From Podarcis vaucheri (taxonomy: Eukaryota), in NCBI GenBank assembly GCA_965113315.1, contig OZ220363.1: DNA of 64,000 nucleotides. One strand, 5' to 3'. Position numbers and translations under genes: made by a program. The stretch's first letter is position 1. Each line of letters begins with the position of its first letter. The notes beneath the pieces were generated by a model. It did no database searches, was not told where the DNA came from, and saw only the letters and a program-made list of their open reading frames with translations. Positions 1 to 64,000 of the stretch are shown in pieces.

Positions 1-2787
1 AACAACAAGACTAGTCCAACAAAGCTGATGTTGAAGAATCATTGCTTCGACACTGGTGATCTTTGCTTCTTCCAGTACACTGACATTTTTTTGCCTGTCT
101 TCCCATGTGATGTGTAATTTTTGGGGGGAGACACCTTTGATGGAATCTTTCGAGGAGTTGGAGATGGGGTTTATGGGTGGATTATATCTCATCTCAATAA
201 GAAGCTAATATATGAACAAGCCTTTGCCCATGCAACCAGTTGCTTTGTATAAGAAGTCTCTAATTTACCATAAGTTCTTGTTTTGTTTGAACCATGAACC
301 TGTGGCTACTAGTCTTGAAACAACCCAAGATATTAAACCAACTTTAAACTGTTGTTCAATATCCTGCTTTATTCTGAAGCTGTGTCCTTGGGACACTTCC
401 AGATTTTCATCCTGGCCAATTCAGGCTGCACTCTTAGAGCTGGTTTGAAGCTCTTGTGAAAAGAACCTGCTTCCTCAAAAGTTTTGACTTTTTCTGATAA
501 AGGAAGTGAGGGGTAAATGTGGGATAAGGCTTGCTTTGATGCAACATTATCAAACCTCCCCAGGAACAAATCAGGCTGAATGCTCAATAAACAGATTGCC
601 TGGAAGCAACCATAGTTTCCTGGCTTGGACAAAATGGGAAACTGTGGTTAATCAGAGACTTTATGGCTTGTTCAAAAGTGCTGTGTAGACAAAAAGCTGG
701 CTCAAATCTCAGCTTGTTAAGCTGATATATGATCATTCAAACTGGGCCATTGTTTGGGAGAGCGGGGAGAGAGGATGGAAATTCCTGTTGCACGGGTCAC
801 TTGTATGAAAAGCATGAAGGTGAAATATGTTAGTATCTGGAATTCCTGTTTCTGACTCATGCTCATTAATGTCTTGGATTCATCTGGAAGAAATCTTGTT
901 CAGCTCTCGGCAAAAGCTTTTTAAAAAACCCTACCAAAAAGCCCCTTGATGGGGAATAGCATGTGGGTGTATATATATATCTGTGTAATTGTCCAAAGAT
1001 GTAAAACATTGGGGGACATTCCAGAAATCCTGTGCAGGGCAAGTTTTCTCTGCAGAGCAGCTTTCATGCCAGCTGCCTTTGAGGAGGCCTACTTTATGGG
1101 CTGGCTCTGCAAGACGGCAGGAGGTGTATGGTATAAATTACTGAGCTCTGGCGGAAAAAAGTACGGGGTGGAGAGTAAATTAAAGCAACCTGGATGGTCA
1201 CCATCTGAGTGGAAGAGGCCAAGAGATGGGAATAATATTTTTATAGATGACTTGCGGTAATGAGACACAGTGTAAGAATAAGGCACCGGATGGGGAAGGG
1301 AGAGGGTTATTGGCAAGCCGGGGGTCTGGAAATCAGCATTGGATTTGGTGATCTTGGGCCATGGAGAACCTGCTGGTTTTGAGGATAGAACTGAAGTTTT
1401 CTTGCTGTAAGATATATGTGCGCTATTCCTGAATGTAGTTCAGTGTGCGTATGTTTGAAGCACACTCTAGTCTGCCATGGATTCATTGGATTCATAGGCA
1501 AGGTCTCTTGTGGTATTAAATAACATTTCTCACATTTATGGCAGCATGTTCAGTTGTAAGGAAGCTACAGGATATTGATGTTCATGAATATTCAGTAGTC
1601 GTACCCTGTGAATTACCACTTTATGCTCATAAAACCTGAAGAGAAAATTACTGCAAACGAGAGACTATCCATTCTCGACATAAGAGGGTATAATTAACCA
1701 TATACTCTTGGAAGTGGCTCCAAGCAGAAGAGCCTGCCATTCTGGACATTATGTCGAAGGTGGCAAGGACTCATGGTGACTAGCCATTGTCTGGCCCCAT
1801 GGGCAACACGCTGGGCCTTCCTAGACCACCATCCTCTTGTGAAAGCATTATGTCACTTTCCTTCTGTTTTCCTCTCTCCTGCCACTGCCCCCCGCCATAC
1901 TCAAACCTTTTAATTAAGGCAGGAAACTGTGTGTCTCTGTGGCTGTTGGACTGGGAGATGTATTTTCCCACTAAATGAGATCTTAGCAAGCCTTTTTAAA
2001 AAAAGAAAGAAAAGAAAAAGGCTGGACATTAATCTTTTGGCTATTGGCAGCTTAATAGTTTTCCCGAGATGCTATCTGCCATTTCTCCTGGTCTCACTTT
2101 TCTTCTGATTAAATAAGATGTGGGGTGGAGAGGAATGCTCTTTGTTAAGGCAGACATTGATTTACTCTGGTTTATTTCATTTTCAAAAGGGATGAGGGGT
2201 TGGGCTCTAGAAGATCAAAGAACTAAGAAAGAACGTGGGGGTAGGGACAGATGGACATTCAGCGGCATTGGGAAATAAACCCAGCTCTGAAATCTTAATG
2301 GCTAATGGCAATGTATGATCTTGTTTATTTCTGTAACAGTTCTTTGAGTTACAAACACAGGTGCTTGGTCCTTGTATTGCCTCCATCTTCTTCAGCCATG
2401 CCTGAGAGTTCGCTGTTTCAGTGCAGTTGGGCTTCCGTGTGCTTGTGTCGCTTGGGTGCACCTAAGTCCAACCGGAATGTCTCTTACATGAGCCCCATAA
2501 TAAGAACAGAAGAGCCCTGCTGTATCACATCAGTGGCCCATTTAGTCCAGCATCCTAGTGGCTAACCAGATGCCTATGGGAAGCCCACAAACAGAACCCA
2601 AGTGCAGCAGCACTCTCCCCATTTGTGTTTCCCAGCAATTGATATTCAGAGGCATAGGGCCTCTGACAATGGAGGTAGACCATGGCCATCATGTTTTGTT
2701 CGCCACTCATAGTCTTTTGCTCCATGAATTTGCCTAATCCCTCTTTTAAAGCCAGCCAAGTTGGTGGCCATCACTTCCTCTTGTGTG

Positions 2788-3307
2788 TAGGGCTGGGAAA
2801 TATATTGATATATCATCGAAAACTGTTTTGAAGTCCATATTGTGATATTGATTTCATAATTTTTGATCTGGCAATATATCACAAATCATGATGTGTGTGT
2901 GTGTGTGTGTTATGCAAAAATCACAATGTGGGAAAAACCATGAAGCCAGCCAATGCCTCTACATAGCTCCACCCTTATTTCAGACATTGTGATACATCAG
3001 TATACAGTGGTACCTTGGGTTACATACACTTCAGGTTACATACGCTTCAGGTTACAGACTCCGCTAACCCAGAAATGGTACTTCGGGTTAAGAACTTTGC
3101 TTCAGGATGAGAACAGAAATCACGTGGTGGTGGCGTGGCGGCAGCAGGAGGCGCCATTAGCTAAAGTGGTGCTTCAGGTTAAGAACAGTTTCAGGTTAAG
3201 AATGGACCTCCGGAACGAATTAAGTACTTAACCCGAGGTACCACTGTATTGTGATGTCTAGCTGCTGATATATCACAATGTTGAAAGACAGATATCACAC
3301 AGCCCTG
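2788..3307. mobile_element. hAT-like non-autonomous element (MITE)
   Basis: TIRs tagggctgggaaatat / atatcacacagccctg. Near 8-bp TSD ctcttgtg(tg) / ctcttgtg. Internal gatatatc/cacaat palindromic motifs. Confidence 0.6.
3005..3246. mobile_element. Tc1/mariner (Tigger/pogo-like) MITE, family M, copy 1
   Basis: TA|cagtggtaccttgggtta ... taacccgaggtaccactg|TA. Five related copies in the window. Confidence 0.85.
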
Positions 3308-3352
3308 CTCTTGTGGGTGCAAAATTGATAGTTTAACTTTGTGGTGTACTTT

Positions 3353-3836
3353 TTTTTTTTTTTTTTGCATTTTAAAATTTTATTGGTTTCCAACCAGTTA
3401 TACATTTTTATCCATATCATAACATTCTTATCCATTTTGGACTTCCTTCAACGTTACTGACAATCATTCGTAGTTTTCCCTTTCATACGCATTCCGTTCT
3501 TACATATTGCCGTTTTCCCTCCCTTCCTTCATTATTTCTATTCGACAATACTTATTAATTCTTTACAGTGCCTCTTTTAAACCCACCAGCGTTGTATTTA
3601 CATCACAGTTGTTTTCCAGATACCCCACAAATTTCCCCCAGTCTTGAATAAACTTTTGGTCTTTCGTGTATCTAATTTTCCCTGTTAATTTATCCAATTC
3701 TACATATTCTATCAATTTTTCTCTCCACTCTTCCACCGTTGGAATTTCCTCCTGCTTCCATCTCTGTGCTAGCACAATTCTTGCGGCCGTTGCCGCATAC
3801 TGAAAAAGTTTGCGGTCCTCTCTTTCTATATCTTTC
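3353..3836 (-). mobile_element. 5'-truncated L1-clade LINE (ORF2 C-terminus, 3' UTR, polyA)
   Basis: ORF 3563-3838 (-) reads like an L1 ORF2 C-terminus (AATAARIVLAQRWKQEEIPTVEEW...DWGKF). Minus-strand AATAAA near 3380, polyA (polyT 3350-3366), 18-bp TSD aactttgtggtgtacttt at 3335-3352 and 3837-3854. Confidence 0.88.
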
Positions 3837-4460
3837 AACTTTGTGGTGTACTTTCTTTTCTATCTTCCAACATTTGGCTGCATTGGATGTCCCTATGTTT
3901 TAGTGTTATGGGCTCGGGGGGACATCTCGCTCCATTTTGTCTCTTGACCTACTTTTTCTCTAAACTTGGAAGCCCCAAATGCTGTAAGCTTTCCTCAAAG
4001 GGGAGTTGCTTCATAATGACGTGTGGGAAAGCCAAGCAGAAGCCTTCAAAAATCCTGCCTCTTCCATTCCACCTCATCTCAAGGCCTCACAGAGAAGAGG
4101 GCCAATCCCCAGGCAAGGATACCAAGGTAAGATTATCAGGAGATGGAAGAGTCAAAAGGTGTCAGTTAGGTGGTGAGCACAGTGAACCAGCCTCTTGGTA
4201 AGCGGAAGGAGAAGCAAGGAAATGGCAGGTCTTAGCAGGGTGTTGTGGTCAGTTTTTTTCTCTCCTGAAGCAAGCCTGCATCAGGGTGGAGCTGCAAGGA
4301 GAGACCTTGGAATTTCTGTGGACTGCATAGGCTGGGGGTGGGGGAACAAAATACTGCAGTGATAAATTGCTGCTTTCAAAAATGTAAAACAGAATTTTAG
4401 GGACAATTAGGAAAGAGAATAACAGGGTACGGTGGGGGCATCTCAGAGCCTCTCTGCAGA

Positions 4461-4654
4461 TAAAGGTAAAGGGACCCCTGACTGTTAGGTCCAGTCACAG
4501 ACGACTCTGGGGTTGCGGCACTCATCTCGCTTTACTGGCCGAGGGAACCGGCGTACAGCTTCCGGGTCATGTGGCCAGCATGACTAAGCTGCTTTTGGCG
4601 AACCAGAGCAGCGCATGGAAACACTGTTTACCTTCCCACCGGAGCGGTACCTAT
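4461..4654 (-). mobile_element. Sauria SINE, partial
   Basis: (AAAGGT)n antisense tail and diagnostic body gggtcatgtggccagcatgactaagc...ggtacctat. Confidence 0.85.
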
Positions 4655-4750
4655 AGAGCAATATTAATAGCAGTGGTTCTCTCTTGAATCTTGTGCACAG
4701 TTCCAGTTGCCTCCTTTGGTAAAGGGAACAGTGGGTTGGAAGAACACAGA

Positions 4751-4916
4751 AGTTGTTGTTCCTTTTGACATCTGGTGGGAGGGCGTTCCACAGGGCGGGT
4801 GCCACTGCCGAGAAGGCACTACCAAGAAGCCTGGTTCCCTGTAACTTGGCTTCTTTCAGTGAGGGAACTGACAGAAGGACCTCAGTGTCCAGGTAGAATG
4901 ATGGGGATGGAGATGC
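4751..4916 (-). mobile_element. L2 LINE fragment (ORF2 C-terminus)
   Basis: Encodes AFSAVAPALWNALPPDVK, the typical L2 ORF2 end. Same family as 31609-32770. Confidence 0.75.
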
Positions 4917-5536
4917 AATACTGGACAAAGGCAGTATTGGCCATGCTGTTCTCAGTGTCTGCCTTAAGACTGCAGGACACATAGATAGTGAAAATGGAGC
5001 AGAAGTATTCCATAAGCAGGATGGGCTTTTGTTATTGTTGAAGTTTTACTGCATTACTACGCAATCTGCAGTAGAGTTTGGCAGCCAGAAGATCTTTGAT
5101 TTTGTATTTAAATAAGTTGTGTTTTTAGTTCTTATGGTCACTTAGAAAACAGGGGTGTAGCTATGGGTTGGCTGGGTTGGCCTCTGCCAAGGACGCAGGG
5201 CCTGGGCTAGGGCCTGCAGAAATCCCCTCTGCTCTCCCCAGGCTCCTCCTCCACTGTTCTGGGTGCCCAACATCTCCTTTCCAAGAGTGCAAGGGACTGG
5301 AGATGGGGGGGGGGGGAGGTGGCGGTGGCAATGATACAGCTCCTTGCCACAGGCGCATGGGAGCCTAGGCACGTCTGTGTTATTAAAAAAATTGAATATT
5401 GGTTGGATGAGTCAACTGCAAGTTCATAAATAAAATTGAAAGAGTCAGGAGATGGGACTCCTAATCTTGGCTGGTGGTATCTGGCTCCTACGCTAGACGT
5501 AAAGACCTAGGAGAAGAGAAAAAAGAATAGAAAAGT

Positions 5537-5538
<2 letters not shown>

Positions 5539-5576
<38 letters not shown>
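5539..5576. repeat. (GT)n microsatellite
   Basis: Direct reading. Similar (CA/GT)n at 13889-13921, 44645-44685, 45320-45361 and 50644-50679. Confidence 0.95.
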
Positions 5577-5577
<1 letters not shown>

Positions 5578-6310
5578 TGGGATTCTCATATAGGGAAAAG
5601 GGTTAAACAAAACCTTTGTGTGTGGTGTAATCTCAATCCTGAGACTTCCCACCCCACCATGACAGTTTCATAAAAACAAGTATTTAAAATGTCACCTACT
5701 TTGCCCCTGTTGCAGGCTTATTAGCATTATCCATTATGAGCGGAATACTGTTTCTGAGTCTGAATGTTGAAAACTTCCTTTTGTTTGCGAAGGTTGATAC
5801 TTTCTATTTTCAACTATTATTTTACCCTCTCCCTTGCTAAAATTGATAAAATGTAAGGTACGTTTAGATACTTTTGGTTGCAATGGCATGTTGCTTCATC
5901 TCAGTCACTGGATGTGTAGAGTAAAAATTTCAGTAAAGCTAAATTATAGTCTGAATGGTACATAAAAGCAGTTATATGTTTAAGTTTTATAAACATATTA
6001 AACACTATAATTTTGTGTGCCAATACACAGTGAGTGCATTTTATGTTCTTAAAGTCGAAAGTCTTAGAAAGTTAACCATGCTTATATTTCAATTCCACCC
6101 CGCTCTCAAATTTCCTTTGTTTCCCTGGGATGAAAAGCAAAACGGAACCCAGTTTCCCCCAGGTATGCCTGGGGCACCCACCACCTCCCCTGGGAGAATG
6201 AAATCCTGGAGAGCCACACTGCCAGTCAGTGTAGATAAATACTGAGCTAGGTGGACTAAAGGACCAGTGGTCTGATTCAGCTTTCTGTGTTCTTATTCCC
6301 TGTACTTAAT

Positions 6311-6626
6311 AAAGGTAAAGGGTAAAGGGACCCTTGACCATTAGGTCCAGTCGCAGACAACTCTGGGGTTGGAGCACTCATCTCGCTTTATTGGCCGAGG
6401 GATCTGGTGTACAGCTTCTGGGTCATGTGGCCAGCATGACTAAGCCACTTCTGGTGAACCAGAACAGCGCATGGAAACGCCAGAGCCGTACCTACTTATC
6501 TACTTGCACTTTGATGTTCTTTCGAACTGCTAGGTTGGCAGGAGCAGGGACTGAGCAACGGGAGCTCACCTTCTGATCGGCAAGCCCTAGGCTCTGTGGT
6601 TTAACCCACAGTACCACCCGCGCCCC
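6311..6626 (-). mobile_element. Sauria SINE
   Basis: aaaggtaaagggtaaaggga tail and near full-length body homologous to the 4461 and 63332 copies. Confidence 0.88.
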
Positions 6627-6848
6627 ATACTTTAAAAAACACACACCTTAATCTTAGGGCCTAGCTAGCTGTTAGTGGGGGCTGAATAGTTGCTGCTGAC
6701 TTGCCTTTCTCCCACACATCTTTTCGGCAATATACATGTTTTGCTTTGTTTTTAAAGAAAGACTTCACTGTGGACAGCATTTTCCAGCTGCAATCCATTA
6801 GTAGCTAGTTGCAGTGAGTGGTGCAAGGCTGGAATTTTGGGATTCTGC

Positions 6849-6890
<42 letters not shown>

Positions 6891-7388
6891 TTTATTTATA
6901 CCCCGCCCTCCCCAGTTGAAGCCGGGCTCAGAGCGGCTAACATCAAATGTATAATACATTAACATAAAATCAGACAATCAATTAAAATACATCCTCAAAT
7001 CAGATCAGGATCAGAATAAAATCCAATCGGATGGCAATCCGCAGATTAGGGTTGGGGACCTTAAATGCTCACCAGGCCCAACTGTTTGTGCTGAACTTAT
7101 ATGGGCCTGTGAGAAAAATTGGGAGGCCACTTTCATGCAAGTTCTTATGAAAGAGGAGAGGGAGTCAGACTGAACCCCGACCAAAGGCCTGGCAGAACAG
7201 CTCTGTCTTGCAGGCCCTGCGGAAAGATGTCAAGTCCCCCAGGGCCCTAGTCTCTTGTGACTGAGCGTTCCACCAGATTGGAGCCACAGCCTAAAAAGCC
7301 CTGGCTCTAGTTGAGGCCAGCCTAACCGCTCTGTGGCCTGGGACCTTCAAGATGTCTTTATTTGAAGACTGTAAGTTCCTCTGTGGGG
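6849..7388 (-). mobile_element. L2 LINE 3' fragment with (ATT)n tail
   Basis: (AAT)n 6849-6890, then tttatttataccccgccctcccc...cagagcggctaac and antisense ORF2 end (gcgttccaccag...gccctggctctagttgaggc). Sister of 22857-23292. Confidence 0.8.
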
Positions 7389-7976
7389 CGCATGCACATG
7401 CATCACCTGAACTAGTTCCTGGAGCTGTAGCAACACCTGAGCTATCTGCCATCCTTCAGGTTTTTGGTTTTCAGACTTTTGTTCAGATCACTGTGCTGTA
7501 TACATGCAGTTTGCAGGAGTCTCACTAGGATTCTCTTAAGTGCTTGTGATTTAAACCATCATGCAAATTGCTCAGGTGTGCATTGTAGCTTGTAAGTGGG
7601 GGTGGGGAATGGAAGATGCAACCTGAAAACTGCAGCAAACTAATGCACCAATTGCAAAATCAATTTTTAATTAATTTTAGATGTTCTCTAAGTTTAACCA
7701 GCTGGCAGATGGAGTGGAACAGGGTGGAGCGAACCAACTGAACAAGACCAAAACAGGGGAAATCTCCACACGTTGCTTGTTGCTTCTGCTAGATTTTACA
7801 AGGGAGATGTAGCTTGGTGTCAGCCATGCGTCCTCTGTAACATCTAGTTAGGCCTCTAGAGGCAGAATAATCTAGGCTAAGTAAATACACATTCAAATTT
7901 AATTTGCATAATTAATAGGGTAGCATTTTAGTTTCCTTTGCGCAGAGATGGCTCAGAGCCCTTGTAATGGTGTAAT

Positions 7977-8225
7977 GGAGAGCCAGTGTGGTGTAGTGGT
8001 TAAGAGCAGTAGTCTTGTAATCTGGAGAACTGGGTTTGAGTCTCCGCTCCTCCACATGCAGCTGCAGGGTGACCTTGGGCCAGTCACACTTCTTTGAAGT
8101 CTCTCAGCCCCACTCACCTCACAGTGTTTGTTGTGGGGGAGGAAGGGAAAGGAGAATGTTAGCCGCTTTGAGACTCCTTAAAGGGAGTGAAAGGCGGGAT
8201 ATCAAATCCAAACTCTTCTTCTTCT
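7977..8225 (+). mobile_element. tRNA-derived SINE (Squam3-like) with (CTT)n tail
   Basis: Box A tggtgtagtggtt, box B-like gggtttgagtc, core gggtgaccttgggccagtcac, tail ctcttcttcttc. Copies at 43038 and 49767. Confidence 0.85.
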
Positions 8226-8252
8226 AATGCTTGTCCCTTGGTCTAGGTTTGA

Positions 8253-8392
8253 CCAGATTCCCCAAACCTGGTGCCCTCAAAACGTTTTGGACCACAACTC
8301 CCATCAGCTCCAGCCCAGGGCGGCCAATTTTCAGGGATTATGGGAGTTGCAGTCCAAAACAGCTTGAAAGCATCAGGTTGGGAAAGACTGGC
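8253..8392. mobile_element. Short palindromic hAT-type MITE
   Basis: Inverted arms ttttggaccacaactcccat / atgggagttgcagtccaaaa. Related to 34028-34163. Confidence 0.6.
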
Positions 8393-11147
8393 TAGGATCT
8401 CGAAGATATGCCGCCCCCCTTAGAATGAGATTGGCATGGATCATTTTTCTCTGTCTTTAAATGTTGTGGGGGTATTGTAAGCCAAACCTGGTGGATCCTT
8501 TGGTTATGGTTATGGTATTTGCCTTAAAAGCAAATAAACCTTTTCTGGGACTGATGTTAACAACCCATCTCACAGGGAACATGCTACAACATGGATGGGG
8601 AGCCTCAGACCCTCCTGGCCTTTCATTCTGGCCCTCAGAACTCTTCCCAGGACACACCCCTCACTGGTCCTGCTATGCACCTTGAATATTTTTTGCCTGG
8701 CTGGAACATGAATGCCCAGAATGCCCCTTGCTTGCCTAGAAAGGGTATGGGAATGCCTGCAGAAAGGTAACATTAGCATTTGTAGTTCTACCCATTCTTG
8801 CTTTTGGCCCAGCCCCCCCACCAGCATGGGACCCTCAGAGGGAAATGTGACCTTTGAGCTGCAAAACATTCTTTCACCCCTCTTCTACAGCAGCTGCAGA
8901 TAAACTAAGTTGGATGACTTCCCTTGCAATGACTGCATGGTCTCCCTTGACACTGGGACAGATTACTAATCTGAGGGAAGTCCCCCAAATGCTGCTCCCC
9001 ATGCTATTTTGAGACATGGCAAAATGACGAAGCGCACGCATGCACAGCCAGTTTGCGCAAGAAGGGGTGAAAAGTGGAGTGCCCGATGCAACTGCGAATT
9101 GGGATTGCCTGTGTCTCCAGTTTCTCCCCCCCCCCCCAGCCTCTTGGTTGCTAGGTGGCCGGAGTCATTCCTGGCGGAGGGGGAATGCAATAATGGCTAA
9201 TCTGCAGTTCTCCCCATTACACCTCTTAATGATTCCCTAAATCATGCTAATGAACTGCACCCTCACCCCCCTGCCTCTTGACCCTTCCCCTCAGAAGAGC
9301 ACCAAAGGGCAGCCTGGATCCATTATGCTGGTGAATGCGCCGGGGCTAAGATTTATAGAGCAGGCGGGAGCGACGAAGTGGTCTAGCTGGCTCCTTGGCC
9401 CTTACAACAGGACACCTGGGCTGTCATTAGAGGTAATTAGTGAGCCAGTGCTGATTGATGAGGGGTCCAAATAGCCTCTTGGCCCAGCAAGGGGGTCTTG
9501 TTGGTTGGATCAGCTCCTTTTGATGCTCAGAGTGTAATGAAGTCTCCCATTTGAAACCTTCATTAGGGTCTTCTTAAAGGATCTGGGTTGGGGAGCAGGG
9601 TGGACCTCTTTAATTTTTTTAAAAAAACAAAGATGATACATTTATGTGTTGAGCCAAATAGGCCTGAAAATTTTATCCTCCTGCCCCTTTGATGAAATAT
9701 TGCCTGAGTGTATTCATCTCCCTCCTTATAGGGTTGGAGTATCTCTCAAGAGAGAAAGAGGTGGTGGTGAGGGGGAAGGGGACCCCTTTCACATTTGTTT
9801 ATTATTTTTGCATGCTACTCTTCTCCTGGAGCTCATGCAAAAGTCGTAGGAAGAATTCCGCCCAACAGTTCCAGTGTCTTGTGAGCCTGATTTCAGCTGC
9901 CATTTTGAATTTCATCTGGTTCTGAGTGCTCTGTAATTTATTCAATATTTTCCTTTGTTCATTGTAAGCTGGAGGATGGCCAGTTTCTTGGGAATCACAC
10001 TATTCTTCAGGCAATAGTCTGGTAATGGGTATTTTGACATACAATCTCAGCTCTTTGTGGATGGTCAGGTTCTAAAAGTTGGCACTAGTAGTAAGAACTC
10101 CACAGCAGTGGAACACATGCACGTGGATTGTAGATCATGATTTGGGGGGTGGGGGTGGCAGAGCTAGGAAGTAGCTAATGTGCTTCCTGCACAATCTTTT
10201 CAAGAGGCAGATGGATAGTAGTTGTTCGTCTTTGCACAAGAGTTATTGATGCAATAACTTGAGCACTTTTTTTCCTGCCATACTTTCAAGTTTCTATTCT
10301 ATAGAATAGAATGACCACTGGGGTTATGTGAAGTTACTTTGGGGGCCAGGTCTGGTCTGGTCCATATGAATACCAATTGACCATTGCTGCTGTTAGTTAA
10401 TGCCCTAGATATTTTGGTACCTCTGTGGCCACTTCCAGATGATCTATTTATTGAGCATTTAGCCTGATTTGTTTGCCTAGGCAATAGACAGTGTTTGCTA
10501 ATGAATTATCATTCAGCCCGATTTATTTGTGGGGAGAGTAGATGATGTTGCATCAAAGCAAGTATTACCCCACACTTTTTGGTGCACCCCCTTGCTTTCC
10601 TTACAGCAAAAGGTGGGTTTGTTGCATGAGACCGCCAGGGTTTTAGACAGTAAGTCTTTCCCACCTTCAAGTGACTTAATGTTCTATCAATGCCCAATTG
10701 TGTTATGAAAATTCTGATAGTTAATCCATTGTAAAATTGCAATTATGTTATTTTAAAAACAAATATCTTGCAGCCAAAGAGTTGAGTGGGACCAGCACTG
10801 GTTTATTTTGGAGTCTCTGGATGTGGCACTGAATCCTCCTTCCTTCTGTACTTGCAGATGGATGGGAAGCCTTGTTCCACAGGCCTTTGGTAGAAGCAGG
10901 AAACCAATAGGTGTAATACCAGCTTTTCTGATACTGGGAGTGATGGAAAGTGCATTCTTGATGGCCTGTTGTATGCATTGCCTCCCATCTTCCTCAAGCT
11001 GTTGTTCTATTTTGTTCTTGGCATATATTGCCATAGTTTTTTCTTCTGTTTGCTGTTTGCATGCAACACTTGCTTTGCACGTAACCACCCACCATTTGCA
11101 CTCTTTATTTTGACCTTTCTGCATTTGCATTGTGTGTTGGTGTAAGA

Positions 11148-11505
11148 CACGGGTGGGGAACCTTGCACCCAGCAGCTGAATATTGCCCTCCGGACCTCTC
11201 TACTTGGCCCTTAGGAGTCTTCCCAGTCCTTCTCCACTTCCCAGTCCACATTCCTAACCCCACGCTATGCCCCTCAACAGTCCTTCTCCATGCCCACCTT
11301 TTGCCTGTCTGGAATGTGCCTTTGAACTATGACAATGCCTCTTACTGGGTGCATGTAGAAGCCTCTGACTTGGACTGTCAAGAGTCTCACCTGTTGCTCC
11401 ACCCACCTTTCCTTCTGGTCCTGGCAAGCACTGGCATGTGGTCCCTGAAAGGTCGCCCATGAGGGAATGTGGCTCTGTCATACTGAGAAAGGTTCTCCAT
11501 CCCTA
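11148..11505. mobile_element. hAT (Charlie-like) non-autonomous element; related partial copies at about 8588-8880, 24790-25210 and 50230-50390
   Basis: TIRs cacgggtggggaacct / aggttctccatcccta. TSD gtgtaaga / gtgtagga (7/8). Confidence 0.65.
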
Positions 11506-11588
11506 GTGTAGGAGATGAGATGCTGTGGTTTTAAGGAAGCTGATATATCTCGGACTGCATTCCCCTATCTGCAACATGGACAAAACAC

Positions 11589-11731
11589 AGAATCACCGAT
11601 TTGTGGAGTTGGAAGGGACAACGGAGGGTCATATAGTCCAAACCCCTGCAATTCAGGAATCTTTCACCCAAAGTGGAACTCAAACCCACGACCCTGAGAT
11701 TGAGAGTCTCATGCTCTACCGACTGAGCTGT
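11589..11731 (-). mobile_element. tRNA-Lys(CTT)-derived SINE with CR1-derived 3' end
   Basis: Antisense of agctcagtcggtagagcatgagactctcaatctcagggtcgtggg (tRNA-Lys head) joined to the CR1 3' UTR motif ttccaactccac...attct. Confidence 0.8.
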
Positions 11732-12307
11732 ACGACTGTTATAAGGCAGCATGCAAAAGAAGGTAGGAGATGGAGGGAATGAACAGGCTACTGGGGAGGC
11801 ACAGCATTTGAGTCCTCTTCCCAAGATATTAGTATGGTCTTCAAGTCTCCAGTTTGGCAACTGTTGCCTGTAGCCTTCTTTCCTATCTTCCCTGTGCTTT
11901 GGGGCAGGGATGTGGGAGGAGGCTGTCCCATCATGTAATGAGATCAGCTGGGCAATGAACTGGGCTACAACTATCACTTTGTAAAGTTTTTTTTTAATAG
12001 GAGGGGAAACAGCAGTAAAAGCACTTATGAGGTGATAAAGGGCTTTAATGAGCTGGCTCTTTGATAGCACAGCTGTAAACCGAGAGGGAGGCAGGGAACA
12101 AAAAAAAAAAAAAAAAGTGGATGGGAGAGAGCACTCAGGATCTACCTTATGGCCTCCAGCACTGTTTGTTTCAAGGCTCTAAATCAAGATTTTCTCTGCA
12201 TTTTCCCATTCCCCAGGACAAAGGCATATCAATGCAATGTGATCACCCTGAATTGTGACTCTGTTAGAGACTTTGTGGACTCTCTCAAAATCATTGAGTG
12301 GGACTGT

Positions 12308-12486
12308 GGCTGCATCCATAGCAAACATTTAAAACACATGACTTCCCCAAAGAATCTTGGGAACTGTAGTTTATTCCTCACATAGTTCTAGTTCCCAGCA
12401 CCCATAACAAACTACAGTTCCCAGGATTCCTTGTTGGGTAGTAATGTGCTTTAAATATGCTTAAAATGTGTGGTGTGTGCACAGCC
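12308..12486. mobile_element. Palindromic Harbinger-like MITE (actacagttccc family)
   Basis: Ends ggctgcatc / gtgcacagcc, 3-bp TSD tgt, inverted arms gggaactgtagttt / aaactacagttccc. Confidence 0.65.
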
Positions 12487-13887
12487 TGTGAGGCATCTGT
12501 TGGGGATACTTTGAATTCTAGGAAATTCTGACATAGAATGAGCTTGAGGACCTTGGATAGCTAGTGTAGGTTTCTGAACCTGTTCAGGACAGATCTACTG
12601 CAGTTTCATTTTGGACAGGTTGTGGAGAAACTATCTGGGAAAAGGGAAGGATAATCCAAGGATAATAATTCAGTCATATGTTTGGCCAGGATCTTTAGAA
12701 TGTGTACATTTTGCATGGAGGAAATCTGAAGCATGCCTCTGTTTTCCTTAGCAAGAACTTCCTTTAGGGATGGCGTCAGTAAAAATGGCTCCTTTATGAT
12801 AGCAGGAACCTACTCTGGGGTTGCCATCTCTAACTAGAAATCTAGGCTAGGTGCAATTGGGTGCTATAATGGATCAGAAAAATGCAAATAGTTGTTTTCA
12901 CCTAGGTGCAATGATAAGCAGGTTCTCCAGTCCCATCTGAGTTGATGATGCTACTGGCAATTAGGAAGAGCACAGCAAGTGCCCTTTTCATGAGCTGAGT
13001 TGCAAGTGCTACCCAAGACTAGAGCTCCCTTGCAAGTTAATTAGCAGGATAAGCTTGCCAAGATGTCAGCTGCAAGTCAATTACAATCAGAACTTCTGAA
13101 CAGAGCTGAATGAAACCTACTGTTTAGCCCTAAAACTTGGCAGTGATAAGCGCCTTGAATGCAAAATGCAAAATATTGAATCTTGTTTTACCAGCTTTCA
13201 TTTTCGGAATGACTTAAAGGGACATTGATATAGGTGGGAGAGAATACACAAAAAGTGCTTTTATTTGGTTTCCCTTGCCCTTTCTCCTCTTTTGCCATGC
13301 ATTCTTCAAGACACACGTGTAGAGGGATATTGAAACACCACCTTCTCTTTCTTGAGAGAACCTGGGAACCTCACATACCTTGAATGGGCTGCTGAGTTCT
13401 CCAGGGTACCTTTCTTACTTACAGAGTAGCCCTGCTTAAGGCAGCCTTCAACCATCTGGTGCCTTCCAGATGCTTTGGCCTGTAACTCTTATCAGTCCCA
13501 TTCAGGCAAAGGCTAGTTTAAAGGGATTTCCCCTTAACTTTCCAAATTCATTTTGCACTGGGCATGATGGGATATATATGCCTTTTGTGAGTCTAGATAT
13601 GCTCCCGGTGCCCATAGGTTGGAGTTCCAACATTTAACCAGTTAGAGTTAATAAAAAATCACTCTTGATGGATTGATAAGGTATCCCAGTTAAGTGGACA
13701 GCAGATTTTGTTTTGATTTTTTAAATAATTAAAATAGAAACACAGTATCAGAAGAGATATTTCTTCTTCTCCGTCAAACAGAAGCAAATGTTTCTAAGAC
13801 ATGTCTGCTCCCACACATTTATGTCTCCACCAAAAGAACATCAAAATATGTTTGCTTCAAGATTTTTATGTTTCCTCCTTTAAAAAA

Positions 13888-13924
<37 letters not shown>

Positions 13925-13975
13925 GAAAAGACATAGATGGCAACAGGTCATCAAAAAGTAAAAGTCATGTAAGGT

Positions 13976-14106
13976 CATTGGTGTAGATTTTTGTTAGGGG
14001 AGGCAGAACCGATGTGACTGGTCAGTTAGTTAAGTATTTCTGTTGTTTTACTTGATCGGGGTGGGGGTAGGGAGCTGCCCCCTGCCCACCCTTGGTTACA
14101 CCCATG
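13976..14106. mobile_element. hAT MITE
   Basis: TIRs cattggtgtag / ttacacccatg. Perfect 8-bp TSD tgtaaggt. Homologous to 41617-41733. Confidence 0.85.
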
Positions 14107-15335
14107 TGTAAGGTCCATCAAAAAAGATACAGCATGTATTTAAGATAATGGGAGAACAAAAGAGAAGAAAAAGAGGGTAAAGGACAAGAAAGGTGAGAAA
14201 AGGAGAAGAGAACGAAAAGATAGAAAGAAGGAGCTGATACATTTCATAATTGTAATTAAGGCATACAGAATTTTTTTTTATTTAAAGAGAATAAACAGAA
14301 AGAGTGTTCAATGAAAAGAAATGCACAATATAGTGCCACACAAATTCTAGTGGTTTCACTGTTTACTCACATTGATTTTATTTTATTATTACTATATTGT
14401 ATTGTACTTTATTACTACAATATTTTAGAAATCAGTTTTAACTTCTTTTGATTATAAAAAGATTGAGAATTTCCCCCGCTAAACAAATAAAAAATAAGTA
14501 TCTAATTTGTTTTATTTAACATGTGTAGAATCTGACATTCGTCAGTACAGATAGCAGGGCAATATACAGAACACAGAGTAAAACAACTAAATCAAATAAT
14601 GAAATAATAATGATCCATACTGAAATGCACCATGAAACAAATAAAGCAGCTGAAAACAACAGAGCAGATTAAGCCCTAATCAGCTTACAAAACTTGGAAA
14701 GCCTGGGCAAATGAATTAAGCCCCAACTTGATGCCAGGATGATAACAATGGCATATTCAACCCAAACAATTGATTAGTCAATTAAACAAATGAAACCCCT
14801 GCAATTAATTGACTAAGATTTCTTTAATTTGGATGACAGACCATTAAATTCCCTAAAGATGCCAAAATCTAGGTTTTATCCACCAGAATCTGCAAAGCCA
14901 TTTCATTGACTGATATCTCCATGCTGGGGCTTGGCGTGACTGGGGTTGCGGTTTGGAAGGAGCAGAGGGAAAGGAAAGGCAGAGCTGTGGTGGTTCCTCT
15001 CTCCCCTGCTGTGGTACTGGATAAAAGGCGGCATTGTTGTGGTTTTACAGACAGGGCTTGGCGAGTGAGGTCCCTCGTCCTCCAGGCCTGCTGCCTGCTC
15101 TGGTTTTATTGTAAGGTCTCATTGCATCAGGCAGCACAGCAAAATGGAGCGGACTCTGGCACGACATGTCTCTTGCCCTAACCTGGTCTTGAAAATGTTG
15201 TGAGAAAGAGTGGGGCAACTGTATAAATGAAGTAATTAATAGAAGCGCCAGATGTACTTTATTTTAAGAGATGGCCCTGTAGGCACCTAGGATTTTCATG
15301 CTGCAACTTTGCAGGAATCCCAGTTGTGTGATTAT

Positions 15336-15681
15336 GGCCACATTCACCCCATCTATTTAAAGCATTACAGCAGCACTTTAAGCAGTCATGGCTTCCCCTA
15401 AAGAATTCGAGGAGCTATAGTTTGTTAAGGGCCCTGAGACCCCTATTCCCATTTTAGAGCTACAGTTCCCAGCATGGCTTTTAACAACCAAATCCCTCTT
15501 CACAGGAACTCTGGGAATCATAGCTCTGTGAGGGGGAGTAGGGGTCTCCTAAAAACTCTCAGCATCTTTAAACAAACTATAGCTCCCAGAATTCTCTGGA
15601 GAAAGCCATGGCTGTTTAAAGTGGTGTCATAGTGCTTTAGCAACAACAACAACAATTTAAATAGATGGTGTGAATGTAGCC
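15336..15681. mobile_element. Harbinger-like MITE (actacagttccc family, long form)
   Basis: TIRs ggccacattcac..catctatttaaa / tttaaatagatggtgtgaatgtagcc. 3-bp TSD tat. Confidence 0.75.
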
Positions 15682-17359
15682 TATATTAATAGATATGTAC
15701 TCTACCTATCTCTGGTGTGGACTTCCTGTTTTGTGTCAGTAGCACAACAGAACCTGAGACATACATGGCAAAAGTATAATCTCCTGTTAAATGGATCAAA
15801 TGTTTGAGATGTCTTCAATGCTGCCTTTAAATTCCTTTAGAGTCCTGTACCTGGAGAAATCAGCAGCAGGGAAAATGTCCATAGGCCCATCCAGTGGTAG
15901 CTGTGCTATGATCATATCAGTGTTTAGCTCCTGGTTCATAATGTCTAGTAGAACTTAACCCATGGTATGACATTTCTGAGTTTTCCTACCACCACAGTTC
16001 CCATCAATGGCTGCTGGCAATAGGGCTTCAGGGAAGTAAGTGATGGCAGTGACATTGAGATAGGTAAATTCTTTTAGAATGTTCCGGAAGGAGATGGAGA
16101 GCTAACTGTGTGGCTGCCGTTTTGTGTGTGTGGCAGCATTTATTCATTGAACTGTAAGTTGAGCTTGCTCCATTGGTGCACAGGAAACACTGACATATTC
16201 TGGAAGAAATCCTTAAACCCAGGGATAAACTGGGCCTATTGGGCTTTGTCCTGATGTGGTAAGCTCTAGTGAGTTGTTTATAGTGGTACTTTACTTCACT
16301 GTTGTCTGGGGCTCACCATTTTGTCCCAGCCCAAGGCTTGGGACCATCTTGTTTGCAAGCCAGCTATCTTTCTCATTTTCTCTCTGTCCCTCCCCACTTC
16401 ACTTTCCTTCTTCAACCCTCCCTAATCTCATTCTCCTCTTTAAAAAGCAATACCACCAGAGGAAGGAAATGGTGCTGCTGATATACGAGCTACATTACAT
16501 TGGGACATGACCCAGTTGTGGGTTTGGTTCTATCAGATGAAGATGAATGTTGAATGGCCATGACAGACCTAAGCCAATGTCAATTCTGCAGTAGCCAAAG
16601 GCCAAAGCCACTGGGCCAGAGGCAACTGATGGCATAGGCTTGTGGTTCTCAAACTTGTTTCTCTGGGCCCTACTTTCAGAATAAAAATTTGCTTTCACCA
16701 CAACATTTTTTTTTATTGATAAGAAATACATTGGAAAACAAAAAGAAACAACACAGAACACAGCTACTTTATAATATGATCATGGGACACCCAGAAACTA
16801 TAAATCAATGCAGCTACGAACATGAATCATTCCCACATACTTGATGCTCTCATTTTGATATGTACTGTATCCATATTATGTAAATAAGATTTTTTTTTGT
16901 TTTATTAGTATACTATAATACTCTGAAATGTTTAAAAGTTTCTATGATTGTCCTTGAATCTTCCTGCTACAATTGCCATCCTCTCCTGGCTCACCAGTGT
17001 GGTGCACCACACCCTTTGAGAACCACTGGCACAGGTGAATGACTTACTGGGCAGCATTCTTCAAGGAGCTCCCTCATGCAACCATCTGCTTGATGTGGGC
17101 TGTAGGAAATTCATATGGATCCCACAGAGACAGTGATATCAGTGTCCTGTAGTTTCAGACTTTGTCCCCAGACTGTTCACTTAGGACAGCAAGTTGTTCT
17201 TTCAGGTGCCCAAGCAAAGAAGTTTTTGTAAACTGAAAGTCCCCTCCCTGCCTTTGGGCTGCCCATTTGCCACAGGTGTAGATATATATAGACAGGCAGG
17301 CTAGGAATGTCTGTAGGCATATTTGCAAGGCTGCATTTATTGGCCAATAATTGGACATA

Positions 17360-17555
17360 TAAAACTGCCTTATACGGAGCCAGATCATTAGTTTATCTAG
17401 CTCAGCATGGTCTACTCTGACTGGTAGCAGCTCTCAGGGACTCAGACATTTTCTTCTGCAGCCCTGCTAAACTTTTTAAACTGGAGATGGTGGTGATTGA
17501 ATCTGGGACCTTTTGGATGCAAATAATGTGTTCTGCCAGTGAGCTACAGACCCTC
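17360..17555 (-). mobile_element. Old tRNA-derived SINE with CR1-type tail; other copies at about 6200-6295 (+), 29175-29335 (-), 41570-41862 (-) and 63800-63960 (+)
   Basis: Antisense of the element at 33891-34230 (gattgaatctgggaccttt...tctgccagtgagctac; ctactctgactggtagcagctctc). Confidence 0.6.
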
Positions 17556-18178
17556 CCCATATCAATTTCAGGGCTCATAGGTCTAGGTCTTTTAGCTCAG
17601 TTAAGATTGTACAGCACATCAGCCAACCCACCTAAGTCTTTGTCCCTCTCTCTCTCAAAGCTTTTCTCTTTTCTCCCCCACATTTACTCCTTTCTTTCAA
17701 AGCTGCCAATCACTGGTCCACCCCCTGCTGCGTTTCCAAGGCTTGTCTAATCTGGAAATCGAACGTGAACCGAATTCTGTGTGTTGCTGGAAGGAAATAT
17801 GAACCAAATGTAAGCATGGCCGTTCAGGGGGAAACACACTTCCAGGCCCAAGCTGTTTTTAATAAGGGATCTCAATTGGCAGGACCCGGCAACGCCAAGG
17901 CAGCAGGCTCAAGGAAGCCCAAGAAAAAAGAACAGTCAGCACTGAGCTAGTAGGAGAGTGAGGAGGACCCATGTGGTCAATTCAGCTGCTCCAGATTTGC
18001 CAAATTAAGGCTTCTTCTTCTTGCACCAGCTAGATGTCCTTGGTTTGTGTGTGCCTATGTGTGTGCCAACTCGCCTATTTGTAGCAAGGTTATATTCTTC
18101 TTTCCGTCTCATGCTGCTGTCTAGTTTTAGCAAGTGGAGTGTGAATAGGAGGAGTTGCCTCTCTGCTGCATATTGAGG

Positions 18179-18654
18179 CAGTGGATTTCAACCAGTGTGC
18201 CATGGTACCCTGGGGAGCCTTGAATGATGGTTAAGGGTGCCATGGGCATCACTGGCCTCTGTCTCTTTTTCCTTACCTCCCTCCCCTGATGCTCTCTTAC
18301 ATCTCCGCCTCTCCAAGCCTTGCACAGCTGTTTATTGTAGCAGCCCTGACTATAAGCTCCATAGGTGAATGGTGCTTCCAGAAGGAATCTCTCTTTGGGG
18401 TGGTAGGGGACGGGTAGGCAGCTCAGAGACCAGGGGCAACAGCAGCGGCTGCCTGGAGGACTCACAAGGAGAGTGGAGAGGAAAGGAGGCTGGGGGAACA
18501 CTCCACAAGGGAGGGTGTTCAAAAAAGAGGGAGAGACTGCCAGCTCTGCAGGCAAGAGGTGACATAACTGGGCTCCTGATCCCCACAGGGGTGCCGTAGA
18601 AAGAATGTAGTTGGTTAATGGAGCTGTGGACTCCAGAAAGGTTGAAAGCCTCTG
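18179..18654. mobile_element. Degenerate hAT-like element
   Basis: Terminal inverted cagtggatttcaacc / ggttgaaagcctctg with subterminal gtgcc motifs. TSD not preserved. Confidence 0.5.
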
Positions 18655-19499
18655 GCCTAGGGCCTAGAGGCACATTAACCTGGGGCAACGTGGTTTGACA
18701 GCTGTTTCTTTATGTTGGGTATTGTGTATGGCAGGAATTGGAATTAAGAGATATCTAAGGCTGAAACCAAGAGCCAATTAGACTTGCTTTTTGAGCGGGG
18801 TGGGAAGTATGAATGTGTCCACCTGTCTTAAGGTGCTTGCAAAAAATGCAGGAAAGTTAATGCACACACCTTATTTTCCAGAAGCAGAATGCATTTGGCA
18901 AGCTTCCAAAACCAATTAAGAGAATATGTATTTATCTCTTTTTCAAGCACTTTCTTCCTTTTTGCATTTCCACATAGCATAGGGCTATGCTAATCCCTAC
19001 CTTCAAAAGGCAAACTTCGCCATAATGATTTCTGTCATAATTTTTTTTATCAAAATCCTAATTCAGATATCTGATGTTGATATTTAGACTGCAATGATTG
19101 TGCTTGTTAAGTTAAAAGAAGTTAAAAGAAATGCAGCCAAAAGATCCAGACCTCTTTTCATCCCTCAAACCCAAGCCCTACAAGTGAATTCATGGCAAAT
19201 TGGTTGCTTTTGCAGTGGAACTTAACTCAAATGCCAAATTTTGGCATAAATAGCGACTGGCCAGAAACCAAATTCCATGACTTAAAAGAGTAAACAATCA
19301 AAGCCTCTGGCATGAATATCTGCTGCTGCAAGTTAGTCTTCATTTAACACCAAAATGATGCTAGGTGCTGTTCGTATTTAGAGATGGTGCGACACTCCCA
19401 CCACCATCCAGAAGAATTCAGTCCTGGAGATATTTAATGCTCAGATAGCCTGCCGCTGGTTCGGAGACAGGCTTCCCACAATAAGGATTTTAGTGTTCA

Positions 19500-20082
19500 T
19501 GGGTTGTGGGTCTAAATCTGCTAGACTCTCCTGAACACGACTTCAGTGTCCTTTCGTGCTTAGCCAGCCCCAGCTTCCCCCGGAGGAGCATAGCAGTGTG
19601 TTTCATTTCTCCTTCCCTCCTCCTCCTCCTCCTCCTCCTCCTCCTCCTCCTCCTCCCTTTGCTTCTCTTGTGGGGATGGGGCTGCAGCTGAAACTCGGCA
19701 GCCTTTCAACCATTAAACTATATAAAAGCGCGGCAAAGTTATGCAGCTGCCCATCGAGGAGGGGCCTGGAGGGGAGGGGTCTGCAGCCATAAAGAGAGGG
19801 TTTCTCCAGAGGCACCGCCCCTCCCCCTTTCCTTTGGAGGTGAAGGAGCTGACCCAAGAAGAAGCAAGGAGAGGAATCCACGGTGACACCAGGCAAGGGA
19901 AGGCGAAGAGGCAGCAGCGGCTGAGAGGCACATGCCCAGACGTTGCTGTTGGCTGGAAAGCCTCGCACTTTCTCCTTGCCTCTGCTTAGTCCTCCTACCC
20001 CTTGGCGCGGAGGATGTGCTGAGCTGATGCTGTTATGCTGTCGGTGTCACTGAGTCTCCCAAAGGGCCGATCTGGTGACAGG
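19500..20082 (+). promoter_or_regulatory. TNS1: Putative TNS1 promoter and 5' UTR: TATA box TATATAAAAG at 19719-19728, (CCT)n tract, GC/GA-rich, CpG-enriched region extending to about 21000
   Basis: Canonical TATA about 360 bp upstream of the ATG, CAGCTG E-boxes flanking it, and visibly more CpG than the flanks. The TSS is inferred, not observed. Confidence 0.6.
19617..19657. repeat. (CCT)n microsatellite about 60 bp upstream of the TATA box
   Basis: Direct reading. Confidence 0.95.
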
Positions 20083-20115
20083 ATGACCTGGGTTTGCCTG
20101 TCTTGCATGCTTTGG
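20083..20115 (+). CDS. TNS1: Tensin-1 long (C1-containing) isoform, first coding exon (MTWVCLSCMLW)
   Basis: aggATG at 20083 (A at -3), 11 codons, then donor TGG|GTACGT at 20116 (phase 0). Matches the mammalian TNS1 N-terminus as I recall it (MTWICLSCMLW|PEDLEA...) and splices in frame to the exon at 47104. Confidence 0.9.
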
Positions 20116-21117
20116 GTACGTAGATGTCTTTCGACGACATCCCGCAGCATCATTTTCCTCCCTCGCCTTACTCCCAAGGTGCTTGCTTTTGGTTGTGTTG
20201 CAAAGCGAAGCCGGGCTTCTGGTCGAGGGGTTGCAGTTACTGGGCTGGAGTGTTTCCTTCCACTTTTGACCGCATTTCCAAACAGGGCAACTGTAGAGGA
20301 GGAAGGAGGGGATGTCGTGGGAGAGCTTTGTGTTTGTTTCTTCGTGTGTGTGTGTGTGCGTGTGTGCATCCATGTGTTAATGCCAGTTGATGGATGGATT
20401 TCAAAGACTGCCTCTCAGGGATTGGAAAGGGAGACGAGGATCGGGAAAAGGAGAGGAAAACCCTCCTAAAGGATTCCATCTGGATGTGACTTTGCAAGGA
20501 AAGCCTTTGATGCTTGCTGTGAAGCAGATGTCCAGCTATCCGGCTCGCTGCGCCACTGGCGAACACTGCAGGGAAGCCGGGGATGTCGGGCTTAGAAGCA
20601 TTTTCTTCCTTTCTCCCCTGTTTAAAATGCCATTAGTTTTCACGTGAGGGGGAAATTAACTTTTCACTGTTTTCCCGGCGCTTGTGAGAACCAGATCGCT
20701 CGCCCCCTTCTTTACCGGTTTTGCAGCGAAAGGGAGGGCAAAACGAACTGCGCTCACTGAGAGAGCCTCTATGGTCATTTGTTGGCGATCTATTAATGCA
20801 GATAGTGGATGGGTATTTGGAACTGTGGAAACCTGAGCATGACATATTGGAGACCACCCACTAGGCTAGAAAGGTGTTTTGCAGTTGCATCTTGGGACGC
20901 ATGACGGTGGCACCAATATCTAGAAGTGGATCTGGCTGTTCTAAGCCCCTTCCAGGCATCATGACCGATCATACTGGAGACGTGCATGTGACCTGCTGTA
21001 CACGAGTGAGTGTCGAAGCTAGGATAATCTCTGGCCACCTATTTCTTTTCCATGTCCTGTAGGTCAGGTAACCTGCTGCACGTGGCTTGTGTGAGAATCA
21101 GCAAGATTTCTGATTTA

Positions 21118-21347
21118 CAGTGGTACCTCGGGTTAAGAACTTAATTTGTTCTGTAGGTCCGTTCTTAACCTGAAACTGTTCTTAACCTGAGGTACCACTT
21201 TAGCTAATGGGCCTCCCGCTGCCGCCGCACGATTTCTGTTCTCATCCTGAAGCAAAGTTCTTAACCTGAAGCACTATTTCTGGGTTAGCGGAGTGTGTAA
21301 CCTGAAGCGTATTTAACCTGAAGTGTCTGTAACCCGAGGTACCATTG
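21118..21347. mobile_element. Tc1/mariner MITE, family M, copy 2
   Basis: TA|cagtggtacctcgggtta ... taacccgaggtaccattg. Confidence 0.85.
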
Positions 21348-22730
21348 TCATGGGAGAGAAGCAGCCAGTGGGAAAATATCACAGGTTAGGTGCTTCCACA
21401 GGCAGGAAAACAGAGATGCCAAAAATAATTCTGTTTTTAAAGAGCATTATTTGTGCTTCCTTCCAATACTTCATCTAGTAATCCTGCTGGCCAGATCCTG
21501 ATACAGTTGGGCCCAGTGACTTGGAAGGCCACCCTGAGACCCATTTGTAACAAGGCAGGATTTGCTCCGTAGCTGCTCAGCCTGGAAGGGGGGCGGGAAT
21601 GGGCTTTGGGACATAACTAATCGGACAAACATTTGCATGAAAAGAGAACTCCGCTTCTCCAGAGCGGAGCCTGTCTGCCTGGTCCCTACAGTTACAACCC
21701 GCTGTTTGTGACATCGCTTTGTTGCCATAGCGATGCTTTGGGTGGTCCCAAAGGCGTGGGGGGGGGAGGTGGGTAGTTGGAGGACAGAAAGAAGCCAAGA
21801 AGAAGTGGGAGTGGGGGGACTCTGCAACTGCCAAAATTGGCCTCGGTTCTGAAGTGGCCTTTCAGGGGGAGAGAGTGGCGATGGATCATCAGGTTCTCAA
21901 ATCTGGGTGGAAGAGCCAGTGTTGTTGGGGTCTGTTTCCAACACTACCTCATATTAGTTACTCCACAGTAATAAAGATGTGAGCTATTCTTGCTCTTGCT
22001 ATTCTTGCAAAGTGAGGTGGTAAACCATGGAGAAACAGTGGCAGATTTTTTGTTAAGTTTTAGATGTCTCCCTAAAGAAACAGAAGCAAGCAGAGGGATA
22101 GACTCACGAGTGCCGATTCACAAAAGCATTTCTTACAAGCTATGCTTATCCACACATCCCATTGTGCCGCTGCTTTCTCCCTTGAGGAAAACTGCTCCTT
22201 AGTGTTAAATCAGAGCAAACAGCAATTCAGGTTTTCTCTGGACTGCCATTTGCGCCGATCTAGCACTAAAGAGTGAGTTTTCCTTGGGAAACGAGTTGGG
22301 CAAGGGGAAAACTGATTGGAGCCATGCTTTCTAGGCATGGGATGCATGCAAATGTAGATGAGCCCTCTCTTTGCTGTATTGACCGGCGTTGTGCGTAGTC
22401 AGCAATGTATTTTTTTAATTTCAGAACCCTCCGGTTCCTGAAAACCGTTTGAAATATGGGCACTGAGTCGAGATCTCTGTGCATGAATTGGCCCATGATC
22501 TGTCTTGCGCAGGAGCCTTTCCCCACTGTCCCATCTATTCCTGGTTATGGTCAAAATGGAGAGTAATCTGAATATATGAACAAGAGACCTAAACAGTTTC
22601 AGCCTTCATGAGACTTACAGGCCCAGAGTCCCCTTGGACTCATGGGGAAAGTTCCTTACTCCTTTGATGGTTTGCTTAGTCTCCTTGCATGTGTACAGAG
22701 GAAGCCGAACCCTGTATTCAAAGAATAAGT

Positions 22731-23515
22731 AAAAAGGCAAAGGTAAAGGACCCCTGGATGGTTAAGACCAGTCAAAGGCGACTATGGGGTTGTGGTGCTC
22801 ATCTCGTTTCAGCCCAAGGGAGCCAGCGTTTGTCTGCAGACAGCTTTCCATGTCATTTCATGGAGGACCTTAAGGTCCATAAATAGCAACACTCTAGAGG
22901 TCCCGGGCCCTAAGGAAGTTAGATTAGCCTCAACCAGAGCCAGGGCCTTTTCAGCACTGGCTCCGGCTATGTCTCATGAGACCAGGGCCTTGCGGGATCT
23001 GATTTCTTTCCGCAGGGCCTGTAGGACAGAGTTGTTCCTCCTGGCCTTTGGCTTAGAATCAGTTTGATTCCCTCCCCCCCTTTCTTTTTTTCCTTTCTCT
23101 TCCTGTGATGAGGCTGCATTTTAATGTTTTAATTGTTTTAATGTTGTATTTTAATCTTGTTTTTTAATTTGTATTTCAATCAACTTGTTTTTATTATTGG
23201 CTGTTAGCTGCCCTGAACCTGGTCTTGGCTGGGGAGGGTGGGGTATAAATAAAATTGATGATGATGACGATGACGATGATGGTGATGATGATGTGGTCAG
23301 CAGGACTAAACCGCTTCTGGCACAACAGAACACCGTGGCGGAAACCAGAGCACACGGAAACACCGTTTACCTTCCCACCACAGTGGTACCTATTTATCTA
23401 CTTGCACTGGCATTCTTTTGAACTGCTAAGTTGACAGGAGATGGGACAGAGCAAGGGGAGCTCACCCCATCGCGGGGATTCGAACTGCCAACCTTCTGAT
23501 CAGCAGGCCCAGCCA
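22731..23515 (-). mobile_element. Sauria SINE split by an L2 insertion (halves 22731-22856 and 23293-23515)
   Basis: The SINE body ...tgtcat|gtggtcagcaggactaaac... is contiguous once 22857-23292 is removed. Confidence 0.82.
22857..23292 (+). mobile_element. L2 LINE 3' fragment with (GAT)n tail
   Basis: Encodes EVRLASTRARAFSALAP...FRRACRTELF (L2 ORF2 end). 3' end gggagggtgggtataaataaaatt(gat)n. Confidence 0.8.
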
Positions 23516-25771
23516 TAGGGTTCATGAGCTTGTTGGATTCCCCCCCCCCCCGCCCCAGTACCAGAGATGAAAAACAATGCAGGGAAACATTTAAATGGAA
23601 GCAGAGTGTGGCCTCCACAAAATAAGAAGCGTGTTTGTGTATGTTTTCAGACCGTGCTTCCCTCTGCTTCCTGATTGCTGGCTGCTTAATAAGCTAACGA
23701 AGCTCTCCAGTGATGTAAGATCACAACGTGTTCATGCAGAGTTTTATCTTTTCCTTTTTTATTTTTTTGCTGTGGGAGGATTTTATTGCAATGATTTAAA
23801 TGATGGGGGATGACACGTGTTGTGATTTATCATCCTGGACAAGAACAGGGGAGGAGTAGCTTTGCCAGGTCAGAGAGTTCATTGCGCCTAGCATCCTTTC
23901 TCTGATAATGGCCAGTTCCAGATGCTTTTGAGGAAATGTTTTAACAGCATGGGGTACTAACCGGGAACTCCAGTCTCTGTTGATCACTTCCAGCCTGTTG
24001 GAAGCTGATGTTTTTGGGAGAAGAACATACGAGTTCCCAGGAGCTTGCCTGCTTTTCCAAAAGCAACAATAGAGGGAGGTGAAAGACCAGAGCCAGCTTT
24101 TTGGGGTGGGGAGGGGTGGGGGGATACTATCCAGTGACTAGATATTAGTTCAAGTCTAGACACTAAGTATTTATAGCACCCCTTTCTGATTAAGAATCAT
24201 GAATGATAATCAGTGACATTTTAATAGGGTTACTTGGGAAATCTGGAAACTATTTGTAACTCCAAGGTGCCAGTCATATTTGTAGCAGCTGGAATCAGAA
24301 ATTGTGCCAGCTTTATGCAATGAAAGAAAATAAAAGGATGGAAATTCAATTATGTTTAAAATATCAGATTTTTGAATATAAAAAAGGATTTGTGCAATTT
24401 AAAAAGCTCAATTACATTAATGGTCTTTTGTTTAAAAATGTAGTTTGCAACAAATCTGAATTAAGAAAAGAAACCACTTAGACTTAAAATATTTGATCCT
24501 TTTTTATAGATAGCAAAACAGGGTGATCACATATTCTTCTCTAATTATGCCTCCATAATTCTCTGTGTCTGTTTTAGATTGTAATCCTTTTAGGAAAGGG
24601 ACCCATCATACCTGTTCTTTATACTGTGCCATCTACAAGGAAGGCTCTATGTCAATAAATCTGCAGCCCAAAATCAAACGCTGCATTAAAGGTGTTGTTT
24701 GCACAACACAGCAAGCCCAAATAAGTGGGAGATTTCTACAGCTATTGACATGCGCCCACAACTCTCCACCCTCCATTCAGGCAAGCAAGAGTTGATGGGA
24801 GACATTCTAGGCAGACAAATGAACCAGAGTAAGGTTTGGAGCAGGACAGGTGAGGGGTGTCACCTGGGAAAAGGGGGTGCGGCTTTGGGGAGAGTGTGAC
24901 CTGGTAAGAGGCATGGGGACCAGAGAGCAATAGTGACTAGTAATGGTCTGCCACTGTGCATCTGACTTCCAGGCAACAGAAGCACTACTGCTTACTAGGA
25001 GAGGTAAGGGCAAGCAAGGTGGTGGGGATGTTGGCACTGTGTGGGAGCAGTACCAGGGCCCCTGCCCTTCAACCCTTCTTCTAAGTGGCAGCTACTCTGC
25101 TGCTGGGAGGTCATTTGTGTGGCAGTGCCCCTCCTTGCTGGTTGCTACAGCCAGACATAGGAAGTCTTGATGGCCGCATTTACCCTTTGGACCTCAGGCT
25201 CCCCACCCATGTTAAACAGTTGGTATATAACCAAATGTATATAATTTTGCAGTTCAAAAGGCACGTTATGGCTTTGACCAAAGGTTCTGTCATATGCTCC
25301 TATATAAATGCCCTCTTTAAATGAAAACCGTTATATTCTACCAACCAGGTAGCAAGATGTGCAAAACCTTTTTCTTGGTGAATTAAACTGCAGATTAAAC
25401 ATTCCTGATTTTATTTAAATTGCCTTGGTTCGAACTTTATAAATTTAATAAAACAAACAATTTTGCATGTTCCATGCATAATTGCAAATTAACCATAGGT
25501 TACGGTAATTTTCCCTTCATGGAGATACAGTAATTTCCTGATAGGAAACTGAATATTACAATGTATGGAAAGGGTGTGTATATGTGTTCAAATGGTTTTA
25601 TTCTCTTGGAACATTGACTGGATGTCAGATATTCAATCCTCTGGGTACCCTTGGAGAAAAGGGCATTTGACTATCCATGTCTTTTCTTTGGGGAGGTTAT
25701 AGCTGTGTAAGAAAAGCTAGTACATGAACTGCCTTCAGATACAAGCTAGAGGACTGTGCGGTTAGGCAGCT

Positions 25772-26592
25772 TAGAATCATAGAATTGTAGAGTTGGAAGG
25801 GACCCTGAGGGTCATCTAGTCCAACCCCCTTTCAATGCGGGACTCTCAGCTAAAGCACCCAAGACAGAGGGCCATCCAACCTCTGCTTAGAAACCTCCAA
25901 GGAAGGAGAGTCCACAACCTCCTGAGGGAGCTTGTTACACTGTCAAACAGCTTTTTCTGTCAGAAAGTTTGGTTGGAATCTCCTTGCTTGTAACTTGAAT
26001 AAACTGAATATCCAGAGCGGGAGAAAACAAGCTTGCTCCATCTTCCATAGGACAACCCTTTAGATATCTGAAGACGGCTATCATATCTCCGCTCAGTCTC
26101 CTCTTTTCCAGGTTAAACATACCCAGCTCCCTCAGCCGTTCTTCATAAGGTTTGGTTTCCAGACTCTTGATCATCTTGGTTACCCTCCTCGGCACACATT
26201 CCAGCTTGCCAATAGCTTTCTTTAATTGTGGTCCCAGTATTCCTGGTGTGTTCTCTATAAGGTGGTATAGAGTGGTACTATTACTTCCCTTGATCTGGAC
26301 ACTATCCTTCTGTTGATGCAGCCTGGAATAGCATTAGCTTTTTTGGCTGCTGCATCACACTGTTGACTCATGTTAAGCTTGTGGTCCACAAAAACCTCTA
26401 GATCCTTTTCACACATACTGCTAGTAAGCTAGGTGTCCCCCATCCATCCTATATTTGTGCATCTGGTTCTTCCTGCCTAAGTGCAGAACCTTAGATTCAT
26501 CCCTATTGAAATTCATTCTGTTAGTTTGGGCCCAGTTCTCCAATCTGTTAAATTCACCTTGAATCCCAATTCTGTCTTCTACGGCATTAGCT
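25772..26592 (-). mobile_element. CR1 LINE 3' fragment (RT thumb / ORF2 C-terminus and 3' UTR)
   Basis: ORFs RRVTKMIKSLETKPYEERLRELGMFNLEKRRLSGDMIAVFRYLKG and RLENWAQTNRMNFNRDESKVLHLGRKN. Antisense (ATTCTATG) tail agaatcatagaat. Confidence 0.92.
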
Positions 26593-29500
26593 GCGCTGAG
26601 CATTTCATAATATTGGAGCTCTTTTCCATAATTTTAATTTGAATTACCTCTAAAGTGAAGCAATTTAAATGGCTACTACTTCACATAAACAGAAAATATC
26701 TGCAAGTCCTAAGTTAGCAACTCTCTCAATATCCTTGGGTTGCCTGCTTCCCTGCGCCACCAATTATAATTTCCCATTACGATCAGATGTGTTCATCATT
26801 TCCTCTGGGAGACAAAAATTTGCTTGGGTTGATGTGTGTGCAGGTGAGTGATTTGAGCAATATCACCTCATTGTATGTGTTCAGTCTTGTCAAAGCTCTT
26901 TTGCTGTCCTTCAACCCTGAAACATAGTTATTCAGTTAAAAAATTGGCTGTGGCTACAGCCCTGGCTTTATTTGTCTGCTTTCAAAAAAAATGCTAGATG
27001 CTTACAGTTCTTCATATGGATTCCTTGTGTGCTAGGCAGGCAGCTAAGGTTGCCTGGCAACCATGGCCTCCTCCCAAACTTGCATGGGAAATGGTAAAGA
27101 AAGAACTGGATTAGAGTTCTTCTCCTTGAGTGCTGTGGTAAGTGCAGTGCAACTTGGGAAAAGAACACAAGAGCAGCCATGTTTGGTTCGGGCAGTAGGC
27201 CATTCAATCCTGTGTCTTTTGACAGTGGTTAGATTTGAGTTTTTCAAGACATTTTAATGAGCAGGGTACTTCATTTCCAAGCTGCAATCAGTGGTGTGAT
27301 TTTGGTGGGAAATGGGGAAATATTAAAACAATACTAATCAAATTTTGGGAGGATTAGAAATCAAAAGATTTCTGGAGTGAAATGTTGATGCTCAGGACTT
27401 CACTAGACTTTTTTGCACTAAGGCAACAAACAAGGGAGCACTTCTCTGATCTGTCCAGTATTGGCCGCAGTTAGAGGCAGGTGCTGAACTGGGTGGATCA
27501 TTATTACTGCTCTGGTTCATGCTGGCTGGGCCTCATTCTGCTATCCCTCAAAATATTAAACAGCTTGACAAAAGTCAAATGGGCCTGGGGATGCAATCCT
27601 TGCCCCACTTCAACACACTGGAGCTTACTGCTAAGTAAACATGGGGAAGATTGTGTTACTGTTGGAATTTGTGTTCAAGGTTAAAATAATCATCTGTCCT
27701 GACTGCTGATGGTTTACTCTGAAGCACCAGTAAGGTCTTTCTTCCAATATAGTTCCTGGCTCTCAGAGAAGGCAGAACACATGGATTTCAAAGTCCATGC
27801 CCTAAGTCCATGCTCTTACTAACAGCACATTTGAGGACTCTTTGCTTCAGCAAGTAAACTCAGCTGCCCTTGAGTGCAAAGCTGATAGGTTTGGGGTATA
27901 AATTTTCTTAATAAATGAACAAACTAGTTCTTGTCCCCGTGGTTAGCCCCAGGCAAGATTGATTTCCTATTCATGTAGCTCAGGGAGGACACAGTCCTTG
28001 TGCTTTAGTAAACCTCTCTTGCCTTTCAGTGGCACCCGTGGCCTGTAAACTTAATGAGAATAATCACTCTTAATTAGACAGCAATTTAAAAGGCAGCAGT
28101 TGAGCTCTTGATTGGGGAGCCCTGCAGTAAAAACATGTTATGTGAGTGTGGCAGATGGAGGGGAGGGTGTGGCTCAAGGGGAGAACTGCATTGGGATAAA
28201 GGGAAGGGAGAGTTAAATGAGGGTTCAAGAAGGTTGTTTGTTTATTGCTACAGAATGAAAAGCAAACCGTTGAGCAACTTTATAACAAGACTATGGGGGA
28301 AATCAAAGGCATAAGAAAGCGAAACTGTTTCTTTCCCCAGTGTCAGCCACATAGGGCAGCATTAGAGAAGCAGTAGCAGATGGCATAATGGGGCTTACCT
28401 GATCTCTTGGTAAGTAAGTCATTGCTGCTTACTGGAAGGGGCAAGGAAGAGGGGGTGGAATGAGCCAGATGCACTATTAGGAGTGCCAGATTGGCTCAGC
28501 AGGTACGTTTGTACTGTGATGACCTCATTCCATCAGTCTCGCCTCCCCCCATAAGCAGCAGTGACTTGCCTGCCGGGAGGTCAGGTAAGTGCCTCCACCC
28601 CACCAATGTCATCTGCTACTGTGGAGAAGGCATCTTTCATTCTGACCACAACTGGTGACAAGGGTCATGTCTTCTATTTGCAGGTGGGGATGGTGAACTT
28701 ATGTGGTACCTTTGTCCTTAACAGCTGTATTGGGTGCGGGGAGCACAATTTAAGGTCCCAGCTCTTGGTCTTGTGGTAATGAAGGACTTATTTTCACCCA
28801 GTTTGGGTCTTGCTTTTGCAGATGCCTCTCTGCCTAAGATGATAGTGGGTTTCATTCAGAAAAACCACCTGCAGGTTGAGTTTATTTTATACAAGTGTGA
28901 TGCTGTGGGTACTTGGTTCAGGCTATGCTTTGTAGTACCACACATCCCAGTGGTAAAACCAGCAACAGTTGGCAAATAATGGGCTACTATATGTGCCTTA
29001 TGGGTTCTACCACCAAATTGCAATGTTACCTCTCTACGATGGGCCTTAGGGGGCAGTCTAGGCCTTTGGAGGATTGCCCTAACACTGCATTGTCTTTATG
29101 CTGCATAGACACTAGTATCCTTTTGTCCTCCATGCACTAACAACAGGACTGCCTTTACTTCAAAGGTTCACTTATCAGATCATTGGTTCATTTAGGCCCA
29201 TGTTGTCCACACCGATTGATGGTGGCTCTTCAGGGTTTCAAAGAAGGATCTCACCCAGTCCTACCTGGAGAGGCAAATGATTGAACCTTGGACCTTCTGC
29301 ATTCAAAGCATGTGCTCTACCACTGAGCTTGTGGCCCTTCCTCTCTTGATGTAGGACTTGGCTGGTCAGTTATATATCAGTTTGCTGGATGGATTGGAGT
29401 TCATCTTATTAGCCGTGGGTCAGGAAGCAGCTTTGTTGTGTCTCTGTCTGCACTGAGGTCTTGTCCACACTTCCACTGGTCCCATGCCTAGAAAGCACAG

Positions 29501-30641
29501 GTCCAAGCAGTTTTCCACTTGTCCCACGCTTTCCAGGCATGGGTCCAAGTGGTTTTGCCTTTGTCCTGCCTCTTCCCCCTGGAAAAACCACTCTTAAGTG
29601 CTAAATTGGAGCAAATGGCCATCTGCAGATGCCATTTGCTCTAATTCAGTGCTAAGTTGCTGGTTTTCCAAGGGGAAAGCAGTGGGGTAAATAAAAGTAT
29701 GGCTGAGCCCTTATCTAATCCTCTTCAAGAATTTTGCTGTCTTTCACTTACGATATTCTGGCGCTGCTTGTCAGCACTCAAGCCCAGGCCTGTACCCAAC
29801 CTGAGACTTGGAACAATTTTGGATGGGCCTGTTCAAGGCCGTAGCAGTTATATTCCCCCCCCTCCATTCCTACTTTTGTGATTGAATTTCCCCATGGAAA
29901 GCTCTTTGGCTTAGATACCTTTTCCCTAGGGGGCTGGAGGTCACGAGGCCAAGGGAATAATTGACAAGGTCAACAGGCTAAAGTGCTGGAGAAGATGCTT
30001 TGGATATTGAGTGTGTGGGGTGGGGTGGGGGATGTCAAAGAGCCCCATGGGCTCCTGTCACTTTCTCTGAGGGGTGACTTAGTGCCTTTCCAGGCATGTG
30101 GCATGAGGATATAGGGATGAGGATAAGTGTTAGATGAGAGGCAAGCTTCCAGTTACAATTGCTTGCCAGGCCATCTGAGGCAGGCGATGCCGTGAGCAAC
30201 ATTCCCATGGCTCCCACTGATTGTAAAAAATGTGGGTTTCTTCCATCTTTCAGATCAGTCTCTGCCATCCTGGGGCTGATGTGAGTTGTGAGCACCAGGT
30301 TGGCAGAGTTTGTTTTGAATGATGATGGTAGTGTGGCAGTTTCGCCCAGGTGCTTGGGTACCATACACCCATGTCCCTCAGACCGTCTGACGGAGGTTTC
30401 ATTGCTCTTCCTGTCCTGCACAAATATTCTTAGGGTATTTTCTGAACCCCTGCCTGCTAACCTTTTGGATGCCACCAATTTAGCTTTGTTGCCCTACTTT
30501 CCCCCCAGCTCAGCTAAAGTCTCAGTAACTTCAATGTAAAAACAAACCGGGATTAATACTGTCCTTAACAAGACTCAGATAACTGGGGGGTGGGGGGGAT
30601 GGAGTGAAGGTGAAAATGTATAAAGAGTTCATTTTTAAAAA

Positions 30642-30937
30642 TTGCAGTTCAATCAATCCCCCCATATAAATAAACTGCTATAAATCTTTAATATGCCAAA
30701 TGTATTTCAACAGAGTCTTCCTCAGGGCCATATTTTTGCAATTCTGCAAAAATAAATAAAAACAACAAAAAAATCTCAATTTTGTGTTTACTTTGTTTTA
30801 TTTATTTTCCCTTGGATTGTAATATGTTATTAATATGTCACTGTGGAAGACTTTGTAGAAACCTGTTTGGCAGATTAAGGATTTATAGCAGTGTGTTTAT
30901 GTATATATATATCGTATGAGAGAACCATTGACCTGTA
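30642..30937. mobile_element. Palindromic Penelope-like remnant with two degenerate minimal hammerhead ribozyme motifs (30690-30734 minus; 30832-30876 plus)
   Basis: Long imperfect inverted repeat. Each arm reads stemI-CUG(A/U)GGA-stemII-GAAA-N4-UU-stemI'. Confidence 0.62.
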
Positions 30938-31608
30938 GTCAAAATGTTGTATTTTCTTCATAAATGTTTACCTTAAACTCATTTCCCCCTCCCAGTTACC
31001 CAGCAACTTCAACATAATACTGTCTCAAGGATGGATGTGTTCTCTCTGTCACCCCAAGTTTCACCTGCTTGATATATTCAGCAAAATGATGCAATTCCTT
31101 GCAGATATTTTCTTCCTCCCCTCCCTCTTTCCACTTCTGATGTCTCGCATCTGCATTTCACCCTCTGTAACCTCACATTGCATTCTCAACCCTGCTCCCC
31201 GAACTCTGGAAGAAGAAAAGTGAGGGTCTGGCTAGATGTTACAAGATACAAGCAGCTATTGCTGCTCAGTGTCTATTCCCAGCAATATCCAATTTGCTAA
31301 TTTGTTTTAAGAGATACAAATTAGATATCTGCTGACATTGAGGGTACACCAAAAAAGGAGGAGGAGGAGGGCTGGTTTAAAACTGAGTTGGAAAGCTCTG
31401 GTATGGCAGCATCATTGTACACTATTAATGTTTAAAAGTATATGCAGAGGCATTGAGTGGACGTCACATGAAGTCTTCCATTTTTGGAAGGATTGATTTA
31501 CTTTTACATTTCCACACTTCCCTCTTCAGGCATGAGGGAAAGGAGAGGGGGAAAATAGTGTTGGTTATCTGGATGAGTTGTCATATGTTTTTCAGCATGC
31601 CAAAGCTA

Positions 31609-32770
31609 ATGGACCATCTAGAGGAGTTGGGAGCTGGGGGCACTGATGCAGTGGTTCTGCTCCTTCCTCCTGGTCCGTGTTCAAAAAGTGGTGTTGGAGG
31701 AAGAGTGTTTGGACCCCATGGCTCTCACTTGTGGAGTGCCTCAGGGCTCTGTCCTCTCCCCCATGCTTTTTAACATCTATATGAAGGTGCTGGGAGAGAT
31801 CATCAGGGGGTTTGGGCTGGATGTCCACCAGTATGCAGATGATACCCAGCACTATCTCTCCTTCAAATTAGAACCAGTGAGGGCAGTGAAAGTCCTGTGT
31901 GAGTGTCTGGATGTGGTTGACGGATGGATGGTGGCTAACAGATTGAGGTTGAATCCTGACAAGACAGAAGTACTGTTCTTGGGGGACAGGGGGCGGGTGG
32001 GTGTGGGGCACTCCCTGGTGCTAAATGGGGTAACCGTGCCCCTGAAAGACTGAGTGTGCAGCCTGGGAGTCATTTTGGACTCACAGCTCTCCATGGACGT
32101 CAATTCTGTATCCAGGGCAACTGTTTACCAGCTGCATCTGGTACACCGGCTGAGACCCTACCTGACCACAGACTGTCTCGTCAGGGTGCATGCCCTGGTT
32201 ATCTCCCGCTTGAACTACTGCAATGTGTTCTATGTGGAGCTACCTTTGAAGGTGTCTCAGAAATTACAACTAATCCAGAATGTGGCAGCTAGGCTGATGA
32301 CTGGGAGCGGCCGCCGGGACCATATAACACCAGTCCTGAAAGATCTTCATTGGTTCCCAGTACGTTTCTGAGCATCGATTCAAATTGTTGGTGCTGACCT
32401 TTAAAGCCCTAAATAACCTCAGCCAAGTATACCTGAAGGCACGTCTCCACCCCCATTGCTCAGCCCAGACACTGAGGTCCTCCTCTGAGGATCTTCTGCT
32501 GGTTTCCTCACTGTGAGAAGTGAAGTTACAGAGAACCTTCTCGGTAGTGGCACCCTCCTTGTGGAACGCCCTCCCTTCAGATGTCAAGGAAATAAACAAC
32601 TATCTGACTTCTAGAATCTAGAAGACATCTGAAGGCAGCCCTGTTTAGAGAAGTGTTTAAGGACTGATGCTTTTTATTATGGTTTTAGTTATGCTGTAAG
32701 CTGCCCAGAGTGGGTGGGGAAACCCAGCCAGATGGGCGGGGTATAAACAAAAAAACCATCATTATCATTA
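31609..32770 (+). mobile_element. L2 LINE 3' portion including the RT domain (degenerate)
   Basis: GVPQGSVLSPMLFNIYM...YADDTQ...RLNPDKTEVL, then HALVISRLNYCN...QNVAARL...HITPVLKDLHW. Stop at 32051 and frameshifts. 3' end gatgggcggggtataaa. Confidence 0.93.
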
Positions 32771-33177
32771 TGTGATGTGTCCTACATTGTTTCTTACAAT
32801 GACAGCATGCGACTGGCAATGGGGTGCATGGCTAGATTTCATGGTGGCACAGGGACCATCGTTTAGAGGTAAAGCAGCAGTTTTTATACTTCCACATTTA
32901 TTTATTCATACTATTTATTTTGTGATTTACAGCATTTTATTGCCACCCCCGCACTTTGCTGAGAAGGTTCCCAGAGTGGCTTATGAAGATAGTAACACAG
33001 TCACAGGCTTACAATCTAAAAGCTATGACAGGCAAGGAGTACAGGGTTGGGGAAAGGAGGACAAAGGCAAGCTCAGATACCAGTTCTCAAAGTTTCAGTT
33101 CTTACAACAACTGGCTGAGATGGAAACAGTTTTTAGCTAGATGTTAAAATGCCACCGATAGCTGCTCCCCTACCAAG

Positions 33178-33179
33178 TT

Positions 33180-33230
<51 letters not shown>
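33178..33230. repeat. (TTTC)n microsatellite
   Basis: Direct reading. Confidence 0.95.
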
Positions 33231-33231
<1 letters not shown>

Positions 33232-33890
33232 ATAATAATAATTTTTAAAGCATAGTAGCACATAGGGATGCATTTTCACGATCAGCTGCTGCAAATGTAT
33301 TCAAATTGAACCATTTTGGGGGATCAAATTGACTGTGCATATTTGGTCTGAACCTCTGGTTTGGACTGCAGTCATGTTATCAAACTTACACAGCAAAGCA
33401 GCAAAGTCCTCTTCTGTGTTCTTATTGATTGGCTAGACTATATAAATAAGTTGGGATGGGATGGGAAGTTTTGAAGAAAAATCTTCTAGTGCTAGCTTGT
33501 ATGCAAATATTTAAATTTGATTTCTCCTTCCTTTTAACGTTTCTGTGGATAGAAAGAGAGAAGACAGGCAATTCAGAATATGTTCTCCCCTAGGATCTTT
33601 TCCTGATTGAATCATACAGGTCACTGGAGAAGGCCTCTTGCCCCTCCTGCCTTCAGCTGCTTCTCTAGTTGATGGCATTCAGTTCACTATGTTTGCTCTT
33701 TCCCTCTTGGCAGTTTTGGGGAAAAGGTCCTTGCCTGTACTGCACGCAACCTCTGCGATGTACCGTGTTGGTGGCCTTGCAAGAGGGTTCCCCCTCTGAT
33801 TCCTTGATTGCTGTCTGCAGTTGGGTGAAGAGCCTTGTGACAAAACAGTGAAATGCCAGGGCTGCTAACAGCACCTTTCTCCCACCTATG

Positions 33891-34230
33891 GGAAGAGCCA
33901 AATCCCAGTGGTTAGAGAATCCGCTTTGCACCCAAAAGGTCCTGGGTTAAATCCCCAGCATCTCACAGTAGGGCTGGGAATGTTCCTTGTCTGAAACCCT
34001 GGAGAGCCACTGGCAGTCAGTCTAGACCAGGCATTACCTAAACTCGGCCCTCCAGCTGTTTCGGGACTACAATTCCCATCATCCCTGACCACTGGTCCTG
34101 GTAGCTAGGGATGATGGGAGTTGTAGTCCCAAACAGCTGGAGGGCCGAATTTGGGGATGCTTGGTCTAGACAAAGCTGAACTGGAAGCACCAGTGGTCTC
34201 AGCTAATATAAGGCAACATCATATGTTCTT
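33891..34230 (+). mobile_element. tRNA-derived SINE with CR1-type tail (tatgttctt), interrupted by a hAT MITE
   Basis: cagtggttagag...gtcctgggttaaatcccc head, ggagagccactggcagtcagtctagac body. Confidence 0.65.
34028..34163. mobile_element. hAT-Charlie-type palindromic MITE
   Basis: Near-perfect hairpin (cggccctccagctgttt.gggactacaattcccatcatccct / agggatgatgggagttgtagtcccaaacagctggagggccg). Perfect TSD gtctagac, the NTCTAGAN target typical of Charlie. Confidence 0.88.
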
Positions 34231-37200
34231 CTTCCTGTATCCTATTAAACTTTCCTGATTGAGTTCATTTGTACCCCATTCCCCCCCCCATTCTGAGGTT
34301 ACAAATGTGGGGAGTGGTGGTGGAGGGGATCTTGCATGTAAGCGCTCAATCTGGTTTCTCTCGACTCACCCGCCCCCCTCCAACTTAGCCTGAAAGGAGC
34401 AGTCTCTATCTTTATTTGCTCTGATGTAATGTGATGTCTGGGGCCAACTCTGGAGGAATAGAGGAAACGGTCTGGAAACAAAACAGGCTAATCCCTCCTC
34501 CCTCCACCCACCCCCATTGCCTATAATTGCCGTGAGGTGGGGTGAGGGTGGAGTGCGGGAATGCAGACTTGCTTTGGGGTCTCAGGGATTGTTTTGCCTT
34601 GACTTGGAAGCAAAGGGGTCTGGGGAGGACAAGGGCACACATACACTGGGGTCCCCTCCTCTTTTTGCCCGAGATTCTGATTAGAAAGCAACTCACATTT
34701 GACTGTCCTCCCAAGATTTGTGCAGCTGTGTACTGTGTGCGTCCTTCTCTGCTCTGTATGGGAACAAAATGCCCTGGGGGAAATGGGCATATCTGGGAGA
34801 CGAGAGGGCCTTTTCTAAGGGCTATCTTCCCAATGTTGCTATCCAGGGTGGAATATCTTTTCAGAGGTATTCAAGACAGTGTTGGTTTTGCACAGGGAAT
34901 GCAGAGGCATTTCTCCATTCCTGGCACAGGACACAGATGGCAGTCTTCCCAGTTAGTGCATCCATTCCCAGGAATCACATTTTGCACAAGGAATTGCATT
35001 CTCAGTAGCAAACCAGTTACTGCTTGCTCCCTGGGAGTTCCACCTATAAGGGAAATTGTGGCTGTCCAAATTGTGGATGTGCGGAGTGTGATGTCATAAT
35101 TGTGGCAGCAGCATAGGTACCTCTTCTGCCTTCCATACCATTTAAAACTGTTATAAATGAATGACCTTGTATTCCTTTCTTCTGTCCCTTCCCCCCTTTA
35201 TATTAATTCCACTCTGGCTCTTCAGCACTGAGGTGCATTTCCTTCCCCCAGTGAAATCCCCTTCCAAGTATTATCCAGCTATCCACACAACTTCCAGACT
35301 GGGATATAGTCTCACTAATATTGGATGATTTGCTGTTTTAATGCCCAAAATAATAAGCAATTAAAGGGGACAGGGGTGTTGTTTGGGAAGGGCCTTAATC
35401 TTACATTGCATTGTAGCATGTGTGTGTATGTGTGTGTGTGTTCACAATCAGGATTTCATTTGGGTTCGTATTTTTTTCCTGTGACTTCTCATTCTGTTAA
35501 CTCCCTCTGGCTTTGAACTCTCTGTGTAGCTATAAAACAGGGTTAAATCACCAAGCGGTGATTGAATCCGTAAATGTGGTTGCCAGGAACTTCGTCCGCA
35601 GCTGGACGCAGTGTGGATGTGTAGCCAATATATGCTCTCCCCCTCAACCCCCCAGCCCAGCTTTGGTTTCTCAAATATTTGTGTTGGAATCTTTCCTGCA
35701 GTTTAGGTTTCCAGTGAAGAGTCAGCCCTAAATCTCAGTTCTAGTCCTTTCCTTGTGTCTAAAGCCTTTGGCCTGTGTGCTCCAGCTAAACCTATTCTCA
35801 GTATCCCCTTTGAATGGCCCCTGGTTCCTAAAAGGAAGCTGCGGGATTCTGAGGGGAGAGCTTGGATACTGCAAACAGCATGGTGGGTCTCCACCCTTTT
35901 CTTGTCAGGGGAAAATAGCATGTCTCTGGGTAATCTCAGGATAACTGCTAGGTTCCCAGTCTTGTTGGGCCTCTAAGCTGTCTGATTGCAATCCTGTTGT
36001 TTATACTAAAGCAGTGCAAAGTCCATGGTTTTGGGCAGATCTTGGGAGTGGCTGACCTGGAATAAAATAGCAGAGCATCGGCAAGCTGGAGAGAGGCCCT
36101 GTGGGCACTTCTCTGCCCCACTGAGGGAAGAAGAAAAGGGGATTGGTCTTGTTCTTCTTGGGAAGGGTTCAGAGATGTGTTCTGGTAAGTGGTCCAACCC
36201 TTATCTGAATCTTTTTCTGTGTGTGTCTTTGCCAGGAGGATTCCACCAGACTAGGTATCCTATCTGCAGCACTAAACTCTCCAGTTATAGGATGAGTCTT
36301 TATCTAGGCTCACAGTACCCATGAAGATTTTCATTTAGCTAACAGTGCTTTATCCAGTAGTGGAGGAACTGGAACATGGTCCTTTAACCCATTTTGTTGG
36401 CAGAGAAACAGCAGCATAAAAGGCAAATACAATGATGGGGCTTAATGACGTCCACCTTTGCACATTTATTTGTCATGTAGCACATCTAGAGTGCAACTGG
36501 CTCCTTTTCCCACTCTAAGCTTCTCTTAAACTGAATAGCTCTCATCCTTTTCAAGGCTCATGCTATACCTCAGTAGTTTAACTAATTTTGTCTGAACATT
36601 ACCCTGGCCATCTTCCATTACAGTATATTATTATATAGAATGAATTCACTTAAGTCACAATCCTTCTTGGGAATTAGCGCACTCAGGTAAAGTGCTGGAT
36701 CAGGTCATTACTGCACAGCTCTATCTTTCTTGCATGATACTGAATTAGATTGCCTTTTGGTCCCTTTCAAAGTCAAGGTGGAAGAATCGCCCAGGTTTCT
36801 CAGGTAGACAGCATCCATTTTAGAATATCTACCCTCTCCCATCATCTGACTGAGAGCAGCTTCCATAGTCCTTATGGATGTAGGGACTGAGACTGTTTGG
36901 GAGTTGAGGGATCCCTTCGTCACACCCAGCATTTGTCATTATGTGGCCAAAAGGCAAAGTTCCAGATGTACCTCTTACTCCCATCCCACCCAGAAGGCTG
37001 TGTGCGTGTGAAATTTAGTGTTGGGATAGAGTACAGAGCATCTTTTTCCTCTGTCTTTTTCTTTCCCATGCCTTCTGTCTTAGCAGTGCTGTGTCTGTGT
37101 GAGTCTGTGTGGGGTGTGTGTCTGTGTGGGGTTTTCAGCCATTTCTGTTCTGAAGGAGAACACTGTCAGGCGAGTGGTCCGCTAAGGCCTTGTTTCCATT

Positions 37201-40200
37201 TGCTGAGGATTCTTTTCTTGACTTAGGGGGGCTCACGATGACGACGCCTGAAAACCTCTGCTTAACTCGCTTGACGACTCAATACAGGCCTTTCTCTCTT
37301 TATGTGTCTATATTTATTTATACATTTTTGCACGCACGCACAATTTCAATTCACATGTTTGTGACCGTATCTGTAGTTCTGAGACACATTAAGAAACAAC
37401 AGTAGATGAGGGTTTTCTTGAGGGGGGTTATTTTATTTTCTAAAAGCGGGGGTTGGGGCAGGGGGGGAATGCAGATGATGAAGTGTTCGTGACACCCTAA
37501 ATAATGTTTGCATCCCCAAGCAAAACATCCCCTTGTCTGAAGCAGCTGCGCTGTTTCCTCTCAAGAGCCATGCAGTGGCCTCATTGAGTGCCTGAGTGCC
37601 GCTCAACAAAGATGCTAATCTAATTAGGTCTTGAGTCACCATGGAAGAGGGGAGATTTAGTTTTACACTGACAACTTCATATTTGGGAAAAAGTCCAAGT
37701 TTAATCTCCCCTCCCCTATGTATCTCTGAATCCTTCCTTCGCCACCGGCTGCCCCCTTGCAACCCCATGAGGCTCATGTGACCTGGCTCATGAGTTGCTG
37801 CCTCCCCCCTTCCCCTGGCAGGGGGAGGGGAGGGAATTGGGGAAAGAGAGGGGGCTCTTTTCTGCCACAGCCCCTTTGGAGCCAACATGAACCCAGGAGG
37901 TTGAGGGTCAAGGTCTGGGAACTTCCTTGCCAGCCCAGCTTGTGCAAACAGCTGGGTATCGTTAAGGCATGAGGTGTGGAGCGATGAGGCGGGCAGGGGA
38001 GGGGGAGCAGACTGGCCTGATTGTCTTTAACTCAGCAACAGTGCCCTAATTTCTCCATGGGGACCATCAAATATAAAAGGCCCCAAAGCCATTTAGGGGG
38101 CTGGGGTGTGGGAAGCCTGTAGGCTGGACTCTCGTGGGACCTGTATCATAAAACATCCAGGTTTGTGGCATAAGAAAACAACACATAAACGGTGCCTCCT
38201 TCATCCTTTATGTATGGGGTCAGACTCCAGTCAGTTCGACTGTCTGCTGACTGATAATGCAGCAACATAATCTTATTCTAAATGTTTGGTGGAAAGGAAG
38301 GAAGGAAGGAAGGGAGCCCAGGTCTCCTCTTACCTTCCTTGTTTTCTTTTGTCATTCCCAGCAGTGCTTCCAGATCTAATCTTTTATCATTATCATTATC
38401 ATTATTTTTTTAAAAAGAAGAAGTTGTAAGAGCAGAAATTAAGTCTCCTCCCCACAACTTCTACATGGAGTTGCAATGACTTTGGATGAGGAACTGTCGT
38501 TGGGTATATTGAGAGGTTTTGGATTCTCGAAGTATAGGAATGCCGGAGAGTTCTGTTTGGTCCACATTTTTAAGCAAATTGGTCTAATCTTCACCATTTC
38601 AGGGCTAAGTTGAGGTATCTGCACTTGGTCTTCGGATTTTGCAGTGCAGTTCTCAGCTAAAAAACCCAAAAAGCACAAGACAATGCATATACAAATGTGT
38701 GCCTTGAAGAAAAATGCATACAAAAATGCATATTTTAAAAGGAAATGGGTGCAATTAAGATGAAGTTTTTTTGCCGTGTTTTTCAAAAGAGATGGAAAAC
38801 AGGAGTGAGCTATGATTGAAAGCATGCAAAACTGACACAGGCTGGTGATAGGCTGACCTGCCCATCTCTCAATGGGAGAGACGTTGCTTATGGCCACTTG
38901 TGGTTAGTTCTGAACAGAGGAAAGAAAGGCTGCACTATTTCTGTCTGCTGACTGGCTGCTCTCTGTCCAAATTTAGCAAATGGAATTGCTTCATTGTCCT
39001 GCTGCTGATGGCTAGACTAGGCAATCTGGAAGGGCTGCCTCTGGGAATCACTACTGCTATTCCTACCCTCCCACAGGCTCTGGAGAAGCAGCCCTTCTAA
39101 AATAAGGCATCCTTGAAAACAAGATGTCTATCACTTTTAGTTCTGGGCCAAGCTACGTATGACAGCAGCCATGAGATGGCTGCTGAAAGTCATGTTCTCC
39201 CCTATTTCCTCATAATGTGTGACTTCATATATGCCTTTGATGCAACACTGTTATGTTGAGCATGGTCTTCCACAGTAGCTGCTTCTAGTGGGATGTGAGA
39301 AAACATGACATGATGGTCCCTTCTTCTGAGAAGCTCAGTGCAGCTGACACTTTGCACATGGCCTGGAGTTAGATGCTTATTTTGGTTTGGTTCTGATTAA
39401 CGAGCCTGGGGTTATTGCAAGGAATCAGAGAAGGATACAGTAGTTCAAGCTAAGTCTTTTATCAGGGGAAGTCCTAGTGGTTCCAGCCAAATGCCCTCAC
39501 CCCAGTAGTTGCTGCATGGAAAAATTCCCCTTAATATCAGATGTGCACAGTGAGCTTTCCAGATAATGCAAGGGCATAATCTGAATTAAGTCCCCAGAAC
39601 CTTCCCCATAACTACTGCAAGTAGACACTCTCTTTCAGTTGTTACGTAACTCAAGGAAAGCAATATTAAGGCAGACTCCAGAAAACATCTTCTACAGGTA
39701 TCTGAATTAAGTCAAAAGTTACATTTCATATGAAATGTCTCCATCTTTCCTTATGAGGGGCAGCTCAGTCAGCTGGTTGTACTTTCTGATTGCCAAGAAA
39801 CACCACATGACCTCCCAGCCACTCTCTGGCAGAAAAAATTGCACTGTGATGCCTGCTTATGGCTCATTACCTGTGCCCTTTCTCATTCAATGTTCCTTCC
39901 ACCCAGTGCTTAATGAGATCACTCTATATATTAGAGCTTGTGCCCATTAGGAATCCCATTGGGTTTGGTGGAGAGGTAGGCAGGAGGACCAACAGTAGGT
40001 GGAGCCAGAGATAAGGACAAACAGAGATGACGAATTCTAGTTTAGTCTCCATCATCTGATGAGTTCTACAAGAGACTGAGGAGGAGGAAGCTGATTGTGC
40101 CACTTCCTGGACTGGTCATATGTAAGAAGGTAGGCTAGTGAGAGCTTGCTTGGACAGACTGAGATTAGTGGGGCAGTACTTGATTTGTCCTAATAGACCA

Positions 40201-41616
40201 GCCTTCAGTGGTCCCACTGGTGCCTACATGGTCCTTTTGTCCATTCTCTCTACCCTTCCCCTGCTTGCTGTGCAACATACCAGGAGTCTTGCAATGCTTC
40301 AGTAGGATGAGGTGAGGGGGCAGATGAAAAGGCCTGGAGCATTTCAGCAAAAGTTGTGGCTGCTTCCTCTGCTGCTTCCTTGTTGGTTTTAAACCTATGA
40401 CTCCAGTCTCCAAGTTTTAGCCTTCTAACCCTATGCAAGTCCCATGCTGAAGCTCTTTGTTCAGTTCTGGGTGTTTCTGAATAGTTTTTCTTAAAAAAAC
40501 AACACATTAAACATTAAAATAGCATCAGCAGAAGTGGTAATAGTAATACAGAGTAGTGGCAGCATCTGGTGGAAGTAGCAGTGTTGTGTGTGAGAGAGAG
40601 GGAGGGAGGGAGAGAGAGAGACACTTCTGAAAGGGGGAATGTATCTGCAGTCTGGTATCCAGACATAGAGTTTATCAGCCTGACAATACTTCATTCTTCA
40701 TGTGCAAATTAAATAAACAGCCATCCCTCCCCCACTCAACTCTCCCTTGAGGCTGAGAGTGAGAGTTGGTTGGGGAAGGAAGGAACGGAGGTCATCTGAG
40801 TAGAGGGAACTCATGATCAAGTAACTTTCTTTTAGCAGGGAGATTCGGACTAGGATTTAGTGCTAATAGTGGAAAGTGTTGGGTGCGCAACCTCCCCCAC
40901 CCCTTGAGGTTTTATTAAAGCTTGAACGATGCGGAGAAAATTGGTGTGTAGTTTGACTTTATCACTTAGCATAATCAAAGCACTACATGAAATGAACATA
41001 TTTAATGCAATTTAAGCCTCCTCCCTTTGTGTTCACATACTCAGGATGATCAAAAAGCAGTTTAAAAGGATGTATTTCTTCTGCGCTTCCAAAGAAGTGC
41101 CTCCAGAGTGAAGTGGTGATTCACTTCAAAATTATCGATTGTGGGAGAAGTCCAAGTTAAGAACTCTGAAATCACCGACATAAATTACCATGGCACAGGA
41201 GGATGCTACCATAAATATGCAATTTTGTAGGAGCCTACAAAAATTTGTAACTTGGCCTGTATGGAGAATGAGCTTGGGTGTGCGACAGTCAAAGCAGACC
41301 GGCATCAGAAGAACTTTTGATGTGCAGAGTTCTCTGGGTTGGTACACTGGGGAAAGGATTGCTTGAGGGGGTACTTGAAAGAGGAAGAGTGTTAATGGTT
41401 CCCTTCTGTTCCGGTAGTTCTGGGAGCTAAGAAAGTGTGGGATGATGAGGATTAGTGCAGTTCAATGAATGAAGGAGACAAGAAGTAAATGACTTGTGAG
41501 TGGTGGGATTTGGTGTGGCTGTGGTGTGGTGAGACCAACATACCCCTTCATCTTGAAATTATTCAGAGCCAGGACTGGTTCAGCTAGCTCCTTACTGCTT
41601 ACACTACAGGCAGCAG

Positions 41617-41733
41617 CATGGGCGTAGCCAGGATTTTTGTTAGGTGGGGCAGAACTGACATGATTGGTCAGTTAAGTATTTCTATTGTTTTACAATGATC
41701 TGGGGGGGGGGGTCCCCCTTGGCTACACCCATG
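41617..41733. mobile_element. hAT MITE inserted into an antisense SINE
   Basis: TIRs catgggcgtagcca / tggctacacccatg. TSD ggcagcag / ggcaacag. Confidence 0.82.
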
Positions 41734-42700
41734 GGCAACAGGTCTCTGGGATTTATTTTTTTTTTGGGGGGGGGTCCTGTCACAGCCCTGTCCAAAGATG
41801 CTGCAGATTGAATCTTGGCTCTTTCTGTTCAAAGCAGGATGCTCTGCCACTGAGCTATAGCCATTTGCAACACTTGGCTCCTAAAGGATCATGATACAGA
41901 TGCTGTGAAACTATATTTTGGTGTGCCTGTGAAAGTCCACATTAGGCAACACTACCAAGGGGGTTCTGCCTGGCTGAGACTGTGAGTCAGATCTTTCAGC
42001 ATCCGAGATGCATGTATTGAAGCCTTTTCTAACAAGACACAAAAAGTAAATTTTAATAACAATTCCTTTAGCATACACTTACCAAGATATACCCTTGGCT
42101 ACATTTGTTTTCCATTTGTGGTAGTTTGTCCACAGCATCGTTTGGAAACCTGTGGTTAGGAGGAAAGAAGGGACTTTGTGTTCTGTTGTGGAAGCAAGGG
42201 CTGGTCTCTTTGAGCCAACATGGTCTTTACACTCGGGCCCACCCAGCTCTACAAATAGTTTGCTTTTGTCTCTCAAGTATAAAAACAAAGTCTCATGCTT
42301 TGGCTGAATCAAAAGATGCTGAGAGGAGCCTCAGTCCACCAGTCATTGCAGGCAACTAGTCACACATAACAGGGGCCCCCTAGATGCAGATGGGCACTAC
42401 TAGTCACATTAAAAGTTGTGCCTAACCAGTTCAGTAGGGCAACTGGGATATGTATGCAGTAGTATTGCAGATGGGATTGTGCATCTAGATGTGTCTGCAG
42501 TGCACACGGAAGGCTGCACTGGAGTAAGGGATGATATCCAAATAGGAACAGCACTGATGGGATGTCTGTGTGCCCTTTTCCTCTTAATACACATAGTGGG
42601 ATTTCCCACCTTTACCCTGTGCCATTGTAACTAATGTTGAAATTTTGCACAGATGAATTTTTTATTTTTTTTTCAAAAATTCAGAACATTTCAAAATTTA

Positions 42701-42935
42701 CAGTGGTACCTCGGGTTAAGACCTTAATTCGTTCTGTAGTTCTGTTCTTAACCTGAAACTGTTCTTAACCTGAAGCACCACTTTAGCTAATGGGGCCTCC
42801 TGCTGCTGCCGCCACGCCACCGGAGCCTGATTTCTGTTCTCATCCTTCTTAACCCAAGGTAATATTTCTGGGTTAGCGGAGTCTGTAACCTGAAGCGTAT
42901 GTAACCTGAAGCATATGTAACCCGAGGTACCACTG
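42701..42935. mobile_element. Tc1/mariner MITE, family M, copy 3
   Basis: TA|cagtggtacctcgggtta...taacccgaggtaccactg|TA. Confidence 0.88.
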
Positions 42936-43037
42936 TATATGCATGTTGAATATCTACTCTTTCATTTTTTCTTCTTCTTAAAAATGTGACTCACACATAC
43001 TCCCCCCCAACCCCCCCCCAATGAAATACAGTGTGGT

Positions 43038-43289
43038 GAGAGCCAGTGTGGTGTAGTGGTTAAGAGTGGTAGAGTTGTAGTCTGGTGAACCGGGTTCGCG
43101 TCTCCACTCCTGCGCCTGCAGCTGCTGGGTGACCTTGGGCTAGTCACACTTCTTTGAAGTCTCTCAGCCCCACTCACCTCACAGAGTGTTTGTTGTAGGG
43201 GAGGAAGGGAAAGGAGAATGTTAGCCGCTTTGAGACTCCTTCGGGTAGTGATAAAGCGGGATATCAAATCCAAACTCTTCTTCTTCTTC
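43038..43289 (+). mobile_element. Squam3-like SINE
   Basis: gagagccagtgtggtgtagtggttaagag...gggttcg...(CTT)n tail. Confidence 0.85.
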
Positions 43290-43383
43290 CCCATTAGCTA
43301 AAGTGGTGCTTCAGGTTAAGAACAGTTTCAGGTTAAGAACGGTCCTCTGGAACGAATTAAGTACTTAACCCGAGGTACCACTG
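43290..43383. mobile_element. Tc1/mariner MITE, family M, copy 4 (one end only, opposite orientation to copies 3 and 5)
   Basis: cccattagctaaagtggtgc...taacccgaggtaccactg|TA. Confidence 0.85.
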
Positions 43384-43814
43384 TACTTGTACAGTTTGTC
43401 CCCAATCCTTAATTCAAGTAGCATCATGGTGAGAAAAGCTAGAAAAATATAAATGTGAATGTTGGCAAATTAATTTGAGCTTGGAGAAATTAACAGGAGA
43501 ATGTCCCCCTCTTCTTCCCCTTCCCCCTGCATTGCTTCACTTCTAACTATATCCAGGCATCTCACTAAAATGGCTCGCTGTCTGACAGATGCTTTTAGAG
43601 TAACCCAGAGCCCACTTGCTAGTAGGTAGAATGTTGCTGCAATCTAAGTGTCTGCAAGAAAAGCTAGCAAGGTTCTTCCTTCAGTGGCTGTCCCTAGGAT
43701 GTTTGAGGCAACATCTGACCCAGAACTTGCTTTGCTGGTGGATTAGCAACGGAGACTGTCACCCAGTGGTGCAGTGAAGAAATGAACCTTTAAAATAATA
43801 ATCCTTAGTCTGAG

Positions 43815-44130
43815 GCCCCATCTGCAGTATACATTTAAAGCAGTGTAATACTACTTTAACGGTCACTGCTTTTCCCAAAGAATCTTGGGAACTGTAGTTT
43901 GTTGAGGGTACTGAGAGTTGTAGGAAACCCCTGTTCCCCTAACAGAGGTACAGATACCTGAATGGTTTACCAATCAATCCCTGTTCCCAGGGAACTTTCG
44001 GGATGGTATCCCAGTGAAGGAAATAGGTGTCTTTTAACAACTCTCCATATCCTTAACAAACTACACTTCCCAGAATTATTTGTTAAAGTGGTATAATAGT
44101 GCTTTAAACATGTGGTGAAGATGTGGTCCA
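43815..44130. mobile_element. Harbinger-like MITE (actacagttccc family)
   Basis: Same internal layout as 15336-15681 (catttaaagcag...gggaactgtagtttgtt...aacaaactacacttcccag...gctttaaa). Confidence 0.65.
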
Positions 44131-44641
44131 AGAACCAAAGGCTGCCTCCAGGGGATCAGTATTTTGCAGCAGAAATTCAAGCACATGTGAGAAATTTAGG
44201 TTTGTGCAATGGTGCAGCAAACACACTTTTTTATGGATTTTGCAGTTTGGAAAGCGATGGGCAAATGCACTGGAAAGTGTGGGTTGAATAAACAACAAAT
44301 GGGGAGATGTGTAACCTTCACACAAGCAAAAAAAGAATGCTCAAGAAAGACAGGACAAAGTGGAAACAAATCAGGATGAATGCTCAATGAACAGCTTGCC
44401 TGGAGGATCCCAAAGTTGATGCAGGAGGGAGATCCGTGTTCATTTTTATGTACCTTCCTTATTCACATATGGGGGCAGATCTGGTTTTTCACAATAAAAT
44501 GTGACCCGTAATGGTGAAGGGAGCTGAACCTTCCCCTACTATACTTCTCCTCACTTTGTGGCTTTGAGTGTGCCCCTTTTCAAGTGCTGAAGCTGGACTG
44601 GGAGAAAAGTGCCTGAGAGCAGCAGAGTGGGGGGTGGTGGT

Positions 44642-44687
<46 letters not shown>

Positions 44688-45201
44688 GAGGGAGCAATCA
44701 GCTATCCACACTTGTGTGCCCCTTTTGATGTTAGCATTTGTCTCACCTGCATTTTATTTGTGAATGGGGGAGGCATGTGAAGAACCAGCCACCTCACCCC
44801 ATCTAGTTTGCCACCCCCCAACTTCTCTCCAGTCATAGGGAAGCAATTTTGCTGCACTTTAAGGATATGCATTATATATCGGCTGGTGCCTGCTGATGTT
44901 GGATCCAAGAAGTCCTTAAAAACTATCTCATTTATTTGTTTTTGAATGGTATTTATGAGTACCCTTTCAGCTGAAGTACCCAGAGCAGCGTACATCGAAC
45001 CATAAGAAGACATGATAATTAAAAGCCTTCAATAAAACCAAAGAGCAGCAAAACATTACATGGCATAATGTTTCAAAACCAGCTGGCACCTTGGAGCTGT
45101 TCCATATGTCGCATTTTGCACTCCCAGATATAAAACACAAATTCATAGTGTCATTTGTTTTTGTTTTTTAAATTGAGCTCAAGAGTGCAAAATGCATACT
45201 A

Positions 45202-45315
45202 CCGTATTGGCCCGAATATAAGCTGCACCCAGATATAAGCCGCTCCCTTAAAATTGGAGGGGGGGGCAGAATTCCAAAAGGCACTCACCCAATGAAGTGC
45301 AATGACACAAAGGGG

Positions 45316-45365
<50 letters not shown>

Positions 45366-46133
45366 CTTGCCCAGGGAGGGTTGGGGGTGGGAATCAAATG
45401 GGGATTAACAAGCACCCGTCCCATTTGAGGTAGAAAAATAATTTGGAGTAGAAATGATATACAGTTGAAAAAGAAAACTAAGGAACCAGAGGAAGGTGTG
45501 TGTGTGTGTGTGGGGGGAGTCACGGGATTTGGAGAATCCCATTTTATAGATTTGATACTGCTTTATGTATAGTTTTCTTTGTTTATGGATGTTATTGCAT
45601 TTGTTACTGTCTTTTTTATTTTTCTGTTGTTACTTTTGTTGAAAACTTAATAAAAAATACCATTAAACCAACCCCCCCCCCAAGCACCTGTCCCAAACAA
45701 GCACACTCTCACCACTGAAGCCCACGTGGTCATCCGCTGCTGAATACAGTAACTGGAAGACGCCTGCTGCCCAGTTGTAAAGGAACTGCCTCACAGCTGA
45801 TTGGAGATTGCAGTGCATAGGACACTGCTGCTGTGTAGGAAAAACTTTGCGTGGGCAGCAGCCACTGCTCAGCTTGGGGGAACACCACCTCACAGCTGAT
45901 AGGCTTCTGCGGCACATCTGGAGCCTGCGTGGTCCCGAGTGCTGCAGCCAAGCTCTGCCAATTCCAACACCGCCACTATCACAGACCAGCTGATTGGCTC
46001 CCTGCAACAGTGCACCACCTCACAGCCGATCAAAAAGCCAGTTTTTGTAAGGTTGCGAATATAAGCCGCACTTTAACTTTTCCGGGTCGGAATTTGGAAA
46101 AAAAAGGTGTGGCTTATATTCGGGCCAATACAG
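45202..46133. mobile_element. 932-bp non-autonomous Tc1/mariner (Tc2/pogo-like) element
   Basis: 22-bp TIRs ccgtattggcccgaatataagc / gcttatattcgggccaatacag (1 mismatch), TA on both sides, subterminal atataagccgc repeats. No transposase ORF. Confidence 0.85.
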
Positions 46134-46423
46134 TAGCTAGGGGATGAAAATGCTTATTGGGCCTCACACATAGGGTAAAAACTATCATTACATACTTGGG
46201 GTCCTTTGCTTCCTTCATGTGTGGACAGTGTGTTTCTTGGTGCAAATTGAGATGTGTGACATGCTGTTGGATCTCCCATGTCATTCAGTTTCTAGAACTG
46301 TAATTTCTGTGGATTTCTTGGCCGGCAGAAAGGAGTTTGTCCCTGGACATGCGGAGCATTCCTTTTATTATCAAGGAGCTTCCATATTGTCTTCATCACT
46401 CCCTTTCTGGGCTTAGGTAGCAT

Positions 46424-46866
46424 AGTAATAACAATAACAATAAATTTATTATTTCTACCCTGCCCATCTGGCTGGGTTTCCCAAGCCACTCTGGGAGGCT
46501 TCCAACAGAAGGTCAAAAATACATTAAAACATCAGTCATTAAAAAACTTCCCTAAACAGGGCTGCCTTCAGAGGTCTTCTAAATGTCGTATAATTGTTTA
46601 TTTCTTTGACATCTAGTGGGAGGGCATTCCACAGGGTGGGCGCCACTACCGAGAAGGCCCTCTGCCTGGTTCCCTGTAACCTCACTTATCGCAGTGAGGG
46701 AACTGCCAGAAGGCCCTCAGCGCTGGACCTCAGTGTCCGGATTGAACGATGGGGGTGGAGATGCTCCTTCAGGTATACAGGACCAAGGCCGTTTAGGGCT
46801 TTAAAAGTCAGCACCAACACTTTGAATTGTGCTTGGAAACATACTGGGAGCCAATGTAGATCTTTC
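46424..46866 (-). mobile_element. L2 LINE 3' fragment just upstream of TNS1 exon 2
   Basis: ORF KDLHWLPVCFQAQFKVLVLTFKALNGLGPVYLKEHL. Antisense tail taataacaataacaataaa. Same family as 31609-32770. Confidence 0.88.
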
Positions 46867-47103
46867 AATAGTGTCTTGGCAGAACCGCTTCACTTTCTCC
46901 GAAGAGGTTTTGTCACTGCTTGGGTAGTGTGCTGCAAGAGTAACAACATGCATTAGATGAGGTGGATGGGCTCGCCTTGGTGATAAAAGCAGGGACTCCA
47001 CAAACTCTGCTTAGTAATTTCTTAATCCATTCACTGGTTTCGAAATGGAGAACTCTTTTACTTCTTTTAACAGCGCTGTTGCTCTTTCCTTTCCTCCCTG
47101 CAG

Positions 47104-47218
47104 CCTGAGGACCTTGAAGCATCCACATCCCACACCTTCAAAGTGAAGAGCTTCAAGAAAGTGAAACCATGCGGGATATGTCGTCAGGCTATTACCCGGG
47201 AGGGTAGCACCTGTCGAG
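47104..47218 (+). CDS. TNS1: Tensin-1 coding exon 2, N-terminal half of C1 (Cys/His zinc finger) domain: [38 protein letters not shown]
   Basis: Polypyrimidine tract plus CAG acceptor (ctctttcctttcctccctgcag|, 47103), 115-nt exon, donor G|GTGAGT at 47219 (phase 1). H-x12-C-x2-C-x10-C pattern. Very similar to recalled human TNS1 [38 protein letters not shown] and unlike TNS2. Confidence 0.93.
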
Positions 47219-47800
47219 GTGAGTGAGGCTGGGCATGGAAAGGTTGGAATGTGAAATATAGCTCGTTCGTTGGGTGGGGAAGGAGAGCTGATTCAGTTTG
47301 GTGAACAAACTGTATAATGGTACTGGCCAAAATATGTAGCACCCTGGACAATCTTCGCCATCCTCAGCCAAATGAACACATATGAGGCTGCCAGCTTGCT
47401 GAAATGAAGCACATCTAGATCTAGGTCCATGTTTCCTGGGAAAAAGATGGGATATAAATCTGAGATAAGGAGATATAAGCTATAGCAAGGAACAGTGATG
47501 TTCCCATTTTACAAGTGTGGGGAGGAGGGACCATGTGGAGGTTATAGAGCTCCAGTAGATGTGTACAGATGACTGCTCAATCAGTGATGAGCTTCTAACT
47601 TACTACCATGTTTGTGTAACCATGTCCATTACACATTCTGTCTGTCTATAGTATCTGACCATGTAACAGAGCAGACACTCGTAGATATATGGGAGAGCAT
47701 AGGCACCCTGAAATTCACTATGTGGCTAAACATTAGAAGTGTCCTGCATCCATATGGCAATACTGCGGTAAGTTGACACGGGGTGATTGTGAAGCAAATA

Positions 47801-48035
47801 CAGTGGTATCTTGGGTTAAGTACTTAATTTGTTCTGGAGGTCCGTTCTTAACCTGAAACTGTTCTTAACCTGAAGCACCACTTTAGCTAATGGGGCCTCC
47901 TCCTGCGTGCCAGAGCACGATTTCAGTTCTCATCCTGAAGCAAAGTTCTTAACCTGAAGCACTATTTCTGGGTTAGCGGAGTCTGTAACATGAAGCATAT
48001 GTAACATGAAGCGTATGTAACCCGAGGTATCACTG
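47801..48035. mobile_element. Tc1/mariner MITE, family M, copy 5
   Basis: TA|cagtggtatcttgggttaa...taacccgaggtatcactg|TA. Confidence 0.87.
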
Positions 48036-49766
48036 TAGTCATTTTGTAGCCCCTGTGGGTAATTTTGAAGCCAGTTAGGAGGCGGGAGCAGAGGTGAAAT
48101 GATGCAGATAACGCTTTTTACCATAACGCTTCATGGTGTTTCCAAGGCTTCCTAGGTCTTCTCAATGGTATTTCAGTGACTGTAGTTTTGCAGTTGGCCA
48201 CAGGATGTCACACTTAGCATCTACTACCTTTTCGTTCCATGGTAGCTTTGTGTGAATGAAATGGAACCATTGCTTGGTGCAGTTAATTACCCACATTCAG
48301 TTGTGGCAGGAAAGGTGCCAGAAGGGGTATTTTGGTGATTTTCATAGCATTCCATTCAATTTCCTTACCAGGAAAGTTTGGATATGGTGTGAATGTGGTG
48401 CATAATTCACTTCTGGTAACTGGCAAATTAACCTGAAAGACACAGCTAGGAATCAAAAAGCAAAGTCCAGGGGACCATATGCTTTCAGGTCTGTGAATAG
48501 CACAAGCACAACCATAGAAAAATGGGTGCAGAATCATCTTCAGACATTCAGGTGTTTTGGCACTTACACCAATTGATTGGACGGATACATGATGAGACTC
48601 AGCAGTTCATTCATTCATTCATTCATTCATTCATTTTATTTGTTTGCCACAACCCCCCCCCCAGCAAATAGCAGCCTGCAACAAAGAAACAGAGTTGCAT
48701 TTCAAATGAACACTATAGAAACAATTCCATAATAACATAGCAAAATAGTAACAGTAACAATTTCATAATAACATAACAAAACAATACCATAGTGACAATT
48801 GCATAATAACATAGTAAAACCAAAATACAATAACATACAACGCTCCTACATTTCAGTACTATAAATATAACAAGATTACTTAAACAACATGTAGCATCCA
48901 GTAGCAAAAATAACAAGGGAGCTTTACAGTTTCACCTTAGTCCTGGAAACACCCCTCCCATGATGTTGCTCCCATATGAACTTTCTGAACCCCATAGGAA
49001 AACTTTGCCATGCCAAGCAATCACGGAATGTGGGAAATGGGTTTCTGAGGTGGAAGTGATCCAGCATGCTAGCTGCACATGGTAGAAATTACAAATGAAC
49101 ATAAACAACACACAGTGGGCTTAAACATGTGGTAGATGTAATGTCTAGACCAGATTTGGACACTTTTGAAGAGGGTGGGGGTGCAATCTTTAGCAAAAAG
49201 TTTAGAAATGTGTGCTTCCCTGATACCTATATATTTAACTATAATACTGCTATTCACAAAGCATTTACTCATCTAGGTGTTCTGTGTGACCGCTAACATA
49301 TTTTGAAAAGATCCCTAACCCCTTTGCTAGCCCACACATGTGCCGTGTGTTCATGTGAACCCCAGGAATTGCTGAACTGGTATGACATGGAGTATGGGCT
49401 TGGTAAATAGGGTAAGCACTTAAAAATGTGATGGGTTGCATTTGTAAGTAATAGATTTTCATGTTTCAGTGTTGCATTTATAATGATTTGGTATTAGATC
49501 CTCATCTGCTGGTAGCGACTTCAGCTTTTATCATGCCCAATAGATAGAAGAACATGCTTTGGAATTCTGCAGTCATGACCCCAAAAAGAATTATTGCAGG
49601 CAATTCCTGTAGCTGCAGGTTTAAGCACTTGTAGCCTGTTTGTACTCCAGGCTGTTCCTTGAGAGTTTTGCAGCTTAGTACAGACAGTGGTGAAGATATC
49701 CCTATACAAAGTCACAGTTTGCTGGTAGGGTATTTCCTTCAGAGCCATGTTACCTATTGCAAAAAA

Positions 49767-49997
49767 GTGGTTAAGAGCGGTAGACTCATAATCTGGGGAA
49801 CCGGGTTCGTGTCTCCGTTCCTCCACATGCAGCTGCTGGGTGATCTTGGGCCAGTCACACTTCTCTGAAGTCTCTCAGCCCCGCTCACCTCACAGAGTGT
49901 TTGTTGTGGGGGAGGAAGGGAAAGGAGAATGTTAGCCACTTTGAGACTCCTTCGGGTAGCGATAAAGCGGGATATCAAATCCAAACTCTTCTTCTTC
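49767..49997 (+). mobile_element. Squam3-like SINE, slightly 5'-truncated
   Basis: gtggttaagagcggtagact...gggttcg...(CTT)n tail. Confidence 0.85.
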
Positions 49998-50641
49998 ACC
50001 TGGTTTAGCCAGCCAGTTGAAGTTCCTGGGGTGTGGCTGCTGTCACACGCTGATAGCTTCTAGGAGTCACAGGGTGGGGACGAAAGGTGGACAAACTACC
50101 CCAGAAGTAACACAGTGTGTCCCCCACCAGAGGTACTATCCCTCCCCTAACACTCAATACACTCCTTCCTTTGTATAATAAGCTGTTTTCTCTCACATAT
50201 CCCTTTCTGTCCTCCATCCAGGAAAACAAGAGGCATTATCAGATTTCAGGGACACATTCTAGTCAGGCAGAACATTTTGGGCAGGAAGCAAGACCTGCTA
50301 GAGATGTGGCTTGGGGAGAGTTCAAAGGACCAGACAGAAAGGCCTGGAGGGCCATATCTGCCTCTAGAACCTGGGGTTTCCCATCCCTGTCATAGGCCAA
50401 TTCCCACTCTTAATAATTCACTACAGCTCTTTCAACATTTGCTGCTTCTGTTTTTAACACTCTTTCAAGAACAAGTATGTGATACCCCCTAGCCTTCATC
50501 TGGGCGCTCATACAGTCCCGGCTAGCTATACAAGTTGGAACATATCACACACATTTAAAATAGAAGCAATGAATGTTAAAGATCTGGCAGCACTTTCTAG
50601 GAAAGAGCTGGGATGTGAATTGACCTACTGTGTTTCATCAA

Positions 50642-50684
<43 letters not shown>

Positions 50685-53600
50685 TATATACCATCGTATT
50701 TAGTAGCCCCTTAAAATAAACATCCCTTCCAGAGCACACTTTAATTATATTTGCTTAGGATGTTGCTGCCATGTTTGAAATGCTAATTGAGTGAACACTG
50801 ACAGCACACAATTCTTCTCCCCCCTCCCCCCCTTCTGGCGCCTTTGAAATCTGCTCTTGACTGATTTTTAGCCTAAATCAGGATCCGTGTGCGCCCCACA
50901 AAGAGAGCTTTCCAGCTAAATGTATTCTCTTAGCCTCCCTGTTTTTGCTCCATGCGTGAAAAGACGCAAAATGCAAAGTATCTCGGCTCACAGCTGCAGT
51001 CCATGCTTCATATTGGAGGCACGACTCCTTAACACCAAAGCCCTACCCCTGGCTCTGTCAAAACCCCGACCCAGGTCCATTTTGAAAAATAAAAAGCTTC
51101 CTTTCACCCAATAAGACAAGGAGAGCTTTTCCTGCAAGCTTGGAAAGAGCTGAGATGGGCACCTGGGGTTTATTATTATAAAGGTTTGGGAGAAAATGTT
51201 AAGGGAAATAGCCCACCTGCTTAGGATGGAACAGTTCCCTCCTCTGTTAGAAGGCCTCTGCTTGCCCTCCCACTTTTTGTTACATTCCTGCACATAACAC
51301 ATAACTTAAAACGTTAGGTGGGATAAGAGTTAACTCACAGCTGAGGCCCTGCAACCCTTTGGCTTTAGCAGAAGAGTCTGCTTTTTATAGTTTTAACTTG
51401 TTTATTTATTTTACTGGTTTATATATAGTTTAGGGCTCACAACATTCATGTTGCAGTCAACTTGCGAGTGGTTCATCATCGCATAGCCTTTGACTTTGCA
51501 TCCTCTCCAAAACTTCTGAAAGTTGAGTTGAGCGATAGCATGCAAAATAATGGCTGCCACTTTGTGATGAATCACTTCCGCAACTTGTCCATGTTTTGAA
51601 CACAGGATGGTTGTGTGAACTGCCCCTTGGTGGTCTCTGTGGAGGGCAGAGGAAGCAGTGCATTTCAGTTTAGTAACTCTTAAAAAAATAACCAGAGTCT
51701 AAGGTGGAAAAGAGAAAGAAACTTGGAGGCATTCATTCAAACCATCACAAATTACAGTTTTAGCTGAAGGTAGCTCTGATTGTTTCATATTTGCGTAGTG
51801 CATTGCTCTGTAAGTTTAGAAACTCCTGCACTCTCAGCCAGAATGGGTTTTGTCGCTGGTAGAAGGATGGTCTCTGGGAGGAGAAGGATTCTTCTGCACA
51901 AATAACATGGATGAGTAAAGTTGAGCAGGAGGTTACTGCAGGAATGGGAGGTCATTACCTTCCCGTCTTGCATGTGACTCAGAAGAGCGCACATGTGCCG
52001 GAAGGAATGGGATGGCCCACTGCAGACCCCAGCAGCTCACGCTGTCAGTCTGACACAGCTGATACAGATCAGGTGGAAGTCACTGGGCAGCGAGTTGTGT
52101 TCATATGTTCAGCCAAGTTCTTTTTATCGGACCTGGTCAGGTGCACAGTTCTCTTTCCGATGTCTCAGACAAGGAGGAAATGCTTATTGAGACTTCAACA
52201 ATGCCCGCTTCCTGTGTTCCCTCAGGCAGGAAACAAGTGCAGCAGCAGAGAATGCCTGAGGGCTGATTAAGCCACCAGTCTTTGCTTGGAAATCTGGGCT
52301 GATTCAGGCTTCTCTCCCTCCGTTGCATGGCGCTTGCACGTCCTACCCTGGCTGCAGTGTGGAAGGGAGCAGCCACAGCCCCTCTTGCATCTAAACAGGA
52401 AGCCCCAAAGAAGGCACTTCAATGTTTTAACCTAATGGCATGTTTGCTGCAGAAAGTCTAGCTGAAATTGTATCTTCTTACCATGCATGTGTGCACGTAC
52501 ATGTAGTCTGGCTTGTTCTGCAAACCAAAATTTCAGTGGCACATCCATTAAATTAGAAATATTTGGGAGAGCATAAGTGGGCTCCACCAGGGGTCCCCAC
52601 TTGCTACTTTGTGAGCTTCTGTTGGTGCTTCTTTTCTGAGCATGAGCACTAGGAAGCCTTTACCGCCTGAGATAAATAAAGCATCTGACAGTTCTGCTGC
52701 TCCAGAGGGGCAGAGAAGGTGGCAGAAGTTGGGAGAGGAGGAGGAGGTGGAAGATGATGGGAGCTTTCAGGAGAAGTCCATCTTAGTCCAGCAGCTGGAA
52801 GTTTAAGAGAAAGCTCCAGAAGCAGGCACACAAAACTTAAAGAGGTTGTCTTCTCCAGCTTTTGATAACTCTCCAGAAGCAACCAATCTGAAGACACTGA
52901 TGGCGAAGGTGGCTAGTCTGCCTCACTTTTTAAGTAACTGGATTGCTCAGAAGTCCTATTATATTTGTGTAGCATTGATGTGTATGTTTTCGACTTTATA
53001 AGCCATTGTTTACTGAAGCTAGGCACAAGTGTTGCCCTTCCCATCTTTTTCTCTGTGCTGTGCCACTTTTTGGTTTGTTTTGGTTTGCGCAAAGTGTGTG
53101 ACAACCTTTAATGTTGCTTGCCCTCCACCTTTGCTTGCAACGTTACCTGAGCTCACATTTAACAAAGGGGGAAGCTGAAGGGCGATGACTTGTCCCACCG
53201 AGGATTGGCTCATACATGAGCGTGCCCCACTCATATTTCTCAACATGTGGGTGAATGTATAAATGGATCCCATGGTTTTCAAAAGATGAGTGTCTTGAGA
53301 TAGTTTGAGGTAGTTTGGAAGTTCCATTTGCGGTCTTGGATGTGAGCTGACTCACTGAGACTTGCTAGTCATCACTTGATGGTGCAGCGATTAAATTAGG
53401 AACATGGATATAGGAACTGAATTCTTCTAAAAGCTGAAACCCAGTATTTTGCCTGCTAAACAACACTGATTTCCTGTAACTTGCCTATTTATGCGTCAGC
53501 ATCTCATATGACCCGAAACAGCACTTGCTGCTTCCTGTTCTGCTGGAGAGCTAATAGCTGCTGGTTTTATTTGCAAACATTTCTTGGTCATTAGTTGCAT

Positions 53601-54889
53601 TACAAGCGACTGGACTGTATCAGAAATGAGAGCTTAATTTGGGTAAAATATTAACAAATGCAACTGTTTCTGGAGAAGTTCTCAGATTCTTGTAATTCCA
53701 GAGTGCTTTTCTTTACTCCCAGGAGGCCATTACTGTCCATTTCCAGATAAGAATGGTAAAGCTTTATGCCAGCTAAAAATGCTGTAGAAAAACAATTAAA
53801 ATTAAACAAGAATAAATGAATTCAAGAGGAACGGAGCTGCTTCTCCTCTGGCTTTAAGGACTTGGCACCAGTGGGAATTTGGATTACCGTACCTCTTGGC
53901 AGTTCTTCAGCGATTTGGGTTCTCTGAACCTTTCAATGTGCTTCCCTTTAAGTGGCTCTTGGGTAGCTTGGAGAAAGAAAAAAGCTATAATATTGCAGTG
54001 GAAACAGGATAGCCTTTATCTGACTCTTTCTGCAGTGCCACTGGCAGCTGCTAAATGGAGTCTGTTCCCTCCTCCTGCTCCTAACCAAAGTTAGGAGAAT
54101 CTGGAGATAATGGCCAGATTCTCAGGATGACCAGTGGTACATGAAGAACAGGACATATGGAACAGCTCTCTGCCCCCACCCACAATGCAGTGCCATTTTA
54201 AGCGGCCACCCAAACACTGCATGCTAGTGTGTGCCAGGCTAGAGGTGGTGCCATGGTTGCATCTTATCATAACACAGTTCCAGTTATTATCATGCCATTG
54301 CCATGCTCCACTAAACTGTATGGCTGGAAAGGACCCAAAAGTCATCTAGTTCATAAGCCAGCACTTGACACAATTGTATTTGTTTGCTTGCATAATGTAT
54401 ATCCTGCACCTTCAACCACTAGGGATACTCGGGTGCCCAATAATGCATACAGCAACAACAATTAAATCTGCAAACTTATAATTAATTGCAGTAAAAACAA
54501 AGCAGTACAAATAGTAGCAAATGCTTAATAATGGCAGTCATAAAATCAACCCTACTGCTTGCAGTTGGAAAATCCAGATATGATCAAACACAGCACTAAG
54601 GTGTCTTATTTTTATTTCCCCAGATATCATTCACTGAGCCCTCACTCAATTAAGCACCTTTTTTCCAACCTGATATTTTTGAGTTGGAGTAGTTTGCATG
54701 CAATTGTGTAACGGCAATCTTCTTGTGATGAATAACTGCTGGTCTTGCAGCAGCTGTTAGCAGCCAGATGTTCTATAGGCAGGCACACGATGATGTGCTT
54801 GGCAGATCCACCTCCATCCTACCCTGAGTGATGTAGTGCATGTAACCCTTCAGCACTGCTGCACTTTTTAGGCAATAGGTTGGTGCACA

Positions 54890-54921
54890 GCACCAGCACC
54901 AGCACCAGCACCAGCACCAGC
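54890..54921. repeat. (CACCAG)5 hexanucleotide repeat
   Basis: Direct reading. Confidence 0.9.
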
Positions 54922-55465
54922 AGAAACTAAGCACAGGCTCTGGGCTTCATTGTCCCCACAGTGCATTGTGTTACAGCTTTATGAGTAGCCCTGAGATCCT
55001 GCATGCTGCTTGGCTGGTGGGCTGTCTTGGTGTCATTTGGTTTTGGCATATTTGTAGATTGCCTTGGGTGACCTATTTCAGAAAGACCGTATAAAAATGT
55101 TAAAACTAAATAGCTTTGGGTTTTTAACCTTCCTGTTCATTTCTAGTTGCAACTGGCCATTATGCACCTATTGATTAATCAAAACAGAATTATACACCTA
55201 TTAACATGCCTCTCAAACAAACAAACAAAAAAAACTCCTTTGAATTATGCAGGCCTGAAGACCATAACAGTCCAGAAGAAGAAAGAAGCTTGATGGTTTG
55301 CATAATTCTAGTCATGATGGTCATATTACTCTGTCATGAAACTTGGAAATATTAAGTTGGCTGTGTTGACAACTGAGGTATTTAAGAAAAATTGAATGCT
55401 GGGGGCTTGGCTATAAGCCTTTACAAAGGAATTCAGTGAAAATTCCTCAATTCTTGTGGGGATAG

Positions 55466-55486
55466 GTGTGTGTATGTGTGTGTGTG

Positions 55487-55546
<60 letters not shown>
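55466..55546. repeat. Compound (GT)n(AC)n(AG)n microsatellite
   Basis: Direct reading. Confidence 0.95.
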
Positions 55547-55551
<5 letters not shown>

Positions 55552-56029
55552 AATTGACTGGAATCCACCGGCCTCTGTCCACTTCTGATCAGCTGAAAAG
55601 GTTGGTAGGAAGGCTCAGGATGACTAGATAGTTCATATAGGAACCTATACACAGAGAGATTGCGTATAGAGCAGGGAACTGAAGTGCCCCTTTCTAGGCC
55701 TGTTCAGCTTTTCAAGATTAAGTATGCATGCTATGGTCAAGATATGACATTTGGGTGAATATGTATTGCTCTGGAATCATTTGCTGGCTGTCACATTCAG
55801 TGTCCTGACCCTGAAGTCCCCCACCCTTTGACTCATTTTGCAAGCAAAGGCAAGAACCCTGGAAGAGATATTTTAATATTTACATATGTTTGGATTGCGT
55901 CCATACATTTTTGTTGAAAACAAAGCTGTCAAAAGATATCTGATATTGTTTTAAATTTTTATATATCTTCTTCATTTGAGTGACTGTGGGGCCCCTTTTC
56001 AGGACCAAGGTCCTTTCAAACCCACTTTC

Positions 56030-56490
56030 AATAAAAAAATGTAACAAAATAATTAAAACCACCTATAGATTAGAACTTTTTAAAAATTTAAAAACCAACA
56101 GAGCAGCACAAAGCAAAAACAGCATATGTGATAACATGACAGCCTCTAACATCAGATACCATTCCAGTAGCAATAATAAAACCAGGTTTTAAACCCTACT
56201 GGCTACCTAACCAAAGGTGGATTGAAAAAAATATATATTTAGGGTCTACCTAAAATAAAACTGGAAAGGAGCCAAACATAACTCCTGGGAGAAGGTTCCA
56301 CAGGTGAGGGATCACTGCTGAAAAGGTCCTTCCCTTTCCTGCATTCCCTCAAGCCTGATGGTACCCAGTGGTGCACCTGCAAGGCTCATATGGATGCAAG
56401 TAACTTGACCCCTAATCATTTAGGGTTTTAAAGGTCAGAGTCGGCACTTTAAATTGGACTTGGACGTTAAGCAGCAGTGAGTTCTTCTGA
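56030..56490 (-). mobile_element. Old L2 LINE 3' fragment
   Basis: Antisense L2 motifs ggttccacagg...cactgctgaaaagg and tttagggttttaaaggtcagagtcggcactttaaattgg. Confidence 0.55.
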
Positions 56491-58734
56491 ACAACAGAGC
56501 TAAGGCTGCCAGCATAGGCTCACTTCCTTGGGAGTCTTCCCTTTTGTCACTTTTGCTACCTGCTGCAAATCTTGTTTCTTTTGAAGTCCCTCCAGGTGTC
56601 CCTTTTATTCCGCATGGGGCGATCACACTGCTTCATTTTCAGTCAGTGCATATCACATAATTGTTCTGGTTTATTGTTGTTGTGCTATTGCAATAATGTG
56701 GTAACATTGGGGAGGCATTGCAGAACAAGCTAAAGTATAATAAGTCCACTTTAGATAAGGCTAAGCAGAACAAAGAGAGTTTCATGGATAAGATTCAAAA
56801 ACTGTTGGGAGGGGTAGATCAGCCCAGATACTGATAGCCCACTTCCCAGAAAAGTACAGTTAACAAGTCTGGACTTGGCTGCATACTTGTCCCAAGTCTC
56901 TCTCTCTTATTATTTTTTTTTAAGAGAAGGACAGAGAGGGATGAGGAGAGACCAAGTGCCCTGGCTCCTGCTCCTCTTCTGCTCACTGCTAGGCCAGGTT
57001 TTCTCTACTGTTCAAATCTTGGCCTAAAAATGCAAAGGTAACATATCCTGTATAGCAATCCCCTGCTCCTGTAACCTTTCCTTGCTAAGAACAATGGCTG
57101 TCTTGTGTATCAAAGTAACAGATGCTGTTTCTGGCAAGGGCTGCAGCCGCCAATGTAAACCGCTCTGGGGTGATTGAACTTGACCCAACCCAAGGCTTTG
57201 CTGGCAACATACCAAAGTTTTGGGCTTCACAGGGGTGGCTGGGGAGGAAAGGGGAATGGAGTGGGACTTTGCAGTGCATAAATCTGGAAATGTTGCCCCT
57301 TGACAGGGCGACGTCCCCATCTAGAGTGAATTCTGTGCTGGTGTGCAGCACTTTATCCGGGTTAAAGTAGGTGCTAGTTCGACTTGACACCCAGCTATAT
57401 TCATTCCCATTATAATAAAAGTCAGTGCTTCCGTATTAAACCATATTCCCCGGAAAGAATTACACAGCAAGAGAGTCTTTTTAAACTGTACATAGCCATA
57501 AGATTTATTAGGAATAGTGTAGAGAACCAAGCATCCCCTTTCTTATCATCTGTACCATGAATAAACAACAGGCTCTTTACCAAAGATGAAGCTATATTTT
57601 GATTTATTTTTTTAAATGGCTGGTCTAGTACTACTGCTGTAAACTCAAGTCTCCCCTCAGCTGTGCAGGGAGATGGCTTTAGGGAAATCTCTTCTCCCCT
57701 TTAAAGCCCCAACACACGCAGACACCTACCTTCAAAGTAAGAACAACAGTTCTGGAGTACCTTATAGGACCATTATATGGATTTATGAGAAAATGTTCAC
57801 AATGTGCTTTGAAATGCACTATAGCCAGACTGGTGTGTATACACCGCAAGATCTCTTTAGCGAAGGCAAAGTTTGTGTTGGATGTAGTTACGTGCATTAG
57901 AATCGCCTCTTTGCTAAGTGCTCATCCAATGGAGCTCGAGATCAGCTAGTGACACATTAAATATTAACAGAGCAATAAACCTTAAATGCATACCTTCCCC
58001 CACTGTGAGGGTGAACATCTTGTTTAGCAATGAAGGCCACCCAGGAAATTCACCATGGGCCAAATGATGATATGTCACTTGTATATTGTCAAAGTAACTC
58101 AGCCACAAAAATCTGAAGAATTGTGCTTGTGTATGTTGTTAGTTACCAGGCCACAGTTGGGTGGAGATGCAGGGCTGCTTCTTTGTCAGAGCAAAATTAG
58201 GAACTAAACCCTCAAAATCATGCAAAATCACAAGATGCTATATCATCGAAAAGCATGTTTGTTGTTTGTCCTGTGATTTCTGAGCCCCATGGAAACAGGA
58301 CTAATTGATTATTTGTAAACAGAAAGGGGTAGTATTTGGGCATGTTGGGTGTACATGGGGTGAAGATGGGTGGGTGGGAATAGGGCACATCAAGTATCTA
58401 TACATATAACTACTATCAGGTAACAGATCTTCCATTTTTGGTACATCTGGTTCCTGAGTGGTGAGGCTTAGTAGACCTGGCCTTACACCAGCTCTCCCTC
58501 TCCATGGTTTCTCCATTGGTAGACCTCTCATTCATTGGGCACACTTGGTGTTTTGATGATGTCCTCCTTCTCTTTTAAAAAATTAATCATTTTGAAACAA
58601 TAACAATACTTCAAATACAAAAAGCAGAATTGGTATTGACTCCCACCTCTGCCATGGTTGATTTTGTTAATTTCTTTTCCACTAAATATTCTAATTTTCC
58701 CCATATCTTATTTTTTGTCAGTTTTATAATGATA

Positions 58735-58962
58735 ATTTAATAATAATAATTTATTATTTATACCCCGCCCATCTGGCTGAGTTTCCCCAGCCACTCTGGA
58801 TGGCTCCCAATCGAGTGTTAAAAACAATACAGCATTAAATATTAAAAACTTCCCTAAACAGGGCTGCCTTCAGATGTCTTTTTAAAATAGGATACGTACT
58901 TATTTCGTTGACATCTGATGGGAGGGTGTTCCACAGGGTGAGTGCCACTACCGAGAAGGCCC
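58735..58962 (-). mobile_element. L2 LINE 3' end
   Basis: (TAA)n tail then tttataccccgcccatctggctgagtttccccagccactctgg. Near-identical to the 46424 copy. Confidence 0.85.
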
Positions 58963-59447
58963 AATATCTCACTATTTCTTACTGCTGAATTTCATCTTTT
59001 AGTGTTAACTTTTTAATTTGTTTACGGTAAGTTTCCAAATAATCTTGATGATATCCTTCCATCTGCAAATGAAATACTCCATTCTTTTCCTGATTTTAAT
59101 TAATTGCACTGCTGCTGCAATCAACTTCACAATTCCATGCATTTCTCCTTAAAAAACAAAACAAAAACCCAACATGACAGGATAACAAACAGCACTGGAC
59201 TGTGCTGCCAGAATGCCATACAGAACTCCCAGCAAAATGGATATAACAGTTACTTTGCAAGACTGGCTTAAATCATGCTCTCAGCCACAGCCCCCCTTGC
59301 CCCTGTGATAAATGGACCAAGAGGTTCTTTCTCCAGACAATAGTTGTGTCGTGTTCTACCCTTCTCTTTATTTAATTGTCTAGACTGACTTCATAAATTC
59401 CAGTCATTGCTACGACTTCATTCACTTCCCCTCACAGTGCTACAATC

Positions 59448-59594
59448 CAGTGGCATAGCGTGGGTTGTCAGCACCCGGGGCAAGGCAAGTAATTTGCACC
59501 CCCTAACCCGTGGATTTGCGCCCCCTAACCCTAACCCCCAGATGTTGCGCCCGGTGCAGCTGGCCCCCCCTGCACCCCCCACGCTACGCCACTG
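59448..59594. mobile_element. Young hAT MITE containing CCCTAA hexamers
   Basis: TIRs cagtggcatagcgtggg / cccacgctacgccactg. Perfect 8-bp TSD ctacaatc. CpGs retained. Confidence 0.9.
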
Positions 59595-59666
59595 CTACAA
59601 TCAACCCTTCTTCCCAGGGAGTTCTGGGGATTTTAGCTCTGTGAAGGGAATAGGGGTCTCCTAATA

Positions 59667-59803
59667 ATGATAGCTCAGTTGGTAGAGAATGAGGCTCTTA
59701 ATCTCATGGTTGTGGGTTCGAGCCCCATGTAGGGCAAAAGATTCCTGCGTCACAGGGGGTTGAACTAGATGACCCTCTTGGCCCTTCCAGTTCTACAACT
59801 CTA
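59667..59803 (+). mobile_element. tRNA-Lys(CTT)-derived SINE with CR1 3' end
   Basis: tagctcagttggtagagaatgaggctcttaatctcatggttgtgggttcgagcccc head and gggttgaactagatgaccc...ttccagttctac tail. Confidence 0.85.
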
Positions 59804-59840
59804 ACAACTTTCAACACTCTTAACAAACTACAGTTCCCAG

Positions 59841-60174
59841 CAGGGCCGGATTTAGGTTTGATGAGGCCCTAAGCTACTGAAGGTAATGGGGCCCTTTATA
59901 TGTCCAGCTGTCCTCTGTCAACAACAAATTGTCACTGTTTTTTGTGTTGAATGTATGCTATATGGTAATTTATGGACCTAATAGGTATCTTTAGCCATTT
60001 GCAAATAACAAAATATGTATTTTATCAAAGTAATTGTTGAACTGAAATACAATTAAGAAGTAGTATATTAATAGTGAAATACAATTTATTTCCCTTTAAA
60101 AAAATTTGGGGGGGCCCCAAGAGAGTGGGGCCCTAAGCTATAGCTTGTTTAGCTTATACGTAAATCTGGCACTG
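59841..60174. mobile_element. hAT-type non-autonomous element
   Basis: TIRs cagggccggattta / taaatctggcactg, subterminal ggccctaagcta repeats. TSD degraded. Confidence 0.72.
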
Positions 60175-63100
60175 GCACAGCATTCTCGGGAGGAAGCCAT
60201 GAAACTGCTTTAAATCTATAGTGCAGCTGAGGCCTTACTTTTTTGGTTCAACCAGGGGAGGCAGGCATTCCCTTGCCTCCCTACTCCAGATTCCTATGAC
60301 TGGTCCAGCAACTGGTGGCCCTGTAACTACACCTGGCCAGCAGATGGTCACTGTTGGTCTGCAAGCCATACTATGGTTCTTCGGCAGTAAGCTACAAATA
60401 ATATTCAAACGATGGTACCGCACGGCACATAATCTAGAGCAACATATTCCCCTTTGCTATCTTCACTGAGACTGTTCCCACAGCAAAGGCAGAAGAGGAT
60501 GGGTATGGCTGACTTACGCCTTGAAGCAAGATCCTGGATATGTTTAATCAGAAGGAATCTCTGTTTGCTTCAGCCGGACATTTCCTAGAATATAACGCAA
60601 GCGTGGTGTGGTTATTGGCATGTTCTTTGTACCAGGACAGTAGTCGGGTGCATTCCATTCCTGGCTGGCCCTTTCCTTTGGTAATTGTGGGCTTGTCCCT
60701 GCTACTGCTTGTGCTGTGCTTTCTAGGCACAGTTTTTTCTTTTGCAGACCACTTTCCCTGGGAAAACCTGTTGTTTACTGGTGGATCGCTGTTTACAAAC
60801 CTGAACTGGGTTTTCTGTGAATTGGTGTTTGTTCCGATTCAGAAGTAAACAGTGGGTTTTCCTGGGGAAAGCGGCAGGATGAAAGAAAAACCCTTTGGAC
60901 CCATGTCTAGAAAGCAGGAACAAGCAGAAGAAAACATGGGACAAGTGTGGGTGAGCCCTCTCTCTCTCTGTGTGTGTTCCATTCCCTGTCTTCTCTGCTT
61001 GCCTTGGGGTTCCTTTGCCCTCTGTTGTTTTGACAGTGGCTAGTTTGGACGGTCTCTCCAGTGCTTGATCTCAACTGGGGTAAGGAGTCCAGTTCTGGCA
61101 ATGCAGTTATTCTTCCCCAGTGGCGGCAACGGTTGGCTGGCTGCCTCTCTTCCTTCTCTTTCTTCACTTCTTCACTTCCTCCTCATCCTCTTTATATTAA
61201 ACATGCTTGTGCTGTTGTGCACTGATAGGAAAAGAAAACGCTATATTAAAAAGTGTGACGGAATGCGTCAAAGGAATTTTAAAAAATTATTTTAATTTCA
61301 GCATTTGCCTTTTAAAGCAATGGTGGGAGGAACCACACTGCAGGACCCATAGCTGCTTTGAGCACCATTTGGCAGAAAGCTGGAACACAGATTTAGCAAA
61401 TAAATAAATAAAATAAAAGAGTAGCCTGGCACTCATGGAAGGCAGTGCAACCAGGAAATGTTGGTACATCTCCACCCACAATAGCTCCTCTTAGCTGCTG
61501 TAATAAAGCTTTGCCACTTCCTGATGGATAGGAAATGTACTGCATTTTTTTAGAAAGTGCTATGAACCAAAGAAGGATAGAAGAACAACAACAGGAGAAG
61601 TATTGGATTGCAACAGTTTGGCAGTGATGTTGTTTCAATTCTTTGTAATATCAATGAATGAATGATGCAAATTTGAAAGAAAAAGGGCTGGTGTGAAAGC
61701 AAGCTGTTATTTGCCTCCACTAAGTTTATCACTTGGATATGTTCAGTATGGAATAAAATAAATTATGCACCCAGACAATTCAGATTGTGTGCCAAGAAAT
61801 ACTGAATTCTACAACCTAAATAATTTATGGTTAGGCTTGTCCACCTTTGGGCATTTTAAGCTGTTTATCCACTTTCCCTCCATTCAGTTTAGACCAGAAT
61901 AGACCACAACTGCATGTATTTGAATTTGTATAGGAGGAACAGCTTCAGTCCTTCTTGCTCATACCCATAGGCATTCCTTTTAGTATTTCCCTGCCCAAGA
62001 ATTGTGCAAAAGCACACAGCCAGGCACTTGTAGATTTGCTTGTGAAGCTTTTGGTTTTTGTGCAAATCTGATATATGGCTATGCTCCTTTCACGCTTTTC
62101 TGTTGAAAAAAAGAAATGAAAGCAAATGTACATTCTCAGCACCGACTTTTCAGATTGCTGCCCAGGATATCTGGTACAGAATTTTTTTAATGTGGTTTGC
62201 TTGTGCAGTTTTCTGTTTTTGTGCAAATCTGAGGGATTGAGGGGGGAAAAAAGAACCTCTATTCAGGAGCATACCAGTTATGAAGTGAAAGCATTGAAGA
62301 AGTAGTGGACATGAAAAGGGGAGCAGCAGAAAGTGACAATTGATTCACCCACCCCAAAGCACAAAACAAATAACCTGCAACCCCAAATGGAGCAGTTTGA
62401 ACAAATCTGATTTCCCACAATTTACCCATATTGGGTAAACCTGAAATTACTGGGGCATTTACATGGGAATGCAAAGAGCTGCACACAGATGGTGAACTCC
62501 AATGTGAACAAACCCCAGGTAGTACAAGCGTGCATTACTTCTCTTTATTTTGCATAATTTTCAGGCTCTCCCCCTTTTTTTTTGCAGAATTTGATTTTGT
62601 TAATCATGAGGAGGAAAAAGCAATTATTGAAGGTTCTGATGTTTCATGCCCACCCCCTAGAAATCTTATTCAGCCACCATTCGAGTAGGCATTGGCCACA
62701 CATTTCTAAGAGCAGTAATGTAAAATGAAATCTGGGATTTCTTTAAAGCACTCTGAAGCCTGCACTCAGTATCACATTCTGTGCCTTTTCTGTTTGTCCT
62801 TGTAACATGGGAGCATACACAGAGCATTTCTATGTAGGGGCTAATGCACCTCCATGCATGGTACTAAGTTGGCCTTGCAAGTTGGGTTGGGAGCTTTCTT
62901 TCCCAGACAAAATTGGATGGCACTGGGAAGTGATTTTTATCAGGAGCTCAAGAGCTATACCAATGTGGTGGGTTAGGGAGGCAGAGAGAACATGTGCTTG
63001 TGGAATTAAGGCATTCCCATGACATTCCATGTATGCATTTATTGTTCAGGAGTCTACCATGCTCCCCGTCCCACATGGAATGTTTTATAGAAGGTACTTT

Positions 63101-63331
63101 GAAATGCACAAAGCCTCCTTGCAGTGCTTTCTGTAACTGCTCTGTGCTCACACAACTTCAAAACCTTAGAGAGGAGCAAAAGCAATGCATCTGGCTTTGC
63201 TCTATCTCGGGCTTTTCTTTTTTAACATAAAATATTTTTTAAAGCCTCAAGGCAGTTTAAGCATGAAAAAATAATCTTCTCCCCAGTCCCCCCCCACCTT
63301 CACTTCGTCCTCAAGCTTGTGAGGATTTTGA

Positions 63332-63652
63332 TCACACAGAGCCTAGGGCTTGCCAATCAGAAGGTCGGTGCCATGGGATGAGCTCCCATTGCTCGGTCCC
63401 TGCTCCTGCCCACCTAGCAGTTTGAAAGCGCGTCAAAGTGCAAGTAGATAAATAAGTACCGCTCTGGCGGGAAGGTAAATGGCGTTTCCATGCGCTGCTC
63501 TGGTTTGCCAGAAGTGGCTTAGTCATGCTGGCCACATGACCCGGAAAAACTGTCTGCAGACCAACACCGGCTCCCTCGGCCTGTAAAGTGAGATGAGCAA
63601 CCCCAGAGTCGTCCGTGACTGGACCTAACGGTCAGGGGTCCCTTTACCTTTA
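63332..63652 (+). mobile_element. Sauria SINE
   Basis: Body agtcatgctggccacatgacccgg and tail cctttaccttta. Confidence 0.88.
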
Positions 63653-64000
63653 TCATCTAGGTGAACAGTTTGTTATTACATTCTCCTCGGCTTTTGGCTA
63701 AGATGAGCTGGTGTTTTGTAGGGCTGGGCTGGGGGATGATGATGGCTCTCGATATACTTTTGAACTCCTGTTTCCATCGAGCCCATGTGGAAGGGATGCA
63801 ACTTAGTGATAGACTGTTTGCCTAATATGCAGAAGGTCCCAGGTTCATTTCCCCACATCTTTAGGTGGGATACTTCTGCCTGAAATCCTGGAAAGCTGCT
63901 GCCAGTCAGAGCAGACGCTACTGAACTCAATGGACCCAATGGGCCGAATCAGTATAAGACAGCGGTCTGTATCCAGGGGTTTGGGATAATGGGTGCTGAG

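What the first reader, a model, noticed from the sequence alone, without database searches (positions are those of the whole stretch)
30642..30937. Intronic ~300-bp palindrome carrying two fossil minimal hammerhead ribozymes (Penelope-like)
Seen: the segment is an imperfect inverted repeat. The + arm (30832-30876) reads aatatgtca-CTGTGGA-agactttgta-GAAA-cctg-TT-tggcagatt. The - arm (30734-30690) reads aatatggcc-CTGAGGA-agactctgtt-GAAA-taca-TT-tggcatatt. In both arms the 9-nt flanks are largely complementary (consensus AATATGCCA/TGGCATATT, stem I), with GAC/GTY as stem II and a 4-nt linker in place of stem III. Known: minimal type-I hammerheads with a tiny palindromic stem III, which cleave as dimers, are typical of Penelope-like element pseudo-LTRs, and these often occur as inverted termini. 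Inference: this is a non-autonomous Penelope-derived hairpin. These copies are probably dead, since the sense copy has A6->U and neither linker is palindromic (ancestral GAAACGCGT or GAAACATGT?). An intact family member in sense orientation in an intron would cut the pre-mRNA, so selection may have inactivated this one.
Basis: partly seen in the sequence, partly recalled or inferred. Interest (0 to 1): 0.72.

Follow-up and report, generated by a model that had tools for sequence, protein, structure and literature searches.

The report
Fossil Penelope fold-back in lizard tensin-1
This hairpin in an intron of a lizard tensin-1 gene holds two worn, back-to-back copies of a tiny self-cutting RNA motif, and it is most likely the leftover end of a long-dead Penelope-like jumping gene that is predicted to be unable to cut anything, so it is ordinary.

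Summary
Observation confirmed. Arms 30666-30734 and 30832-30900 are 81% complementary (fold z -9.9). Each carries a decayed minimal type-I hammerhead; the two point outwards. The site lies in a 27-kb TNS1 intron, with the + arm sense. Pattern searches found 17 other loci of this hammerhead type in the genome, with no control hits. A model built without the window's arms ranks them first and second in the window. The family looks extinct: the CpG at positions 11.1-12 is TG or CA in 13 of 13 matches, against CG in 56 of 63 motif matches of a young Neptune-type element that also inserts head-to-head. No Penelope ORF was found beside the old copies, so Penelope origin is inferred from motif and layout. 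Not supported: a mobile hairpin family, and selection on the sense copy. Both arms are damaged, the hairpin is predicted to bury the sense motif, no same-strand dimer partner exists in the window, and four related species show no conservation. The layout is published (Cervera 2014; Arkhipova 2013), and this scan has noted similar fold-back stubs in other genomes. Ordinary.

The parts
30666..30900 (.). Firm extent of the head-to-head palindrome (fold-back insertion stub)
   Evidence: self-match 70% over 248 columns
30690..30734 (-). Decayed minimal type-I hammerhead, antisense to TNS1: CUGAGGA and GAAA intact, C11.1 read as U, linker UACA not palindromic, stem I 7 of 9 pairs
   Evidence: model R1 38.8 bits, E 6.7e-11
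30832..30876 (+). Decayed minimal type-I hammerhead, sense to TNS1: A6 read as U (30844), C11.1 read as A (30857), linker CCUG not palindromic, stem I 8 of 9 pairs; nominal cut site after 30867
   Evidence: model R1 28.9 bits, E 1.9e-07
30735..30831 (.). Inner T-rich arms (30749-30770 and 30787-30808) and the junction; likely the truncated pseudo-LTR sequence upstream of each hammerhead
   Evidence: role inferred
30877..30900 (+). Tail downstream of the + hammerhead (mirror 30666-30689); weakly similar to the tails of L020, L024, L015, L026
30901..30937 (+). TA tract (length varies among related species) and a possible further tail pairing with 30642-30665; uncertain
   Evidence: extension not significant alone
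30610..30619 (+). Candidate left target-site duplication (9 of 10 match to 30938-30947); inconclusive
   Evidence: 3 of 4 related species differ at 30938
30938..30947 (+). Candidate right target-site duplication; inconclusive
20035..20115 (+). TNS1 alternative first coding exon upstream of the element, followed by a GT donor
   Evidence: tblastn 24 of 27 identical to P0123 residues 1-27; donor context
47104..47218 (+). TNS1 C1-domain exon downstream of the element
   Evidence: 39 of 39 identical to P0123 residues 28-66

Best explanation
The palindrome is most likely the fixed, neutrally decaying stub of one insertion by an extinct Penelope-like retroelement, made of two very short 3'-end pieces joined head to head, each ending in that element's minimal hammerhead and a short tail. 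Shown: the head-to-head layout, the two motifs, their membership in a dispersed low-copy motif family in this genome, CpG decay across that family, the position in a TNS1 intron, presence in four related species without reduced variation. Inferred: the parent was an endonuclease-bearing PLE (clade not determined; Neptune is plausible) whose reverse transcription left an inverted 5'-truncated copy beside a direct one. Predicted: no cleavage today or at birth, because a minimal hammerhead needs a same-strand partner to form helix III, and in TNS1 pre-mRNA the antisense arm is transcribed first and pairs with the sense arm.
For: 17 other loci of this hammerhead type from three patterns, control 0 hits each. 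Positions left free still fit a hammerhead: A6 in 5 of 5; U16.1 in 6 of 7, 2 of 3 among newly found loci; the stem I pair next to the fixed ones is paired in 12 of 13, with 3 double changes; 5 of 15 linkers are perfect palindromes against about 0.07 per copy. Model R1, built from 13 loci outside the window, ranks the two arms first and second of 20 window hits, 38.8 and 28.9 bits, next 14.5. Positions 11.1-12: 0 CG, 6 TG, 7 CA of 13; the partial left arm of L024 keeps CG; young family CG in 56 of 63. The same layout occurs at L024, in 10 of 59 loci of a young RT plus GIY-YIG element in this genome, and with intact motifs in metagenome loci L114/L118 and L117/L120. Hairpin -88.6 against -52.9 kcal/mol with stem I forced; stem I pair probability 0.000000. 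Orthologs: 5 of 40 listed variable sites fall in the 90 nt of motifs, including U4 and A14 of the sense arm. The layout is described in PMC3846280, PMC8557442 and PMC4209133.
Against: No PLE ORF remnant within about 5 kb of 14 old loci, within 1.5 kb of 3 more, or in the window; the only hit was a young-family fragment in L039. The search patterns fixed most core bases, so core conservation is partly built in, and whole-structure covariation is weak (10 of 500 shuffles reach the score; other measures 38 to 259 of 500). No significant target-site duplication. The family copies share little flanking sequence with this element. Inactivity is predicted from folding and known core rules, not measured. 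Ortholog data cover only close relatives (about 1% divergence each), so power is low.
Confidence: 0.85

Rival explanations
1. It is a copy of a non-autonomous hairpin element that moved as a unit.
For: Long terminal inverted repeats and no ORF. The window holds other palindromes that look like MITEs. L024 and L026 are also inverted.
Against: No second copy of the element or its tail (the DNA search is insensitive). The inverted cases have different centres and spacers. Most of the 17 loci are single motifs. No clear TSD or transposon end motif.
Confidence: 0.07
2. The sense hammerhead once cut TNS1 pre-mRNA and was inactivated by selection (A6>U).
For: The only core hit in this genome's two arms is in the sense arm. 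It scores lower than the antisense arm (28.9 vs 38.8 bits). 4 of 5 variable motif sites in relatives are in the sense arm.
Against: The sense motif is predicted to be buried by the upstream arm. Minimal motifs showed no monomer cleavage and only low dimer cleavage (PMC4209133). The antisense arm also lost stem I pairs and its palindromic linker. A6>U is shared by all 4 relatives, so later hits cannot reflect selection against cutting. A 4:1 split is within chance.
Confidence: 0.04
3. The hairpin has been exapted as a host RNA structure in TNS1 pre-mRNA (editing substrate, small-RNA precursor) or as a DNA regulatory site.
For: A very stable hairpin, fixed in 4 of 4 related species laid. Of 6 transition differences between arms, 5 give G-U on the TNS1 sense strand (one-sided p about 0.11, my arithmetic).
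Against: Variation inside the palindrome is not reduced: 8 of 40 listed sites in 235 of 1590 nt, p 0.37, plus indels. 7 of 13 arm differences are plain mismatches. No Rfam family near its gathering score.
Confidence: 0.04

Closest known systems
Minimal type-I hammerheads (min-HHR) of metazoan Penelope-like elements, Cervera and De la Pena 2014, PMC4209133 (parts 1-2 of 4 of the text read)
   Same: CUGANGA and GAAA boxes, an extra base before stem II, no real helix III, palindromic linker in the family. The paper reports dual motifs 100-700 bp apart on opposite strands, mostly solo truncated copies, and similar motifs in turtle and snakes.
   Different: These two copies are decayed (A6>U in one, C11.1 lost in both, linkers not palindromic), and no PLE ORF is linked to this family here.
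Inverted pseudo-LTR insertions of EN+ PLEs, Arkhipova et al. 2013 PMC3846280 and Craig et al. 2021 PMC8557442 (passages read)
   Same: Head-to-head inverted 5'-truncated copy, hammerhead near the 3' end, short tail.
   Different: Truncation is extreme (about 115 nt per arm, no coding sequence), and the TSD and one-sided tail cannot be shown with confidence.
Young Neptune-type PLE of this same genome (L046-L104; RT, cysteine-rich linker, GIY-YIG)
   Same: Minimal hammerhead about 180 nt after the stop codon, followed by a tail; head-to-head in 10 of 59 loci; an ORF-less fold-back at L017:1658-1826.
   Different: Different stem I, stem II, linker and tail; R1 does not score its motif; CpG intact; thousands of candidates against 17 loci found for the old family.
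Non-LTR retrozymes (Li et al., bioRxiv 10.64898/2026.07.22.740005; part 1 of 5 and passages read)
   Same: Non-coding, PLE-derived, type-I hammerhead.
   Different: Retrozymes are same-strand tandem repeats able to form dimers; this is an inverted pair with one motif per strand.

Membership tests
Minimal type-I hammerhead (min-HHR) | CUGANGA box | tested here: not met
   Met in the - arm; the + arm has U at position 6, shared by 4 of 4 relatives. The family has A6 in 5 of 5 loci where it was left free. The + arm is a fossil, not a member in working order.
Minimal type-I hammerhead (min-HHR) | GAAA box and U16.1-H17 | tested here: met
   Both arms. A14 differs in one relative.
Minimal type-I hammerhead (min-HHR) | G10.1-C11.1 pair closing helix II, with an extra base before it | tested here: not met
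   Extra A present; 11.1 is A (+ arm) or U (- arm). C survives in the L024 left arm and in the CA-type copies.
Minimal type-I hammerhead (min-HHR) | Stem I closing the motif | tested here: met
   8 of 9 and 7 of 9 pairs; family pair counts, where three pairs were fixed by the search patterns.
Minimal type-I hammerhead (min-HHR) | Palindromic linker for dimer helix III | tested here: not met
   CCUG and UACA are not palindromic; 5 of 15 family linkers are.
Minimal type-I hammerhead (min-HHR) | Self-cleavage as a dimer | not testable with these tools
   Needs an in vitro assay; folding predicts burial of the sense motif.
Penelope-like element (EN+) | RT plus GIY-YIG ORF linked to the pseudo-LTR | tested here: not met
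   None at this locus or near 17 family loci, using Neptune-like queries only. Filed as a derived fragment by inference, not as a full element.
Penelope-like element (EN+) | Head-to-head inverted 5'-truncated copy with hammerhead near the 3' end | tested here: met
   same layout in ORF-linked young loci.
Penelope-like element (EN+) | Tail at one end and short target-site duplication | tested here: inconclusive
   A 9 of 10 direct repeat at 30610 and 30938 would imply a 22-nt one-sided tail, but such a match is near chance in these flanks.
Neptune clade | Cysteine linker motif between RT and EN | not testable with these tools
   No ORF for the old family. The motif is present in the young family only.
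MITE (non-autonomous DNA transposon) | Many copies with the same termini and length, plus a TSD | tested here: not met
   Tail single-copy at 2 mismatches; family copies differ in layout; no clear TSD.
Non-LTR retrozyme | Same-strand tandem units, each with an intact hammerhead | tested here: not met
   One motif per strand; no further strong R1 hit in the window.

The most novel reading that the evidence does not exclude
The locus marks an uncatalogued, very old wave of Penelope-like activity in squamates, now recognisable almost only by its hammerhead, and this copy's hairpin was kept by the host as a functional RNA structure in TNS1 pre-mRNA.
Probability: 0.05. Interest if true: 0.5.

Novelty: new member of a known kind. 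Interest (0 to 1): 0.14.

Why it matters
Little on its own. It is one more fold-back Penelope-like stub, here from an old, extinct family rather than the genome's abundant young one. Two points are useful. The hammerhead core contains a CpG (C11.1-G12), so methylation-driven decay destroys G12 in about half of old copies, and descriptor searches that demand GAAA will undercount such fossils. Head-to-head stubs are predicted to silence their own sense ribozyme, so their presence in introns needs no selective explanation.

Tried and rejected
Rfam search of 29000-33000 gave no hammerhead family. This is uninformative, because Rfam also missed intact minimal motifs in L117, L063 and L013. DNA search of the genome with 30600-30960 returned only the locus itself (low sensitivity). 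Of 5 outside hits of the first pattern (control 1 hit), L006 and L009 lack the rest of the motif and were not scored by R1, so they were dropped. A pattern for an intact CGCG linker gave 1 locus: no young relative of this family. Searches for the parent ORF by GIY-YIG family and by an alligator protein returned only the young family, apart from one SLX1-like top hit. RNA: no RNA holder listed. RNA reads of a related species laid on 19001-39000 gave repeat-derived cover only, no exon cover and no listed splice joint, so they say nothing on expression or cleavage. Pfam on 90 of 884 window ORFs missed the host exons; TNS1 was found by a splice-site scan and homology. A TA-microsatellite target was considered, but the TA tract may lie inside the tail. 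Of 10 metagenome matches, 5 (L112, L113, L115, L119, L121) show no inverted partner and look like chance hits, L116 is a single motif, and none had a PLE ORF. I recalled the names Penelope1_Vert and UCON13 as possible relatives. The first is in no held paper, the second is only listed as Penelope, and no sequence comparison was possible. Lunse et al. (PMC5785218) is not held; it is known here only through a review's passages.

Full report
Observation. The two arms read as quoted. The inverted repeat has 69-nt arms at 30666-30734 and 30832-30900, 81% complementary, with inner arms at 30749-30770 and 30787-30808. The segment folds at -94.4 kcal/mol, z -9.91, with 0 of 200 shuffles as stable. The firm palindrome is 235 nt; the outer extension to 30642/30937 is reached by 1098 of 5000 random pairs. 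Each arm, read from the centre outwards, carries stem I, a CUG-N-N-GA box, an extra A, a short stem II, GAAA, four bases, U-U and the stem I partner. The pair is therefore head to head.

Host gene. A splice-site scan found a strong exon at 47104-47218, which matches tensin-1. Annotated squamate isoforms join it directly to a first exon that lies at 20035-20115 on + (24 of 27 identical to P0123; 17 of 120 hits show this junction). Two other first exons seen in relatives were not found in the window; I infer they lie upstream. The element is thus in a 27-kb TNS1 intron, with the + arm sense. This rests on homology; RNA reads gave no exon cover. The host is a lizard by these homologies.

Are the motifs real? 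Three pattern searches of the genome gave 5, 13 and 7 matches with 0 control hits each, 17 distinct loci outside the window (L020 and L021 are duplicates of each other). The patterns fixed most core bases, so I weighed the positions left free. A6 was A in 5 of 5. U16.1 was U in 6 of 7, or 2 of 3 among new loci. The stem I pair beside the fixed ones was paired in 12 of 13 with 3 double changes (in one of the 13 it was fixed). Of 15 tabulated loci (L021 dropped as a duplicate, L107 not parsed), 5 have a perfectly palindromic linker against about 0.07 expected per copy, and 22 of 30 linker halves are CG, TG or CA against 17% background. Whole-structure covariation is weak: 10 of 500 shuffles reach the score, and the other measures are unremarkable. 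A covariance model built from 13 loci outside the window ranks the two arms first and second in the window at 38.8 and 28.9 bits, next 14.5. Rfam found no hammerhead but also misses intact minimal motifs.

Age. In this family C11.1 and G12 form a CpG. A pattern that allowed either decay route found 0 CG, 6 TG and 7 CA in 13 matches. The partial left arm of L024 still has CG. The genome's young element has CG in 56 of 63 motif matches in 59 loci, three places fetched twice. The linkers fit decay of an ancestral CGCG, although several subfamilies with different palindromes are possible (inference). The element is present with both arms in 4 of 4 related species laid, and A6>U is shared by all. 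Of 40 listed variable sites in about 1590 nt (one more not shown), 5 lie in the 90 nt of motifs, including U4 and A14 of the sense arm, and 8 in the palindrome (p 0.07 and 0.37). No constraint is visible, with low power.

Origin. This genome holds an abundant young element with RT, a cysteine-rich linker and GIY-YIG. The linker motif is the Neptune mark named in PMC8557442 (passages). It carries a different minimal hammerhead about 180 nt after the stop, and 10 of 59 loci are head to head within 1.5 kb; an ORF-less fold-back of it lies at L017:1658-1826. In the old family, L024 is a second head-to-head palindrome, L026 has an inverted partial motif and L111 has inverted tails, each with its own centre. 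Metagenome loci L114/L118 and L117/L120 show 420- and 368-nt palindromes; L117/L120 has an intact motif on each arm, and L114/L118 an intact motif on the matched arm. Papers describe this layout: dual minimal motifs 100-700 bp apart on opposite strands (PMC4209133, parts 1-2 of 4 read), and head-to-head inverted pLTRs with tail and 8-10-bp TSD (PMC3846280, passages). Against this, no ORF remnant was found near 17 old loci or in the window, by tblastn with 120 proteins (14 loci and the window) or a profile of 71 (17 loci and the window). All queries were Neptune-like. Tail similarity to L020, L024, L015 and L026 is suggestive only, and the candidate TSD is inconclusive. PLE origin is therefore inferred, and the clade is not determined.

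Mechanism. Most likely one retrotransposition event left two short 3'-end pieces joined head to head, after which the stub decayed. How the inversion forms is unsettled: self-priming is proposed in PMC3846280, and cutting and extension of both strands was shown in vitro for an anole element (PMC11167929, passages). Cleavage is predicted absent. Minimal motifs showed none as monomers and little as dimers. The window has no same-strand partner. In the TNS1 transcript the hairpin is 35.7 kcal/mol more stable than a fold with stem I forced, and stem I pairs have probability 0.000000. That A6 and the 10.1-11.1 pair matter for catalysis is recalled knowledge, apart from the conserved G10.1-C11.1 pair noted.

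Rivals. A mobile hairpin or MITE is unlikely: the tail is single-copy at 2 mismatches, and inverted cases differ in centre. Selection on the sense copy is not needed and not shown: both arms are damaged and the sense arm was predicted to be masked from the start. Some counts lean that way (lower score, 4 of 5 variable motif sites in the sense arm) but are within chance. Exaptation of the hairpin has only a 5:1 G-U lean on the sense strand and no conservation signal.

Novelty. The motif, the layout and their occurrence in reptiles are published. Six searches of the held library showed no paper on this particular old lizard family, but Dfam and Repbase could not be checked and may list it; supplements of PMC4209133, which hold the reptile examples, were not opened. 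Earlier notes of this scan report similar stubs in other genomes and a young-family stub further along TNS1 (unchecked AI notes). Verdict: a real fossil, a new member of a known kind, interest 0.14.

Noticed in passing
window 34020-34171, 15358-15639, 29573-29677, 12327-12456: Four more imperfect palindromes that look like MITE-type repeats; no hammerhead by descriptor or model.
   Followed up: partly
window 31622-32050 (+): Reverse transcriptase fragment (RVT_1, E 2.2e-15), about 700 nt from the element; LINE-like, not matched by the Neptune profile.
   Followed up: partly
L046-L104: A young Neptune-type PLE with thousands of candidate copies (3865 and 5310 first-look candidates). Its best named full-length relatives are turtle proteins at 65-68% identity.
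   Followed up: partly
P0064-P0070, P0082, P0084: Annotated lizard proteins in which a CARD domain is joined to sequence 80-83% identical to the young PLE's protein; may be exonisation or an annotation artefact.
   Followed up: no
L020 and L021 (G000:C1:86037276 and 86046136): Two copies of the old motif 8.9 kb apart within a local duplication, 90% identical over 482 columns.
   Followed up: partly
L111 around 1370-1770: Old-family hammerhead enclosed by inverted repeats of its own downstream sequence; shares about 150 nt with L012 and less with L013.
   Followed up: partly
L114/L118 about 3940-4359; L117/L120 3944-4305: AT-rich metagenome contigs, probably animal host DNA, with well-preserved head-to-head hammerhead palindromes and several other palindromes nearby; no PLE ORF found.
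   Followed up: partly
window 41839-41885 (+): Weak model hit (13.8 bits) with stem I and CUGA but no aligned core; possibly a far more decayed copy or chance.
   Followed up: no
window 29274-29329 (-): Weak tRNA-like match (19.9 bits, below gathering score), probably a tRNA-derived SINE head.
   Followed up: no
window 19720-20115: TATA-like sequence and GC-rich region upstream of the TNS1 first exon; squamate TNS1 records show three alternative N-termini.
   Followed up: partly
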